Below, in pieces: positions 1 to 51,324 of a stretch of 51,324 nucleotides of DNA (position 1 is the stretch's first letter; every line of letters starts with the position of its first letter). The DNA is from a virus. The stretch lies in the IMG/VR virus record IMGVR_UViG_3300027863_000005, positions 1-51,324 of that record. One strand, 5' to 3'. Both the position numbers and the translations under genes were made by a program. A model generated the notes under the pieces. It made no database searches and was not told the DNA's origin. It worked only from the letters and a program-made list of their open reading frames with translations.

Positions 1-127
1 GGCCGTAGAGGCCTTCTGGGACGAACTGGTGGTGCTATCGGACCCCCGCAGGGACTATGTCCCTGTGCGGGCTGTCCGGATGGCGCTGGAGGCCGCGCGG
101 GGAGTGAAGGAGACAGTGGCCAAGGCC
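1..127. repeat. Terminal direct repeat, copy A (identical to 51198..51324); indicates a circular or terminally redundant assembly
   Basis: Read base by base: ggccgtagaggccttctggg...gacagtggccaaggcc is present at both contig ends, 127 of 127 identical. Confidence 0.97.
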
Positions 128-265
128 GAAGGGGGTCAGGCTGTGCTGGAGTATATTGCTGTCATCGGTCTGATTGCCCTGGTGTTCTTCTTGGCGGCCT
201 CCTGGTTGTTGGGGGACCCGGGGATTCTGGAGCGGGTCAGGTCTGCGCTCCAGATTATCCCGTAG
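2..265 (+). CDS. Small membrane protein with Flp-pilin-like motif, 3' part of the junction-spanning ORF
   Basis: Same frame as 51133 (position 1 is the third base of a codon). Contains GG-QAVLEY followed by a roughly 20-residue hydrophobic helix. Confidence 0.6.
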   Translation, partial: AVEAFWDELVVLSDPRRDYVPVRAVRMALEAARGVKETVAKAEGGQAVLEYIAVIGLIALVFFLAASWLLGDPGILERVRSALQIIP

Positions 266-427
266 CCTGACCGTCTGCAAATAACCGTATCTGGGAGGTG
301 GTCGGCAATTGTAGGTTGGGGGTTTGCGGCCCCCTGGCGGTGCCATCGGGCAGGCGGTGGCACTGCCAGTAAAACACATCAGAAAAAAACTGCGGTCGCC
401 TGCCCGGCCGCAGAATTCACGAATGAG

Positions 428-452
428 CCGCCAGGCACCGGCGGGCTTTTTT
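428..452 (+). terminator. Weak candidate rho-independent terminator
   Basis: CCGCC-aggcacc-GGCGG stem followed by gcTTTTTTg. The stem is only 5 bp. Confidence 0.3.
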
Positions 453-689
453 GTTGCAGATTACCCGGCTGCCAACGCTCTGCAGGGCAGAGCAAGCGGC
501 GGGGACAGCAAAAGCATCAAGAATTCTGACCAAAATCCCGGCTGAATTTGGCCAAAGAATTCGGCCGGAAGCGGGGCCAGCATCAACGGGTCTGACGCTG
601 GCCTTTTTCAAAAAGGTGACCAGAAGTAAAAAAGAAGAAACCCGGGAAGAAGCCCGGACAGAATTGGCCCACCACAGGAGGAAGAAAAA

Positions 690-1793
690 ATGAAAAAGAG
701 ACTGGGCGAACTCAGGCTGGAAACCAGCCTGAAAACATACATCAAGGCTGGAATCCCCGTAATCATCTGGGGGCCCCCGGGCGTGGGCAAGACGGCTGCG
801 GTTTACGCCACGGCCCGCCGGATGGAGGCGAAACAGGTCGTGGTTATCGCCTCCATCCGGGAACCGGTTGACTTTCTTGGGGTTCCTGTCCCTGACCCCA
901 ATCGGGCGGTGTTCCATTATGCTGCGCCCGACTGGGCAGCGAAAGTCAGGGAGTGGTCAGATGAGGGTCACCATGTTCTGGTGGTGTTTGACGACCTGGT
1001 CACTGCCAGAACTGAGGTGACCAATGCTCTGCTCCGGGTCATCCTGGAGCGAGTAGTCGGCGAAATAGAATTAGGGGAGAACGCCCATATCATCGCAACA
1101 GCCAACCCACCTGAGATGGTGGGTGGCTTTCCTATTTCGCCTGCGCTGTCAAACAGATTTGGTCATCTGCACGTTGAGGTAACAGCCCAGTTCATCAGGG
1201 ACTGGTGCGACCAGTTCCCGACATATTGGGGCAGCGAACCGACTCTTGCAGTGGACCCGAATGAGTGGCGGCTGGCAAGAGCGCTGGTCGCCACATTCAT
1301 CCGCTCCCGCCCCCAACTGCTGTTCAAACACATGGAGGGTGAACTTGCTTTCCCCAGCCCCCGTTCGTGGGACTTCGTTTCTCGCGTCCTGGCGGCTGCG
1401 GACGGTTTTGACTTCCAGGCCGTAGCAGGGCTGATTGGAGAGCCGGCCGCAACAGAGTTTGAGGCCTGGTTCAACGAGATGGACCTGCCGTCCCCTGAGG
1501 AGATTCTTGCCAATCCAGCAATTGTCCTCCGCCTGGAGAGAACAGACCAGAAGTTCGCTGCCATCACCGCCACGGTTGCACTGGTCTGCGGTCTACCGCC
1601 GAAGGAGGCGGCAAAGCACTGGATGGCAGCGCAATCCGCTGTCAATCTGCTGGCGGAGAATGGCGACATAGACATCGCCATGCCGTCGGCAGTACGGCTG
1701 GCGGAGTACTACTTCAAGCGGGGGCTGGGAATCCTGCCGGGCATTAGCCTGGCAGAACGTCTCATCGCTCCCATCCGCGAGACCGGTCTGTGA
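690..1793 (+). CDS. MoxR-like AAA+ ATPase (AAA_5 type)
   Basis: Walker A GPPGVGKT, Walker B VLVVFDDL, sensor-1-like IIATANP, ALSNRFG (the aLLdRF motif of MoxR ATPases). RBS CAGGAGGAAG upstream of ATG 690. Confidence 0.85.
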   Translation: MKKRLGELRLETSLKTYIKAGIPVIIWGPPGVGKTAAVYATARRMEAKQVVVIASIREPVDFLGVPVPDPNRAVFHYAAPDWAAKVREWSDEGHHVLVVFDDLVTARTEVTNALLRVILERVVGEIELGENAHIIATANPPEMVGGFPISPALSNRFGHLHVEVTAQFIRDWCDQFPTYWGSEPTLAVDPNEWRLARALVATFIRSRPQLLFKHMEGELAFPSPRSWDFVSRVLAAADGFDFQAVAGLIGEPAATEFEAWFNEMDLPSPEEILANPAIVLRLERTDQKFAAITATVALVCGLPPKEAAKHWMAAQSAVNLLAENGDIDIAMPSAVRLAEYYFKRGLGILPGISLAERLIAPIRETGL

Positions 1794-1808
1794 TTGAAGG
1801 GGGCAAAG

Positions 1809-2957
1809 ATGAACGAGACGCTGGAAAAAATCCGCGCGGCCCGCGCGGCCCTGGTCAGGAAGCGGCCATATATGGCACAGGCCATCATCAGGCCGGTGGT
1901 CGTCACCGACCAGGTGCCAACAATGGCCGTGGACCAGGACTGGAATATGTACGCCAACACCGATTTCGTGGCCAGCATCAGCCTGCCCGAACTGGCAGGC
2001 GTCGTTTACCACGAAGCCCTTCACCTGGTCTTGGACCACGCCAGGCGGGGGCAAATGGCGGTTCCCCACTTCGGCAAGGAAGTATGGGGGCTGGCCACAG
2101 AACTGGAGATAAACTCCCGTATCTTGTCGGAGGGTTTCCCCCTGCCGGGGGACCCTCCGACTCCACAAAAATGTGGCTTCCCAGAAGGCCTCACAGCGGA
2201 AGAGTATGCAGAACTTCTATCAAGGAAGCAGAGTAAACAGAAGACAGGCAGCCAGAGCGCCGACGAAGGGTCAGGAGTGGACGGCATCCCCAGGCCCTGG
2301 GAAATTGGCTCCCCTCTTGAGCCCATTGACCCTGAGGCGGCAGTCAGGACAATAGCGAGGTCTGTACTGGAAGCCAGAAAGACCGAGAGCCCGGCCGCAG
2401 GCACCGTGCCCGGCCACCTGGTCAGGTGGGCCGAAACCGTGCTCAAAGTAAAAGCGGATACTGTCCAGGCTCTGGTGCAACGCTTTGCATCTACCCTCTC
2501 CTCTTTGGGGATGGCCCCAACCTGGATGCGGACCAACCGCAGGGCCGCATGGACCAGCCTGCGCATCCCCGGTCACCAGGGGAAAAAGGTCCACATCGCC
2601 ATCGTGCTGGACACATCCGCCAGCATGACAGACGACGATGTGGCTCGCGGGGTGCGGCTGGTAACACAACTGGCCAGCAGTGCCGGGGCGGAAGTGGACG
2701 TCCTCTGCGTTGACGCAGAGGTCCACTCTGTCCAGCGGGGCGTGACCGGCACAACGAAGATTACACCTGTCGGCGGCGGGGGTACCGACATGAGAGTTGG
2801 CATAGAGGAAGCCGCCAGGCTGTCCCCGGACGTCATCGTGGTCTTTACGGACGGTGAAACACCCTGGCCGGAAAAACGGCCAGCAAAGGCAGTCATCGTC
2901 GCCCTGACCGCAGATAACGATGTGCCACCCTGGGCACAGAAAGTTGTCATCAAGTAA
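1809..2957 (+). CDS. VWA-domain protein with N-terminal HExxH metallopeptidase-like domain (DUF2201-type MoxR partner)
   Basis: HEALH (VVYHEALHLVLDH) in the N-terminal half. MIDAS-like DxSxS (IAIVLDTSASM) in the C-terminal half. ATG 1809 follows GAAGGGGG; the ORF-track start at 1794 is TTG. Confidence 0.8.
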   Translation: MNETLEKIRAARAALVRKRPYMAQAIIRPVVVTDQVPTMAVDQDWNMYANTDFVASISLPELAGVVYHEALHLVLDHARRGQMAVPHFGKEVWGLATELEINSRILSEGFPLPGDPPTPQKCGFPEGLTAEEYAELLSRKQSKQKTGSQSADEGSGVDGIPRPWEIGSPLEPIDPEAAVRTIARSVLEARKTESPAAGTVPGHLVRWAETVLKVKADTVQALVQRFASTLSSLGMAPTWMRTNRRAAWTSLRIPGHQGKKVHIAIVLDTSASMTDDDVARGVRLVTQLASSAGAEVDVLCVDAEVHSVQRGVTGTTKITPVGGGGTDMRVGIEEAARLSPDVIVVFTDGETPWPEKRPAKAVIVALTADNDVPPWAQKVVIK

Positions 2958-2969
2958 GCAGGGGGAAAA

Positions 2970-3740
2970 ATGGGCATCAGAGCAAGACAGGCCCGACAAG
3001 TGCTGTCAGTACTCCTGGACGCTGCCACCAATGCGTTAACACCAACCTGGCCATTAGTCAGGCCTGATATTGACCAGATGGAAATCGGCCTGCCAAGACT
3101 GGCCAGGCGGGTTCTCTGGCCCGACAAAGACCACTACGACAGAGCAGTGGTGGTGGATGACCGGTCATCCCATAGCGTCCATCTGATGGATGACCACCTG
3201 GAAACACTGGTCAGCATCCAAAGGGTCAGAAAGGCCATTGCTTCCTGTCAGAAAGCAATGGACAACGCGATGAAGCGGGCAGCAATCCTTCTCGACTCTG
3301 CTCCTGAAGCAAAGAGAAGGCTGGAAAGCGAGTTAAATGCCCTCCTTCTTGCTGGTGCAGAACTGCCCGATGTGCGGGCTGACCATAGACTGCTTCTCCC
3401 CCTTGCATGGAGAATCAGCAAGTTGAAGCGACTCAGCCTGACCCAGGGTATGGTTGCCAGACTGGTGACCGGGTTGGTCACCAGCCAGATAATGCATGAG
3501 GTGGACCTGAATATTAAATTGAGTTATGGGTATTTGGTCTGCACGATTGTGTGTGAATATTACAAACTCGGACTGACACTCAAGCCGCCAAAAATTGCAG
3601 TCACTCTGAATGGCCTCACCGTCGGTGACCCGTTCAAGGAACTGCCCGTAATAGCAAAGTCTGTCCCAGAGCCCTACTGGGCAGTCAAAGCAATGGATTT
3701 CCTGGACCAAATTCTGGAGAATTTACAGGAGGAAGAGTGA
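2970..3740 (+). CDS. WP-motif paralogue 1 of 10 (unknown function)
   Basis: PTWPL...RRVLWPD near the N-terminus; central LNALLLAGAELP...LLLPLAW; C-terminal NLQEEE. RBS AGGGGGA. Confidence 0.8.
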   Translation: MGIRARQARQVLSVLLDAATNALTPTWPLVRPDIDQMEIGLPRLARRVLWPDKDHYDRAVVVDDRSSHSVHLMDDHLETLVSIQRVRKAIASCQKAMDNAMKRAAILLDSAPEAKRRLESELNALLLAGAELPDVRADHRLLLPLAWRISKLKRLSLTQGMVARLVTGLVTSQIMHEVDLNIKLSYGYLVCTIVCEYYKLGLTLKPPKIAVTLNGLTVGDPFKELPVIAKSVPEPYWAVKAMDFLDQILENLQEEE

Positions 3741-4510
3741 TGAACCTGTGGAAGGAACTGGAACTTGCCGCTGCAGCAGCAACGTGTTTCTTCTTCCCGA
3801 ACCCGCCAGTGGGCAAACTGCCCGACAAAAGGCAGTTGTCAGCCCGTTTTCACTGGCCGGGCCACCAGCGCTCGTCAACCCGGCCAGGAATCGCGCTGAC
3901 AGTCGTTGCGGACGAAAGCGGGAATGTCCTGCCCGGCTTGCTGGAATTCGTGGACGATTTTGACCGCGACGCGATGCTCTCTGCCATTGACGAATGCTAT
4001 GCAATCGCAGAAAGGCGGCGGGAAGAAAGCCGTCAGATGGCGGAGCAGGCCCGGCAGGAACTGGATGCACTCCGGAAAACCGTGAAGTTCGGCCTGCTGG
4101 CCGGGATTGTGCCGGAAAACTATGCCATCGCAATGGAAGATAACGACTGGCTTGGCATCGCAGCCACGTTCATCGTGGTGGAGCAGGTGCGACGCCTCAG
4201 CGCAAAAGCCCGGGGTGCCTGGCCAATCTTCATGGTATGGCCAGATGCTTACATGCTCCCATGCACCAACGCCGAACTGCTTCTCCATTTCAGAGGCGAT
4301 GACTACCCCAGCCAGACGGCTTTCCGCTTTGACATCACCAGACCACCGATTTACGAAATTATCTACCATCCACCGCTCTGGACGCCATCCGGCATCCTGG
4401 ATGTGCTGAGCCGCCTCGGCCTTCTGCTGGCCTCTGATGAGCCACCTGAGTACGCAGACCCGGTGACTGCTATCGGGTCCAGCAACTGGCCCAGATGGTA
4501 TGAATGGTGA
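3740..4510 (+). CDS. WP-motif paralogue 2 of 10 (divergent)
   Basis: ARFHWPG and central FGLLAGIVP. ATG 3740 overlaps the stop of paralogue 1 (TGATG) behind CAGGAGGAAG. First WP motif replaced by FFPNPP. Confidence 0.7.
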   Translation: MNLWKELELAAAAATCFFFPNPPVGKLPDKRQLSARFHWPGHQRSSTRPGIALTVVADESGNVLPGLLEFVDDFDRDAMLSAIDECYAIAERRREESRQMAEQARQELDALRKTVKFGLLAGIVPENYAIAMEDNDWLGIAATFIVVEQVRRLSAKARGAWPIFMVWPDAYMLPCTNAELLLHFRGDDYPSQTAFRFDITRPPIYEIIYHPPLWTPSGILDVLSRLGLLLASDEPPEYADPVTAIGSSNWPRWYEW

Positions 4511-4614
4511 AATTGCAGTGACAGCCAGTGGAGAACTTGTGCTCCTATCACGGGCCTGATGCCTGAGAGCCCAGCCATAAATTGGCCGAATTTTCCGCAG
4601 CCTGGAGGAGAGAG

Positions 4615-5400
4615 ATGGTGGAAGAACTTGTGGAAGAATTTGCGAACTTGCTTCGGGAGTATGTCCGCCCGGTCTGGCCAGCCGTTGAGCCTGTCTGGCC
4701 AGAACAGCCGATAGAGGTGGGAGAAAACCTCATCTGGCCAGGCCCGCCGGGGCTCGCAGTACTTGAGTTTGTGGACGGCCTGGCCGTTGATAACGTCCGT
4801 GGTGTGCTGGCCGTTGACACCGGGTGGGTGCTGGGACCCACCTCCCTGCCACTGAACCCACTCCGACACCGGCTTGACCACCGCCTTCTCCACGCCATTT
4901 CCTGGCTCCGCCTGGCAATTGACCAGAAGAAAGTCACGTCAAAAGAGAAGGCCGCCCAGCACCCCAAACTGACCAGGCGCATTCGCACTCTCTATGAAAC
5001 TGCTGTTATCGCCGGCATCGTGCCGGCCCAGGCTCTGCCCGGCCCAGCCGCCGCCTGCGCGGCACTTGTGGCATTTCACGAGACAGTAAAATCTGTCTGC
5101 GCGGCGTGCCACAATGCCACTGCCACGCCGCCATGGCTTCCAGTCTCTCCAACACCAGAGTGGTGCCCCGCACAGAAGAACCGGCTTGGCAGCCCGGTCA
5201 CCCGGTTCGGCAATTGGGGCTCTGTTTCCCTCTCCCTCTGCAGATTTTATTTTAAGTCGCCGACCTTCAGCACCGGCGCACCAGAAACCACCTGGCGCCG
5301 GTACATCGGAGTCGGGACACCACGCTCTGCCTCAGCGGTGGTAAATGCCATCCTGCGCGAGAAGGAAAGGTGGGAAGCATGCATCGTCGGCAAACGCTGA
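4615..5400 (+). CDS. WP-motif paralogue 3 of 10 (atypical C-terminal half, possibly degenerate)
   Basis: RPVWPAVEPVWPEQ...LIWPG and TAVIAGIVP present. After about residue 150 the sequence is Pro/Ser/Trp/Cys-rich and lacks the family C-terminus. It is the only member with non-coding gaps on both sides. ATG 4615 follows GGAGGAG; the track start at 4582 is TTG. Confidence 0.55.
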   Translation: MVEELVEEFANLLREYVRPVWPAVEPVWPEQPIEVGENLIWPGPPGLAVLEFVDGLAVDNVRGVLAVDTGWVLGPTSLPLNPLRHRLDHRLLHAISWLRLAIDQKKVTSKEKAAQHPKLTRRIRTLYETAVIAGIVPAQALPGPAAACAALVAFHETVKSVCAACHNATATPPWLPVSPTPEWCPAQKNRLGSPVTRFGNWGSVSLSLCRFYFKSPTFSTGAPETTWRRYIGVGTPRSASAVVNAILREKERWEACIVGKR

Positions 5401-5451
5401 TTCCAGAAAGCCGGAAAGCGACACGGACACCTGAAGACATGGAGGTGCAGA

Positions 5452-6312
5452 ATGGCAAACGGTACCAGGTTCGTTGAGTTCTCCCCGCTCTCAATCGTCA
5501 TCATCCGCGAATTCCAGGACCACGCGAAAAAACTCTCACTCCTGCTCAGGGCCTGGCCGCCGATTCAACTGAAACTGGACGGGGGCGGCCAGTTCGTCCT
5601 CGGCAGGATTGAAGAGTACGATACATACGAAGTGCGCTGGCCTGCAACCAGCGGAACAACCAGCGACGACACGGCATTCGCTGTGTCCCATATCACGCTG
5701 ACCCGCCCGGACGGGCACACAAGAATTGACGCAGTGGACAAACTGATGAACTGCCGGGAGGTCTGCCCGGACATCATTATCGCGGCAATCAAGTACTGCA
5801 GCCAACTCATTGAAAAAGCGGAAAAGAAACGGGCAGAAACCAGCCAGGAACTCAGCCAACTTAAGGCCGAGTTGGACCACCTGCGGCTCGCCGGGCTGGT
5901 ACCCGCAAAACCCAATGAGAACGAACTGCTGTACCCTGTGGCTCACGCGTTGCTGGCCGCCAGGGATGGCAAATACACCAGCCAGTCGGTCAGGAAAATC
6001 GTCACAGACGCACTTGACGGTCACGGCGTCGCCATCACGTCTGTGACCGTGTCTCGCCCTGGTTCTCGGTTCCTCCGCATTGTTGTCCATGCTGGCAAAG
6101 TCTGCATCCACATCACAGTGGATGAACTGCACCCGTCCGGAGAAGCCTACGCCTACATCGTCCTGCCTGACGAGATGCTCTCATCTGCCATAGACGAATA
6201 TGACATCCGTTCTGTGGCTGGCGCCCTCGCCAGGGTGCTCTTTACCCCCGGCGAGGCACTGCTGGCAAAGAATGTCGCCGCTGCATTGGTCACATACCAG
6301 GAGGAGCAATGA
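5452..6312 (+). CDS. WP-motif paralogue 4 of 10
   Basis: LLRAWPP...EVRWPA; central LRLAGLVP...LLYPVA; C-terminal YQEEQ. RBS GGAGGTGCAGA. Confidence 0.8.
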   Translation: MANGTRFVEFSPLSIVIIREFQDHAKKLSLLLRAWPPIQLKLDGGGQFVLGRIEEYDTYEVRWPATSGTTSDDTAFAVSHITLTRPDGHTRIDAVDKLMNCREVCPDIIIAAIKYCSQLIEKAEKKRAETSQELSQLKAELDHLRLAGLVPAKPNENELLYPVAHALLAARDGKYTSQSVRKIVTDALDGHGVAITSVTVSRPGSRFLRIVVHAGKVCIHITVDELHPSGEAYAYIVLPDEMLSSAIDEYDIRSVAGALARVLFTPGEALLAKNVAAALVTYQEEQ

Positions 6313-7088
6313 AACGCCTTGAGAAACTGTATGAACTGGCCCAGGAAATCACCGTCCGGCGCTGGCCACCTGTCTACCCAACATTGCCAGCGCAGGACTT
6401 CACCATCGGCTATTACGTTGACGGAAGTCCGGTAGTCTGGCCGTCGCGCCAACTGGACTTCCCGGACGCATGGTTAAGTGTCACTGTCGGAACGCACGCT
6501 GTAGAAATCTGCATGGAGTGCACCGCCGATGTTGAATGGGACGATTCCGCCATCAATGCGGCGGTCAGGTTTGCCGAGAACACTGTCAGAGACCTGGGGG
6601 AAACGTGGAGAGCCAGGCTGAATATCGGCGACATTGCAGAACTTGAAAAGCAAGCCAACGCGCTCCTGCTCTCCGGTCTTATCCGCCCGGACTGGCGGCC
6701 GGGGTTCAACCTCCTGGCCCCGGCAGTCTGGGCACTACGCCGGCTGGACAGGCATTGGGGTGGTAATGACGTCAGGCGTGCTGCGCTTGGCGCACTGCAG
6801 GGCGGCCTGCGATTCAGTGGTGTGTCTGTGTTCTTCAACTACGACCACAGGCCTGCAACGACCCAGTTTTTTATCGCAGATAACCTGTCAGTCCAATTCC
6901 TGGGCACATGGGACTCGGCACGTGTTTCTGTAGTGCTATCCATCGGACAGGACGACCAGGAATTCATCTGCGACTTCACACAGGACGTATTGTCCAATGT
7001 CGTTGCTGAAGTCTGCAGGCTCCCGTATGAAGTAACTGCCCTGGCCGAGACCGCCAACCAACTTTACGCCTTACTGGAGGGGAGATGA
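6309..7088 (+). CDS. WP-motif paralogue 5 of 10
   Basis: VRRWPP...PVVWPS; central ANALLLSGLI...LLAPAV. ATGA overlap with paralogue 4. Confidence 0.8.
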   Translation: MKRLEKLYELAQEITVRRWPPVYPTLPAQDFTIGYYVDGSPVVWPSRQLDFPDAWLSVTVGTHAVEICMECTADVEWDDSAINAAVRFAENTVRDLGETWRARLNIGDIAELEKQANALLLSGLIRPDWRPGFNLLAPAVWALRRLDRHWGGNDVRRAALGALQGGLRFSGVSVFFNYDHRPATTQFFIADNLSVQFLGTWDSARVSVVLSIGQDDQEFICDFTQDVLSNVVAEVCRLPYEVTALAETANQLYALLEGR

Positions 7089-7876
7089 CAGTTGAAGAGT
7101 TTCTCGCTGCCACACTTGAAGTCGTAAAACTCCGGTGGCCCGTTGGCAGGCCATCGCCCGGCCTGCCCATACAGAGGGCCATTGGTACGTATCGCAGCGC
7201 AGACATACTGTGGCCCATCAGAGGGGCCACACTGGACAGGCTGGACCTCGTGGAGGTCAATGGCGTCCCGTACCATATCAGCAAGTTCGCTTCGTACGTT
7301 GACGAATTCTCTCTGTCGTGTGCAGCATCAGCCTGCCTGGGCCTTGCTCAAAATCTTGACTTCCAGTCCGCCAGGCTCCGCGAGATGGAGCACTCCAGCC
7401 TTGAACTCCTTGAGAATGAAGCAACGGCCGTACTGCTCACTTACCCCGACGCCGCACAGGTGCCCCAGTGCCTTGTCCCGCTTCTCCCTGTTGCTGCAAG
7501 TATTCGTGCACTCCAGGAACTGGAAGTCCCGGCAAGCAGAATCGCCGGGCTGATAACCGCAATCCTGGGCCGTGAAATCTACCCCTCGCGCGTCAGGATT
7601 GAGTCCACCATAACGGGAACAGAAGCGACTATCAATGTCTGGCAAAATTTCAACTTCGGGTGGGCAGTGCTCCACACCAGCATGCTCTACACGGACCGCG
7701 TGAGAGTGTACATGACAGCGCTCCTGCCAGAAGGCCGGGAGTATTCGCTTGACGCAGGGCTTCCGACAGTGGTGCGTCACCTCGCTGAACTTGCGCCTTC
7801 ACCAGATGAAGCGGTATCACTCCTGAACAGACTCAACTACCTGATTGCATACTTTAGCCAGGAGGAGGGGGAATGA
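7085..7876 (+). CDS. WP-motif paralogue 6 of 10
   Basis: KLRWPV...DILWPI; central ATAVLLTY...LLPVAA; C-terminal SQEEGE. ATGA overlap. Confidence 0.8.
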   Translation: MTVEEFLAATLEVVKLRWPVGRPSPGLPIQRAIGTYRSADILWPIRGATLDRLDLVEVNGVPYHISKFASYVDEFSLSCAASACLGLAQNLDFQSARLREMEHSSLELLENEATAVLLTYPDAAQVPQCLVPLLPVAASIRALQELEVPASRIAGLITAILGREIYPSRVRIESTITGTEATINVWQNFNFGWAVLHTSMLYTDRVRVYMTALLPEGREYSLDAGLPTVVRHLAELAPSPDEAVSLLNRLNYLIAYFSQEEGE

Positions 7877-8670
7877 ATACCGAGACCAGTACGCCGCTTT
7901 CTACGCTGCTTTCGGCGGCCAGGGAAGTGATGAAACCCCGCTGGCCAAAGCCAGACGTCATCGCATATCACCTGCCAGGCGAACGTGATGTATCGCGTAC
8001 GCCCACAAGAATTCTCTGGCCTGGTTACAAGGAGCGCATGGACCTGCATGGCATACTGTACTTCAGAGCAGGCACCATTGTTGCTATTGAGAACGCAGAG
8101 CACCTTGAACCAATGCTGGACAGCAAATCGCTGCTGGCGGCCGCCAGGGAGTGTAGCAACCTGGCCGCAAAACTGGACGGCATGGCACAGACCATTCGTG
8201 ACCGCCAGAAAGCCGAACTGGCCTGCCTGGTTGAAGAGGCATCTGCGCTGGTGCTGGCTGGGCTTGCGAATGGGCTGGAGGGGGCCTTTTTCCCGCTTCT
8301 CCCGGTTGTCCATCGCATGCTGACCACAACATACGCACCCCCAGATGCAATCAGGAAACTTGCATCTGACATCATCATGCGCAGGCACCCGCTGAATGTC
8401 CGTGTGGAAAGCAGGCCTGAAAGCACCAGCCACTCCATAGACATCACCGTCTTTCAGGCCGGGGATGCAAGCCTGCACATGCTGGCAGAGGTGCACCGGG
8501 AGACAGCAAGGATTTCATGGCAGGTAGTTACGCAGAGCGGTGTCAGGTTAATCCGTGGCGATGCATCTGGGGCAATCGCTGTTGGCGATGTGTGCAGAAC
8601 ACCTCATGAGGCGCTTACACTAAAGATGCGCCTGGATACCATCATTCCGTACTGCAGAGGTGAAAGATGA
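7873..8670 (+). CDS. WP-motif paralogue 7 of 10
   Basis: KPRWPK...RILWPG; central ASALVLAGLA...LLPVV. ATGA overlap. Confidence 0.8.
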   Translation: MNTETSTPLSTLLSAAREVMKPRWPKPDVIAYHLPGERDVSRTPTRILWPGYKERMDLHGILYFRAGTIVAIENAEHLEPMLDSKSLLAAARECSNLAAKLDGMAQTIRDRQKAELACLVEEASALVLAGLANGLEGAFFPLLPVVHRMLTTTYAPPDAIRKLASDIIMRRHPLNVRVESRPESTSHSIDITVFQAGDASLHMLAEVHRETARISWQVVTQSGVRLIRGDASGAIAVGDVCRTPHEALTLKMRLDTIIPYCRGER

Positions 8671-9473
8671 AACAGATGATTGACGAATTCACAAAAGTTG
8701 CACACGAGGCTGCAAGGTGGGTGTGGCCCGCTGTGCATGTTCCACTGCCCCAAAGGAGAAGAATCGGAGGCACGCCCAAGCCGTCGTCGCTGTTCTGGCC
8801 TGGGCGGGAAGGACGTGACGGCCTGGAATATGTGACTGAACTGGGGGCTGCAAATTACACCTACTGGGTCGGCAATGCCATCGTCGCACAATATGCAACA
8901 CCGGATGCCATCACGACTGCAATAGACGAATGCAGGAAGGTTATCGCCGCAACCCAACATCAGTTGAGACTTGCAAGAGAGAGCGATGCGTACAGGCGCC
9001 TTGAACAGATGACGGACACTCTTGTTCTTTCTGGGGTAGTATCCCAAGACGCCCTCAGGGACCTGGGGGAGTTCAGGCTGCTTGTCGTCCCATGCTATTT
9101 GATGCACCGTATCCGCGCCAATGATGAACTGGATGGTCTACGAGTCAGAAGGCTCGTGGATGCAGCCATAAACGGCGAGATTGGGGACATAGAGGTCACC
9201 GTCTCGCGCGAAAACGGCGAACTCAGACGGGTGGTGGCCCGGGTCTACAAAGAAATCTGCGTGGTATTTCACTTCTGGGGCAGAACCTGGACATCGTACG
9301 CAGACTGCTGGTTTGGCATCCGGAACGATTTAGAAATGCGGGCATTCGGAGACTCGTACAGCGACCAGACCTGGCAACTTTCGCATGTATGCGAATCACC
9401 AGAAGAGGTTATTGAACTTATCAACGTTCTTGCAGAAGTGGGGCGGCTGCTTGAAATTGACACGGAGGATTAG
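8667..9473 (+). CDS. WP-motif paralogue 8 of 10
   Basis: RWVWPA...SLFWPG; central TDTLVLSGVV...LLVVPC; C-terminal EIDTED. ATGA overlap. Confidence 0.8.
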   Translation: MKQMIDEFTKVAHEAARWVWPAVHVPLPQRRRIGGTPKPSSLFWPGREGRDGLEYVTELGAANYTYWVGNAIVAQYATPDAITTAIDECRKVIAATQHQLRLARESDAYRRLEQMTDTLVLSGVVSQDALRDLGEFRLLVVPCYLMHRIRANDELDGLRVRRLVDAAINGEIGDIEVTVSRENGELRRVVARVYKEICVVFHFWGRTWTSYADCWFGIRNDLEMRAFGDSYSDQTWQLSHVCESPEEVIELINVLAEVGRLLEIDTED

Positions 9474-9474
9474 C

Positions 9475-10257
9475 ATGACGAAACTGGTGGATGCTGTGGT
9501 ACAGTCATTCATCAAGACGTGTATCCGTGCGTCTGAGCGCCCATGGCCTGAAGTTCGCGTGACGCCGGTTGCAACAAGAGCAATCGGCGAACAGATTTAC
9601 TGGCCATCACAGAACGGCTTACTACCGGACCGCCTCGCGTACGTTGACATCCGCAGTAAAAACGGCCATGAAACGCGCCACGTCACCGCAGTGGCAGACC
9701 GCATTGACCCCAACGCAGCCTTCTATGCGGAAGCAGAATGCAGAAAGTTCATTGATAATATCGTGGCCGAACTTACGCTGGTAAAAGCGACAGACCCGAA
9801 CTACGCTGCACTGATGAGTGAGGCCAATGCCATGGTGCTCGCCGGTGTTGTTCAGGTTGACCTGAAAGACAGACTGCCACTCGCTCCCTGCGCGTTTCTT
9901 GTTGAGAAAATCTCAACAGAATGGCCGGGATGGGCGGTGCGCAGATTGGTTGACCGCCTTCTGGATAGCACGGTCATGGCCATGGCTCTCTCTGTTGATG
10001 TTGATATGCTGCCAGGCGGAAAGGCAGAAGCCGTAACAGTAAGACTCAACGGCGACCTTGCCGTACTGTTTCGTATGTGGGAGCACAGAGGGTGGAGCGG
10101 GGTAGCGTCCACACTGTTCGTCGTGGGCGACGAGAACCCGCAGGGATACGATGAAGTGACCAGAGCAATTGCATACCACTGCCCCTCCCCGGCTGATGCC
10201 ATTTCCTTCAAATACGCCCTCTCAACCATGCTGGAAATCCTGGAGGAGGAAGAATGA
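9475..10257 (+). CDS. WP-motif paralogue 9 of 10
   Basis: ERPWPE...QIYWPS; central ANAMVLAGVV...LPLAPC; C-terminal LEILEEEE. ATG 9475 follows ACGGAGGAT. Confidence 0.8.
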   Translation: MTKLVDAVVQSFIKTCIRASERPWPEVRVTPVATRAIGEQIYWPSQNGLLPDRLAYVDIRSKNGHETRHVTAVADRIDPNAAFYAEAECRKFIDNIVAELTLVKATDPNYAALMSEANAMVLAGVVQVDLKDRLPLAPCAFLVEKISTEWPGWAVRRLVDRLLDSTVMAMALSVDVDMLPGGKAEAVTVRLNGDLAVLFRMWEHRGWSGVASTLFVVGDENPQGYDEVTRAIAYHCPSPADAISFKYALSTMLEILEEEE

Positions 10258-10988
10258 GGCTCGCGCTGACCGTAATCACCACAAGGTATTTCCCTCAGCC
10301 TGACAGAGAGCAATGGCAGAAACTCCGGTCAGAATTGGCCCCGAAACCCATCAGGTTTGGGAAAGGGACCTGGCCAGCCGACGGGGACTGGCCAGAAGCC
10401 CTGTTCTACGTTCAGTCTGGCGGCCGCAAGATACACATCAGCCAGTTTGACGATGACCCGAAATTCGCCACCGAAATCGCTGCCGCCCGCCGGTGGTGCA
10501 TAGAAACCCTCTCTCCGCGAGTTGAGCAGGCGTCGGCAGAGATTGCGCTGGCCCAGGAAAAGTACCGCAACGCCATCATCCGGGAAGCGGAAGCAATCGT
10601 CCTGGGCGGACTTGCAACGTCGCAGAAAAAACTCTATATCTGGCTGCCACTTGCAGTAAGGATGATGAGGCTGTACGAGGTCAACAGCATGGAAGCGTTG
10701 AATGCTCTCTCACCACAGTACTGGCCTGAAGGCGAGGTGGCCGCAACGGTCAACATTACTATCCACAAGCGCCTTTGCTTCATGGCAAGGGCACTGCGCG
10801 ACGCCGACAGCATAGTCAGGCACTTCTACATAAAAGAAGGGGATACATTATACGCCCCGGTGTCAGTCAACAGGATTGCATACTGGCTGCATGAGAACAT
10901 GCCAGCCACGCAAATCTGTGACTACATCGGCATCGCCAGCGCGATGCAGAGCCTTGACAGTATCCTCGCAAAATGCTGTACGGGGTAA
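10254..10988 (+). CDS. WP-motif paralogue 10 of 10 (divergent N-terminus)
   Basis: GKGTWPADGDWPE; central AEAIVLGGLA...IWLPLAV. ATGA overlap with paralogue 9. Confidence 0.7.
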   Translation: MRLALTVITTRYFPQPDREQWQKLRSELAPKPIRFGKGTWPADGDWPEALFYVQSGGRKIHISQFDDDPKFATEIAAARRWCIETLSPRVEQASAEIALAQEKYRNAIIREAEAIVLGGLATSQKKLYIWLPLAVRMMRLYEVNSMEALNALSPQYWPEGEVAATVNITIHKRLCFMARALRDADSIVRHFYIKEGDTLYAPVSVNRIAYWLHENMPATQICDYIGIASAMQSLDSILAKCCTG

Positions 10989-11168
10989 TGGTCCTGGAAA
11001 GTGAGGCTGTTTGTGGAGGCAAGCAGCAGTCACCCCGGTCACCTTGAGAAACAGCGAGGGCGTTGAGGCACCCATAGCCGTTGTTTCGCTGCCGGGCAAA
11101 TCCCGGGGGAACCCGGCTTATAATTGGCAAAAAATGCCCTTGCACTGACAATGCACTCAGAGCGCAAT

Positions 11169-11198
11169 TTGCCAAAGGCGAATCCGCGATGCTATAAT
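11169..11198 (+). promoter_or_regulatory. Sigma70-type promoter for 11217 gene
   Basis: TTGCCA (11169-11174), 18-bp spacer, TGcTATAAT (-10 at 11193-11198). About 19 nt upstream of the RBS AGGAGGTG. Confidence 0.6.
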
Positions 11199-11216
11199 CT
11201 AACCAGGAGGTGAAAA

Positions 11217-11648
11217 ATGAAAATCGGAGACATCCTGCCACAAGACTTGCTGACCATCATTGCAGACACAGAACAGGCACGGGCAAGTGCGAATGAACTT
11301 GCTGATGCGATTCAGCGCGACGGGCACGAACTCGGCATCTATGTGGTGGAAGTCGGAGTCAAGCGCCCGTCCAAGACCGGGATGTGGAAGAAACAGTATC
11401 CAATCCCTGCCCACTTAGGCAACTGGGTCAAAGTACAACCTGGCTCCAGACTGTTCAAAAGGTGGGTTGGCCTGGCCAGGAAGCGTGGGCTCTGGCTCGC
11501 CTGGGTTAACGCAATCATCCCAGACGACAAGATGTCCTGGCTAAAACCGGCAGCAGTGCGTAAAAAAACGAGAGGCGCCCGGCAAAGCCGGACGCCCCTC
11601 GTCCCACAGGAGGCGCAAGATGAACAACCCAGCAGGCACCGGATGTAA
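11217..11648 (+). CDS. Hypothetical protein with basic C-terminus
   Basis: ATG after CCAGGAGGTGAAAA; 143 aa; no motif recognised. Confidence 0.65.
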   Translation: MKIGDILPQDLLTIIADTEQARASANELADAIQRDGHELGIYVVEVGVKRPSKTGMWKKQYPIPAHLGNWVKVQPGSRLFKRWVGLARKRGLWLAWVNAIIPDDKMSWLKPAAVRKKTRGARQSRTPLVPQEAQDEQPSRHRM

Positions 11649-11748
11649 CAGGTAATAACCGAAAGATATTTGAGCAATTATTACCTGCTACCTCGCCCGT
11701 CTGCCAGTAAGTATACCACAGCCTGGACAAAAGTCAACTGGTAAACAT

Positions 11749-11774
11749 GACAATACCACCAAAGTGGTATTGTC
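11749..11774. repeat. Perfect 11-bp-stem hairpin/palindrome (gacaataccac-caaa-gtggtattgtc)
   Basis: Arms 11749-11759 and 11764-11774 are exact reverse complements. No T-run follows, so it is not called a terminator. Confidence 0.7.
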
Positions 11775-11815
11775 GTCCTACCCAGAAGTAGTATGGCAAA
11801 CTCTTGATAAACGCT

Positions 11816-11843
11816 TGACAAAAAGCCTAAATGTGCAATACTT
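11816..11843 (+). promoter_or_regulatory. Candidate sigma70-type promoter (upstream member of a tandem pair)
   Basis: TTGACA (11816-11821), 16-bp spacer, TGcAATACT (extended -10; hexamer matches 4 of 6). Confidence 0.45.
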
Positions 11844-11891
11844 TTAAACGCCCGACCAACCATATAAGACCGAAGTAAAATAAAATATGTA

Positions 11892-11911
11892 GGGGGGGGG
11901 AGTGGGGGGGG
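11892..11911 (+). repeat. G9-AGT-G8 homopolymer pair (G-quadruplex-capable and slippage-prone)
   Basis: aGGGGGGGGGagtGGGGGGGGaaaaattccccaaaaaaa read directly, between the two promoters. Confidence 0.9.
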
Positions 11912-11943
11912 AAAAATTCCCCAAAAAAACTATAAAGAAGGGC

Positions 11944-11972
11944 TTGACAAAACAAAAACTTTGTGGTATAAT
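11944..11972 (+). promoter_or_regulatory. Consensus sigma70-type promoter for 12048 operon
   Basis: TTGACA (11944-11949), 17-bp spacer, TGgTATAAT (-10 at 11967-11972). An 8-bp-stem hairpin gtaggcaa-cca-ttgcctac (11986-12004) lies in the leader. Confidence 0.8.
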
Positions 11973-12047
11973 AATTGTGAACAAAGTAGGCAACCATTGC
12001 CTACCCAAACTTGACCGTTTACCCAATATTCTCACAGGAGGTGCGCG

Positions 12048-12794
12048 ATGTACTGGATTGCTTTCAACCCTCAGGATGCGCCAGGCCGCATCCTCACTCA
12101 ACTCTCGCAATCAAAGTTTTACATCTCTCCAGTTCAGGGCGTGGTCTACAGCGAAGACCCCGGCATCATCTTCGCCGTGGCGTCCTCACTGGACGCCCAG
12201 GGGTCGTCGTATGCAATGACCCCCCTCCCGCTGGGGCCGTGGCGTCGCAGCCTGATGTCCCGGCTTGCCAGTTCGCACTCCGGAGTCTATTCGTGCTGGA
12301 TGTGCGGGCAGGTGTCCGAGACGACGCACTTCTGCGGACATTGCACCAGCGTTTCTCTCATCCCTAATCCCATCAGGAAACGGACGGTCCCGGCTGGCGA
12401 CTTGCTGACCATCTGGTACCTGACGAGGTTCAGCAACGGTTCCTTTTACCCCGGTCTGCAGGTGACCCTCACGCCGGGAAAACTGGAGCCAATATCCGAC
12501 TCCCAGGTAATCACAGATGACATCCGCACCATTGCGGAAGTGATTACTGAAGCAGAACTTGATTTTAACCTTGCGCTCGTGATACTTGACGGCTACTTTG
12601 CATTCAAGACATCCTGGAAGACCCCGAGAGCAGAGTATAACCTCAGGTTGCTCCACGAACGCTATCCCAGTTATAGGGTGCCCGCAGACGTGTCTCTTCT
12701 TCGTGCACCGGCAAATTACCCAAACATCCTTTCTCGGGTGACGGAGTACGAATGGAGCAGAATGCTGGACAAACACGCCGAATTAAAGCAGTAA
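12048..12794 (+). CDS. Hypothetical protein with CxxC...CxxC zinc-ribbon-like motif
   Basis: RBS CACAGGAGGTGCGCG; CWMCGQVSETTHFCGHC. Confidence 0.65.
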   Translation: MYWIAFNPQDAPGRILTQLSQSKFYISPVQGVVYSEDPGIIFAVASSLDAQGSSYAMTPLPLGPWRRSLMSRLASSHSGVYSCWMCGQVSETTHFCGHCTSVSLIPNPIRKRTVPAGDLLTIWYLTRFSNGSFYPGLQVTLTPGKLEPISDSQVITDDIRTIAEVITEAELDFNLALVILDGYFAFKTSWKTPRAEYNLRLLHERYPSYRVPADVSLLRAPANYPNILSRVTEYEWSRMLDKHAELKQ

Positions 12795-12994
12795 TCCCTA
12801 TCGGCTTCAACTTGCAGGAAATCGTAAGACCACCAAAGGTGGGCTACGGCGACCAGTGTCCTAACTGCAACGGCTGGGGGCGTGTGTACATGAGTGACGG
12901 GAATGAACTTATCTCCACACCATGTCCTGTCTGCTCAACGCTCTCGGCCAACGAGGGTGCGCTGGTGAGATGCCTGATAGTTTCTACGATGTAG
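12752..12994 (+). CDS. Small protein with DnaJ-type CxxCxGxG zinc-finger motif
   Basis: CPNCNGWGRV and CPVCS. ATG 12752 follows ACGGAG; overlaps the preceding gene by 43 nt. Confidence 0.5.
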   Translation: MEQNAGQTRRIKAVIPIGFNLQEIVRPPKVGYGDQCPNCNGWGRVYMSDGNELISTPCPVCSTLSANEGALVRCLIVSTM

Positions 12995-13758
12995 CGAATC
13001 AGGCATTTGTGGACTCGGAATGGGACCCGGAACGGGTTCACCAATCCGTCCGGGTCCCACGCTATCATTACTACTTTCTTGCGCCAGAACTCAGTTCACT
13101 GACTACCAGGTTTTGGGAGATTTGGAGGCCGTTCCGCTTTGCTCGCGGGTGGGCTACCAAATTCCTGGCCATCAATCGTGCCAGGGACGCCGGTCTCCTG
13201 AGCGAGTACGGTGTGTCATTCGCGAAAGGCTGGGTGCTCGCCCGCCCGCGCGACCCCAGGCTCCCTCCAATTGCGTTTAGCCAGAAAGAGACGTCTGTCA
13301 GCAGTGACGGCACTGAAGTCATTACAGTTGTCACGCCGCACATCAGCGTGCAACTACCACACGAGATTACGCCAGCAGGCGCTGTGCTGGAAAGGCTGGT
13401 CATCTTCCAGAGAATCGTTCACATTGACCACCAGGTCCAGATGGCAATGGTCAGGGCGGATATTGTGACTGGCAGGTTCATAGCGCCGACGGCGTCCGAC
13501 ATAGAACTCGGGGAACGTGCGCGGCTCGCTTTTGCTGTTTCCGCAGGTCTCCCAGTTAGCGTTGACTGGAAAACATGCGGAGCAAAAGCCCCCAGGAGAC
13601 TGGCCAGGCTCATCGCCAGTCAGCACCCGGAAGACCTCGGCGTGCCGGGCCCATGGACACGCGAGTCGCTTGCCGCCTTTCTGGTGGTAAGCGGTATCGC
13701 ACCACCAGAACTTGCTATGGAGATTTCTTCTCAAATCATTGCACGGGAGGACAGATGA
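12970..13758 (+). CDS. Hypothetical protein
   Basis: Long ORF 12922..13758; start uncertain (ATG 12922 or ATG 12970); no motif recognised. Confidence 0.5.
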   Translation: MPDSFYDVANQAFVDSEWDPERVHQSVRVPRYHYYFLAPELSSLTTRFWEIWRPFRFARGWATKFLAINRARDAGLLSEYGVSFAKGWVLARPRDPRLPPIAFSQKETSVSSDGTEVITVVTPHISVQLPHEITPAGAVLERLVIFQRIVHIDHQVQMAMVRADIVTGRFIAPTASDIELGERARLAFAVSAGLPVSVDWKTCGAKAPRRLARLIASQHPEDLGVPGPWTRESLAAFLVVSGIAPPELAMEISSQIIAREDR

Positions 13759-14276
13759 AGGGAATGTCTATCACCCAACTCACCCAACTCACACAGCGGC
13801 AACTGCCGGAGGACTTTGAGCACAAGGTAATAGCAGCAGTTGAGAGACTCCGCGACGCCCAAATTGACTTAATGGCACTTGCGCTTGAGGCAGTAGAGTG
13901 TGGCCAGGTGAACTTCTTCGCATCGCTGGTCGGAATCAGCAGAGCAACCGCCCAAAACTGGGCAGTCGCCTACAAGGTTTTCGGAGACTCTATCACGCCC
14001 GACATACCAATCTACGCATACGTCACCGCTGCACTGGCAAGTGGCGGTGACAGGGAAGTAGCAGAACAGTTGCTCGGCGAAATTGCCGAGCAAGGGGTTA
14101 CAGCGTGGCTCAGCAAGACCGTCCCCCCATCCTATAGAGGGGCCGGCAGACTCATTACGGGAAGCGACTTCTTCGGCATTACTGTACCGCCGCCACCATG
14201 GATGCGTAATGGAATGCTCGTCAAGGTGTCAGTCAAGGCAGCGGATGATGCAGAGGACGCAAATGAAAGTGGCTGA
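13755..14276 (+). CDS. Hypothetical protein, possible helix-turn-helix
   Basis: ATG 13755 after GGGAGG, ATGA overlap with the previous stop. LVGISRATAQNWAVAYKVF resembles an HTH. Confidence 0.55.
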   Translation: MKGMSITQLTQLTQRQLPEDFEHKVIAAVERLRDAQIDLMALALEAVECGQVNFFASLVGISRATAQNWAVAYKVFGDSITPDIPIYAYVTAALASGGDREVAEQLLGEIAEQGVTAWLSKTVPPSYRGAGRLITGSDFFGITVPPPPWMRNGMLVKVSVKAADDAEDANESG

Positions 14277-14613
14277 GTTTACTGTTCCGGGGAAACCGGT
14301 CCCAATGCCCAGACCGCGACTTGCACACGGCCGGGTGTACGTTCCCACCCGCCTGGCGTCCTACAAGGACGCCATCGCGTGGGCCGCCAAAGCACATATC
14401 CCGAAGCCGCTGACCGGGCTTGTAGGCATCGCCATCCATTTTGGCTTACGCGGCAAGGGAGACATTGACAACCTTGCTAAATCTGTACTTGACGCACTGA
14501 ACGGAGTTGCCTACCATGACGATTCGCAAGTTGTGTTTCTCCAGTCCGAACTGCGACGCGGTGGCGATGAGTACACCACCATCACCATCTACACAATTGA
14601 GAATGCCAAATGA
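14263..14613 (+). CDS. rusA: RusA-family Holliday-junction resolvase
   Basis: FTVPGKPVPMPRPR at the N-terminus; GDIDNLAKSVLDALNGVAYHDDSQV matches the RusA catalytic Asp cluster. Confidence 0.85.
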   Translation: MKVAEFTVPGKPVPMPRPRLAHGRVYVPTRLASYKDAIAWAAKAHIPKPLTGLVGIAIHFGLRGKGDIDNLAKSVLDALNGVAYHDDSQVVFLQSELRRGGDEYTTITIYTIENAK

Positions 14614-15028
14614 ACGTGAATACGACGCGCTCAGGCCGGTGGTAGTTGTTATCCCAGGTCAACCTGTCCCCGTGTGTTTTAGACCGCTGGCCATGTGGGC
14701 ACTTGAGGGGACATGGGATGCGGACAACATGGTCAAACCAGCCGCCATCGTGGACAGCAAGTCGGGTACCTGCCCGAACCTTCACAGGCTGATTTCTGCC
14801 GCAATTGCCACAGATGCAGATGGCATCGTTATGTCAGTGCCAATTATCATTGTTGGCATAAGAACGATAGTTGTACCCGGTGAAGAGCCAGCAAGACTAT
14901 GCCCAGGTTGCAAAACGGAGACTGGGAGGTGCAAGTATGCGACAGTCATTAAACCCATATCGCCCAACCATCCAGGAAGCAATCGCCGCTCTGTCAACTT
15001 GTCCATTATCAGAGATGCGAAGGAGTGA
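14603..15028 (+). CDS. Divergent RusA-like paralogue (tentative)
   Basis: VVVIPGQPVP parallels FTVPGKPVP of the upstream RusA; WDADNMVKPAAIVD parallels GDIDNLAKSVLDAL. The rest is diverged. Overlaps both neighbours. Confidence 0.4.
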   Translation: MPNEREYDALRPVVVVIPGQPVPVCFRPLAMWALEGTWDADNMVKPAAIVDSKSGTCPNLHRLISAAIATDADGIVMSVPIIIVGIRTIVVPGEEPARLCPGCKTETGRCKYATVIKPISPNHPGSNRRSVNLSIIRDAKE

Positions 15029-15209
15029 CGTTATAGAACCGGTGCTGCGGCATCAGTCTTTCGCAGAGGCGGCCCGTGAAATCGGGTTGACCCGCCAGCG
15101 GGTCCAACAGATTTTCTGGTCCGAATGGAGGCGGCTATGCCGACAGTCGGCGAAAGAGCAATTGCAAGACTGGGGTGGAAAGCAAGACCCACCCAGGCCG
15201 AAGCAGTGA
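14937..15209 (+). CDS. Small HTH protein resembling sigma-70 region 4
   Basis: RBS GGGAGGTGCAAGT; SFAEAAREIGLTRQRVQQI resembles the region 4.2 HTH. Confidence 0.55.
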   Translation: MRQSLNPYRPTIQEAIAALSTCPLSEMRRSDVIEPVLRHQSFAEAAREIGLTRQRVQQIFWSEWRRLCRQSAKEQLQDWGGKQDPPRPKQ

Positions 15210-16456
15210 GCGACCTGATTAACGCACTACGCGGTAAGAACCGCATCATAGTGTTCACCGCACCCACAGGCGCGGGCAAGTCCGGGATGTCGTTAGCCGC
15301 CGCGAGGTGGTTAAAGAAGTCAACCGTCATCGCCGTCCCGACTATTCAACTTGCAGAGCAATGGAAGAAAATGCTGGGAGTGAAGCATTCGCTCTACGGA
15401 CGGCAAAACTACGAGTGCAGGCTTGGTGGGACGGCAGCAGATGCACCATGCATCGGCGGCCTGCCTTGCCTGTTCAGGGAGTCATGTCCCTACCTGATGG
15501 CACGTCAGCAATGCAACAAGGCAGTGGAATACACCACAACCCATGCATTTATCGCGGCGGCGGCGGTATCACACGACCCGCTGTTGGCGAACCGACTGAT
15601 TATCATAGATGAATGTCATCAGTTTCTTGAGGTCCTTGAAGAAAGCCTTGAGCCTACAGGGGAAGATAACGCGCTGTTTGCTTTGTACCCGACGCTATCA
15701 GAGATGAAAAATGCAATCGCTGATGCCGCAAGGAGAAACGACAGGGCAGCAATCGCAAAACTGACTCGCGCTCTCAAAATCACGCTCGCCACATCAGCAG
15801 GTGTGGTAAAAAACGGGAAGGTTGACATAAAGGCCTTCTTTGGGCTTCTTGGGCAGACTTTGGTAATGTCTGCCACTGTACCACAGGAGTTACTTGCAAT
15901 CGCTGATGTTGTTGTTGCCGCAGGCCAGATGGTTCCGGCCAAACAACGTCCAATCTACGTTCAGCCGGTCGGTGCGCTCAGGGCTGACAACTGTACCGAG
16001 TACGCTCACAAAATCGCAAGTGTCATCCTGACCGTCGCAGCCAGGCACGAAGGTACTGGCATTGTCCATACTGGAAACACCAGGCTCGCGGAGGCGATTT
16101 ACAATGAACTGAAGCGGTCACTGAACGGTCGGGTGTACCTCGCGGCAGGGCGAGAACGGACGAGAATCATAGAAGAAGTCCGGGGCAGAGCCGACGCCAT
16201 TATCGTCTCGCCATCCATGACCATGGGGGTGGATTTCTGCCATGCGAAATGGCAGGTAGTAGCAAAAGTACCCTTCCCCACTAAAGGCGATACCAGCCTT
16301 GACGATGCAGTGACAAGTTTTGTTCAGTTATACGGCAGACTTGTCCGGTCTCCTGAGCAAACCGGGGTGACATACGTTCTTGACGCCAACATAAGGCTCA
16401 TTGAGGAACATCTGCCAGACTACGTCAGGCAGGCGATGTTCTGGATAAAATCCTAA
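15137..16456 (+). CDS. SF2 helicase, DinG/XPD-like with four-Cys (Fe-S-like) insertion
   Basis: Walker A APTGAGKS; Walker B IIIDECH. YECRLGGTAADAPCIGGLPCLFRESCPY lies between them, as in XPD-family Fe-S domains. ATG 15137 follows GGAGGCGGCT. Confidence 0.75.
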   Translation: MPTVGERAIARLGWKARPTQAEAVSDLINALRGKNRIIVFTAPTGAGKSGMSLAAARWLKKSTVIAVPTIQLAEQWKKMLGVKHSLYGRQNYECRLGGTAADAPCIGGLPCLFRESCPYLMARQQCNKAVEYTTTHAFIAAAAVSHDPLLANRLIIIDECHQFLEVLEESLEPTGEDNALFALYPTLSEMKNAIADAARRNDRAAIAKLTRALKITLATSAGVVKNGKVDIKAFFGLLGQTLVMSATVPQELLAIADVVVAAGQMVPAKQRPIYVQPVGALRADNCTEYAHKIASVILTVAARHEGTGIVHTGNTRLAEAIYNELKRSLNGRVYLAAGRERTRIIEEVRGRADAIIVSPSMTMGVDFCHAKWQVVAKVPFPTKGDTSLDDAVTSFVQLYGRLVRSPEQTGVTYVLDANIRLIEEHLPDYVRQAMFWIKS

Positions 16457-16480
16457 ATCCTAAAATACTGGAGGTGTGTC

Positions 16481-17056
16481 ATGCAAATCAACCTGAATAT
16501 CCTTCAATCAAAGCCTGTTGTGGCACGGCTTGTCCGGCTGGAGCAGGCAACACAGAAATTCTCCGACGGCCGCGAGCGTCAGGTTGTCCTGATGACGCTC
16601 CATACCGTTGACGGGCGCGTCATTAACGACACAATTGGCGTATCTGACCGCTCGCCCAAACTCCGTGCCTTCCGGAACGCGTGTAACGCGCTCGTGGATG
16701 CGTACGGGGAGAGTGCCCTTTTAGGGACTGTCCAGTGGGAGAACAAATACTGCGAGGGCAGTGAGCCGAGATTCTCCTACTCAGTGTGGTTGCCTGTTGA
16801 ACCGGCTTCCGAAAAACCAACAGACCAGGACTTGCAACTCGTACTGGAACTGATGGAGTTTGGACAGCCAGGGGAAGGGACAACCATACCTATCCCTCAG
16901 GAAATGAGCGAGTCGTTCGCAACTGATGAGCGCAGGGCGCTCATGGAAAAGTACGGGCTGGTAGGATGGTGCGTAAGGCTCTCCGCACTTGGACTGCTGG
17001 AGGGCTATGTGGACGGGACGACCTTCCACATCCAGTCGTTCAACATTTCCGGGTAG
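16481..17056 (+). CDS. Hypothetical protein
   Basis: RBS TGGAGGTGTGTC; 191 aa; no motif recognised. Confidence 0.65.
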   Translation: MQINLNILQSKPVVARLVRLEQATQKFSDGRERQVVLMTLHTVDGRVINDTIGVSDRSPKLRAFRNACNALVDAYGESALLGTVQWENKYCEGSEPRFSYSVWLPVEPASEKPTDQDLQLVLELMEFGQPGEGTTIPIPQEMSESFATDERRALMEKYGLVGWCVRLSALGLLEGYVDGTTFHIQSFNISG

Positions 17057-17079
17057 GGCGATAAAACAGGAGGTGCAAG

Positions 17080-17850
17080 ATGCCAAGAAAGAATTCCCTG
17101 GCAACATCAAAATCCGTTCCGCTTGGCGACGCAATAGAAGAACCGATGAAGCGCATTGCCGCCCTCATTCCTGAGGGGGATGCATATGCCGTTGTCGTCA
17201 GGCCCGATGGGAAACAGGAGTTCTTCGCTTCTGCCGATGAGGCGCGGGCTGCGGCCCGCGCCTCCGGCGGAAGGGTCCTCGTGCGTCCGACGCGCGCCGG
17301 ACTGCGAGTCGTCGGCGCAGCAATTGGGGCAAGCGCTGTTGACCAGGGCGAGACTACCACAACGGTGCAGCCAGTTGCCAACGGCGTGGCGCTGGCAACA
17401 ATTTCAAACAGGTATCTGTCACTCGTTCTGGTCATCCGCGATGGGACTGTTCAATCTGCTGTCGCGGCGGTAACGCTTGGTGTCGGCGACCGGTCTATAC
17501 CGGCAGTTGGCGCAGCAATGGCGGAAGAGCGTGAGGGCAAGGCAGCATCACCACAACATCACGTGGTGATGAAGGCCGTCACAAGGGCAATCAACAGAGG
17601 GCTGGAAGACCTCACCGGGGCGATTAACATTCTCGTTGAGAAAGTCCAGCGCCAGCAAGCGCCATACGTAACACTGATGAGCAAAGTGAAAAAACTCGGC
17701 CTGACGGTTCAGGCCGCAAATGAGCAACTCAAAAAGGAACTGGGCGTCGCCATGACGGAGGTTGGCTATGACCAGGTTGACCAGGCAATTGGAATCATTG
17801 AGCGGCTTGCTCAGGAGAGTAGAGGAGCGTCGCCAGACAGCAATCAATAG
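17080..17850 (+). CDS. Hypothetical protein (Ala-rich centre, helical C-terminus)
   Basis: RBS ACAGGAGGTGCAAG; 256 aa. Confidence 0.65.
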   Translation: MPRKNSLATSKSVPLGDAIEEPMKRIAALIPEGDAYAVVVRPDGKQEFFASADEARAAARASGGRVLVRPTRAGLRVVGAAIGASAVDQGETTTTVQPVANGVALATISNRYLSLVLVIRDGTVQSAVAAVTLGVGDRSIPAVGAAMAEEREGKAASPQHHVVMKAVTRAINRGLEDLTGAINILVEKVQRQQAPYVTLMSKVKKLGLTVQAANEQLKKELGVAMTEVGYDQVDQAIGIIERLAQESRGASPDSNQ

Positions 17851-18178
17851 AGCCGTTGAGCGCTTGCGTTCTATAACAGAAAGCGAGCCCATTGGGGCAG
17901 AATGGGATGCCGCGTGGGACGCCGTGTACTTTCTCATGCCGGACGGTCTGGTGCTCGTCGTTACGCAGGATGACGACATTGGCTTGCTCGTCAGGTGCCA
18001 CCACTGCAAGGGTCTCTTCTGGCTGAGCGTAGTCAGCGACCACAATCATCTGTTCTACGTGACCAGAGGCTACATTCCGCCTAACACTCACAGATGTTCA
18101 AACTACCAGCCGTCCGTGCCGCAACATATTGCTGACATCATCCGTGGAACAGCGATAAATATCCCGGAACTGAGGTGA
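17768..18178 (+). CDS. Hypothetical Cys/His-containing protein
   Basis: ATG 17768 after ACGGAGGTTGGCT (track start 17762 is TTG). Overlaps the previous gene by 83 nt. RCHHCKGLF...HRCSNY. Confidence 0.5.
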   Translation: MTRLTRQLESLSGLLRRVEERRQTAINRAVERLRSITESEPIGAEWDAAWDAVYFLMPDGLVLVVTQDDDIGLLVRCHHCKGLFWLSVVSDHNHLFYVTRGYIPPNTHRCSNYQPSVPQHIADIIRGTAINIPELR

Positions 18179-18181
18179 GAA

Positions 18182-18457
18182 ATGGCCAGGAAACGAATCC
18201 CAGACATGGATACGCTACTTGAAGCGTACTACAGGCACCTGTCTGTGCAAAAAGTAGCAGACGAATTTGGGCTGGCACATTCTACTGTCTGGAGGCGTAT
18301 AGGCCCAGTCCTTGAGAGAAAAAGAGCCGTTCGCAGACCTCTGGCAGATGTGCCAGAGGGGATGGCTATCAGAGAATGGGCAAGGAAAAACGGGGTATCC
18401 CCGTCAACCGTTTGTTACTGGAGGGAGAGATGCAAACAATCAAGTTCTCCATTGTAA
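18182..18457 (+). CDS. DNA-binding protein with two HTH-like segments
   Basis: RBS GAGGTGAGA. VQKVADEFGLAHSTVWRRI and IREWARKNGVSPSTVCYWRER. Confidence 0.6.
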   Translation: MARKRIPDMDTLLEAYYRHLSVQKVADEFGLAHSTVWRRIGPVLERKRAVRRPLADVPEGMAIREWARKNGVSPSTVCYWRERCKQSSSPL

Positions 18458-18975
18458 AACGGCCCAAATCAACGACCGTGTATCTCAATACAGTCAAAAT
18501 CATATCTGTTACACCGAATGGAAGGGTCAGGCGCTACCAAACCGACCTGACCCGGCACGCCGAACTCTTTGCGTGGCTCGTGATGGAAAGCGACACGCTT
18601 CGGGCAATCACCGGGCCGGGCATTGTCTCCTGTGTTTCCCTCAGCGGCAACCCGGTGGTAACGTTTATCCGCCGCCCATATAACTGGGCGATGGTTTTCC
18701 CAACCGGGAAGGTCGTCAACTTCTTGGAAGGTGAGAGCCGGTTGTTGGATGAAGCCCTCCGCCCGTTGTTGTCACCGACAACTATCACGATAGCGGAGCC
18801 CGACAGTCTGGACAAATTGCCGGAGAGCATCCGCCAAAAGTACGAGGCCGTCTTTGAGGCCGCCCAGGTACTGGCAGGCGTAGCCGTGTACAGCGATGAG
18901 AGAGCAGACACGGTAATCGGCGAGGCAATAGCCCTTGCCCTGAATATCCTCAGGAAAGCCAATCTTATTGTGTAA
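18430..18975 (+). CDS. Hypothetical protein
   Basis: ATG 18430 after GGAGGGAGAG; 181 aa. Confidence 0.55.
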   Translation: MQTIKFSIVKRPKSTTVYLNTVKIISVTPNGRVRRYQTDLTRHAELFAWLVMESDTLRAITGPGIVSCVSLSGNPVVTFIRRPYNWAMVFPTGKVVNFLEGESRLLDEALRPLLSPTTITIAEPDSLDKLPESIRQKYEAVFEAAQVLAGVAVYSDERADTVIGEAIALALNILRKANLIV

Positions 18976-18987
18976 AAGGAGGTACCT

Positions 18988-19455
18988 ATGCGAGCGATTT
19001 ACCTGCCGTCAATTGTGCTGTTAGTCATGCTGCTGGCTATACTGCTGGCGGCGTTCACAGCGTTAGCGGTATGGTCTCTCAACGGCATCCGTGTGCATGT
19101 TGCGGACGCCAGCACGAGTGATGTCGTGGTGGACGATGCCGGACGGCTGTCTCACCTTCTTAAGGACCATGCGCATGTCGCCGGGTGGTTAATCGTGAAA
19201 CTCGCGCTCCGTCAGGGGGCCAACTATAGCACATACTTTTGTCCCCCTTCCAGCGAATACCAGGCTCGCATCGTCATTGTTGTCTCTGATGAGACAAACA
19301 CGATGTGTGCTCTGGCAATCGTTCGTGCAATACCAAACGCAGATGGGACAAACAGTCTCATCACCTCATTCTGCCGACCTTGCGCGAAGGTTGCTACGTT
19401 GCTCAAACGTGATTCCTGCATGCCGCTCACAAAAATCCGATTCGTGTTTCCATAA
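18988..19455 (+). CDS. Membrane-anchored protein (N-terminal TM helix)
   Basis: RBS AAAGGAGGT; PSIVLLVMLLAILLAAFTALAVW. Confidence 0.65.
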   Translation: MRAIYLPSIVLLVMLLAILLAAFTALAVWSLNGIRVHVADASTSDVVVDDAGRLSHLLKDHAHVAGWLIVKLALRQGANYSTYFCPPSSEYQARIVIVVSDETNTMCALAIVRAIPNADGTNSLITSFCRPCAKVATLLKRDSCMPLTKIRFVFP

Positions 19456-19486
19456 ATCCTTTAAACCCAAAAGAAGGAGGTGAAAA

Positions 19487-19738
19487 ATGGATGCTGCGCT
19501 GGTAGTCGGAATGGTAGAGTTATTCAAGTGGGTAATTCGCGACCTTTACCCGACTGCCCCGGACTGGGTCTGGCCAATTTTGGCCATTGCGGTAAGTATT
19601 GGGCTGGAGATTGGCACCGATGGCATGTCGTGGAACTCGGTGCTGGCAGGCATCCGGCTCGGCCTGACCGTCTCCGGCCTTTACCGTGCAGTGATGCATG
19701 TTGCTCGTGGTGCCAGCCATGACAGAGAGAGTTGTTGA
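19487..19738 (+). CDS. Small membrane protein, holin-like
   Basis: RBS AGAAGGAGGTGAAAA; 83 aa. Amphipathic N-terminus then WVWPILAIAVSIGLEIG and VLAGIRLGLTVSGLY hydrophobic segments, with a charged C-terminus. Confidence 0.45.
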   Translation: MDAALVVGMVELFKWVIRDLYPTAPDWVWPILAIAVSIGLEIGTDGMSWNSVLAGIRLGLTVSGLYRAVMHVARGASHDRESC

Positions 19739-20102
19739 ACTGCTTGAGCACTACAGCGACCTGCATGAGGCGCTGGAGGCCACTCTTGCGCAAGCACAGG
19801 AGAGGCGTGACGCGGTCATCCCCCCGGAGGTGAAAGCCGCCGTCCAGGCGATTGACGCAGAATTCCAGCCAGCAATTAGCGCTCTGGAAAGCGCAATTGC
19901 GGAAACAAAGCGGCAAATAGAGATACTTGTCCTGGAACTCGGCCAGACTGTGAAGTCTAACCGGGCCGTAGCGGTCTACAATAGAGGACGAGTAACATGG
20001 GACAATCAGGCATTGGAAGGGTATGCAGTGGCGCACCCAGAAATCCTTGCATTTCGCAGGGAGGGCGAGCCATACGTTACTATCCGGCGCGTGCTACCCT
20101 GA
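19698..20102 (+). CDS. Hypothetical coiled-coil protein
   Basis: Last plus-strand gene before the bidirectional terminator. Start ATG 19698 or 19719. Confidence 0.55.
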   Translation: MLLVVPAMTERVVELLEHYSDLHEALEATLAQAQERRDAVIPPEVKAAVQAIDAEFQPAISALESAIAETKRQIEILVLELGQTVKSNRAVAVYNRGRVTWDNQALEGYAVAHPEILAFRREGEPYVTIRRVLP

Positions 20103-20144
20103 CTCCTGCCCATGGAGAAAACAGAGGGGGGTGACCATAAACGA

Positions 20145-20180
20145 AAAGTCGGGCCCCAGGCGCACCTGGGGCCCGACTTT
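20145..20180. terminator. Bidirectional rho-independent terminator between convergent gene blocks
   Basis: aaagtcgggccccagg-cgca-cctggggcccgacttt: 16-nt perfect arms with a GC-rich core. T-rich tract follows on both strands (TTTCTTT on plus, TTTTCGTTT on minus). Confidence 0.85.
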
Positions 20181-20193
20181 CTTTGGCAGTGGC

Positions 20194-20511
20194 CTATCTC
20201 AGTACCAGGTTCAGCACCGCTGTGACAACGGCCAGAATCATCGCTGTCAGGACAGCCTCAAGGATTTTCCCAATTCGGCGGAGCGCTTGCTCTACTTTGG
20301 TCAGCCTTGAGACAATGCTCTCGTTATCTGCAAACAGTCTGTTTTCCACCAGGTTTATACGGTCTACCAACCCCTGGCCATCTCCACAAGTCACCACCCA
20401 CAATTTCGCCGTCATAGTGTTCAGGCTATCAACGGCTGTGGCCAGTCGGTCTAATTGCTGTGACATCAGGTTGAGTCTTGCTACAATTGCCTCGTTTGTT
20501 TGCCCATTCAT
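20194..20511 (-). CDS. Coiled-coil protein with C-terminal TM anchor
   Basis: RBS AGAAGGGG; C-terminus ILEAVLTAMILAVVTAVLNLVL. Last gene of the minus-strand block. Confidence 0.6.
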   Translation of the reverse strand: MNGQTNEAIVARLNLMSQQLDRLATAVDSLNTMTAKLWVVTCGDGQGLVDRINLVENRLFADNESIVSRLTKVEQALRRIGKILEAVLTAMILAVVTAVLNLVLR

Positions 20512-20547
20512 TGATTGCCCCTTCTGATTGCTTCGGGGCCTTGTGCT

Positions 20548-20748
20548 TCAGGAACCCCGCAGCAATGCCCCGAACATCACAAAGAACGACAGTCCAACCG
20601 CCACGACTGCCAGTATGGTTCCCCAGCAAATTGGCCATCTCACACCAGCAGCAAATGCCCCCAATGCGCAGAGAAGACCTGCCGCGAGTGGGCCCACCCC
20701 TCCAAACAATAGTGCTCCCAGCCGCTTGTCAGCCTTTGTCGGTCGCAT
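20548..20748 (-). CDS. Small two-TM membrane protein (holin/antiholin-like)
   Basis: 66 aa; LGALLFGGVGPLAAGLLCALGAFAAG and WGTILAVVAVGLSFFVMFGALL. SD spacing is poor. Confidence 0.5.
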   Translation of the reverse strand: MRPTKADKRLGALLFGGVGPLAAGLLCALGAFAAGVRWPICWGTILAVVAVGLSFFVMFGALLRGS

Positions 20749-20774
20749 CTCCTTTGCTCTCTACGAGCCTGCCT

Positions 20775-21503
20775 TTACGGTGTCCAGGATGCCCCATTTG
20801 GCACGTAAAGCGAAGGCAGTGTGTATGCTCCCGGCAATGATACTGTGCCGCCGGGAAGGACGGCGTCATTACCATAGACTTCCATTCCAGCCACATACAC
20901 GGAATCGCGGCAGAGAAGTTTTAAGCCTGACAGAGAGGTAAATAGCAGACCATAGCCACTATCCAGCCCCAATGCCTCGCACGCCATGTAGTAGGACTGG
21001 GTAGCATTCTTAATGGCGAATGAGCCGTGGTATGGCGCGCCACTTAAATAGATGGCGGCGTTGTTAGCGACGTAACGCACTGCCGCCGTGCCGGGGCCGC
21101 AGGCGCCAATCACCTCAACGGGCGGAGTAGTGGAAGTTTTTGAGAAAAACATGGATAACTGGTGAGATGAAGAGGGCGACTTGGCCACGATTGCATGGGA
21201 CGTTTCATTAGCCACAAACCACCAGTTTGCAAACCAGCCTGTCCACCCTACGGCCAATACGATAATGGCGTTGCTTAATGACCCGCCACCGGTATGGCTG
21301 TCCCCGTATATCAGCGTTGGACGTCTATCTGTATCGTTGTTCAAGTCCAGCCGAATCAGTTTCGCTGAGCGGTTGGACGACCATACCAGTGTGTAGTCGG
21401 ACTGATACACAACCACCGGTGACATACCCGACGCAGACATTGCGCCGATTAACGAGTTGAACAGCGCTGCGCGATCCGTCGCGTCCAAAGTAAAAACCGC
21501 CAT
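20775..21503 (-). CDS. Tail-fibre-region protein (unknown)
   Basis: ATG 21503 after GAGGTGAGT. Follows the tail fibre gene. Confidence 0.55.
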   Translation of the reverse strand: MAVFTLDATDRAALFNSLIGAMSASGMSPVVVYQSDYTLVWSSNRSAKLIRLDLNNDTDRRPTLIYGDSHTGGGSLSNAIIVLAVGWTGWFANWWFVANETSHAIVAKSPSSSHQLSMFFSKTSTTPPVEVIGACGPGTAAVRYVANNAAIYLSGAPYHGSFAIKNATQSYYMACEALGLDSGYGLLFTSLSGLKLLCRDSVYVAGMEVYGNDAVLPGGTVSLPGAYTLPSLYVPNGASWTP

Positions 21504-21510
21504 ACTCACC

Positions 21511-23334
21511 TCACACCGGGACGTTGGATTGAGAAAGGGAAACCTGCAGCATGGAAGCCGGAGTTCCAGAGTTTGCTGGAACGATTGGCAAATCCATGCT
21601 GTGGGCAATGGCTTCGCACTGAACTGTCCCCCAGGTGACCTTTTCGCCGTCCCACATCAGGACGTCCCCCACGTTAGGCATCGTTTGCAGGTCAACAGGC
21701 CATGGGCCAATCTGGTCAGCCTTCTGGTAGTCGGAGAGCCTCCCGGCCAACCCATTAACACTGATGACGTCTATACCGCCCTGCTCATGGGTGTGGTGAT
21801 GCGGGCCGCCGGGCGAGATGTCTGCAATGGCCAGTGGCAACCAACGGTCAGTCAGGTAAGCCAGCACAGAAGGCTCCAGCGGGGCATAGGGAATGCTCCA
21901 GTTCTGGTAGTCGGGCAGGGTCTCTGGAATAAAGTTCCCAGGCGAACCACCAGAATGGCGCACGGTTCCAAATCCAATTACCCCACCAAGATAAGTGTCA
22001 TCCAGCGTTGCGTTACCCCCATCCAGTCCCAGTAACTGGATTCGGGAATGTGAGGCCCGGATGACCTCGCCGCTCTGGTCATGGGATTCCAACAGAAGAA
22101 ATTCGCACCACTGACACTCCAGGGTTGACGACTCCTCCATTCGCAACCGCCCACACTGTACATGGCTCAAGTACACATTCGCAGCACCAGTTAACAATAT
22201 GCTGGGGTCGCCGATGCCAGTAATATGCAGGTTGAGCAGATAAACAACGCCACCGTTCACCGTTACCACCGGACCGGGGCCATTATGCGATATAAAGACT
22301 GTACCTGGTGTTAGCCCGGCGAGCGTAACGTTATTTGAGATAACAGTCTGCTCATTGTACGTGCCGGGGGGAAGATAGACAGTGCCTCCGAAATTGCTGT
22401 TGATGGCCTCCTGGATGGTGTCATATTGGACAACCTCGCCGGAGATGATGCGGAACGGCTTTGTCGGGAATCCACTACTGGCAATAGAAGAAAGGGGCTC
22501 CGGCTGCCAGCGTCCATTGAGAGTCCTGTACACAAGAAGCGAGTCTGCTGTTGGTGCCCAGGGGATGTTGTAATTGCGGTACGCCTCTGAGGGCGGAAAG
22601 TTTGCCGGGGAACCGCCGGAGTGATGGACAGTAATGTTGCCACTGAATGAGGCCAGGTAAGAATTATAAAGCGCCACTGCGGAAGGACTGCTACCGCCGT
22701 TGATGGTGCCAATATAGCAAAAATTTGCATAAAGGATAGTGTCCGCTGAACTGGACTCAATTATCAAAGAGTAACAACGAACCCGAATGAAGTAGATGTA
22801 GCCTGTGTCAATTGCAATCTCAACTTCATCGGTTTCGGTTTCATCCAGAATGGCATACTCGCCACCTGGGGCAAATCGGATAGCCGGGCCAGATTCCTCG
22901 GCCTCAACCCAGAAGCCGGTGATTCGGCACCGGCTCACCACTGTTATCACTGGCCCGGTACTGTAAGTAATCCGGCATCGCTTTCCACCGATGGCTACCA
23001 GATGTACCGGCTTATTAATTGTAACCTGCTCGTTATAACTGGAAACGCCCGACGGCGGAGCAGGAACATAGATAAGGTCGTCAGGAGACGCAGCATCAAT
23101 GGCTGCTTGGATGGAGTCATACTCCACCACGCCCGCATCAGTGACCCGAAAAGGCCTTGTGGGGAAAGCCCCTCCCCCTCCCCCTCCACCGGGCCCGGTG
23201 ACAATCTGGCCGCTCTGGTACTGCAAGTACTGGCCATTCACAAACAGGTCAGAACGGAAAGCAATCCCATCCAACTCAAGCGGATGCGACGGGGCCTCAA
23301 CAAGAATATGGGGTCCTGCCTGGATTCTACCCAT
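21511..23334 (-). CDS. Tail fibre/tailspike with internally duplicated ~225-aa module
   Basis: Gly7 linker. PTRPFRVTDAGVVEYDSIQAAID...HHSGGSPANFPP...IPWAP repeats as PTKPFRIISGEVVQYDTIQEAIN...RHSGGSPGNFIP...IPYAP. C-terminal PHHHTHEQGGIDVISVNGLAGRL resembles fibre motifs. Confidence 0.65.
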   Translation of the reverse strand: MGRIQAGPHILVEAPSHPLELDGIAFRSDLFVNGQYLQYQSGQIVTGPGGGGGGGAFPTRPFRVTDAGVVEYDSIQAAIDAASPDDLIYVPAPPSGVSSYNEQVTINKPVHLVAIGGKRCRITYSTGPVITVVSRCRITGFWVEAEESGPAIRFAPGGEYAILDETETDEVEIAIDTGYIYFIRVRCYSLIIESSSADTILYANFCYIGTINGGSSPSAVALYNSYLASFSGNITVHHSGGSPANFPPSEAYRNYNIPWAPTADSLLVYRTLNGRWQPEPLSSIASSGFPTKPFRIISGEVVQYDTIQEAINSNFGGTVYLPPGTYNEQTVISNNVTLAGLTPGTVFISHNGPGPVVTVNGGVVYLLNLHITGIGDPSILLTGAANVYLSHVQCGRLRMEESSTLECQWCEFLLLESHDQSGEVIRASHSRIQLLGLDGGNATLDDTYLGGVIGFGTVRHSGGSPGNFIPETLPDYQNWSIPYAPLEPSVLAYLTDRWLPLAIADISPGGPHHHTHEQGGIDVISVNGLAGRLSDYQKADQIGPWPVDLQTMPNVGDVLMWDGEKVTWGTVQCEAIAHSMDLPIVPANSGTPASMLQVSLSQSNVPV

Positions 23335-23342
23335 CTTGCTCC

Positions 23343-24281
23343 TTACCGCTGGAAGTTTATCACCACCCCACCACCTGAAATTGTACCAGAGAAGGACGAG
23401 TTTGAAAAGTCAAGGGTCACCCCCGAAGCAACCGTGATGTCTGCTGTGAAACTCGCTGTCGGAGTAATTACCCGGTCACCGGATGACGCCTCAGAGAGGG
23501 CAGATAACAGCCCGGCATCTGTTGCGTCATACAGGCTCACTGCGCCAGTCGCAGAGATTCTGCGGATTGAACGTAACTGCCTGGCAGCTTCCTCAACGCG
23601 GGACAGCGCGATAGCAGTCAGGGTAGGAGGTAATTCGCGGATGTCCAGAATGTCACCCCAGCCAATCTCGGATACTCCCGGCCGCAATCTTACCATGGCA
23701 AGGGGTACGACACCTGGAGCAATGGCGGGCGCGTGCTCGTATACATCCACTCGCGGCCAGCAGGCGTCAACGTCAAGCGTGATAACTGCGTAACGCGTTG
23801 TCTCTCCGTAAAATGGCTCCAGGTCCAGGATGAAAGTGGAATATAACTCGCGAACCTGGAGATTGCTGTCAATCACCGTGCTGGGGAAAACACGCACCCG
23901 CAGCGATGGAGGGGTTGTGGGTGCAACCATTAAGGGCGTGTATTGCTCTTTACGCGACCAAACGACATCATCCCCACCGCCCTCGCGGGCAAACTCGTGA
24001 GCATCATGATGCCAGGCCACGTAATGAGCATCGCCCAGCGTTGGCATTGCCAGATGGTCTATATCGGTCACGACCCACGCCGAGTTCTGCCATTCTACCA
24101 CCACCGGCAAGTTAACCCTCGCTGGGAGCGAGTAGTTCCGTGCACGGATAACGCCATTGGGTGTGCGGACTAACACAACATTCCGCTCTACAACTTCCGT
24201 GATAACGCCAGTGACCCTCTCGCCCTCACCAGATGAGAGCGCATCACTGATAATACCGGCAAGTCGCAGTTGCAGAGTCAT
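23343..24281 (-). CDS. Tail-tip/baseplate-region protein
   Basis: Call is by position. ATGA overlap with the upstream gene. N-terminus ERVTGVITEVVERNVVLVRTPNG could be an OB-fold spike-like segment (weak). Confidence 0.45.
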   Translation of the reverse strand: MTLQLRLAGIISDALSSGEGERVTGVITEVVERNVVLVRTPNGVIRARNYSLPARVNLPVVVEWQNSAWVVTDIDHLAMPTLGDAHYVAWHHDAHEFAREGGGDDVVWSRKEQYTPLMVAPTTPPSLRVRVFPSTVIDSNLQVRELYSTFILDLEPFYGETTRYAVITLDVDACWPRVDVYEHAPAIAPGVVPLAMVRLRPGVSEIGWGDILDIRELPPTLTAIALSRVEEAARQLRSIRRISATGAVSLYDATDAGLLSALSEASSGDRVITPTASFTADITVASGVTLDFSNSSFSGTISGGGVVINFQR

Positions 24282-27097
24282 GGCTGCCTCTGACGAATAC
24301 CAAATGGAGGTGTCAGAAGGAAACCACGTGGTGTCCTCAAAAATCCACGATAGTCACCCGTCACATCAACCCAGGTATCACCACCATCCAGGGTGGTGGA
24401 AAGCAGGCAGCCAGTGTAGTTGGCCCCATAGTCACCACTTACCGTTAGCACCGCCCATTCGTTTCTGTTAGCGGGATTACCATATACGTCAAAACAGGGA
24501 GGGCTGCTCTTACTTCCATTGGGCACGTTGGACTTTCTCGTAACTGCTCCGGAGCGATACTCAAAGCAAGCCAGGTTGCCCGAACTATCCATCACCACCG
24601 CCATGACATGACCTGCGTCATATGTCCAGTATTCAAGCCCCCGCCCGACAGTGGCGAAGCCATCAGGTATGCACTCTGTCCAGGTGGTACCACCATCAGT
24701 GCTAACAGCCAGCCTGTGCTCGTTCCCCCATGGCATCCCTGTCTTGTATAGCAACTGGCCGCCTGTTCCATACTGCCATGGCTTGCGAAACTTGCAAGTC
24801 GTGGCGATACCCTGGTCTGCACCGAATCTAACCCAGGTCGCCCCACGGTCCAGCGAGCGGTACAGGTACGACGGGGAAGCAAATATGCCGGTGCCAAACA
24901 TGCCCAGCAGTTCATCAGTGCCTGCCGTATTTTCCAGCCACCAGCATTTCCTCGTATACACCGTCATTCGCCACCACGAGTCAGAGTAAAACTGCCAGTT
25001 CGCTCCCCAGTCGTCGCTGAAACAATACGTAACGAAAGTGTGATAAGTTGCAGGGTTAGCAAATTGTGCCATTATCCCCACATAGTTGGGCCGATTGACC
25101 AGTGTCATCAGCGCGTAGACGGTTGTTTGGTTTGGGTCCAGCGGTTCACCAATGTAGGCGCTGGCCAGGCTGTGAAGCCTGGACTTGCTTACTAATTGCC
25201 GCCAGTCACCAGGGCCGACAACATCAGCATTGCAGTTCGGAAGATACCAGACCTCCCCATCTTCAGTCGCTACAACTAACGAAACGGTTCCGGCCCGCTC
25301 CACATACCTGAAGGCTACAAATGGTTTGCCCCCAGGATTGACGTCGCCCAAGGCCAGTACCTGCTGCCATTGGGGACTGAACGTGTAGTAACTGGTGCTG
25401 CGGAAAACGTACCCTGCGTCCAGCAACCAGGCCAGGCCCTCACCGGTATGGTACGGTGGAAGGCCAGGCTCTGGAGGCGCTGGCCAGTCAGGTGGGGTCA
25501 CCGGGGGAGGGGACGGAATGATGATTGTCTCGCCCTCCCGCGCGGGCCGTTCTTGCTTTATCGTTGCTTCAACCACAAAGGTCTGCCCTTCTGGCCTGGC
25601 CGAGAGCCGCTGGGGAGACCCGTCAATGGCCACGCCACCGACACGCCAGATGTGCGTGACCGGGGGCAGTTCGTGCAAGTCCTCTGCAACAGAAACACTA
25701 AACTCGGGGGCCGTCTTAAATGCCGCCAGCAGACCAGTAACCCTGTTCAGGTCTGCCTGGTCTTGCACAATGAGACCCTCAATCTCCTCCTTGCCTGCCC
25801 AAATGTCCGGTGTGGTACCGGGGTAACGGGAAAGGTAAGGGGTCTCCCCGGCAAAACCGCCCGCACGCAATTCGCCAATGGGAGACGGAATCTTCTCCCG
25901 TATCTCTGTCGGGGTAATTGCCTGGCGGCTAATTCCAGACCGGTCCCACATCAACAGAGGCTCTTCGCATACTATGGCTGATACAGAAAACTGGACAAGG
26001 TTGGAAAGAGCATCTTTCAGCAAGTCGTTGGCCTGACTCAGCACCGACCCCTCGCTGAAAGATTGCGCCTTTATACCAAGATTGGCGCGAGAGGATTGGT
26101 AATAAACCGGCGTCACCCAGTTGAAAGTACTATGGAATTCCAGGAGAAGATGAAGCGCCCTTGCGGCAGTAAGAGAGGGCACTTTGTACCAACTGTCTCG
26201 CGCCCCAGATTCAAGGACAAAAGCATGGGACACCAATTTGTCCAGGAGCGCAACAGAGGAAAGGAGCGTCAGGTCAGACCGCCACTCCCCCGCCCGAATA
26301 CTGTCTTCTTCAGACATAACCCAGACGAGGAATTCGCGGCTACCATACCGGATGAACGCAGGCGCCAATGGGCGAGTTTCCATTAGCGGGGTAGATAGCC
26401 GGACAGTAGTGCCACTATCCACTGTCCAACTGATTTCATCAATGATAACACCAGGCGTGCTCGGCAGGTCAATCAGTACCGGCAGCGCCATCCTCCCGGT
26501 CTGGCCGTTGCTGTCGGTTGCGGTGGCCAGCACTATCTTGTACCCAGGTGTAGAGAATGTCACCACAAAGTTTGGCAGAGTCAACACCACCACACCATCT
26601 GGGAGTGCATTAACACTGATGCTGGTGATGGTCGCACCGGCTTCCATCGGTATTGCAGTCACTGTCCCTGTCACCGGGTTTCCAACAGAGCCAAACATAG
26701 AGCAAGCGATGTTAACTTTAGGTGGCAACGGGACGGGTGTGAGGTCGGTATCCTTCCAGACGGTGGGAGTACCAGAGACATCGGCGACCCGTTGAAGCCT
26801 GGGCAATGGCGCGAACGTTCTTGGACACCAGATGTACATGCTGGTGTTCCACTCAATCTCGTTTTCGGAAACAGAAAGGGTGGTACCACTCGCGCCACGA
26901 ATCCGCACCAGTCCGACATCCCAACTTCGCGGCACGGTGCCAACATAAGCCAGTTCGCCGACCAGTGGAAGTGTTCCAACAGCGTCGGCCACGTTGATGG
27001 ACATCAGCGACCGACCTGTTGAGTTCACCCTGGCAATAAAGTCCCAGTCCACCGGTGGTTGAATAACTACCGCAGTTGCCTGCAATGACCTCTTCAT
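24278..27097 (-). CDS. Large tail-tip protein with C-terminal BNR/Asp-box repeat (sialidase-like propeller) region
   Basis: 939 aa downstream of the tape measure. Asp-box SxDxGxTW-like motifs: SDDWGANW, SLDRGATW, STDGGTTW, TLDGGDTW. Confidence 0.7.
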   Translation of the reverse strand: MKRSLQATAVVIQPPVDWDFIARVNSTGRSLMSINVADAVGTLPLVGELAYVGTVPRSWDVGLVRIRGASGTTLSVSENEIEWNTSMYIWCPRTFAPLPRLQRVADVSGTPTVWKDTDLTPVPLPPKVNIACSMFGSVGNPVTGTVTAIPMEAGATITSISVNALPDGVVVLTLPNFVVTFSTPGYKIVLATATDSNGQTGRMALPVLIDLPSTPGVIIDEISWTVDSGTTVRLSTPLMETRPLAPAFIRYGSREFLVWVMSEEDSIRAGEWRSDLTLLSSVALLDKLVSHAFVLESGARDSWYKVPSLTAARALHLLLEFHSTFNWVTPVYYQSSRANLGIKAQSFSEGSVLSQANDLLKDALSNLVQFSVSAIVCEEPLLMWDRSGISRQAITPTEIREKIPSPIGELRAGGFAGETPYLSRYPGTTPDIWAGKEEIEGLIVQDQADLNRVTGLLAAFKTAPEFSVSVAEDLHELPPVTHIWRVGGVAIDGSPQRLSARPEGQTFVVEATIKQERPAREGETIIIPSPPPVTPPDWPAPPEPGLPPYHTGEGLAWLLDAGYVFRSTSYYTFSPQWQQVLALGDVNPGGKPFVAFRYVERAGTVSLVVATEDGEVWYLPNCNADVVGPGDWRQLVSKSRLHSLASAYIGEPLDPNQTTVYALMTLVNRPNYVGIMAQFANPATYHTFVTYCFSDDWGANWQFYSDSWWRMTVYTRKCWWLENTAGTDELLGMFGTGIFASPSYLYRSLDRGATWVRFGADQGIATTCKFRKPWQYGTGGQLLYKTGMPWGNEHRLAVSTDGGTTWTECIPDGFATVGRGLEYWTYDAGHVMAVVMDSSGNLACFEYRSGAVTRKSNVPNGSKSSPPCFDVYGNPANRNEWAVLTVSGDYGANYTGCLLSTTLDGGDTWVDVTGDYRGFLRTPRGFLLTPPFGIRQRQP

Positions 27098-27100
27098 GCT

Positions 27101-27427
27101 CTAAATGCTTACCAATGGATTCAGGTACTCAATAGTAATATCCACACCATCAGCCACGCCCAGCCGGACGCGCTTTTGCACCCGTGAGATGTAGCCTTGC
27201 ATGGTCGTCTCGCAACCGTCAGGCCCCGGGAGAGTGACGGTCACCAGTTCTGCCAGCAAGCGATAGAAGATGCCAAACAGGTCAAGTTCGGCAGGGAGAG
27301 AGAAAGAAAGTTCGCAAGACCAGCCGGAAGAAAGCACCGGCTCTCCCTCAATGGTGTAGCCGATTGCTTTCGGCGTTTCCCAAGATATAGTGTCAGGGTC
27401 GGGGATTGTAAATTCATTGATGACCAT
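27101..27427 (-). CDS. Small tail protein (distal tail region)
   Basis: 108 aa immediately after the tape measure stop; call is by position only. Confidence 0.5.
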   Translation of the reverse strand: MVINEFTIPDPDTISWETPKAIGYTIEGEPVLSSGWSCELSFSLPAELDLFGIFYRLLAELVTVTLPGPDGCETTMQGYISRVQKRVRLGVADGVDITIEYLNPLVSI

Positions 27428-27428
27428 G

Positions 27429-30400
27429 CTACCAACCCCTCACTTTATGAAACCCGGAGCGAAACAGCCGCTCCAGACTTTCTGACACAGCCGCCTCAAT
27501 CTGGCCAGTCAGACCAGCGACCTCCGCACGCACAATGGCGCTGAGATTGTGAGTCATCGTTATCGGCAGCATGCCAACAGGATAACCACCCTCCCGCAAC
27601 GGCTGGGTGATAACCAACTCCGGGCCAGCCTCCCCAGCCACGAAATGGGTCGGCCCCGCGACAATGTCAATGCCGCCCTTCGCTCTCATGCGTGGCTGCC
27701 CACCGGATGGTGATGAGCCCGGAACGGTTACACCCGATGCCCCAGCCATTGACCGCAGTACGGAAAGCAAGGTAATCGTGTACGAAATGGCTCCGTTCAA
27801 CCAGTTCAAGTAGTTCTGCACAATAGTTTGCACGCCTGTCAGTACTGACGCCCCTCCAGAAGAAACCACCGTCCGCAGTTGGCCGAACTGATTGTAGATG
27901 AACCCAAAGTAATTTACGTGCAATGCTTTCAGGGCATTCACCATGTCAGTAGTGGTAACAATCTGGTCGCGGGCGTAAGCCGACATGATAACCGCCGCAG
28001 CACGACGGAACCTTTCTTCCTCGGTAAGAGTCTGGTCATTGGAAATTCTCTGCAACTCATACTCCAGCATCAAGTTGCGCATCAGGTCTTGCAACCGGCG
28101 CTGGGCCTCACGTTCCCGGTCTTCCCGCTCCCGCTGGTCACGGATAGCACGTTCCTCCCGCTCCAATTCCTCCCAGCTGCGAGTCTCTTCAAGTTCCTGC
28201 TGGTACCTTTCTCTCAACTGCGCGAGTTGTTCCTGGTACTGTTTCTGGGCATTCTCAATGGCGTCCTGGTACGCCCGGTAAGCATCAGCCCGCTGTTGCT
28301 CTGCGGCTTCTTGGGCTTCCTGGATTTCCCGGTCCCGCCGACGTGCGGCCCAAAATGCGGCCTCGGCGTCCCTATCCATTTCAGCGCGAAGCATCTCATC
28401 GTAATAGTCACGCCAGATGGAGCGGAGCCGGTCGGCCAGTTCTTCGTTAATATTCTCAAGTCTGCGCTGATAATCTCGCCACGCTTCCAGCATGCGGTCG
28501 GAATAGTCCTTTTGAAGTTTCGGCAGCGATTTTCTGTACTCCTCTTCGGCATCCTTGAGACGCTTCCGCCGTTCTCTTGCCAAATCTTCTTCCCACCGCT
28601 GCTGTTCAATCTGGAAATCTTCCTCCCACCTCATCCACTCAAGGAACATCTCGCCTGCCTGACGAAGCGCCCCGATGAGGTCAACGGTTACGCTGGACAT
28701 TTCGTTCAGTGACTCGGAAGTGCTATCTGAAATCACTCCGGTCGCTTTAAGGACATCTTGGAACTGCTGGAGTTTTGACCTTGCCTCATCTGTTATCTCA
28801 ACTTCAGTTCTTGTTGAATCAATGACACCGTCAAGGGCCCGCATTCTGCCAAGTTCGGAGATGGTAAGAAACGAAATAACCCTGTTGGCCCCCTCGCCGG
28901 TGAGGGTGAATTCTGCCATTTGGCCGGTGGCTTCCGCTAAAGATGTTACCCAGCCCATACTCGGTACACTTGTAGCACTCATAATAGTTACCAGTTCCTC
29001 CGGTGTTAGGCCTTTTAACGTTTCAATTGCTCGCGCGTTCGCTTCCGCCCACTCCTCAGCACTAACTTTTGTAAGGCCGATAGCATCACCCACCATAATG
29101 AAGGTACCGTAAAGTGCATACAACAGTTTTGAAATGTAACTTATACCGGGGGCTACAATCTTGCCTGCTATAGAAGAGAAACTTGTTCCCAAGTCCTTCC
29201 ATGCCTGCTCAAGGCTGTTCGTCTGGCGGGTCAGTTTGTCAGTATCGCCACCTATTGATTGAAGTACCGCTTCTCCGTAGTACAGGATTGCCCACGTTAT
29301 TAACAACGATTTCTGGTATTGCGTGAGTTGCTCAACGGACTTGGCTTGCCTCGCACCGGTTTCGTCCAGCATGCTCACAACGAGTTTGAGTTCATCAGAC
29401 CAAGCCGCTGACGCGTCGGCGGACTGTTTGTACATGTCCAGCAAGTCTGTCATATTGCCAGACACAACGCCGATAGTACGCGCCATCCTTATCTCGCCAC
29501 GAGCAATTGAGTCGGTTATCTTCTCAAGCGCTTCTGGTTGTGATTTGACCTCACCGGTCACAAGCGCAGTTGCGGTAGCAATTTGCATTAATTTCGGGAC
29601 TATGCCGAGCAATTTCGGCGGTAGGCCAATGGCAGCCAGTCGCCCAAGTTCAATTACCGCTTCCGCCTGGCTCATAGAACCGGCAGAGTATTTTTGCACT
29701 TCCAGCGCGAGTTCACGAATGTTCTGAACGCCGGCATCACGAAGGACAAGAATGGCGTTCGTGACGCGGTCAACAGTTCGTGCACCATTGATTGCGGAGT
29801 TCACAACGCTATTCAGCGCCTTCTTAAAGGTGTAGGCAAAGAACATGACCGTAAAAATCTCCCAGCGCAAGGTCGTTAGCGATTGCATGAACCCCCGCGC
29901 CGACTTTCTGGCCTTATCAAATGCACTTGCAATTTCCAACGTTTTCGCTGCCTGCTCTGGAGGAACTGGTGGAATGGTAGCACCAGGCGGTTGGCTGCCG
30001 GGCGGGGCACCGGCACCGGCGCCAGCAGCAGTCCGTTCAAGTTGCTCATTCAGCGAGGCAAGGTTACGCGCCGCTCCAAGAGCATTCTCGCCAGACTTGC
30101 GAGTTATCTTCCCGGCCTCTGTGTAGCCTGTGGCAATGGCCTGGACCGCCTGCTCTATCGTAAGCACCCCTCCCTGGACAGCCTTTGCTGCTGTATCCAG
30201 GATAGCCTTTGGCACACCCTCAACCCCCATAAACGCCAGTTGTTGGCGCAACATGTTCCGCAGTGACGTGATGTCCGTCCCTTTGATAGCCACAGCCGCC
30301 TGTTTCAGAGCGACTGTTAATGCGACAATCTGAGCCCTTCCTTTGAGACCGATTTGCTCAAGTGCCTGGATGGGTGTACCGGTAACTGCAGCATTCAGTT

Positions 30401-31673
30401 TGCGGAACGCTTCCGCTACCTGCTCGACAGATGCACTGGGAGCAAGACCAACGCCACGAAGCACCTCGCTCCACCGGCTCATACCAACCTGGATTCCGTG
30501 TGTGAGGTCTTCAATGGACAGTTCCCCAGCGGCAACCATGCCAGCGAACTGCTTGGCCATTCTTGTTGTGATGTTCGGAAAAATTGCCCTGATTGCGGAC
30601 GCTATTTGGTCAACCGTCGCGGCGGCAGAAGCAGCGACATGCGAACCAAGTCCGGCCATGCTCTCGCCAAGAACGGTCGCCGCACGGTCTATCGCCACTG
30701 ACGCAGCAATTGCCTGGGCCTGACCGGACAGGCCCAGGTCACTCAACAGTTCCGGCGTTGCGGCGAGAGCCTGGGCAAAAAGACTGACTGCGGTTTCGGT
30801 GTCTTTCGCGGCCAACAGCGGGTCAATGCCGGCCCGCCCAAGAATGTCCTGCCACTGCCGGATGCCAACAGAGACACCCATGAGCACATCGCCCAGCGCA
30901 GCCTGGCCAGACTGAACCATATTCGCCAGTTCACGGGTTATCGCCAGGCCAAGTTCCGGGTACTGCTCTCCAAGCAACGCTACAACGGCCTGTGCGTCCA
31001 CGCCAGCCGCACTGACCGCTTCCCCAGCGGCTCTCTCTGCCGCCGCCAGTTCGGCACCAGAACGGGCAATATCAGCAGACGCAACCGCTGCGGCCTCTTC
31101 GGTTCTCTGCGCTACTGTTGCGTAAGCGCTGGCGACGGTCTCCGATAGCGCCGCCTGTCTACGCTGTAACTCAGCAACCCCCTCCTCCAGCGTGGGAATT
31201 GAGAGGGTCGCTGCGTTTCCGGCCTGACGAATGGTCTGGGAGACAGAATGGGCAGCCTGAGAAATGTTCTTGCCAGACTCTAATAGCGCCTCCGACAAAG
31301 CCGGCGACCAGGACATGTAATGCGCGGCCAGCACAGCCCGGCTCATCCCAGCAATGAAACGAGGGGCGGCCTGCAGTGGCAAAACCCGGAATGCCCCGGC
31401 TACCGCCTGGCCTAACTCTTTTTCCGAAAGAGCCCCAACAGCGGAAGCCGCTCGCTGAACAAAAACGGGCTGGACGCCCGGAGGTTCTACGAGGCTGCGT
31501 CTCCTGGCCAGTTCGCCAAGTCCCTCCAACCTGCCGCGAAACTTTACCTCCGCCGGTATCTCCACCCTCAACCGGCGAAAGTAATTTCTGGCATTCCGAA
31601 CGGTCTTGTCAAGAGACGACGGGTCAAGCCTGGTGTTAACGAGAATGTGAACGCGTGCCAGGATTTCTTCCAA
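27429..31673 (-). CDS. Tail tape measure protein
   Basis: 1414 aa, Ala/helix-rich, with a long E/R-rich coiled-coil segment. Sits after the chaperone pair. TTG start at 31673 behind GGGAGGCGGAGA. Confidence 0.85.
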   Translation of the reverse strand: MEEILARVHILVNTRLDPSSLDKTVRNARNYFRRLRVEIPAEVKFRGRLEGLGELARRRSLVEPPGVQPVFVQRAASAVGALSEKELGQAVAGAFRVLPLQAAPRFIAGMSRAVLAAHYMSWSPALSEALLESGKNISQAAHSVSQTIRQAGNAATLSIPTLEEGVAELQRRQAALSETVASAYATVAQRTEEAAAVASADIARSGAELAAAERAAGEAVSAAGVDAQAVVALLGEQYPELGLAITRELANMVQSGQAALGDVLMGVSVGIRQWQDILGRAGIDPLLAAKDTETAVSLFAQALAATPELLSDLGLSGQAQAIAASVAIDRAATVLGESMAGLGSHVAASAAATVDQIASAIRAIFPNITTRMAKQFAGMVAAGELSIEDLTHGIQVGMSRWSEVLRGVGLAPSASVEQVAEAFRKLNAAVTGTPIQALEQIGLKGRAQIVALTVALKQAAVAIKGTDITSLRNMLRQQLAFMGVEGVPKAILDTAAKAVQGGVLTIEQAVQAIATGYTEAGKITRKSGENALGAARNLASLNEQLERTAAGAGAGAPPGSQPPGATIPPVPPEQAAKTLEIASAFDKARKSARGFMQSLTTLRWEIFTVMFFAYTFKKALNSVVNSAINGARTVDRVTNAILVLRDAGVQNIRELALEVQKYSAGSMSQAEAVIELGRLAAIGLPPKLLGIVPKLMQIATATALVTGEVKSQPEALEKITDSIARGEIRMARTIGVVSGNMTDLLDMYKQSADASAAWSDELKLVVSMLDETGARQAKSVEQLTQYQKSLLITWAILYYGEAVLQSIGGDTDKLTRQTNSLEQAWKDLGTSFSSIAGKIVAPGISYISKLLYALYGTFIMVGDAIGLTKVSAEEWAEANARAIETLKGLTPEELVTIMSATSVPSMGWVTSLAEATGQMAEFTLTGEGANRVISFLTISELGRMRALDGVIDSTRTEVEITDEARSKLQQFQDVLKATGVISDSTSESLNEMSSVTVDLIGALRQAGEMFLEWMRWEEDFQIEQQRWEEDLARERRKRLKDAEEEYRKSLPKLQKDYSDRMLEAWRDYQRRLENINEELADRLRSIWRDYYDEMLRAEMDRDAEAAFWAARRRDREIQEAQEAAEQQRADAYRAYQDAIENAQKQYQEQLAQLRERYQQELEETRSWEELEREERAIRDQREREDREREAQRRLQDLMRNLMLEYELQRISNDQTLTEEERFRRAAAVIMSAYARDQIVTTTDMVNALKALHVNYFGFIYNQFGQLRTVVSSGGASVLTGVQTIVQNYLNWLNGAISYTITLLSVLRSMAGASGVTVPGSSPSGGQPRMRAKGGIDIVAGPTHFVAGEAGPELVITQPLREGGYPVGMLPITMTHNLSAIVRAEVAGLTGQIEAAVSESLERLFRSGFHKVRGW

Positions 31674-31866
31674 TCTCCGCCTCCCGTTTTTCTATCATGA
31701 GTGCTTCAATATCGCGAGTGATTTCCGTGACGGCTATCATCATGGCCCGTGCATCCACTGGAATCGCAAACCATTTATCAAGCGGTATTCCCCAGTCACG
31801 CGCGGCAACAGCCTCCCAGAATAGCGGGTGAGCAGTGACCCTCTCCGATTTTCTGACTGGCCTACT
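31636..31866 (-). CDS. Candidate frameshift extension of the tail assembly chaperone (gpT-like); no start codon of its own
   Basis: 76 sense codons open from the A5 run at the chaperone stop to TAA 31638-31636, overlapping the tape-measure start. Frame is +1/-2 relative to 31862..32386. Translation: ...HPLFWEAVAARDWGIPLDKWFAIPVDARAMMIAVTEITRDIEALMIEKREAE. Confidence 0.45.
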   Translation of the reverse strand, partial: SRPVRKSERVTAHPLFWEAVAARDWGIPLDKWFAIPVDARAMMIAVTEITRDIEALMIEKREAEIGRNPGTRSHSR

Positions 31867-32386
31867 TTTTAGAGGCTTTCCTCCGAGTTGGACTGCGAAA
31901 AAGCCGCCCGGCTTCTTCCACTTCCTCCTGTGTCACGGTGTTTAGCGCCGCCTGAACTACCTGCGAAATATCATCGGGCGATAGCAAGACCTGGGTCAAG
32001 AGGTACTCCACCTTCCTGTAAAACGGCTCTGCCTCCGGGCATTCTCCTATCACGTAGCGAGGCATCAGCCGCTCGTACTCGCTGGGGCATGTCCAGTCAT
32101 CTGGCACCTCCGACTCCACGACGCCATTACGGCACCAGGATGTCACTGCCCCAAGCGCGAATACAAGCACCAGGGCCTCAAGGCGTTGTTCTGCCTCCTG
32201 GTACTCCTCTGTGTACCTGCGAAACGCTTCTGACCCAGGCCTGGCCGGTAGTGCCTCAGAGCCGCCAAGACCGGAAACGGTCTCCATTGGTGGTTGGGGG
32301 AATCTGGCAAGTCTGCGGAGTTGCAACTGGACATATCCGGGGATAGGGGTGACGTCAACCCACCCCCACTTGAAGTTGGTTCTCAT
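31862..32386 (-). CDS. Tail assembly chaperone (gpG-like)
   Basis: ATG 32386 after GTAGGAGGCCCACC. Acidic 174-aa protein between the tail tube and tape measure genes. Ends TCT AAA AAG TAG. Confidence 0.6.
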   Translation of the reverse strand: MRTNFKWGWVDVTPIPGYVQLQLRRLARFPQPPMETVSGLGGSEALPARPGSEAFRRYTEEYQEAEQRLEALVLVFALGAVTSWCRNGVVESEVPDDWTCPSEYERLMPRYVIGECPEAEPFYRKVEYLLTQVLLSPDDISQVVQAALNTVTQEEVEEAGRLFRSPTRRKASKK

Positions 32387-32474
32387 GGTGGGCCTCCTAC
32401 TGTGATAAGATAACCAGGAGCGGTGAGCCAGGGGCAATTCTTGCCCCTGGCTCTGCCCGCCTTGCCTGACTTTT

Positions 32475-33800
32475 TTAGCAAATGCGCTCAACAGGCTCAA
32501 TTACATAAATGGCATCGGTACCGGTAACCACCCAGGCAGGACCGCTTGTCGCGACCACGCGCTCGCCGGGGTTGTCTGACAGGGTGTACCATGTCATGCC
32601 ACCGTCCTCAGTGACGTAGACTCCGTCGCCAACAGCGACACCGAACACGCCGTCGCCAGAGAACTGCATAGATGTGATTCCGGAGCCGACAACGCCAATC
32701 TCATCCACGTCAAGACCTGGGGCCCAGGCATAAGCAGTAGTGGCACTCATTGCCACCAGTCGCTTGGCCCAGTTCATGGACGCGGTCACGAAGTTCTGGG
32801 TACCAAGCGTGATGGAGGTGAACTGAGCGCCACTCCCATAAATGACCAGACCATTGTTTCCAACCCCGTAAACAATGCGGCCGTCGGTAGTCAGGTCATT
32901 CAGGCTTGCATAGGAGCCAACAAGTTCCCAGGCCAGGCCTCCGTTCACGCTTCTGTGAATCGTACCGTCCGACGCCCCTGCGTACAAGGTACCATCATTT
33001 GTCCGGACGATACCTCTCACGCTGGCGCCGTTGGCAGTAGAAAGGCTCGTCTTTGAGAAAGTGCTGCCGTTGGTAGAACTTGCAACCACTGCCGGGGCCG
33101 TGGTGCCCCCAGTCCCTCCGACCAGATACCTGCGGCCAATCCTGGTGACAAACGTTGGCTGGAAGTCCAGCGCTGTCGTGTTCCAGGACTGCCCACCATT
33201 CGTTGAGTACCGGAACGAGTGGTCAGTGCCATCGGAGACAATGGTGTACAACCTGGACAAGTAACCAACGGAGGGAGCGCAGGCAGAGCCACATGACTCC
33301 GGCTCGGCGCCAGCCATGACGACATCGGCAAGAGCAGCAATCTGGCGCTCAGCAGGAGGGCCCCAAAGAACATGCCCGGTGAATGCGAACGCGATGTTGG
33401 CCTCAACCACGTTGGTACTCGGCTCAAGCGAGGTAGGGGCCGTAATCGTCTTGTCGCCAACCTCGCCTCCCGTCAGAATGATTGCAGACGAGTAGTTTTC
33501 CGGGTTGGCGCGTTCGCCAGTCATTGAGAAGTTGACCCGGAGCGCGACAGGGCCGCAAGTCATCCGAAGCAACTGGTCACGGGTGGTTTCCAGACGCAAA
33601 TGAAGAGTGGTAGTCACATTGCCGGGAGCCCCGCGAATAACCCGCTGAGGCACCCAAGACCCGTAATCGGGGCCGGGCCCAAAAACTGTGGTGAAGTCCC
33701 CGGCTGGCAGGGTAATGTCGTCCGCACCAACGCAGACGAACTGCCAGGAGGACCCGGGGACTGCAAGAAAGACACTGGCTTCTGATTGAGTGAGCGGCAT
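32475..33800 (-). CDS. Putative major tail (tube) protein fused to a BNR/Asp-box repeat domain
   Basis: Sits immediately upstream of the chaperone and tape measure. RBS AGAGGTG. C-terminal two thirds carry STNGGQSW, SVNGGLAW, TEDGGMTW and SSTNGSTF. Confidence 0.5.
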   Translation of the reverse strand: MPLTQSEASVFLAVPGSSWQFVCVGADDITLPAGDFTTVFGPGPDYGSWVPQRVIRGAPGNVTTTLHLRLETTRDQLLRMTCGPVALRVNFSMTGERANPENYSSAIILTGGEVGDKTITAPTSLEPSTNVVEANIAFAFTGHVLWGPPAERQIAALADVVMAGAEPESCGSACAPSVGYLSRLYTIVSDGTDHSFRYSTNGGQSWNTTALDFQPTFVTRIGRRYLVGGTGGTTAPAVVASSTNGSTFSKTSLSTANGASVRGIVRTNDGTLYAGASDGTIHRSVNGGLAWELVGSYASLNDLTTDGRIVYGVGNNGLVIYGSGAQFTSITLGTQNFVTASMNWAKRLVAMSATTAYAWAPGLDVDEIGVVGSGITSMQFSGDGVFGVAVGDGVYVTEDGGMTWYTLSDNPGERVVATSGPAWVVTGTDAIYVIEPVERIC

Positions 33801-33821
33801 TTTTACACCTCTTCTGCAGAT

Positions 33822-34754
33822 TCAGTAAGAAATCAACTGCTGTAGTTTGTGCCAGGCCTCAACTCGCCCCCGGCTACTGCCGAGGGGCGACTGGAGCGGG
33901 ATGCCATTTTCGGTTCTCTGTCTCCACCATGCAATGTCCACTGATGCAAAACACCCGGCGCAAGCAGACTCTGGATAGTCTGCCAGAACCATCGGCATCC
34001 AGATGTCCGGGCGCTCCACGCCATGAAGTGCATAGAGCGTTGGCGTGGTAGTACACAGGTCGTCTACAGCGACCCACCTACCATTAACATTCACCGTGAC
34101 TCCCCATACAGCCGTGACTGCGAATTGCGCCACGCGGTCAATCGTGGGGGTAATGGGCCCCCTCTGACCAACGTAAATCGTAGGGGATAGTACGTCGGAG
34201 AGTTCTATCACCTCCGAGCCCACATTGGCCGGGAACACGGCAACTATTGGGAATGGCGCGTAGTCGGCATACTCAGGGTCAAAAACGACCGACAACTCAA
34301 GCCATGCCGGTTGTACGCCGGTAGTTTCTACGAGATTTCTAAGAGGCTCTGACCAATCCAGAAGCACCTTGCCTGGCACGCTGGATGGCATAACGGTTGG
34401 CGTCAGCACAGCCCGCTGAACGGGCGATTCTTCGGTGTCAAGGAGGGCGTGTTTCACAAATCGTGAAGTCTCGTACAGCGACGGTGCGCCGAGTGTTCTG
34501 GTTGCAACACTGACGGTCAGCCGGGACGGATAAAGGCCGAATAAGGAACCGCCAACCAGACTACCCAGTTCGGCACCTACGGCCTCTACCACGCTTCGGA
34601 ACGTCAGACGGTCCGGCCCCGGCGGACGGATGTTCCGCGCTTCCGCTGGCGTCGGCCACACCATGCATTGGGGGTCGGCCAGTGTCCCCCAGAACGATTC
34701 CGGGTTCATCCCGACCACCAGCATCGCCCTTCTGAGTGCTGCCCTTGTCAACAC
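33822..34754 (-). CDS. Virion protein of the head-tail joining region (unknown)
   Basis: GTG 34754 after AGGGGGCTCAGCC; 310 aa; call is by position only. Confidence 0.5.
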   Translation of the reverse strand: MLTRAALRRAMLVVGMNPESFWGTLADPQCMVWPTPAEARNIRPPGPDRLTFRSVVEAVGAELGSLVGGSLFGLYPSRLTVSVATRTLGAPSLYETSRFVKHALLDTEESPVQRAVLTPTVMPSSVPGKVLLDWSEPLRNLVETTGVQPAWLELSVVFDPEYADYAPFPIVAVFPANVGSEVIELSDVLSPTIYVGQRGPITPTIDRVAQFAVTAVWGVTVNVNGRWVAVDDLCTTTPTLYALHGVERPDIWMPMVLADYPESACAGCFASVDIAWWRQRTENGIPLQSPLGSSRGRVEAWHKLQQLISY

Positions 34755-34938
34755 GGCTGAGCCCCCTGGTTAACAAGTACTCCACATCATGCTCATGTGC
34801 ATAGATAGTCATGCCATTCTGGACAACGTACCGTCTACCGCTCGGTGTGCTGATTCTCATCGGGTATGGGTACCCCGATTCAACCAGAAGCGGGACGGTC
34901 TTTGCTGTCCAGTGTTGCGGGCAATTTGCGCACGGCAT
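34561..34938 (-). CDS. Small protein downstream of capsid gene (3' half overlaps next gene out of frame)
   Basis: ATG 34938 after GAGGAGG. The first ~60 aa look protein-like (MPCANCPQHWTAKTVPLLVESGYPYPMRISTPSGRRYVVQNGMTIYAHEHDVEY); the remainder is Gly/Arg/Pro-rich. Confidence 0.4.
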   Translation of the reverse strand: MPCANCPQHWTAKTVPLLVESGYPYPMRISTPSGRRYVVQNGMTIYAHEHDVEYLLTRGLSRVDKGSTQKGDAGGRDEPGIVLGDTGRPPMHGVADASGSAEHPSAGAGPSDVPKRGRGRRCRTG

Positions 34939-35014
34939 TCTGACCGCCTCCTCATGGCTTCGTAGTGGGGGAAGGTAAGGGACGCTAGCCCCTTACCCAC
35001 CCCCCACTACTACG

Positions 35015-36283
35015 CTACGACCGCGAGGTCACACCACCGCTCAGCAGTGGCTCAGGGAAAATCCCCATCGTCGGCCAGGAGATGTTCGTGATTTTCGCCG
35101 CCAGGTACGGTGTCAGCAACACCACTCGTGGCACAATGACGCCCGTCAGGTTATAGCACAGCCCACCCGAAGGCGCCGTGTACCACAGGACACGACCAGC
35201 GTCAGTCACGACTGCCGCTGCATAACCCTGGGCTAAATCCGGCGAACCGGACATGTCCAGGTAGTTCATGAACGTCAGTTTCCGCCCCCCGGCGCTGATG
35301 GGGATGATGTAGATGTTCCCGGTGCTCGTGCCGGAATTGGAAGTGACCGGAATGCCATCGTCCCCGATGAACGGGTAAGCCCGTCCACCGATGGCGATGG
35401 TATCCTCTGAAAGCATTCGGTCACGCTCGCGCGCCAGCGCCGCAAGGTCAATGGTCGGCGTGTGTCCGGCGGGGAAGGTGTATCCAAACACCGCCGAATA
35501 CATCCCGGCCCAGGTCAGGGAAAGCAGATACTTCAACTCTGGCGGCACGGCAATGACCCATTGCACTTCCCCAAACCCATAGGCCGCAGCGCGGTGACGC
35601 AGAACCGTCATGACCTCCAGCAGCCTGCGGGCCAGCACCGACCCGGTGGAGTCCGTCGCGTTATAGTCGTCAGAGAAGTCTACCACCACCGAACCGAGGT
35701 TGGGGCACGGCGTCCCGGTCAGGGCATCCGTAATGGTGTCGGTGATGAGAGCATCAAGGCCCACAATCTCACGGAACCCCTCTGTGCCACCGGTCGGGTC
35801 CCCGCTCCAGACATCCTCATGAAGCCGGAGGTACAGGGCACGGGCAACAGCCAGCATCGCCAGTGCGATTCCGGACTCCGTAACCACCTGGTTGTTCACC
35901 TCACCCCGGCCAACCAATTCGCGGACTTCTGGAGAAAGCAGTTCGCCGATAATCTCAAAGTCCACTTCGCCCTGATTGACCCTCTGGACAAACTCCTCAG
36001 GGCTAATGGTTGGCGAGGTAAAGCAGTAGCGTCCATACGGCACAATCGCAACGCAAGAGGCCACTTCACCGACCGTCTGACAAGTAGCACACTTGCTTTG
36101 CGGCACCGTACCGGATGGCGATGAGTCAACCCGCAGAAGGTACGCAATTTGCGGGTTGGCAACATTGGAAGCCACCCAGTTTATCCTGGACAGTACAGAG
36201 GACGGCGTGACAACTGTGCTGAGCACTTCTTTGGCACTGACACCAGTAAACGCAGTGCCTGCACCATGAAAACGAAGCGGCAT
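35015..36283 (-). CDS. Major capsid protein
   Basis: 422 aa directly after the scaffold gene. ATG 36283 after TTGGAGGTTAAC. Call is by position and size; the fold was not verified. Confidence 0.7.
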   Translation of the reverse strand: MPLRFHGAGTAFTGVSAKEVLSTVVTPSSVLSRINWVASNVANPQIAYLLRVDSSPSGTVPQSKCATCQTVGEVASCVAIVPYGRYCFTSPTISPEEFVQRVNQGEVDFEIIGELLSPEVRELVGRGEVNNQVVTESGIALAMLAVARALYLRLHEDVWSGDPTGGTEGFREIVGLDALITDTITDALTGTPCPNLGSVVVDFSDDYNATDSTGSVLARRLLEVMTVLRHRAAAYGFGEVQWVIAVPPELKYLLSLTWAGMYSAVFGYTFPAGHTPTIDLAALARERDRMLSEDTIAIGGRAYPFIGDDGIPVTSNSGTSTGNIYIIPISAGGRKLTFMNYLDMSGSPDLAQGYAAAVVTDAGRVLWYTAPSGGLCYNLTGVIVPRVVLLTPYLAAKITNISWPTMGIFPEPLLSGGVTSRS

Positions 36284-36284
36284 G

Positions 36285-36947
36285 TTAACCTCCAATCATT
36301 TTCTGGGCCAGGATGCCAGCAGGAGTCACCTCGCGCCCAATCGGAGTGACTGACGGACGGGGTGAAATTTCCAGCGCTTTTTGAGCAGATTCCTGAGCCT
36401 GGCGGACTTGCTCCTTCAGCGCTGTAACGCTTTCAGCCAACTCCTTGACCTGCCCTTCAAGCCCTTCAAGCCGTGAAACCACCTCAGCAATGCTCTTCTC
36501 TTCGCCATTAGTGGGAGGGGCAGGATACGGGTAGCCATAAACAGAACCGCCCTCTTTAGCCATCTTTTCGGCAATTTGGTCTGCCCGCTCCTTGATGGCC
36601 TTCGGGGCAATCCGGGCAAGGATAGCCGCCAGCGCCCCCCACTCGCTTGGCTTGGAGATGCGAACGACAGTAGCAAGCGCCCGCAGATATTCCTGCACGC
36701 GCTCGCTCACTTCTTCCTCGGCAAGTGCCGCAATCTGACGTCCAAACGTGGATGCAGACTTCCGGCCCTCCTCCAGTTCGCCAGTAACTGACTTGCTGTC
36801 CAGGCCTGCCTCATCAAGGGCACGCTCAAGTCGGTCGGCTGCCGCCAGAAGTTCCTCCAATTCCTTTGCAAAGACGTCGGAGGAAACTTCCTCAAGGGTA
36901 ACATCATCTTCGTCTGTGGTCACTTCCTCAAGTTCGTCTTTCGTCAT
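36285..36947 (-). CDS. Scaffolding protein
   Basis: 220 aa, very acidic and helical (MTKDELEEVTTDEDDVTLEE...). Immediately upstream of the capsid gene. Confidence 0.65.
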   Translation of the reverse strand: MTKDELEEVTTDEDDVTLEEVSSDVFAKELEELLAAADRLERALDEAGLDSKSVTGELEEGRKSASTFGRQIAALAEEEVSERVQEYLRALATVVRISKPSEWGALAAILARIAPKAIKERADQIAEKMAKEGGSVYGYPYPAPPTNGEEKSIAEVVSRLEGLEGQVKELAESVTALKEQVRQAQESAQKALEISPRPSVTPIGREVTPAGILAQKMIGG

Positions 36948-39900
36948 TCTTCCTCCTTCTGGTCAATCGGAAAAGTTGTCCATGGATTTGCCGCAGCGCC
37001 CGCAGGAAGGATACTGACCTCCCGCAGTCTCAACTCAATAATCTGAGATGGGTCGTTCGGGTCACGAACCCCCCAAAATCCAACGGATGTCGCCCAACCA
37101 TACGGAGCGATGGTTGGATGGCCGGTTGGGTATCTGGTCAGGAAACTCTTAAAGAACCTTGCCTTCGGCGTATGCCGGAATTTCCCAATACCGAACACAA
37201 ATCGTTTGTATGGTATGAATGCAATAAGGTCAGCGATGTCTGTGCCGTCCTTGTGCGCAATCCGCACCGTAGCGTTCCTGGGCGGATTCTCCAGCAAACT
37301 CTGGACTGCCTGCTTTGTGACAAAGTCTCCCTGGAGGTCAAGGAAGCGGTTTGTCACCGGCAGTATTATCAAGTCCCCCACTATTTTATAACAAATCGCG
37401 CCAGAGCGCAAGCGAGGGAGCATTGCCAGGAACAATCTCCAGGGCAGATGCGGCAACTGGCGGACAGTCTTTCCCAGCCAGCCCTTAATGGACACCCTCA
37501 CGGGCGGTTTGTCAGACAGCGGGTCCCGGTAGAAAAACACCTCGTGCCCACGTTGGGCGAGCCTGGCCCGAATTTGCTCTATCGTTTCGTGGCGAGCAAT
37601 GGGTTCCCCGCCTGCCTTGACCGTCCAGACACCCGGCTGGATTCTCTGAAACGTAAGTAGCACCGACTTCCCCTTCCGGCCACGCAGCACTACTTCCACA
37701 AAGTGCCGGTTCCAGGTTCCGGCGTCATATGTGCCCCAGTCAACCGCATCAAATCTGGCGTACTTTTGAGTAGTAGAGCCTACCTCGCCTGGGCCGGAAA
37801 CAAATGGCTCTCCCTTACCGACCTCCAGCCAGTCCAGCGGCTGGGGCTGTTTTGGAGTGCAACGCATGATTTTGCCATCCTTCAGCGCCTCCCATGCGTT
37901 CTCCACTCCTTTTTCAGAGAAAATTGTGAAGCCAAAGAGGTAACTGCCATCATGGGCTGTCATGCGAAGGTCGTAGTGAACCGAGTGGCCAGCCGGTGGA
38001 TTGCTGACCTCTTCACGGGTGAGTCCCCTGATATGACGTTGGACAATGAATCTGCCATGTCCGTCTGCCGGGTAAAACTCGTGCCACTTCTCTTCCCATG
38101 TTCTCTCGGCACGTTCGCTTCTCGTGTCACCAGGCAATGTGTCGTCTGTCTCCTCGGCCAGTTCCTTGACGTTGGCCTCAAGTTCCCTGTAGTGCGGAAT
38201 CGGCTCGGCCTTGCTGCTCACTTCGTTCATCCATTTGCCTTTCTCTGGCACGAAGTTGGTGATAAGAACCTCCTGGTTAGGAGTAAGCCCATGGCCAGAG
38301 TTAGCCATGCGGTAAGCAACGACACGGAATACGTGCCATGTCTCCGGCAGCGTCACCCCGGAAGCCTTCAGGTCATTAGGCTTGCATGACAGGATGAACT
38401 TCCCGCGAATTGTTTTCAGCAGCCGGAGCAGTTCCGCAAACTGCTCAATGGTAAACGGGTATCTGTACTTGGAACGTGCATCTGAAGTGGGGTACGGCGG
38501 GTCCAGGTAAAACAGCACATCCTTGCGGTTACGGAACTTCCGAATCAGGTCAAACGCATCCGCATGAAGAATCCTCACACCACGAAACCTGCGTTTCAGT
38601 GCGAGGAAGGTGCCAACCGGAAGTCTGTGCCTATGCGATGGCGGCCAGTTAACCGACTCGTATCCCAGGTAAAACCTGCTACCAATCATCAGGAACAAGG
38701 CCGCCTCGCGGCCGGAGCGAGGCTTCGCTTCCTTTAAACGCCGCTGGGTTTCTCTGGTCAGAGGCGTTCTGCGGGCTTCCTCAACAACTGCCGCAATCTC
38801 ACTGTCCGAGGCCCTTTGAATAAAGCGGTAAGCAGCGATTTTTGTCCCATCAATATCCGCAATAACCTCTTCCCCAATCTTGGGCTTGATTGCAAAGAAA
38901 TTCAGCGTTCCCACGAATGGCTCACAGTATAGCGAATGGTCGGGGAACAACTCAAGGATTTTTCTGGCAAGGCGCGTTTTTGTACCGAGTCCCTGGAACG
39001 GCATCGGCCCACCAGCAAACCATTTGCGGGCCAATTCTGCATTCGCGTGCTCAAGCCTCATGCTCACGGCCTCGTGAAGGGTAAACGGCCCTCCCTCATT
39101 GACATTGGTTGCCATACCCGCTTGCTCTTCCGCAAGCGCTTTGCCAACCTCGCTAACTTTTGGCAACTCAATAATTCGGTCACGAACCGACTTAAGCCAT
39201 TTGCCTTTCTCTGGCTTGTAATTGGTTATGAGCAACTCGTCGGTCGCGTGACCGCCGCCGTGAGGAGTAATAGTGTACACCCGTACACGGTGGACGTGCC
39301 ATGACGCTGGAATCTTGAACCCAGCAAGGTCTCTCCGGTAGCACGACAGGATGAACCTGCCCTTTATCGTTTTCAGCAGTTCAAGCAGTTCCATGAATTT
39401 TTGCTTGTCAAACTGCTCACGGTAGTACACCGCATGGTCAGCCGTTGCATACGGCGGGTCAAGGTAAAACAGCACATTCGGGTTGTTCCGCAGGCTTCTG
39501 ATGACGTCAAGTGCGTCTTTGTGCAGAATCTTTACACCCGCCAGCCGGTGCTTGAGGGCAATGTATGTGCCAGGGTTAGGCTTGAACGAAACGAACGGCG
39601 GGTACGGAATCTCGCGCCCACGCATAAAAAAGTTGCCCAGCAGCGTCAGCCGGAACGCCTCTCTATCAGAGCGTGGCTTGCCATGCTGGACCTCTTCCTG
39701 AATCTCCCTGTCCGGACGGACGTTAGCAATTTCATCAATAACCTCGGCGATTTGAGCCTCACTTGCTCGCTGCAAGAACCGATAGCAGCGGTACTTGACT
39801 TCGTCAAGGTCAGAGATAATTTCCTGGACGCCCTTAACTTTTGGCTTCCTGGCAAAAAAGCCCAGCGAGCCCACAAATGGCTCGCAGTAGATTTCATGGT

Positions 39901-41824
39901 CAGTGAACAATTCCAGTATTTTCCCCGCCAGCCTTGCTTTTGTTCCAAGTCCCCGGAATGGCATTGGCCCACCGGCAAACATCTTGCGGGGCAGTTCCGC
40001 ATTCGCGTGCTCAAGCATTACCCTCATGGCTTCCTGAAGGGTGAGTGGTCTTCCCTCGTTAACATCGGTTACCACTGCGTTCTGAAACTTTAGCGTGTCA
40101 CCCGATGGCACCAGTTCCTGGCAAAGCACCGTGACCACATCGCCCGGCTTTGCCTGGATGCGGGTCACCATCGTTTTTCCGGTTGGGTGACCATCGGCCC
40201 ACTCGCAGTCATATGACCAGCCATTCTCTTTTCGCTCGGCGCTCACGACACGGGCCCGTACTTCCAGCATTCGCTTCACTTTGCTCCAAGACTGGCTGGG
40301 GCCTCCGGTGATGACTGAGTCCAGGTCTTTGGCCACGATTCCCTCAGAGCCGGGAATGAAGCCGAACCGTTCAAACGCGCTCTCCAGTTCCTGTTTGTTC
40401 CCGACAATTGTCATCGGGGTCAGAAACTCTTCCGGCACAATTCTCTCAAGAACTTTCCGTCTCTCGCGGTAAGGGGTGTCCTTGCTCACCCCGCCGCCCG
40501 ATAGAATGTCAAAAAAGCGCGGGTGGGCTGTCCATTCCACCCTCCGCGTGGATAAGACGGCGGGCATCAAGTGACGCGGAACAATGCGACCGTTGGCGAC
40601 CATCAGCAGTTCTCCATCCAACTCAACCGGGCCGCCCGGCAGGCGCAGTTGCTTCACAACATCCACAAGGTATGAAGACACATCTTTGCCACTTTCCGTT
40701 GTGGCCTTGACTCCGTCATCGCCAATCGCAATACGGAACCGCCAGCCATTCCATTTCGGCTCAACAGCAAATGGGGCATGGGAATGCCCCCACCCCTCCC
40801 ACATCTGAGCCGCCGAGAAATTCTCAAAGTAGAATGGCACTGCAGGTTTCATCGGCCACAGGGCCTTCTCGGCGTTTTCTAACGGGACGACCATACCGTC
40901 ATGCGCCAGTTCAGCCCAGGCGGGAAGTTCTGGTTCTTCTGGAACCGACCTGCCAACCTGCGTGAGGTAAACATGGAGCGCACCGGCGTCGCGGAGTTCT
41001 GTCAGGTGTTCTGCAACAGCCCAGTGGTCAAAAACCGGGTGGTCCCAACCGGCGGCGTCCACAACCGCAATGGCACCGTCAAAAAACTTCAGACTCTCTT
41101 CGGGAATCTCTGCGATGTCGTGAGCAACTGCAACTGCAATGCTATCCGCTTCCATGCGGTAGCCAACAGTGGTCACGTCACCATGTATGACACGGAATGG
41201 AGTAACGGTAACGTCTTTCACCCGGAAAGGGGTGCCAGGCGTCACCAGAACGACATCATGTTCGCCAATTTGCTCCGGCGCGTATACGGTGGTGTGCAAC
41301 TCCGACAACCCGGAGCATGCGTCACGATGGCGGTGGCTGACCAAAACAGCATCCGGCGACTGGTCAAGCCGTTCGGCAATCCCAGAGGGCGCATCCACCA
41401 GAAGGTTCACTCCGGAAATATTGACCAACGTGGCAGTATTCCACCGTGTTTCCCCATCATGGACAGGTTCGCTGGGACCAGTACCGACAAAATGGATGAA
41501 GTTTGCTGCCTGGTTTGACTTCACCTCCACTACCGCATCAGGCTTAAACCGCAGCACAAGGTCCGCCAGCGGGATGTAGTCCGAATGAGGGCCTGTTGGT
41601 TCCGGGATGATGTGAATGGGCAGGTCATGGCGGTCAATTTCCAGACGCTCTGCGATGTAATTCCTTACCTGGAGCAGCACAGAGTCAGCGGACACCGTCA
41701 GTTTGTCCCCAATGAACTCCGCGCGAACGACCACATCAACATCGCCGGGCGTGTTTCCTCGCACGGCCCCACCAGCGATGGAGAGAAAATCACTGACGAT
41801 GACCTTATCCTTGCCTTCTGTCAT
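36944..41824 (-). CDS. 1626-aa multidomain head-module protein: NTase motif + MBL-like + ATP-dependent ligase + 2x Dam-like N6-adenine MTase + LigD-type 3'-phosphoesterase + unassigned C-terminus
   Basis: - NTase: IAGGAVRGNTPGDVDVVV (G[GS]..RG.....D.D)
- MBL-like: VLVSHRHRDA
- Ligase motifs: EPKWNGWR (I), ELDGELL (III), EGIVAKD (IV), WSKVKR (V)
- Dam-like, present twice: GLGTK.RLA.KILELF...YCEPFVG...VLFYLDPPY
- LigD phosphoesterase-like: RFIVQRHIRG...HSVHYDLRM
- ATGA overlaps at both ends. Confidence 0.8.
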   Translation of the reverse strand: MTEGKDKVIVSDFLSIAGGAVRGNTPGDVDVVVRAEFIGDKLTVSADSVLLQVRNYIAERLEIDRHDLPIHIIPEPTGPHSDYIPLADLVLRFKPDAVVEVKSNQAANFIHFVGTGPSEPVHDGETRWNTATLVNISGVNLLVDAPSGIAERLDQSPDAVLVSHRHRDACSGLSELHTTVYAPEQIGEHDVVLVTPGTPFRVKDVTVTPFRVIHGDVTTVGYRMEADSIAVAVAHDIAEIPEESLKFFDGAIAVVDAAGWDHPVFDHWAVAEHLTELRDAGALHVYLTQVGRSVPEEPELPAWAELAHDGMVVPLENAEKALWPMKPAVPFYFENFSAAQMWEGWGHSHAPFAVEPKWNGWRFRIAIGDDGVKATTESGKDVSSYLVDVVKQLRLPGGPVELDGELLMVANGRIVPRHLMPAVLSTRRVEWTAHPRFFDILSGGGVSKDTPYRERRKVLERIVPEEFLTPMTIVGNKQELESAFERFGFIPGSEGIVAKDLDSVITGGPSQSWSKVKRMLEVRARVVSAERKENGWSYDCEWADGHPTGKTMVTRIQAKPGDVVTVLCQELVPSGDTLKFQNAVVTDVNEGRPLTLQEAMRVMLEHANAELPRKMFAGGPMPFRGLGTKARLAGKILELFTDHEIYCEPFVGSLGFFARKPKVKGVQEIISDLDEVKYRCYRFLQRASEAQIAEVIDEIANVRPDREIQEEVQHGKPRSDREAFRLTLLGNFFMRGREIPYPPFVSFKPNPGTYIALKHRLAGVKILHKDALDVIRSLRNNPNVLFYLDPPYATADHAVYYREQFDKQKFMELLELLKTIKGRFILSCYRRDLAGFKIPASWHVHRVRVYTITPHGGGHATDELLITNYKPEKGKWLKSVRDRIIELPKVSEVGKALAEEQAGMATNVNEGGPFTLHEAVSMRLEHANAELARKWFAGGPMPFQGLGTKTRLARKILELFPDHSLYCEPFVGTLNFFAIKPKIGEEVIADIDGTKIAAYRFIQRASDSEIAAVVEEARRTPLTRETQRRLKEAKPRSGREAALFLMIGSRFYLGYESVNWPPSHRHRLPVGTFLALKRRFRGVRILHADAFDLIRKFRNRKDVLFYLDPPYPTSDARSKYRYPFTIEQFAELLRLLKTIRGKFILSCKPNDLKASGVTLPETWHVFRVVAYRMANSGHGLTPNQEVLITNFVPEKGKWMNEVSSKAEPIPHYRELEANVKELAEETDDTLPGDTRSERAERTWEEKWHEFYPADGHGRFIVQRHIRGLTREEVSNPPAGHSVHYDLRMTAHDGSYLFGFTIFSEKGVENAWEALKDGKIMRCTPKQPQPLDWLEVGKGEPFVSGPGEVGSTTQKYARFDAVDWGTYDAGTWNRHFVEVVLRGRKGKSVLLTFQRIQPGVWTVKAGGEPIARHETIEQIRARLAQRGHEVFFYRDPLSDKPPVRVSIKGWLGKTVRQLPHLPWRLFLAMLPRLRSGAICYKIVGDLIILPVTNRFLDLQGDFVTKQAVQSLLENPPRNATVRIAHKDGTDIADLIAFIPYKRFVFGIGKFRHTPKARFFKSFLTRYPTGHPTIAPYGWATSVGFWGVRDPNDPSQIIELRLREVSILPAGAAANPWTTFPIDQKEEE
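38231..39103 (-). repeat. Intragenic duplicated Dam-like methyltransferase module, copy 2 (aa ~908-1198)
   Basis: VNEGGPFTLHEAVSMRLEHANAELARKWFAGGPMPFQGLGTK...FYLDPPYPTSD...FILSC...LITNFVPEKGKWM. Offset from copy 1 is exactly 320 aa. Confidence 0.85.
39191..40063 (-). repeat. Intragenic duplicated Dam-like methyltransferase module, copy 1 (aa ~588-878)
   Basis: VNEGRPLTLQEAMRVMLEHANAELPRKMFAGGPMPFRGLGTK...FYLDPPYATAD...FILSC...LITNYKPEKGKWL. Confidence 0.85.
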
Positions 41825-42366
41825 TTGAATTCCACCTCTACCACCACATTGGGCTGAGCAAGGGCTTTGAGAAGAGAGCCACGAATGGTTCTCATGGCCG
41901 CGTACGTTGCAAGGGTGTACGCGCTTTGGGTCAGGCTCCTTGCAGAAATACCGGGGTGGGCAACGGCTTTAGCCTTGATGACCGGCCCACTTCGCCTGGC
42001 CGGGCCAGGCGAGAAATAGTGAGGGCGCGTGCCTTGCAGGGCGCGCCGGTACCCCGGCCTGAACATCAGGAATCGGCTCCGTCTGGCAGCAATGACATGC
42101 GGTCTTGTCCCGCCGTCCATGAACCTGTAGATGGCCTTCTGCTCTGACGTGCCGGAAATAGCAATTGTGATGCAAACATCAACCGCGCCGCCCGATTCGG
42201 TCGCCGTTACCGCAAATGAGAACTCCGGAGCATTGCGCCAGTGCGTTGTCCATGCTTTCAGGTTCTCCGTCATTTCCTGGCCTATGCGGGTGCCAACGGT
42301 CTCGGCCAGCGTGGATGAGACGGCTTTTGCTACACCTCTTCTGATAACATCCTTTACCCTGCTCAT
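41821..42366 (-). CDS. Virion morphogenesis protein (possibly HK97 gp10-like)
   Basis: 181 aa between the portal and the giant protein, coupled by ATGA overlaps on both sides. KAVAHPGISARS is weakly reminiscent of the gp10 family. Confidence 0.4.
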   Translation of the reverse strand: MSRVKDVIRRGVAKAVSSTLAETVGTRIGQEMTENLKAWTTHWRNAPEFSFAVTATESGGAVDVCITIAISGTSEQKAIYRFMDGGTRPHVIAARRSRFLMFRPGYRRALQGTRPHYFSPGPARRSGPVIKAKAVAHPGISARSLTQSAYTLATYAAMRTIRGSLLKALAQPNVVVEVEFK

Positions 42367-43694
42367 TCTTCCGGCGTGATGTCCTTTCCTTCCATTACCT
42401 GAAGGTACTCCATCCGTAAATCACCCACATCGGCAGCAATCTGCCGGGCAATGTTCACCGTCAACTCGCCAGACGAAATCCGCCGTGCACGTTCTTGAGC
42501 CCGCATCAACGCTGCCTCTGCCTGCAGTCTGGCCTCGGTAAGGTCAGTCGGAACGAATTCAATTTGGGCCGGGAGGACCCGGTTCAGGTTGTGCTCAAAC
42601 TGACGCAGAATGATACCGTAGAGCCTCATGGCCGCGAGACGGGCCATGACCTCTGCTTCAGTGGCAGCGCCGAGGCGGGAACCTGGAAGTGGCGCAATAG
42701 AGCCGTAATCTACGCCCAACCCATTAGCAAGGACGGTAACGTACCACTCCATTACGTCCTTGAGGGAAAATCCTTCGGGCAAATCTTTCAGACGCACCAC
42801 TTCGGCAGTAGGGGTAGCGCTGGGGTCCAGCGGGTTCAGGAATACTGGAGGCACATAGACATGGCCGCCTGCGCTGACGGCCTTTTCTGTGGCCTGTTTC
42901 ATCGCGTCCTCCACTGCCCTGGCCGGTGCATTCGTCATAACGATTGTGTCGGCCATTGTGCCCTGAACCCGTTCCTGATGCCACGACAGGAGCGACGCCA
43001 TGAAGGACACGGCCTGCGCCAGCCTTGATGCTGCGCAGAATCCCCAACTGGTGCCAGGCTGGGGGTTGTCTACAATCTGGAAGCACTCCCGGTTGGAAAG
43101 GGTGATGGCAAGGCCGTCCTCTCGCAAGTACTGGAGGGGGTAGTCAGAGTCTTCGGTGGGGACACATCGGGTGGGGTCAAGAGAAAGAAAGACAGGCGGA
43201 GAGTCCGGGTCGTAGACGACGTCCGCCGGGTCAACGACAGTGCCGCTGGACTTTATCACCCACACACGGCCTTCGGGAGTATGGATAGCCGTTACCTCGT
43301 GGCGTGTCTTTCTTTCAATAGTACGACGAGCAATCTCTACCCAACCCCCGCTGTCAGTGGTCAGTGCCCCGAACGTAACTGCATGGATGAGAGGCCTCAG
43401 TCCACGTCCGAACTCCGCTGCCGCCAGGATTTCTCTCGTTCGCCCGACATTCTCACTGCTCCCAACAATGCTGTAGCGGGCGTTGGAAATCCGTGTTAGC
43501 GCGGAGTACAAAGCACCACAGAAAAGCGGCTCGCTGGTTGCCAGCCTCACCAGGGCCTTATTGCGCTCCGGGCCTCGCTGTTTAGGTATCGCCCCAACCA
43601 ACGAGAACACCGTAGCCATAAAAAACTCGGCCAGAGCATTGGATGAGTACAGTTCGTTCTTCCTCGGCCGCCTGGCCTTCGCCGCAATGCCCAT
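42363..43694 (-). CDS. Portal protein
   Basis: About 443 aa, first gene after terL. ATG 43694 after TGGGGAGTTGGTA (track start 43700 is TTG). Size and position are typical. Confidence 0.7.
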   Translation of the reverse strand: MGIAAKARRPRKNELYSSNALAEFFMATVFSLVGAIPKQRGPERNKALVRLATSEPLFCGALYSALTRISNARYSIVGSSENVGRTREILAAAEFGRGLRPLIHAVTFGALTTDSGGWVEIARRTIERKTRHEVTAIHTPEGRVWVIKSSGTVVDPADVVYDPDSPPVFLSLDPTRCVPTEDSDYPLQYLREDGLAITLSNRECFQIVDNPQPGTSWGFCAASRLAQAVSFMASLLSWHQERVQGTMADTIVMTNAPARAVEDAMKQATEKAVSAGGHVYVPPVFLNPLDPSATPTAEVVRLKDLPEGFSLKDVMEWYVTVLANGLGVDYGSIAPLPGSRLGAATEAEVMARLAAMRLYGIILRQFEHNLNRVLPAQIEFVPTDLTEARLQAEAALMRAQERARRISSGELTVNIARQIAADVGDLRMEYLQVMEGKDITPEE

Positions 43695-43754
43695 TACCAA
43701 CTCCCCATAACAGTTAGATTTTTGACAGTTGTGACCTATTACATATTTAGGTAG

Positions 43755-43843
43755 GACGCAAGGTGTAACTGCAGCGTGGAAGCAACGTAACAGTAGTGTA
43801 ATGACAACATAACGGCAGTGTAACGGCAGGTATCCCTTGCGTC
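43755..43843. repeat. 9-bp inverted repeat (gacgcaagg / ccttgcgtc) enclosing five phased RYRTAAY (GTGTAAC-like) repeats
   Basis: GTGTAAC 43763, ACGTAAC 43785, GTGTAAT 43796, ACATAAC 43807, GTGTAAC 43818 (spacings 22, 11, 11, 11). Arms at 43755-43763 and 43835-43843. Confidence 0.8.
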
Positions 43844-43872
43844 ATTATACATCAGGGTTCAGCGAAAGTCAA
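43844..43872 (-). promoter_or_regulatory. Near-consensus sigma70-type promoter between terL and portal
   Basis: On the minus strand: TTGACT (43872-43867), 17-bp spacer, TATAAT (43849-43844). Confidence 0.7.
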
Positions 43873-43890
43873 CTGTGGGAAACGGGGCCG

Positions 43891-45324
43891 CTACAGCATG
43901 TACTGGCTGGCGCGGTAGGCAGCCATCGCCATTGCGACAATGACATCGTTATGCCCTCCCTGGCTGATGACGGTGAACCGATTTGCCTTGGGGTCCCAGC
44001 CTGTGTTCTGGTATTGTGGTTCTATTATGTGACGCAGGCTCTCCGGTATCAGAATGGCCCTCAGACGGAAAAGTGAATACAGGAACGAGTCGGCCAGCGC
44101 GCGGGACTGCTGCGCAAACGGGCGGACGTACGCCTTGTAGTCTCTTGCAAGGTTCTGGGCCATGTAGTGCAGTTGGTAGGGGTCATACGAGATTTCAATG
44201 ACCGGGTAGCGGTCTGACATGTCTCGTAGAAGGTTTTCCGCCGCCGAGAAATCCACAGCGCCCGCGCGTGGGTCCATTACATGGGCAAAGCGAACCACGT
44301 ACTTTCCCTCACCGACCGGGGAAACCCCGACAATGGCAAAGGTTGCCCTCGCGAACCCCGCGTCTACCCCAATCACCACTTCCTTTTCCCTGGGGCCAAT
44401 CAGTCGCTCTGCTTCATCGTCCGGGATGAAACATGCATTCATCCAGGCCACTGGAAGGGCCATCGCCGACGGGGAAACCCAGGTATTCAGGTGAACCCTT
44501 GCGAACTCATGCTCCGGCAGATGGCGTCGTTGCGACTCGTAGTACTCCGGCTTTTGCCATCCAAACCGGGTTAGGGCCTCCTCGCCCCAGTCGTAGTAGT
44601 AAAGCAGTTTCCCCGGCGGTGAAACCATGACCCTTCCGGCAAGTTCCGGTGACCGTGTTTCCACCACCAGCCCTGATGACCGGGCTTCATTGTAGAGCGA
44701 CTCCAGTACAGAACCCTGGCCAAGATAGCCTGCGTACGATTCCACCCATCGGATAGCGTGAGGTACAGTCGGGGGTGGAGTCAGTTCAACCCAGAGGGAC
44801 TTTTTATTGGGGGTGGTGTACGCCCATACCTCCGTGAAGACGGTCAGGGCAGGGTTGGCGCCGGCTGCGCCGGGAGCATTCACGGGGAGCGGGTAAATCC
44901 TGGAGTTGTTCGGGAAAACGATTTCCGACTGGGTGATTCTGGCCTGGACAATCGGGTTCAGTTCCAGCGACCTGGCGACTGCCTGGAAAACCCGGTCAGT
45001 GGCCTGCCGGCCATCATTAGCCAGCAGAACAATCTCCGAACCTGGGAACAGGTACGCGTACCAGAGAGTGACCGCAGCGGCAACCAGCGTCTTTCCTGTC
45101 TTTTTTGGAGAAGACCAGACAATGGTCTGGAAATTGAAAACGGGGCCCGTCCTTGAGAGCGCAATTCTCAGGAGTTCACGCTGAAACTCCTTGAAGCGGA
45201 TGGGGCCGGGCGGAAGGACTTCTCCGGTTTCCGGCGAAAGAGGTGACGGGACCCAGAAGCAGTACTCCATCCACGAGACAGGGTCCGTGATAGCAAGCGC
45301 AGTCAGGTCAGTCTTCTGCTTCAT
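43891..45324 (-). CDS. terL: Terminase large subunit
   Basis: 477 aa. Walker-A-like SSPKKTGKT; LLANDGRQA; nuclease-half VIGVDAGFARATFAIVGV. Upstream of the portal. Confidence 0.85.
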   Translation of the reverse strand: MKQKTDLTALAITDPVSWMEYCFWVPSPLSPETGEVLPPGPIRFKEFQRELLRIALSRTGPVFNFQTIVWSSPKKTGKTLVAAAVTLWYAYLFPGSEIVLLANDGRQATDRVFQAVARSLELNPIVQARITQSEIVFPNNSRIYPLPVNAPGAAGANPALTVFTEVWAYTTPNKKSLWVELTPPPTVPHAIRWVESYAGYLGQGSVLESLYNEARSSGLVVETRSPELAGRVMVSPPGKLLYYYDWGEEALTRFGWQKPEYYESQRRHLPEHEFARVHLNTWVSPSAMALPVAWMNACFIPDDEAERLIGPREKEVVIGVDAGFARATFAIVGVSPVGEGKYVVRFAHVMDPRAGAVDFSAAENLLRDMSDRYPVIEISYDPYQLHYMAQNLARDYKAYVRPFAQQSRALADSFLYSLFRLRAILIPESLRHIIEPQYQNTGWDPKANRFTVISQGGHNDVIVAMAMAAYRASQYML

Positions 45325-45880
45325 CGGACGTGGCGGTTCCTGTCAATACGGGCTGTTCAACGTTTCGGATGGAGACAATCGCTGGTAACTGGGTTGGCAC
45401 CGTACTGATGACCTGAAGAATCTGAGCCAGTGGTGCGCCATGAGAGCCCTGCTCGCCAGTAAGGGATGCTGTTGCTTTGAAGAAAGCGGACATGGATTCC
45501 AACAGCCGGGCGGCCACATGGCCATCCACCTCAATGTGGTCGGCGTTTTCCAGCACACGTCTGGCCAGGGCAGAGACAGCCCTTGCTGCAGTTGCTACTG
45601 CATTTGCAATCTCCATTGCGGATGCGGCCCTGGCCGCATCCAGAACAGCCCGGTCATAGCGTCGCGCTCTCTCAACCCAGTTGTGGGCGACGCTCTTTCT
45701 GACAATTTCCTGGACAGGAAGGTTGAGGACACTGGCTGCCTCAGAAATGCTTCTTCGCCCTGGATGGAGTGCGAGGAAGGCCAGGAAGGCGTTGTAGTCC
45801 TCCTCGGTCTCTCCGGGCTCTCTGGCTGGCAAGTCTGGGAGTAACTCTGGGTCAGGTAGCAGTCCGGAATCTGGGAGCAT
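45308..45880 (-). CDS. terS: Terminase small subunit (putative)
   Basis: 190 aa immediately upstream of and overlapping terL. RBS GAGGTCAGCAC. HTH-like RSISEAASVLNLPVQEIVRKSVAHNWVERA. Confidence 0.6.
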   Translation of the reverse strand: MLPDSGLLPDPELLPDLPAREPGETEEDYNAFLAFLALHPGRRSISEAASVLNLPVQEIVRKSVAHNWVERARRYDRAVLDAARAASAMEIANAVATAARAVSALARRVLENADHIEVDGHVAARLLESMSAFFKATASLTGEQGSHGAPLAQILQVISTVPTQLPAIVSIRNVEQPVLTGTATSDEAED

Positions 45881-46257
45881 GTGCTGACCTCAATGCGAAT
45901 TCCCCGTCCAACCGTATTCCAACGGGCGGCAGTCTGGTAGTCCACTTCTGCAAGAATGTTATTTCTCTTCATCCAGGCCGCCGCGTCGGGTTGGGCGCAG
46001 TCAGTCACGATAGCAAGTTCCCAATCTGACTTACCCTGTGGTCTTACCCACCATAGTTCTCCTATGTCACTGCAATCCCGTGCGGCAACAAACACCGAGG
46101 CCTGCGCGAGTTGTTCCGGGGCAATGTGGTGCCAGCGAAGGCGATTGGCAATGACTTTTTCCATAACACCGGGCGCGTATTGTGACGCCCAGCCCGTTAT
46201 GGGGCCACCGCCAATGCAGGCGCTAATGACAACAGTAGCGACAAGCGCGGGCATCAT
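45595..46257 (-). CDS. Secreted/SAR-type RlpA-like (DPBB-like) cell-wall-binding or lytic protein; 3' 285 nt overlap terS out of frame
   Basis: ATGA coupling at 46257. N-terminal MMPALVATVVISACIGGG. GWASQYAPG...VFVAARDC...ELAIVTDCA...ILAEVDYQTAARW...GRGIRIEV resembles the double-psi beta-barrel pattern. The tail after that looks non-protein-like. Confidence 0.45.
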   Translation of the reverse strand: MMPALVATVVISACIGGGPITGWASQYAPGVMEKVIANRLRWHHIAPEQLAQASVFVAARDCSDIGELWWVRPQGKSDWELAIVTDCAQPDAAAWMKRNNILAEVDYQTAARWNTVGRGIRIEVSTCSQIPDCYLTQSYSQTCQPESPERPRRTTTPSWPSSHSIQGEEAFLRQPVSSTFLSRKLSERASPTTGLRERDAMTGLFWMRPGPHPQWRLQMQ

Positions 46258-47969
46258 CCGACCGGGTTCACCGCCAGGTCTTCCCATTCAGCATTGCCAA
46301 TCAGGAAGGTCGGCCATGCGCCAAAGTCATTTGTGGTGAACAGGGAGATACCCAAGACACGAGTGCCGTTTGTGCTTTCCCAATCCCTAACCTGGCTGAC
46401 AAATGTAGCCAGGTCACGTTTGAACTCTTCCCATGACCGGTAACAAACTCTCCACCCGCCATTCGGGTCAAATCCAGAGGGCAGAAGCCTTACGGCGCCT
46501 GCCTCACCGAGAAAGTAGATTGGCTTGAGGCCGTGCTTTCGCAGGATAGGGTCTACAACCTGGAAGGGACGCATGGCGGTCTCTCGCCACATGCTTTGAG
46601 CAATGACTCCGTCAGAGACCGGCCAGTAGGTATGGAACCCCAGCGCGTGGCCTCTCTCATAGAGTTTTGCCGCCGGTAGAATCATGCGAACCTGCTGCTC
46701 TGTGGGGGCCCCGACGGGAAAGTTTAGCATGACGGCTCGGGCGCCAAATCTTTCCAGACGGACAGCAATTTCGCAATCCATGTTGACGACTGCCATGAAC
46801 TCGTCATCGGGTGTCGGTGCGCCAATGCACTCATTCAGAGTCTCCACATAGCACCCCGCCAGGTCGGACAGGGTCAGGCCGACCTGCATCAGGCGTTGGC
46901 GGAGCCCCTCCATGAACATATCGGCCGCCCCGGCAGGCGACTCAACGGCTTTTTGCACAATCTGCCGCTGGTCGTAGTCATTAAAGTAGGGGCGATAAAC
47001 CACCGGCGCGAGGGTGCGCAGGTGGCCAATTGCTTCCGGGCACAAAGTTTTAACCGAGCGGGCACGCACGAGGTAACTGGCCAATGATTGTGAGATTGTT
47101 GCAGATTGAAGGTGAGCAGTCACTAACCGCCCTTCACGGATTTTGGGCCAGGCCGATGGAGAGGCAGGCATGTCGGGCTGGCCTGCTACCACAGAAAACT
47201 GTCGCCTGCCACCAATGACCCTGAAGGCACGAATACCACCAAAGGTTGCGGTCGTCAGTGTGCGAACCGTTCCGTCACTGGGGTCCAGAACAGTAATCCC
47301 GCGTACAGTTGGCTCAATGGCCAGGTAGTAGTGGGAATACGCCTGATTGGGCAATATCACCTCATAGCCCCCTGACATGAGGGAGCGAATGTATGAAAGT
47401 GAGGGCCTGACGTTGCTGTACACCACGTCACGGTCTACCGGGGCCGCTTCCCAGAGCAAAGTCCAGTTGGCCAGGTACGAACCGGTGAACACCCGCTGGG
47501 ACTCTAACAAGAGGCGGTTGACCACTGTAGGGGTTACGTCATAGCCATACATTCGGAAGGCGGCAGTCAGGCAGACCAGGATGCACCCGGCTTTCCCAAT
47601 CGTTTCGTCTCCCTCTCCGAGGATTTCGTTTGCCCACGCCGGGTTTTTCTGTGACAGATTGATGTCCAATCTCCGGTCTGTCAGGGTAAGAGCGAAGGCG
47701 GTGCGAAAGGGAGTTACATCCCGTTGAATCGGGATGAAGTTCACATCTCCCGGATACCGGCTGGATGCAAACTCGCGCAGTGCATCCACCCCTCCCCAGG
47801 CCTCCGGGCTGATGACATAGACCGTCCTTGCTCCACCTGACGGAAGCAGCGCATCGTCTGCGCTGGCCGTCAATGTCCACTTGCGGAGAGATGAGACAAT
47901 CGCAAGGGATGCCCACATAGACGCGGGGGCGTCCTGCGGAAGAAGGACACAGACCCTATCATACGTCAT
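46254..47969 (-). CDS. Multidomain cell-wall hydrolase (C39-like cysteine peptidase motif + clan GH-A-like TIM-barrel motifs)
   Basis: RBS CAGGAGGCAAAC. LSQKNPAWANEILGEGDETIGKAGCILVCL fits a Q...W...GC papain/C39-like pattern. YVETLNE and YFLGEAG resemble the GH-A acid/base and nucleophile strands. Confidence 0.5.
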   Translation of the reverse strand: MTYDRVCVLLPQDAPASMWASLAIVSSLRKWTLTASADDALLPSGGARTVYVISPEAWGGVDALREFASSRYPGDVNFIPIQRDVTPFRTAFALTLTDRRLDINLSQKNPAWANEILGEGDETIGKAGCILVCLTAAFRMYGYDVTPTVVNRLLLESQRVFTGSYLANWTLLWEAAPVDRDVVYSNVRPSLSYIRSLMSGGYEVILPNQAYSHYYLAIEPTVRGITVLDPSDGTVRTLTTATFGGIRAFRVIGGRRQFSVVAGQPDMPASPSAWPKIREGRLVTAHLQSATISQSLASYLVRARSVKTLCPEAIGHLRTLAPVVYRPYFNDYDQRQIVQKAVESPAGAADMFMEGLRQRLMQVGLTLSDLAGCYVETLNECIGAPTPDDEFMAVVNMDCEIAVRLERFGARAVMLNFPVGAPTEQQVRMILPAAKLYERGHALGFHTYWPVSDGVIAQSMWRETAMRPFQVVDPILRKHGLKPIYFLGEAGAVRLLPSGFDPNGGWRVCYRSWEEFKRDLATFVSQVRDWESTNGTRVLGISLFTTNDFGAWPTFLIGNAEWEDLAVNPVG

Positions 47970-48061
47970 GTTTGCCTCCTGATGCTATTGGTCAACGGTG
48001 ACTGGTGATTTCCAGCAACTTACTGACTGGCGGAAAGGCTTATACTGGGTCGGCACCGTTT

Positions 48062-48511
48062 TTACTGACGAGTTTTGGCAGTGGATTCTGGGAGAGTCCA
48101 GGTGGGAATACCGAACCAGTCTTTCTGCAAGACCAGGTATTCCCATGCTCCACTGGGTTCACGTACCACATACTCCACGTTGTTGAAAGTGAATATTAAC
48201 TCGTCGCCCCGCCGGGTCTGCTCGTGTCGTACTGAGAATGGTATATCGTTTTCCCGGAGATACTTTATCAGAGCATAAGATACTTCTGTGATAGTGCTGT
48301 GGCTGGACTTCAGGATTGCGTGAATAGATGTCCTGCCTTCGGGTGACGGTTGCCCACGCTTTGCCAGGATGAAGGTTTTCATATCGCTCTCCCCATGTCC
48401 TCTTTGCTCTATCATGTATCTGAACTTTGGATGAGCACACGGGAGGCGGTTTATCCAGTAACCGCACCCGGCAGGCTTTCTGGCAACCGGGCAATCATCC
48501 GGGCACCTCAT
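48062..48511 (-). CDS. Hypothetical protein (possible N-terminal Cys4 segment)
   Basis: ATG 48511 after GGGAGCAGTTCAG gives MRCPDDCPVARKPAGCGYWINRLPC.... Alternative start ATG 48382 after GGGGAGAGCGAT. Confidence 0.45.
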   Translation of the reverse strand: MRCPDDCPVARKPAGCGYWINRLPCAHPKFRYMIEQRGHGESDMKTFILAKRGQPSPEGRTSIHAILKSSHSTITEVSYALIKYLRENDIPFSVRHEQTRRGDELIFTFNNVEYVVREPSGAWEYLVLQKDWFGIPTWTLPESTAKTRQ

Positions 48512-48725
48512 CTGAACTGCTCCCGGCAATGGATGACAGTTCTGGATTCTGCCTCCGTGCCCAATCCAGCACAGCCCTTAAGGTCCTGGACAGCGATGGC
48601 CGGGAAAGCGGGTTACGCGGTGGGTACAAAGCCGCTCCGATGCTCAGCAACCACTGTGCCTGCTCTGCCGTGAGGACGACTGTCGTAATGACAGCCCCAT
48701 TTGCAACGGTTGTTTTATCTGCCAT
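48495..48725 (-). CDS. Small regulator-like protein (possible ribbon-helix-helix)
   Basis: First gene behind the consensus promoter at 48825-48853. ATG 48725 after GGGGGTAAAA. SLSRTLRAVLDWARRQ is helix-like. Confidence 0.4.
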   Translation of the reverse strand: MADKTTVANGAVITTVVLTAEQAQWLLSIGAALYPPRNPLSRPSLSRTLRAVLDWARRQNPELSSIAGSSSDEVPG

Positions 48726-48824
48726 TTTTACCCCCATTCATGTAGTACCAGAAAATTTAGATTTGATGTGACCGTAGTAGTGCACTGCGTTATAGCCTTC
48801 TATTCACCACCGCCGGTCATAAAT

Positions 48825-48853
48825 ATTATATCACACCTCGCAAATTTTGTCAA
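48825..48853 (-). promoter_or_regulatory. Perfect consensus sigma70-type promoter heading the minus-strand block
   Basis: On the minus strand: TTGACA (48853-48848), 17-bp spacer, TGaTATAAT (-10 at 48830-48825). Two TTTAAGTTTT direct repeats (48890-48899, 48911-48920), 21 bp apart, lie just upstream. Confidence 0.8.
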
Positions 48854-49098
48854 GTTGAAAAGGCGTTCGGATTATCGTTTTAAGGTAATTTTAAGTTTTG
48901 TGGGACAAAATTTAAGTTTTTTGCTGACTTCCGAGGCCTGATTGGAGACCGGGGCGGAGCAAAAAGCCCAGACAGCCTGCATGCCCGCCAGCAAAAACCG
49001 GGAACGGGCAGCGGTGGCAAAAAAGCAGCGAGAGAAGCAGCAGGAGCACTGATAGGCGCAGGCTTGCAAAAGCCAGGCCAGAAGCGGCAATCCCCCGG

Positions 49099-49359
49099 CT
49101 ACAAGTCTGCCTCTGCTCGCAGAAAGTCAAGCGGTTCCGCAGAAAATACTGCTACAGGGCAGTCGTAAATTGCCGCCAACAACTGCAACTGCTCACGGGT
49201 CGGGTACCCAGAATCATCCCAGTGTTCATTTTCCCACTTTTCCAACATCCACGACGGTAACTGGTACCCGAACATGTAGTTTGCAACCCTCTCTACATCT
49301 AACAGCGTGTACCCGGCTTTTTCTCTTGCCAACCTCAGATTTTCACCTATCACTCTCAT
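49099..49359 (-). CDS. XRE-family HTH transcriptional regulator (repressor-like)
   Basis: MRVIGENLRLAREKAGYTLLDVERVANY is a classic HTH_XRE N-terminus. ATG 49359 after AAGGGGGTGCGAG (track start 49431 is TTG). Confidence 0.75.
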   Translation of the reverse strand: MRVIGENLRLAREKAGYTLLDVERVANYMFGYQLPSWMLEKWENEHWDDSGYPTREQLQLLAAIYDCPVAVFSAEPLDFLRAEADL

Positions 49360-49479
49360 CTCGCACCCCCTTGCCGGAAGTGAAACAGAGGGCCCGGCCT
49401 TTTTGAGGTAATCCGGGAGAGGGGGACCCAACCGAAAGGAGGCGACTCTTAAGCCGGAGGCGGCCGGGCCCTCACAGGT

Positions 49480-49508
49480 ATGATAGCATAGTTCTTGAGT
49501 AATGTCAA
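49480..49508 (-). promoter_or_regulatory. Sigma70-type promoter for the XRE regulator
   Basis: On the minus strand: TTGACA (49508-49503), 17-bp spacer, TGcTATCAT (-10 at 49485-49480). Confidence 0.7.
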
Positions 49509-49837
49509 GCGCTCCACGCCAATCTGCACTTTCGTTGGCCTGCGCCCTGACTGCCAGTGAACCCGAAAAAGACCAGGCAGTGCGCTAACTTTCCCTATAA
49601 ACTCGTTCCAGTCCAGAATAGCACGACATCTGCCAGGCCACCATCGCTACCCACACGGGAAGACCGGCATACCAAAGCCCCCCACCCCCAGTGCCCCACA
49701 GTCCGCTATAGTACGTCTTCATTGCCCCAACAGAAACATTGTCGTAAGGCACGCTGGTTACCACAGGCAGAGATGATTATTAGAACACGGGAAAAGAGAA
49801 GCGATGCGTGAGAGGGTTAGACTATGCCTGCCAGCCT

Positions 49838-49980
49838 TTTTTATGATAAAAAAGACGTATCATTTTTATGATAAAAACGACCATAATTTTTATCGTCACA
49901 ATCGCCAATATCACCTTTATCGTCTTTATCGCAGTTATCGTATTTATTCACTTTATATCACTTATCGCCGTTTTATCACA
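49838..49980. repeat. AT-rich iteron-like array (candidate origin/operator region)
   Basis: TTTTTATGATAAAAA twice (49838, 49863). Eight (T/A)TATC(G/A) cores at 49891, 49909, 49918, 49927, 49936, 49956, 49963, 49974, three of them as CTTTATCG at 9-bp spacing. Followed by a very AT-rich stretch to about 50220. Confidence 0.7.
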
Positions 49981-50227
49981 TAACATTAGAATAATCAAAA
50001 ACGCCTGCGTGTGGTATTTTTTATTATGCCGAATCTTCTTTTTCCTGCTGTAGCGCAAATTTGCAACGCTAACTTTTTAGTTTTTTTTAAACTTTCACTC
50101 TTCTTTATCTTCTAATCCGAGAATCGTAATTTTGGTATCCCAAAATTATGAACTGCGAAATATGGTAGTAGTTTTTGCTATTAAGGGATTAACGTTTTGT
50201 AGATTAAGAAATAGTACCACGGTACTA

Positions 50228-50255
50228 TTGACAATTTTTTTGCGCGGCGTATCAT
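50228..50255 (+). promoter_or_regulatory. Sigma70-type early promoter
   Basis: TTGACA (50228-50233), 16-bp spacer, TATCAT (50250-50255). About 50 nt upstream of ATG 50307. Confidence 0.65.
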
Positions 50256-50306
50256 AATGGTAAACCCGAAAACATCGGGGAATCTATTTTACACAGGAGG
50301 TGCAAA

Positions 50307-50753
50307 ATGAAGCCTGTCGTGATGTCACCAGAGGAGCAAGCCTTGCTCCAAATCGCCCGCAACTTGGGGATTGTGGGTGCTCTGTTGGAGCAAGCGCGCC
50401 AAAAGGAGGTGGAGCAGAAGAAAGCACAAGCATACGACAAAGCGCTCCACCTTGCGGAAGTGGCGTACCGTCAGGCTATTGGTAACGGAGCAAAGGTGGC
50501 ACGGGTGGAGGTGACCGTAGAGGTGGACGGCACGGAGGCCACCGCAATCTACCCCGCTGCTCCGCGCTCCACCAAGACCGCCAGCGGTAAGCATCAGAAC
50601 TATCCCGAAGGATTGGTAGCCGCGCTGAAGGAAGAATCGCAAAAGCGCGGCACAAGGTGGTATGGCGTTGAAAACGCCATCCGGACAAAGTGGGGGCGGG
50701 CAATCTACGAACAGTTTACTTCTTCCCAGACCACCACTGAAACCGACGCGTAG
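50307..50753 (+). CDS. Hypothetical early protein
   Basis: RBS ACACAGGAGGTGCAAA; 148 aa; followed by a strong terminator. Confidence 0.7.
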   Translation: MKPVVMSPEEQALLQIARNLGIVGALLEQARQKEVEQKKAQAYDKALHLAEVAYRQAIGNGAKVARVEVTVEVDGTEATAIYPAAPRSTKTASGKHQNYPEGLVAALKEESQKRGTRWYGVENAIRTKWGRAIYEQFTSSQTTTETDA

Positions 50754-50765
50754 AACATATGACCA

Positions 50766-50797
50766 GGCGGTAAGGTTTAACCTTACCGCCTATTTTT
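50766..50797 (+). terminator. Rho-independent terminator
   Basis: ggcggtaagg-tttaa-ccttaccgcc (10-bp perfect stem) followed by TATTTTTGTG. Confidence 0.85.
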
Positions 50798-50885
50798 GTG
50801 TCCGAAATAAAGAAGATACTGTAGAACAAGGTGGGAAGGTGCAAGACCACCTTCCCCTGCAGGGCAGAATCTAACAGAACCCGGC

Positions 50886-50968
50886 AAAACCCGGCAGAAA
50901 AACGGCCCGAAATCGACGGAAACCCCCGTCAGAAATGGCGGAAAAAACCAGCGATAATCGGGCCGAAA
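50886..50968. repeat. Phased A-tracts (predicted intrinsically bent DNA)
   Basis: A3-A6 runs start at 50886, 50898, 50910, 50920, 50933, 50942 and 50966, separated by G/C-rich 6-9-mers (cccggcAAAAcccggcagAAAAAcggcccgAAAtcgacggAAAcccccgtcagAAAtggcggAAAAAA). Confidence 0.7.
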
Positions 50969-51132
50969 CATCAGACCCTGTACATTTTCGCCGATTTTCT
51001 TTAATTCATCCTTTTACAAAAATAAGGCCACGGACAGTTTCCTGCCAGTAGGCACAGCGGTGCAACTCCGCTGGCGGGCCAATCAGTGTCCCGGAAAATC
51101 TTAGAAAATCTTACCAGGACAGGAGGTGCAGG

Positions 51133-51324
51133 ATGAAGAGAAAGATGATGGATTGGAGACAGGTCGTCCAGGTTGCGGACGGCCTGCCGACCCAGGGGGC
51201 CGTAGAGGCCTTCTGGGACGAACTGGTGGTGCTATCGGACCCCCGCAGGGACTATGTCCCTGTGCGGGCTGTCCGGATGGCGCTGGAGGCCGCGCGGGGA
51301 GTGAAGGAGACAGTGGCCAAGGCC
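51133..51324 (+). CDS. Small membrane protein with Flp-pilin-like motif, 5' part (ORF continues across the contig junction into 128..265)
   Basis: ATG at 51133 preceded by ACAGGAGGTGCAGG. The frame is continuous with ORF 29..265 once the 127-bp overlap is collapsed. Joined product is about 109 aa: MKRKMMDWRQ...AEGGQAVLEYIAVIGLIALVFFLAASWLL... Confidence 0.6.
   Translation, partial: MKRKMMDWRQVVQVADGLPTQGAVEAFWDELVVLSDPRRDYVPVRAVRMALEAARGVKETVAKA
51198..51324. repeat. Terminal direct repeat, copy B (identical to 1..127)
   Basis: Same 127-nt string as 1..127. Confidence 0.97.

Follow-up and report, generated by a model that had tools for sequence, protein, structure and literature searches.

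Why should 16% of a hot-spring phage genome be taken up by ten divergent versions of one protein, which has neither known relatives nor a known fold? The copies fill positions 2970-10988 of the window (the whole 51,324-nucleotide stretch of DNA that was analysed) as ten plus-strand ORFs of 244-286 aa lying back to back. With its 8019 bp, the array makes up 15.6% of the window and is as the sequence-only reading had described it. The ends of the window share an exact terminal overlap of 127 bp, which identifies it as a complete circular assembly of ~51.2 kb, and its sequence is identical to that of a Yellowstone Obsidian Pool contig. We give a probability of about 0.5 to the answer developed here, that the array is a set of expanded, specialised clients or adaptors of a MoxR-VWA-peptidase machine. 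The features concerned are the following.

428..452, + strand: terminator-like hairpin followed by a T-run (consensus scan and sequence; weak evidence)
690..1793, + strand: MoxR-type AAA+ ATPase (N4 gp24-like), which opens the unit; Pfam AAA_5 (5.7e-09) and AAA_3, PHROG 1297 (8.8e-44)
1794..2957, + strand: zincin metallopeptidase and VWA protein (N4 gp25-like); Pfam DUF2201_N (2.2e-24) and DUF2201 (5.1e-19)
2970..3740, + strand: m1, WP-family paralogue, 256 aa; leave-one-out HMM 67.5 bits; L001 orthologue 47% identical
3740..4510, + strand: m2, 256 aa; 33.2 bits; TGATG overlap with m1
4615..5400, + strand: m3, 261 aa, ORF open from TTG 4582; 22.3 bits; dN/dS 0.18
5452..6312, + strand: m4, 286 aa; 54.5 bits
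6309..7088, + strand: m5, 259 aa; 68.4 bits; ATGA overlap with m4
7085..7876, + strand: m6, 263 aa; 80.8 bits; ATGA overlap
7873..8670, + strand: m7, 265 aa; 72.5 bits; ATGA overlap
8667..9473, + strand: m8, 268 aa; 87.3 bits; ATGA overlap
9475..10257, + strand: m9, the member modelled by AlphaFold2, 260 aa; 89.1 bits
10254..10988, + strand: m10, final array member, 244 aa; 21.2 bits
11169..11198, + strand: strong sigma70-like promoter of the next unit (11/12, extended -10), the downstream boundary of the array operon
11815-11842 and 11944-11972: further sigma70-like promoters (consensus scan)

All the overlaps reported earlier are present (ATGA at 6309, 7085, 7873, 8667 and 10254; TGATG at 3740), and a single base lies between m8 and m9 (TAG C ATG, 9471-9477). 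The accompanying statement that there is almost no intergenic DNA holds for most junctions, which are coupled, but fails at m2-m3 and m3-m4, where there are true gaps of 104 and 51 nt. A Shine-Dalgarno site precedes each of the ten genes. The start of m9 is corrected from 9385 to ATG 9475, whilst that of m3 is most likely ATG 4615, 6 nt downstream of GGAGG (at 4604), with TTG 4582 less likely; gene callers on identical contigs make m3 261 aa.

Since many long spurious ORFs are found on both strands at 55-59% G+C, and m2, m3 and m10 score weakly, the ORFs might be supposed to be decaying duplicates or non-coding artefacts of G+C-rich sequence, with motifs shared by chance. The probability of this is close to nil. 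In a leave-one-out test, which compared every member with an HMM of the remaining nine, scores came to 21-89 bits, far above the best decoy score of at most 13.0 bits (60 other ORF segments of the window and 500 shuffles). As judged by these profiles, the ten genes are true paralogues, and the earlier claim of kinship beyond chance stands. These scores, the AlphaFold model (pLDDT 94) and selection on the orthologues of all ten (below) effectively refute an artefact, against which there are also the ten Shine-Dalgarno sites and the recovery of identical ten-gene arrays from several independent metagenomes. Pairwise, m6 and m7 are 29% identical over 270 aa, and m8 and m9 28% over 268 aa. The motif skeleton first aligned by eye is also real: the second W-P is invariant, as is the proline of the L-x-P-x-A motif (10/10), and conservation is at least 90% for the first W-P (degenerate, FFP, in m2), for the leucine and glycine of the L-x-G motif (mostly LAG) and for the alanine of the A..C helix.

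No polar or charged column reaches 75% conservation in the array proteins, which points to non-catalytic scaffolds; a search for TM segments found none, and pI values range from 4.75 to 9.1. Identity between paralogues is 21% in the N-terminal domain and 16% in the C-terminal domain, each of which is ~50% conserved within orthogroups. The array products are soluble, non-catalytic proteins of two domains, which share a scaffold not described before. Acidic C-termini were considered as ligands of the MIDAS site (the metal-ion-dependent adhesion site of the VWA domain) and rejected, because the tails are accounted for by Shine-Dalgarno sequences that belong to the following gene and lie in frame; they are absent from m2, m3 and m10, none of which has a coupled gene downstream.

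The family was rightly called unrecognised. It has no match in Pfam, PHROGs, NCBIfam, PADLOC or PDB sequences, and does not resemble any catalogued anti-defence or defence family. Foldseek matched the AlphaFold2 model of m9 (pLDDT 94.4, pTM 0.87) to nothing in PDB or BFVD, and the fold, as predicted, is novel. An exhaustive search of 1.84 billion proteins gave ~25 relatives, all from one hot-spring phage clade.

The array starts 12 nt downstream of the VWA gene, directly following the MoxR AAA+ ATPase and metallopeptidase-VWA genes, a position that the sequence-only reading overlooked. The consensus of the MoxR orthologues contains the Walker A motif GPPGVGKT. The VWA gene matches features annotated 'N4 gp25-like' by tblastn, and its protein conserves HEALH and a MIDAS-type DTSAS; its true start may be ATG 1809, and gene callers on identical contigs give 382 aa. 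The hairpin at 428..452 is likely to be the upstream boundary of the transcription unit. No sigma70-consensus promoter was found between it and 690, and a consensus scan of 2970-10988 gave no promoter-like site above 9/12 (the scan minimum), those scoring 10-12/12 all lying beyond 10988. N4 gp24/gp25 are middle genes (PMC4193335), which fits the absence of a sigma70 consensus promoter at this unit. The ATPase gene, the VWA gene and the array would form one transcript of ~10.3 kb, with most array members translated via stop-start coupling.

A link to this gene pair is also suggested by the N-terminal ~125 residues of the array proteins (the 'WP domain'), which have counterparts in a family of stand-alone ~140-aa proteins. 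The full-family HMM detected tandem ~140-aa genes downstream of MoxR/VWA on a distant contig, L026 (47 bits), and from these a family of at least 103 members (103 clusters) was defined. HHalign matched this family to residues 9-127 of the array family (probability 97.5%, E = 8.7e-12), and the full-family HMM gave at least 15 bits for 71 of the 103 members, against a maximum of 9.4 bits in 1030 shuffles; by these profile comparisons the two are homologous. Nine distinct stand-alone loci include upstream DNA. In eight (L026/27, L032, L033/34, L035, L036, L038, L039 and L046) the WP gene directly adjoins or overlaps the stop codon of a DUF2201_N+DUF2201 gene, itself preceded by an AAA_5 MoxR gene. 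At the remaining locus, L057, the place of the WP gene is between MoxR and VWA. Gene order thus establishes a conserved WP-MoxR-VWA neighbourhood, with WP genes in 1, 3 or at least 4 copies. That the N-terminal domain is a conserved MoxR/VWA neighbour in many other mobile elements had likewise escaped the earlier reading. The stand-alone loci lie on mobile elements amid counter-defence-type genes (ArdC, AcrVA2-like, methyltransferases).

The WP gene was not detected in most MoxR/VWA-bearing phages, including N4-like phages, jumbo phages and Thermus phage phiFa, nor in L009, L023/24/29 or most of 21 IMG/VR MoxR/VWA loci; WP proteins are therefore not a general requirement of the pair. An NJ tree does not clearly group the WP-positive VWA proteins as one clade. 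A single helix of 52 residues forms the end of the stand-alone WP model. Most array members keep only A...C of an AATAWCEAR motif that is strongly conserved in the stand-alone proteins, a reduction that could mark an ancestral contact relaxed or lost after expansion; m10 retains a similar RRWC.

Relatives of the phage carry 10-13 array copies, so that copy number, earlier singled out for comparison, does vary. All ten copies nevertheless have one-to-one positional orthologues in relatives just 44-56% identical, and the expansion is thus old and stable. The strong diversifying pressure that had been read into it is not supported by this orthology or by gene-wide dN/dS against the closest lineage of 0.18-0.28 for all ten, within the range of the phage's other unknown genes (0.11-0.31); these substitution rates place every array gene under purifying selection. 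Against L003, dS is elevated for m4 (0.71), which suggests a recombinant segment, and is 0.94 for m5. Five lineages of the clade (window, L003, L001/L008, L005 and L017) share the MoxR-VWA-array layout. The first array member differs in L017 and the last in L018, m10 has orthologues in L001, L003 and L005, and the L001 orthologue of m2 is two split ORFs.

Fixed gene order, positional orthology across lineages ~50% identical and purifying selection on every member would suit distinct subunits of one stoichiometric infection-stage assembly (a ring, lattice or scaffold) built with MoxR/VWA assistance. Proteasome and chaperonin rings are built from paralogous subunits, MoxR/VWA systems serve as assembly chaperones, stop-start coupling promotes synthesis in equal amounts and the 52-residue helix would suit oligomerisation. 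This is unlikely, however, since membership is flexible, with three extra members in relatives and the end members differing in L017 and L018, the m4-m5 segment appears to have been swapped by recombination, and the stand-alone versions work as single copies.

The same variable copy number and cassette-style exchange of end members could instead indicate independent host-takeover or anti-defence binders, each for one host protein, that share only early or middle expression with MoxR/VWA. In favour, these non-catalytic proteins differ widely in surface and pI, their dN against L001 is about twice that of the MoxR and VWA genes (0.41-0.54 versus 0.23-0.27), and the stand-alone loci keep counter-defence-type company. 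An anti-defence or host-takeover role is possible, but independent binding seems doubtful: catalogued anti-defence and defence families offer no resemblance, the low dN/dS and stable orthology are unlike typical arms-race loci, and without a functional link it is difficult to account for WP genes recurring, tightly overlapping, next to or within MoxR/VWA operons of very different elements.

For clients or adaptors of the MoxR/VWA pair, the following can be envisaged. The WP domain (~125 aa), predicted to comprise a helix, two W-P turns, small beta-hairpins and an A..(W)C helix leading into a long helix, would be the conserved third component of a mobile-element module with a MoxR AAA+ ATPase and a zincin-peptidase/VWA protein. 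In the hot-spring clade, this component may have acquired a C-terminal alpha/beta domain, the two-domain protein then being duplicated into 10-13 specialised versions. Each paralogue would dock physically on the VWA/MoxR pair via the common N-terminal domain, either as a client that is remodelled or cleaved, or as an adaptor that delivers a different bound target, with the divergent C-terminal domain and surface setting the specificity of each copy. Host takeover, counter-defence or assembly may be the purpose served. Adjacency is not interaction. The WP domain is nonetheless the first candidate partner for a widespread, unexplained phage ATPase/protease gene pair.

Other MoxR/VWA pairs have dedicated partners on which they act, for example Rubisco for CbbQO, nitric oxide reductase for NorQD and BchH for BchI/BchD. 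Like these chaperone systems (CbbQ-CbbO, NorQ-NorD, RavA-ViaA and the chelatases BchI-BchD-BchH and CobS-CobT-CobN), the phage module combines an AAA_5 MoxR-type ATPase with a VWA protein whose MIDAS motif is intact, and next to them lies the gene of the presumed partner, here non-catalytic and co-transcribed. It differs in that the VWA protein bears an N-terminal zincin peptidase, the module is carried by phages and other mobile elements, and the presumed partner has a new predicted fold and is multiplied 10-13 times in the hot-spring clade. We know of no other MoxR system with a partner so multiplied.

The two upstream genes belong to the N4 gp24/gp25-like and jumbo-phage pair (PHROG 1297 and 1314, DUF2201_N/DUF2201). 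Iyer et al. (2021) predicted a chaperone and peptidolytic role for the phage MoxR/metallopeptidase-vWA pair, and for that of group 2.2 jumbo phages a role in virion assembly with no named client (PMC7824862). Unlike the window, N4 and group 2.2 jumbo phages have no detectable WP gene. The VMAP/ternary MoxR-vWA conflict systems of multicellular bacteria (Kaur et al. 2020, PMC7159879) also join MoxR and vWA to a variable, diversified third component. They are, however, cellular and defence-type, with effector and STAND/VMAP domains that were not found in the phage module; the only trace of them is a sub-threshold TCAD2 match in one of 39 family members.

Thermus phage phiFa, also thermophilic, carries a MoxR/VWA pair, and a few genes further on it has four genes of ~250-360 aa that resemble one another (23/25/26/27; phiFa_23 and phiFa_25 are 31% identical over 281 aa). 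Unlike the array, these are not contiguous with the VWA gene, and they were rejected as WP relatives (HHalign probability 0.05%).

Viral families that expand a substrate adaptor include the poxvirus ankyrin/F-box and BTB-Kelch proteins and ASFV MGF360/505. Like the array, they are tandem diverged paralogues with a common docking part and a more variable part, and their copy number differs among relatives. Those families serve large eukaryotic viruses by hijacking host ubiquitin ligases, whereas the presumed machine of the array is phage-encoded, in a genome of just 51 kb where ten core copies are stably inherited.

The ten ORFs of 244–286 aa that occupy 2970–10988 (+), or 15.6% of the window, are paralogues, as the sequence-only reading had claimed. 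An HMM built from the other nine gives each member (m1 to m10, in gene order) 21–89 bits, against a maximum of 13 bits among 60 other ORF segments and 500 shuffled sequences, and pairwise BLAST finds collinear matches of 22–29% identity, the best being m8/m9 (76 bits) and m6/m7 (61 bits). The motif skeleton that had been aligned by eye is borne out in the family alignment: the second W-P never varies, nor does a Pro further along, and conservation is at least 90% for the first W-P, for the A in the A..C helix and for both Leu and Gly in an L-x-G motif, which reads LAG in most members. With at least three adjoining same-strand paralogues, and a copy number that differs between related genomes, the array is a tandem viral multigene family. 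An eleventh, hidden member was rejected, as no ORF outside the array scores.

The array lies directly downstream of a pair of genes for a MoxR ATPase and a metallopeptidase-VWA protein:

428–452, terminator-like hairpin
690–1793 (+), MoxR, AAA+ ATPase gene
1794–2957 (+), VWA, zincin metallopeptidase-VWA gene
2970–10988 (+), array of ten WP-family paralogues

The MoxR product matches Pfam AAA_5/AAA_3 and has the Walker motifs GPPGVGKT and hhhhDD in the consensus. The VWA gene product is a zincin-peptidase/VWA protein (DUF2201_N plus DUF2201), whose MIDAS (DTSAS...GGGTD...TDG) and zincin HEALH motif are intact and invariant among four orthologues. At least 270 deposited phage genomes, those of N4-like and jumbo phages among them, carry a pair of this N4 gp24/gp25 type, for which we know of no client or function. 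A chaperone and processing role has been predicted for the phage pair, with no client named (Iyer et al. 2021, PMC7824862).

The m1 start lies 12 nt past the VWA stop. The ATGA overlaps reported at 6309, 7085, 7873, 8667 and 10254 and the TGATG overlap at 3740 are present in the sequence, m8 and m9 are one base apart, and a GGAGG-type ribosome-binding site precedes all ten members. The m9 start was corrected to ATG 9475; that of m3 is most likely ATG 4615, just 3' of a GGAGG, and gene callers agree on identical contigs. The acidic C-termini QEEE, EEGE and EEEE lie where the next gene's GGAGG is read in frame and are missing from m2, m3 and m10, the members with no coupled downstream gene. They are therefore not read as functional tails, and a role as MIDAS ligands was rejected since they track that ribosome-binding sequence.

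Consensus scans found no sigma70-consensus promoter 5' of 690, promoter-like matches of only 9/12, the scan minimum, inside the array, and strong sigma70-like promoters after it at 11169, 11815 and 11944 (+). Read most simply, MoxR, VWA and the array form a single unit of ~10.3 kb with 12 genes, its timing inferred from these scans; by analogy with N4 gp24/25, which are middle genes (PMC4193335), the unit possibly belongs to the middle class. The gene-poor stretch 11100–12000 carries near-consensus sigma70-like promoters with extended -10 on both strands (the - strand one at 11737), and looks like an early-promoter or regulatory hub.

The window is a complete circular assembly of ~51.2 kb, because its ends (1–127 and 51198–51324) overlap exactly over 127 bp; its start interrupts a 109-aa gene that is intact on contig L043. 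The large terminase, tape-measure protein and other genes on the - strand mark it as a tailed phage, and no tRNAs were found in it. A contig from SRR6049666 (Obsidian Pool, Yellowstone) matches it at 100% identity over 19.5 kb, relatives come from Great Boiling Spring, Nevada, and the source contigs of the array family are from hot springs. Contig L041 (JGI 3300005573), otherwise 100% identical to the window, is without 829 bp (188–1016), so that the MoxR start is lost, and without 270 bp inside m4 (5940–6209); the gaps reflect natural deletion variants or else artefacts of assembly. In the structural arm, between the terminase/portal-side and head genes, 36944–41824 (-) encodes a 1626-aa polyvalent protein with an MBL-fold hydrolase, an ATP-dependent DNA ligase and two Dam-type N6-adenine methyltransferase domains, which may be a DarB-type packaged anti-restriction protein. 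A 441-aa tail-region protein, 32475–33800 (-), has weak BNR/Asp-box and DUF6242-type matches and may be a beta-propeller receptor-binding or glycan-binding protein.

Relatives of the same clade keep the order MoxR, VWA, array. All ten members have a positional orthologue in L003 (68–92% identity) and in L001 and L005 (44–56%), and a tree of members resolves ten clean orthogroups; the expansion therefore predates the window, L003, L001 and L005 lineages. Copy number, which the sequence-only reading had proposed to check among relatives, does vary, from 10 to 13: the window and L003 have ten copies, L001/L008 and L005 have twelve and a divergent thirteenth, and the first member differs in L017 and the last in L018. 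The coupling and fixed order of the genes would be expected if the paralogues formed one hetero-oligomeric assembly, but their flexible membership makes such an assembly rather unlikely.

Against L003, gene-wide dN/dS is 0.18–0.28 for all ten members, compared with 0.10–0.16 for MoxR, VWA and helicase and 0.11–0.31 for other unknown genes, these being pairwise Nei-Gojobori estimates, some near saturation; against L001, array dN is roughly double the MoxR and VWA values. The family thus evolves faster than its neighbours, yet all copies are under purifying selection, and the notion that the ORFs are non-coding or decaying is effectively excluded. Gene-wide over four lineages, the signs of an arms race point both ways: dN/dS is low and orthology is stable, but there are 10–13 copies and the end members are swapped. 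Strong diversifying pressure, as first supposed for the array, is not shown by such values. dS against L003 is uneven, at 0.7–1.2 for MoxR, VWA, m4, m5 and the 143-aa gene after the array and ~0.3 for the rest of the 20-kb arm, which suggests recombinational exchange of segments between lineages. The segments of high dS are as follows:

690–2957, first high-dS segment
5452–7088, second high-dS segment
11217–11648, third high-dS segment

The family was described as unrecognised, and no member has a significant match in Pfam, PHROGs, PADLOC or NCBIfam. Searches of these libraries with the ten proteins, 39 family members and the stand-alone WP proteins (~140 aa) that lie beside MoxR/VWA genes elsewhere gave sub-threshold matches only, scattered and none recurring; scanned singly against Pfam, the 39 members touched 15 different sub-threshold families, each from one member only. 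Kinship with TCAD2 (Pfam, ternary complex associated domain 2) was rejected, since m3 alone of the 39 matches, at 14.6 bits (E = 0.038) where the Pfam gathering threshold is 27 bits. The family profile found nothing below E = 0.1 among PDB sequences. An exhaustive hmmsearch of 1.84 billion representative proteins gave 27 matches at E <= 0.001, ~25 of which, at 215–282 aa, belong to arrays of this kind. By megablast, the first 12 kb of the window had no DNA-level match in deposited phages, and a literature search found no paper describing this partner family. The array family is not one of the described anti-defence families, to which it has no similarity by sequence (Pfam, PHROGs, PADLOC) or by fold (Foldseek, PDB and BFVD), nor does it belong to TCAD2 or the VMAP ternary systems.

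AlphaFold2, given the 39-sequence alignment, modelled m9 with a mean pLDDT of 94.4 and a pTM of 0.87. In the model, a helix is followed by two small hairpins carrying the W-P turns and a short helix, and then by a long helical hairpin (residues 79–122), two helices, a four-stranded sheet and two C-terminal helices. A stand-alone WP member (pLDDT 95.3) is predicted to have the same N-terminal helix and hairpins and then a single 52-residue helix, and the two models match in secondary structure throughout the region that they share. Foldseek found nothing significant for either model in the PDB, or for the full-length model in BFVD; for the latter model the best E was 0.065 in PDB and 0.03 in BFVD, with TM-scores <= 0.22. 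The fold, which is predicted with very high confidence, is thus new, being unmatched in either collection. The array proteins are soluble, non-catalytic scaffolds with divergent surfaces: in the family alignment no column of polar or charged residues reaches 75% conservation, stretches hydrophobic enough to form a membrane helix are absent, and the pI of members ranges from 4.75 to 9.1. Paralogues are somewhat more alike in the N-domain (21%) than in the C-domain (16%), as fits a shared dock with variable specificity, and the sheet region, 171–230, is the most divergent.

The WP domain, the N-terminal ~125 residues of the array proteins, is homologous to a conserved neighbour of MoxR/VWA pairs. 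When metagenomes were scanned with the VWA protein, one distant contig, L026, proved to carry such a pair (VWA 35% identical) with four or more ATGA-coupled genes of ~140 aa downstream, which score 47 bits with the array-family HMM. The stand-alone family seeded from these genes has 103 clusters, none with a Pfam domain. HHalign matches it to residues 9–127 of the array family with a probability of 97.5% (E = 8.7e-12, 116 columns), spanning the whole stand-alone protein, and the full array-family HMM gives at least 15 bits for 71 of the 103 stand-alone proteins (shuffle maximum, 9.4 bits). Both groups have an N-terminal helix, an invariant W-P after a Pro-rich loop, and an A..(W)C helix running into a long helix; array members keep the first W-P and the stand-alone AATAWCEAR motif only in part. 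In eight distinct stand-alone loci the WP gene abuts or overlaps the VWA stop, and in a ninth, L057, it sits between MoxR and VWA. Array members thus share profile homology, motif skeleton and MoxR plus DUF2201_N/DUF2201 adjacency with the stand-alone family. The diverse surfaces and swapped cassettes could also mean that the paralogues are independent host-directed binders unrelated to MoxR/VWA, but the recurrent embedding of WP genes in MoxR/VWA operons renders this improbable.

No WP gene was detected at many other MoxR/VWA loci, so WP appears to be tied to the pair but the pair not to WP. In a quick NJ tree, the VWA proteins of loci with a WP gene do not form a clear clade. Among genome contigs the VWA protein matched only distant chromosomal homologues, from actinomycetes, which lack WP genes nearby and give no clue to the host; one stand-alone WP protein had no tblastn match in phages or plasmids, and a scan of IMG/VR loci with stand-alone WP proteins confirmed no relative. 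Some stand-alone loci have a further gene upstream of MoxR, which only a subset conserves and the window lacks. Neighbours of the stand-alone loci, which resemble phages or plasmids, include terminase, an AcrVA2-like gene, ArdC, type IV CRISPR genes, ParM and FtsK. At L032, L035 and L038, one of them in a Moorellaceae MAG, the triad has Csf3, Cas6 (type IV CRISPR-Cas), ArdC, AcrVA2-like, STIV B116-like, ParM-like and FtsK genes beside it; the MoxR-VWA-WP triad therefore travels on plasmid- or phage-like elements of thermophiles and anaerobes.

Other paralogues also occur near such pairs. In L057, an IMG/VR contig, two ~234-aa genes that look similar by eye lie between MoxR and the WP-like gene (2141–3540), a hint of other small paralogue sets inserted in MoxR/VWA operons. 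In Thermus phage phiFa, the MoxR/VWA pair is followed a few genes later by genes 23, 25, 26 and 27 (12318–16336), which are paralogous to one another (31% over 281 aa); phiFa is thus another thermophilic phage that has a set of paralogues close to such a pair. The phiFa proteins were rejected as WP relatives (HHalign probability 0.05%).

All functional statements here are based on gene neighbourhood and on sequence and structure features. On this basis, we give a probability of about 0.5 to the reading that the array proteins serve the MoxR-VWA-peptidase machine as clients or adaptors, with the WP domain as their docking part, and that the phage clade would have gained the C-terminal domain and then multiplied the partner into 10–13 specialised versions. 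A conserved, adjoining, non-catalytic partner family provides a concrete hypothesis for the MoxR/VWA pair, testable with three recombinant proteins. To our knowledge, a ten-fold, anciently fixed expansion filling 16% of a 51-kb genome is unusual for small phages; it follows, from what we know of phage genomes, that the expanded function must be of great importance to phages at 60–80 °C.

It is quite doubtful that the WP proteins are interchangeable substrate adaptors, each of the 10–13 paralogues with a different host protein, of a phage-encoded machine for remodelling and cleaving proteins, made of the MoxR AAA+ motor and the VWA-zincin peptidase. The bound host protein, for example a defence or housekeeping factor, would be passed to the machine for unfolding or proteolysis. 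If true, bacterial viruses would own a programmable system for targeted degradation in bacteria, which would also explain the N4 gp24/gp25-type gene pair and would be of practical interest as a modular way to target proteins.

The docking-partner reading is best filed beside the MoxR/VWA systems that have a dedicated third protein, such as CbbQO, NorQD and the chelatases. It differs from these in that the VWA protein is fused to a peptidase and the genes are carried on mobile elements, and in that the partner has been expanded and has a predicted fold with no counterpart in PDB or BFVD.

Follow-up and report, generated by a model that had tools for sequence, protein, structure and literature searches.

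The described proteins closest to the one analyzed here are the polyvalent proteins of phages and conjugative elements (Iyer, Burroughs, Anand, de Souza and Aravind 2017, PMC5512222). In one subtype, whose distribution is "rather limited", these proteins carry a C-terminal assemblin-like peptidase, and packaging and co-injection have been predicted for them. The same paper describes DarB as an adenine methyltransferase that is carried in the virion and gives DNA protection in cis, and makes no mention of DNA ligase, LigD phosphoesterase, UDG or XkdF. Additional points of comparison are bacterial LigD, which works with Ku and combines an AEP polymerase, a 3'-phosphoesterase and an ATP-dependent ligase; HK97 gp4, T4 gp21 and herpesvirus assemblin; P1 DarB and T4 Alt/IPI, which are enzymes carried in the head and acting at entry; and the mycobacteriophages Corndog and Omega, which use a phage Ku together with host LigD (Pitcher et al.).

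The 1626-aa protein shares with the polyvalent proteins the union of numerous disparate enzymatic domains within a single chain, a gene position among portal/terminase head genes, a predicted assemblin-like peptidase at the extreme C terminus, and a DNA adenine methyltransferase cargo. In contrast to those proteins, the one analyzed here belongs to a large family defined by a conserved nucleotidyltransferase-ligase-phosphoesterase core. The sequence-only reading knew of no described phage protein with this combination of domains; the class to which it belongs has already been described, and within that class the LigD-like core alone appears to be undescribed.

A single open reading frame among the head genes

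The window, i.e. the whole stretch of 51,324 nucleotides that was analyzed, closes on itself through a 127-nt overlap of its ends. Its head genes follow the order TerS, TerL, 445 aa, 181 aa, the 1626-aa ORF, scaffold-like 220 aa and 426 aa:

43891..45324, minus strand: terminase large subunit (PHROG phrog_9, E 1.8e-25)
42363..43700, minus strand: candidate portal, 445 aa, named from its position after TerL
41821..42366, minus strand: ORF without assigned function, 181 aa, ATGA-coupled upstream of the 1626-aa ORF
36944..41824 (stop included), minus strand: whole 1626-aa ORF, polyvalent prohead-protease fusion (full-length homologues; dN/dS)
36285..36947, minus strand: acidic, helical scaffold-like protein, 220 aa, ATGA-coupled to the 1626-aa ORF
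35015..36295, minus strand: candidate major capsid protein, 426 aa, named from its position

The ORF runs from an ATG at 41824 to a stop at 36944-36946 and comprises 1626 codons with no internal stop. Upstream, its ATG overlaps the TGA that ends the 181-aa ORF (reading ...TTCAAATGACAGAAGGC), and downstream its own TGA overlaps the ATG of the 220-aa ORF (reading ...GAAGAATGACGAAAGAC). The single unbroken frame with ATGA coupling on both sides, as claimed by the sequence-only reading, was confirmed, and every motif quoted for it was located in the translation.

Profile searches with the candidate portal and capsid proteins gave no matches, and the former did not resemble the Mu-type portal of L002. 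The synteny of the 426-aa gene is conserved in L001, L003 and L085, and so is the 181-aa ORF (171 aa in L001, 181 aa in the other two). The 220-aa protein matches the C-terminal extension of the homologue P0007 (E 2e-8, GYPYPAP motif), which has the same synteny, with the scaffold fused C-terminally and a capsid-size gene directly downstream.

It is extremely improbable that neighboring genes were artificially joined by an assembly or sequencing error, as one stop-free frame spans all the domains, and seven homologues from other samples (35-91% identity) each keep one ORF (1097-2038 aa) in which the domain order is unchanged. Moreover, the whole frame is retained in five more distant homologues, and dN/dS is low along the entire ORF (0.06-0.15 in each domain), indicating purifying selection. 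The observation in favor of such an error comes from L003, a contig of a different sample with 99.9% identity and the same layout, both methyltransferases included, in which the ORF is split by two 1-nt deletions in G runs. These are most simply explained as sequencing errors, and the 1626-aa ORF is not an assembly artefact.

Domain composition

The following regions were assigned, from the N to the C terminus:

41510..41824, minus strand: Pol-beta-superfamily minimal nucleotidyltransferase-like domain, aa 1-105 (G18-G19...D28xD30...D88)
40865..41497, minus strand: metallo-beta-lactamase (MBL)-fold hydrolase, PhnP/RNase Z-like, aa 110-320 (Pfam PF12706)
39980..40852, minus strand: ATP-dependent DNA ligase adenylation domain and probably OB-fold region, aa 325-615 (Pfam PF01068)
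39050..39964, minus strand: Dam-family (D12) N6-adenine methyltransferase copy A, aa 621-925 (Pfam PF02086, PHROG methyltransferases)
38123..39007, minus strand: Dam-family (D12) N6-adenine methyltransferase copy B, aa 940-1234 (Pfam PF02086, PHROG methyltransferases)
37490..38092, minus strand: divergent LigD 3'-phosphoesterase homologue with conserved C-terminal extension, aa 1245-1445 (hhalign)
37388..37489, minus strand: low-confidence helical linker, aa 1446-1479 (AF2 pLDDT below 50, model residues 215-242)
36995..37387, minus strand: predicted HK97/assemblin-fold prohead (capsid-maturation) protease domain, aa 1480-1610 (Foldseek)

Three domain types, MethyltransfD12, DNA_ligase_A_M and Lactamase_B_2, scored above Pfam's own cut-offs. 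No direct Pfam or PDB sequence matches were obtained for the nucleotidyltransferase-like and phosphoesterase-like domains or for the C terminus; these three were assigned via family profiles and structure prediction. All five domain calls of the earlier reading (nucleotidyltransferase, MBL, ligase, two Dam-type methyltransferases and phosphoesterase) stand, with uneven support.

The predicted C-terminal prohead protease fold

The earlier reading had left the C terminus unassigned. We modeled the region aa 1235-1626 with AF2 (pLDDT 76; about 65-87 within the protease region) and compared the model by Foldseek to BFVD. The named matches were mostly phage prohead proteases (probability 1.0, E down to 8e-5), while the PDB structure matches of the model were herpesvirus assemblins (probability up to 0.95). 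According to this medium-confidence model, the C terminus is a prohead protease fold of the HK97/assemblin type, so the gene would be a phage capsid-maturation protease with an enzymatic N-terminal extension of about 1,400 aa. The invariant residues of the domain are H1524, H1569, S1580 and E1602. As in HK97 gp4, T4 gp21 and assemblin, whose fold it is predicted to share, a His is followed by a Ser about 56 residues later, and the gene immediately precedes those for scaffold and capsid. Unlike the HK97 gp4-type proteases, the domain has no detectable similarity to Pfam S78, nor a recognizable sequence match in PDB, and instead of standing alone at 25 kDa it occupies the final 10% of a 1626-aa chain.

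The nucleotidyltransferase-like, MBL and ligase domains

The N-terminal domain carries the signature GGAVRGNTPGDVDVVV at aa 18-33, and its G, [SG], DxD and D residues are near-invariant across 105 family copies (G/DxD in 104/105). Weak Pfam matches in relatives converge on the same assignment (NTP_transf_2 in 5/25, Polbeta in 2/25 and DNA_pol_B_palm in 2/25); the motif and these matches weakly support a Pol-beta-type nucleotidyltransferase-like domain. The MBL call passed the Pfam cut-off (Lactamase_B_2, 35.4 bits vs 27), and additional matches were obtained to PDB 3py5/3md7/PhnP and to NCBIfam MBL families. Its motif (HRHRD at aa 164) reads HRHRDA instead of HxHxDH; the last His is thus missing, and the replacing Ala is conserved within the clade.

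For the ligase (DNA_ligase_A_M, 51.9 bits vs 26.2), the complete motif set reported earlier was found: I KWNGWR (357), III DGE (DGELL, 403), IIIa FFD, IV EGIVAK (494) and V WSKVK (513), with the motif residues kept in 92-96 of 96 family copies. Motif I has Asn for Asp (KxNGxR rather than KxDGxR). It matches LigD and archaeal DNA ligases best; its PDB matches include 1vs0 (ligase domain of Mtb LigD) and 3gde, and the top NCBIfam match is an NHEJ ligase domain, below its cut-off.

These domains could also be read as an RNA (tRNA) repair set directed against anticodon nucleases, in which the nucleotidyltransferase would refill a nucleotide, the phosphoesterase/MBL would open 2',3'-cyclic phosphates and the ligase would reseal. 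The LigD phosphoesterase possesses 2',3'-cyclic phosphodiesterase activity. The PhnP/RNase Z-like character of the MBL domain, 2H phosphoesterases as alternative cargo in relatives and the KxNGxR motif are consistent with this, and phages are known to encode Pol-beta nucleotidyltransferases alongside RNA ligases (RlaP; PMC7824862). However, the ligase belongs to a DNA-ligase family, the protein has no polynucleotide kinase, and the accompanying cargo (Dam-family methyltransferases, UDG) is DNA-directed; we consider an RNA substrate very unlikely.

A divergent LigD-type phosphoesterase

The motif FIVQRH...HYDLRM, on which the earlier call of a LigD-type phosphoesterase was based, is located at aa 1259-1288. 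Q1262xH1264...H1283xD1285xR1287 are followed by the invariant K1325 and W1332, and the H/H/D/R/K/W residues are kept in 150-154 of 154 family copies. PF13298 matches 3 of 47 sampled relatives. Of the four best PDB profile matches of the domain, three are LigD-type phosphoesterases. The profile-profile comparison by hhalign of the family with 25 genuine PF13298 proteins gave 96.1% (E 3.6e-9), although the EDH...Y segment of the active site of LigD has no recognizable counterpart. This confirms true, albeit divergent, homology to the LigD 3'-phosphoesterase.

Like LigD, the protein joins ligase and phosphoesterase in one chain with a third domain of nucleotidyl-transfer type, the best profile match of its ligase is the NHEJ ligase domain, and QxH and HxDxR are retained in the phosphoesterase, all scores being far below the equivalog cut-offs. 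Unlike LigD, it contains a Pol-beta-like domain of ~100 aa instead of an AEP primase-polymerase, has an 18-aa insert in the phosphoesterase, and is fused to a predicted capsid protease. A Ku homologue was sought in the window and not found.

The LigD type of both enzymes raises the question of whether a packaged module joins the linear genome ends right after entry, replacing host ligase/NHEJ. A core that recurs in the retrieved relatives would fit a basic life-cycle step better than a niche counter-defence, and Corndog and Omega are precedents for phage reliance on NHEJ-type end joining at entry. Those phages, however, encode Ku and borrow the host LigD, whereas the phage analyzed here would bring ligase and phosphoesterase, but no Ku. 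Moreover, circularization leaves the UDG, methyltransferase and Acb1 cargo of the relatives unexplained, and we regard it as unlikely.

Paralogous methyltransferases and the scarcity of GATC

Both Dam-type modules proposed earlier were found (MethyltransfD12, 90 bits vs a cut-off of 22, in four stretches). Copy A (EPFVGSLG...DPPY) and copy B (EPFVGTLN...DPPY), with DPPY at aa 789 and 1108, respectively, are paralogous and 52% identical. Orthologues of copy A are present in P0002 (91%) and P0003 (84%), and of copy B in P0004 (75%). GATC, AGCT, CTAG and TCGA are nearly missing from the genome, and restriction pressure on this phage lineage is extreme. GATC occurs once against 148 expected occurrences; therefore, the label "Dam-like" cannot refer to methylation of GATC as a means by which the phage protects its own DNA.

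Relatives in uncultured phages

A profile of the phosphoesterase and protease domains retrieved 756 clusters. Relatives occur in at least 97 IMG/VR contigs, from which 80 loci were kept for neighborhood analysis, and 0 matches were obtained in cultured phages. The nucleotidyltransferase-ligase-phosphoesterase arrangement is the dominant architecture and recurrent core, a constancy that is partly by construction because the retrieval profile contained the phosphoesterase domain. Peptidase_S78_2/XkdF lies at the C-terminal end in 31 of 47 sampled relatives, in which UDG (14), class-I (SAM) methyltransferases (11) and Acb1-like phosphoesterases (3) occur as alternative cargo. The recurring neighbors are TerL, a Mu-type portal (sometimes MuF-fused), the family gene, a scaffold-like gene, cement and a capsid gene; a GYGYPAP protein similar to the 220-aa scaffold-like protein is located downstream of the family gene in 47 of the 80 loci.

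The UDG cargo, together with a domain set resembling short-patch base excision repair, could point to repair of DNA that deaminates or depurinates within virions in hot environments. A co-packaged set would then act at or after entry by UDG (in relatives), 3'-end cleaning by phosphoesterase/MBL, one-nucleotide addition and ligation. The near-identical contig comes from IMG sample 3300009503 and the closest relative from 3300005298, both among hot-spring datasets (PMC9599585). However, the 1626-aa protein has neither UDG nor AP endonuclease, and its nucleotidyltransferase-like domain is far too small for a templated polymerase, which makes this explanation distinctly unlikely.

Proposed role of the fusion

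We propose, with a probability of roughly 55%, that a prohead protease gene has grown into a "polyvalent" polyprotein whose enzyme cargo would be packaged and injected. The earlier idea of a capsid-associated protein receives strong support from the predicted protease fold, the scaffold-fused homologue and the XkdF-ending relatives in head modules. The protease domain and the scaffold encoded downstream would bring the whole protein into the assembling procapsid, which we infer because HK97-type proteases are encapsidated and one relative has a fused scaffold. In work by Duda, Oh and Hendrix from 2013 (J Mol Biol 425:2765), the C-terminal part of the HK97 protease reportedly targets the protease and fused passengers into the capsid. 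T4 Alt/IPI use a short N-terminal capsid-targeting peptide, whereas in the 1626-aa protein the protease domain itself would serve as the handle. The earlier reading had taken the P1 Dar proteins as precedent, and DarB remains one as a virion-borne adenine methyltransferase; the parallel is loose, as DarB is of the EcoKI/TaqI-like type and requires its own SF2 helicase and separate Dar packaging proteins, whereas the 1626-aa protein has D12/Dam-type enzymes and no helicase. Neither DarB nor T4 Alt/IPI carries a ligase or phosphoesterase.

It should be mentioned that, as a counterpoint to packaging, many copies of a 180-kDa cargo would have to share the capsid volume with the 51-kb genome.

Alternatively, fusion to the protease may simply provide late, stoichiometric expression near the packaging site. 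The protease would free the enzymes in the producer cell, where they would seal concatemer nicks and methylate the progeny DNA ahead of packaging or while it proceeds, and few or no copies would reach the virion. The gene is translationally coupled in a late head operon, and the progeny DNA in the producing cell is the classical substrate of phage methyltransferases and ligases. Additionally, the reported activation of CBASS by phage proteases (2026 preprint) could explain Acb1-protease fusions without packaging. Free late genes would, however, serve equally well, and it is left unexplained why the partner is regularly an extreme C-terminal protease, beside or fused with a scaffold, and why the same cargo occurs on independent protease families (HK97-like, XkdF, Mu I). 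We consider this explanation somewhat unlikely.

In the packaged and injected polyprotein, the N-terminal ~1,400 aa would be the enzymatic cargo, with a core like LigD in which the polymerase has been swapped out (nucleotidyltransferase-like domain, LigD-like ligase and 3'-phosphoesterase homologue), to which this lineage would have added an MBL-fold phosphodiesterase and the pair of paralogous Dam-family adenine methyltransferases. Judging from the conserved ligase, phosphoesterase and nucleotidyltransferase residues and the low dN/dS, the cargo enzymes look active. After maturation cleavage, the folded enzymes would be too large to exit the shell, and would stay beside the DNA and accompany it into the next host. 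There, the phosphoesterase and MBL would clean 3' ends, the nucleotidyltransferase might add a nucleotide, the ligase would seal nicks, breaks or genome ends, and adenines would be methylated at sites other than GATC. The ~1,400 extra residues of sealing, trimming and methylating enzymes on the protease suggest that a DNA repair-and-protection kit may be carried in the capsid.

Gene organization and genomic context

An uninterrupted minus-strand ORF of 1626 codons was confirmed at window positions 41824-36944, with the ATGA overlaps at both ends and all of the motifs listed in the sequence-only reading. The first and last 127 nt of the window (1-127 and 51198-51324) are identical; since this corresponds to an assembler overlap, the window represents a closed, complete phage genome of 51,197 unique bases. 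No relatives of this genome were found among 50,697 GenBank phage records. The large ORF lies among packaging and head genes, with both terminase genes upstream, and the synteny is conserved in relatives.

Genes flanking the 1626-aa ORF
Upstream, same strand: small terminase (PHROG, E 2.8e-10)
Upstream, same strand: large terminase (PHROG, E 1.8e-25)
Upstream, same strand: 445-aa ORF, candidate portal (labelled by position alone)
Upstream, same strand: 181-aa ORF
Downstream: 220-aa ORF, acidic and helical
Downstream: 426-aa ORF, candidate capsid (labelled by position alone)

The 445-aa and 426-aa ORFs gave no match in any profile search. The 445-aa ORF was also considered as a Mu-type portal and rejected, as direct comparison revealed no similarity to the Mu-type portal of L002, the contig of a distant relative; the portal label is therefore positional.

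Values of dN/dS between 0.06 and 0.15 across all domains of the 1626-aa protein indicate purifying selection. In L003, a contig 99.9% identical to the window (IMG sample 3300009503), two 1-nt deletions in G runs, at L003 positions 6747 and 7443 (window ~38041-38044 and 37379-37381), distribute the gene over three frames. These are probably homopolymer sequencing errors, phase variation being a possible alternative.

Other features of the genome were recorded during this analysis:

690-2954, plus strand: MoxR-like AAA+ ATPase (367 aa) adjoining a 387-aa ORF
2970-10985, plus strand: ten consecutive, packed ORFs of 244-290 aa, with weak similarity in two pairs only (26-28% identity)
32478-33800, minus strand: 441-aa protein with weak BNR/Asp-box, Sortilin-Vps10 and DUF6242-like matches

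A DUF2201 metallopeptidase-like/VWA protein is also encoded within the window; if it is the 387-aa neighbour of the ATPase, the phage carries an AAA-VWA pair. No function could be assigned to the ten packed ORFs. The 441-aa protein, which is kept at the same place in three relatives' contigs (L001, L003 and L085), is a candidate beta-propeller component of the tail or of receptor binding.

A predicted prohead protease at the C-terminus

The domains recognized in the 1626-aa protein are listed below.

Predicted domains of the 1626-aa protein (window 36944-41824, minus strand)
aa 1-105: Pol-beta-type nucleotidyltransferase-like domain
aa 110-320: MBL-fold hydrolase, above the Pfam cut-off, metal motif incomplete
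aa 325-615: ATP-dependent DNA ligase, above the Pfam cut-off
aa 621-925: D12 methyltransferase copy A, above the Pfam cut-off
aa 940-1234: D12 methyltransferase copy B, above the Pfam cut-off
aa 1245-1445: LigD 3'-phosphoesterase homologue, hhalign 96.1%
aa 1480-1610: prohead protease fold, Foldseek with a medium-confidence model

The C-terminal residues, left unassigned in the sequence-only reading, probably form a prohead protease as judged by fold, although sequence searches were indeed without a match: aa 1400-1626 matched neither Peptidase_S78, S77 or U35 nor any other entry of Pfam, PHROG or the PDB, and NCBIfam was likewise without a match to the C-terminal segment. Residues 1235-1626 were modelled with AF2 (pLDDT 76; ~65-87 in the protease region); when the model was compared with viral structures (Foldseek, BFVD), the named matches were mostly phage prohead proteases at probability 1.0, labelled COG3740, HK97 proheadase and similar. 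Against the PDB, the model retrieved a long series of herpesvirus assemblins, with probabilities of up to 0.95 and E values of only 0.05-0.4. H1524, H1569, S1580 and E1602 are invariant in seven homologues, H1524 and S1580 being the candidate catalytic pair. The gene occupies the canonical place of the protease gene, before the scaffold and capsid genes. Taken together, the fold matches, the invariant His and Ser residues and the gene position suggest that the ORF encodes the capsid-maturation protease, greatly extended at its N-terminus.

The 220-aa protein encoded downstream gave a match (E 2e-8) to the segment that extends the homologue P0007 at its C-terminus. The P0007 locus has the same synteny with no separate scaffold gene; in the P0007 phage, enzymes, protease and scaffold are a single chain. 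The proposed association of the large protein with the capsid is strengthened by the protease fold and by this scaffold fusion; its delivery into the host remains a proposal. Inspection by eye of the domain boundaries revealed no convincing shared protease cleavage motif. Work by Duda and colleagues in 2013 is said to have found that the C-terminal part of the HK97 protease carries the protein into the procapsid, even with foreign passengers.

Nucleotidyltransferase-like, MBL and ligase domains

The first 105 residues contain the hG[GS]x9-13DxD signature together with a third carboxylate (G18, G19, D28, D30 and D88). The G-[SG]...DxD...D pattern is invariant in the family, position 19 being Ser in 97 of 105 copies. 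The signature claimed for a nucleotidyltransferase is therefore present, but neither a direct Pfam match nor a significant fold match accompanies it: the window domain matched no sequence in Pfam, PHROG, NCBIfam or the PDB, and Foldseek with a model of the N-terminal domain gave a best E of 1.9, with MNT antitoxins at a probability of only ~0.1. Weak Pfam matches were obtained with the corresponding domains of 25 relatives, namely NTP_transf_2 in five (best E 1.2e-3) and Polbeta and DNA_pol_B_palm in two each. On these sequence grounds, a Pol-beta-superfamily nucleotidyltransferase is probable, not established.

The MBL and ligase assignments both held. The MBL domain scored 35.4 bits with PF12706 (cut-off 27), and its PDB and NCBIfam matches are PhnP/RNase Z-like. 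In place of a complete HxHxDH metal motif it reads HRHRDA; the final Ala is shared by 9 of the 10 clade members in the alignment, and H214, D256 and H267 are conserved. The ligase domain scored 51.9 bits with PF01068 (cut-off 26.2) and has motifs I, III, IIIa, IV and V, including the catalytic Lys. Among 96 family copies, K357 is conserved in 92, E494 in 95, G495 in all and K515 in 94; motif I reads KxNGxR, with Asn (59/96) or Asp (34/96) at its variable position. Archaeal DNA ligases and the ligase domain of M. tuberculosis LigD were matched in the PDB, and the top-ranked NCBIfam model was the NHEJ ligase domain. The LigD equivalog cut-offs were not reached (TIGR02779, 55.8 vs 227.75; TIGR02776, 42.8 vs 373.2).

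A divergent LigD-type phosphoesterase domain

When compared by hhalign with 25 genuine stand-alone PF13298 phosphoesterases, the domain at aa 1245-1445 matched with a probability of 96.1% (E 3.6e-9) over 121 of 130 template columns. A broader family profile searched against the PDB gave four matches, of which three were LigD-type phosphoesterases (3p43, 5dmp and 3p4h), and PF13298 matched 3 of 47 relatives. The window domain alone gave no direct Pfam, PHROG, NCBIfam or PDB sequence match. As the phosphoesterase part of the two-domain model was also without a significant match in the PDB (Foldseek returned noisy beta-barrel/TTM matches only), the assignment rests on profile-profile comparison.

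The metal-site pattern QxH...HxDxR is kept (Q1262, H1264, H1283, D1285 and R1287), and its His, Asp and Arg residues are conserved in 150-154 of 154 copies. Genuine PF13298 members have in addition a (V)EDHxLxY segment with invariant D, H and Y, for which hhalign found no aligned counterpart in the window family; K1325, P1329 and W1332 are invariant there instead, and an insert of ~18 aa is present relative to genuine PF13298 domains. The LigD-type signature reported previously is therefore upheld in its homology and in its QxH/HxDxR half, but the EDH...Y segment is not recognizable.

The phosphoesterase-like domain (window 37490-38122) is 75% identical to that of the homologue P0002, with a dS of 1.38, and the flanking domains are 89-92% identical, with a dS of 0.3-0.5; it is nearer to that of the homologue P0004 (81%). 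Such a mosaic of identities suggests that modules have recombined inside the gene.

Methyltransferases and avoidance of palindromic sites

The two Dam-type modules described previously were both recovered. PF02086 matched in four stretches at 90 bits (cut-off 22), and motifs I and IV are present in copy A (EPFVGSLG/DPPY) and copy B (EPFVGTLN/DPPY); the TIGR00571 cut-off was not reached (86.5 vs 114.85). The copies are 52% identical and are paralogues, not the result of a recent duplication. Copy A occurs alone in P0002 (91%) and in another homologue, P0003 (84%), and copy B alone in P0004 (75%), so that the methyltransferases behave as cassettes.

Four 4-bp palindromes are almost completely avoided in the window.

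Avoided 4-bp palindromes in the window
GATC: observed 1, expected 148; remaining site 21473
AGCT: observed 2, expected 143; remaining sites 23586 and 28175
CTAG: observed 1, expected 50; remaining site 34985
TCGA: observed 3, expected 114; remaining sites 3292, 30424 and 50913

The other twelve occur at 0.75-1.1 of expectation. Observed and expected counts of three 6-bp sites were 0/10.6 (CCGCGG), 10/34 (GCCGGC) and 8/30 (CCCGGG). The same avoidance (GATC, AGCT, CTAG and TCGA, respectively) was found in the closest relatives, with 0/54, 1/50, 0/13 and 0/41 in contig L005 and 0/34, 8/37, 1/13 and 0/32 in L085; it is absent from more distant family members (L001, L002 and the XkdF-type loci). 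The avoidance indicates that type II restriction presses heavily on this lineage, in keeping with an anti-restriction interpretation. With a single GATC in the genome, however, the "Dam-like" enzymes cannot protect it at GATC.

A family with exchangeable cargo domains

Relatives were retrieved with a profile of the phosphoesterase and protease domains, yielding 756 clusters (50% identity), of which 177 fell below 1e-30. In the best 154 members, nucleotidyltransferase-ligase-phosphoesterase is the main architecture, with occasional MBL and D12 methyltransferase domains; this constancy is partly by construction, because retrieval was through the phosphoesterase domain.

Domains detected in 47 sampled spread members of the family
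XkdF-type protease (Peptidase_S78_2): 31
Ligase: 30
UDG superfamily: 14
Class-I SAM methyltransferases: 11
MBL: 7
Acb1: 3

Among the homologues P0014-P0154, Acb1 anti-CBASS-type and other 2H phosphoesterases gave 3 + 2 + 2 + 1 family matches, whose members may overlap, and one relative has an mRNA-capping-enzyme-like domain. The UDG, SAM methyltransferase, Acb1/2H and capping-enzyme-like domains are alternative cargo on one phosphoesterase-protease chassis.

The number of IMG/VR viral contigs that encode the phosphoesterase-like domain is at least 97. Across the 80 loci that were kept, the family gene recurrently follows TerL and a Mu-type portal (MuF-fused in the representative scanned); behind it come a scaffold-like gene, whose product bears a GYGYPAP motif, and the genes for cement and capsid proteins. 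Three different protease families, as well as the scaffold, recur as fusion partners of the cargo. The P0008 gene (L002 7242-13358; 2038 aa) follows a Mu/P23-45-type portal and encodes an N-terminal Mu-I-type and a C-terminal XkdF protease; between them are two rounds of nucleotidyltransferase-like, MBL and ligase domains and then a phosphoesterase-like domain, the second ligase copy having lost the motif I lysine (EPDFPGFR).

No match to the phosphoesterase-like domain was found in cultured phages by tblastn, and the only matches among GenBank phages were generic methyltransferases and ligases; neither the phosphoesterase nor the protease part had a relative there. Matches in Lactococcus P335 phages were considered as methyltransferase-protease fusions and rejected: the protein concerned has 349 aa and matches XkdF at its N-terminal end, and its "DNA methyltransferase" name is an annotation only. 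RefSeq names Lactococcus phage 28201 gp33 (L004 3953-5002) and related P335 proteins "head maturation protease", and GenBank names them "DNA methyltransferase". The "DNA methyltransferase" family phrog_1530 matches 31 of the 47 members, the same count as XkdF, and may be a mislabelled protease family. Another family, phrog_13242 ("unknown function"), matches 22 of the 47 (E down to 1.7e-50) and is suspected to contain the phosphoesterase-like domain.

Comparison with known systems

Polyvalent proteins, as defined by Iyer et al. 2017 (PMC5512222), combine at least two disparate biochemical activities in one polypeptide, are encoded among packaging and head genes, and are predicted to travel in the virion with the DNA. 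The window protein shares the first two features, with a ligase, an MBL domain, two D12 methyltransferases, a phosphoesterase homologue and a protease fold. According to the same study, assemblin-like peptidases, where they occur, invariably stand at the C-terminus and are likely to process the protein during assembly, and the methyltransferase hub is a DarB-type methyltransferase-helicase dyad. P1 DarB combines an EcoKI/TaqI-like methyltransferase with an SF2 helicase, whereas the window protein has no helicase and its methyltransferases are of the D12 class (Pfam). In contrast to LigD, which has an AEP primase-polymerase and a Ku partner, Pfam detected neither AEP in the protein nor Ku in the window; for these reasons, and with scores far below the cut-offs, the protein is not a LigD.

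The sequence-only reading knew of no described phage protein with this domain combination, which overstated the novelty at the level of the class, but PMC5512222 makes no mention of DNA ligase, LigD, UDG or XkdF. What appears to be new is the LigD-like repair core as a conserved cargo of prohead proteases; the window version is this core plus two Dam-family methyltransferases and an MBL domain. No description of the family was found in literature searches on XkdF/PF14550, fusions of ligase and protease, Acb1 combined with prohead, and virion-borne LigD phosphoesterase.

Proposed packaging and role of the enzymes

The boldest reading, to which we give a probability of about 0.3, is that a large group of uncultured tailed phages loads a self-contained LigD-like machine for DNA end repair into the capsid through a prohead-protease handle and injects it together with the genome, so that the entering DNA would be resealed, circularized and modified before host nucleases act. 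Nucleotidyltransferase, 3'-phosphoesterase and ligase would make up the machine, to which methyltransferase, UDG, MBL or Acb1 domains could be added interchangeably, and the counter-defence would be repair, rather than evasion or inhibition. In the mechanism proposed for the window protein, the protease domain and the scaffold would carry the polyprotein into the procapsid, where maturation cleavage would free enzymes too large to escape; these would be ejected with the DNA, mend and close its nicks or ends, and methylate it. Alternatively, the enzymes may act in the producer cell at packaging, without being injected, or their role may be genome circularization in the manner of Corndog and Omega, or RNA repair. 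Repair of heat damage is a further candidate; the dataset that yielded the near-identical contig is one of those listed as hot-spring metagenomes.

Even without injection, the annotation of these phages is corrected: their "missing" maturation protease forms the last part of a protein that pipelines label DNA methylase or ligase. The LigD phosphoesterase superfamily would gain a large viral branch with a different half of the active site, probably thermostable given its apparent hot-spring origin, and the prohead protease would be a natural cargo-loading handle, useful for engineering capsids that deliver enzymes. If the cargo is packaged and injected as proposed, these phages would enter the cell with break-repair enzymes of their own, a counter-defence by repair of restriction or nicking damage, or of damage acquired in the virion, for which no characterized example was found. 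A system of cassettes would then be defined, with one or both of the Dam-type methyltransferases A and B, an optional MBL domain, UDG and Acb1-like domains, and its content could tell which defences each lineage faces.
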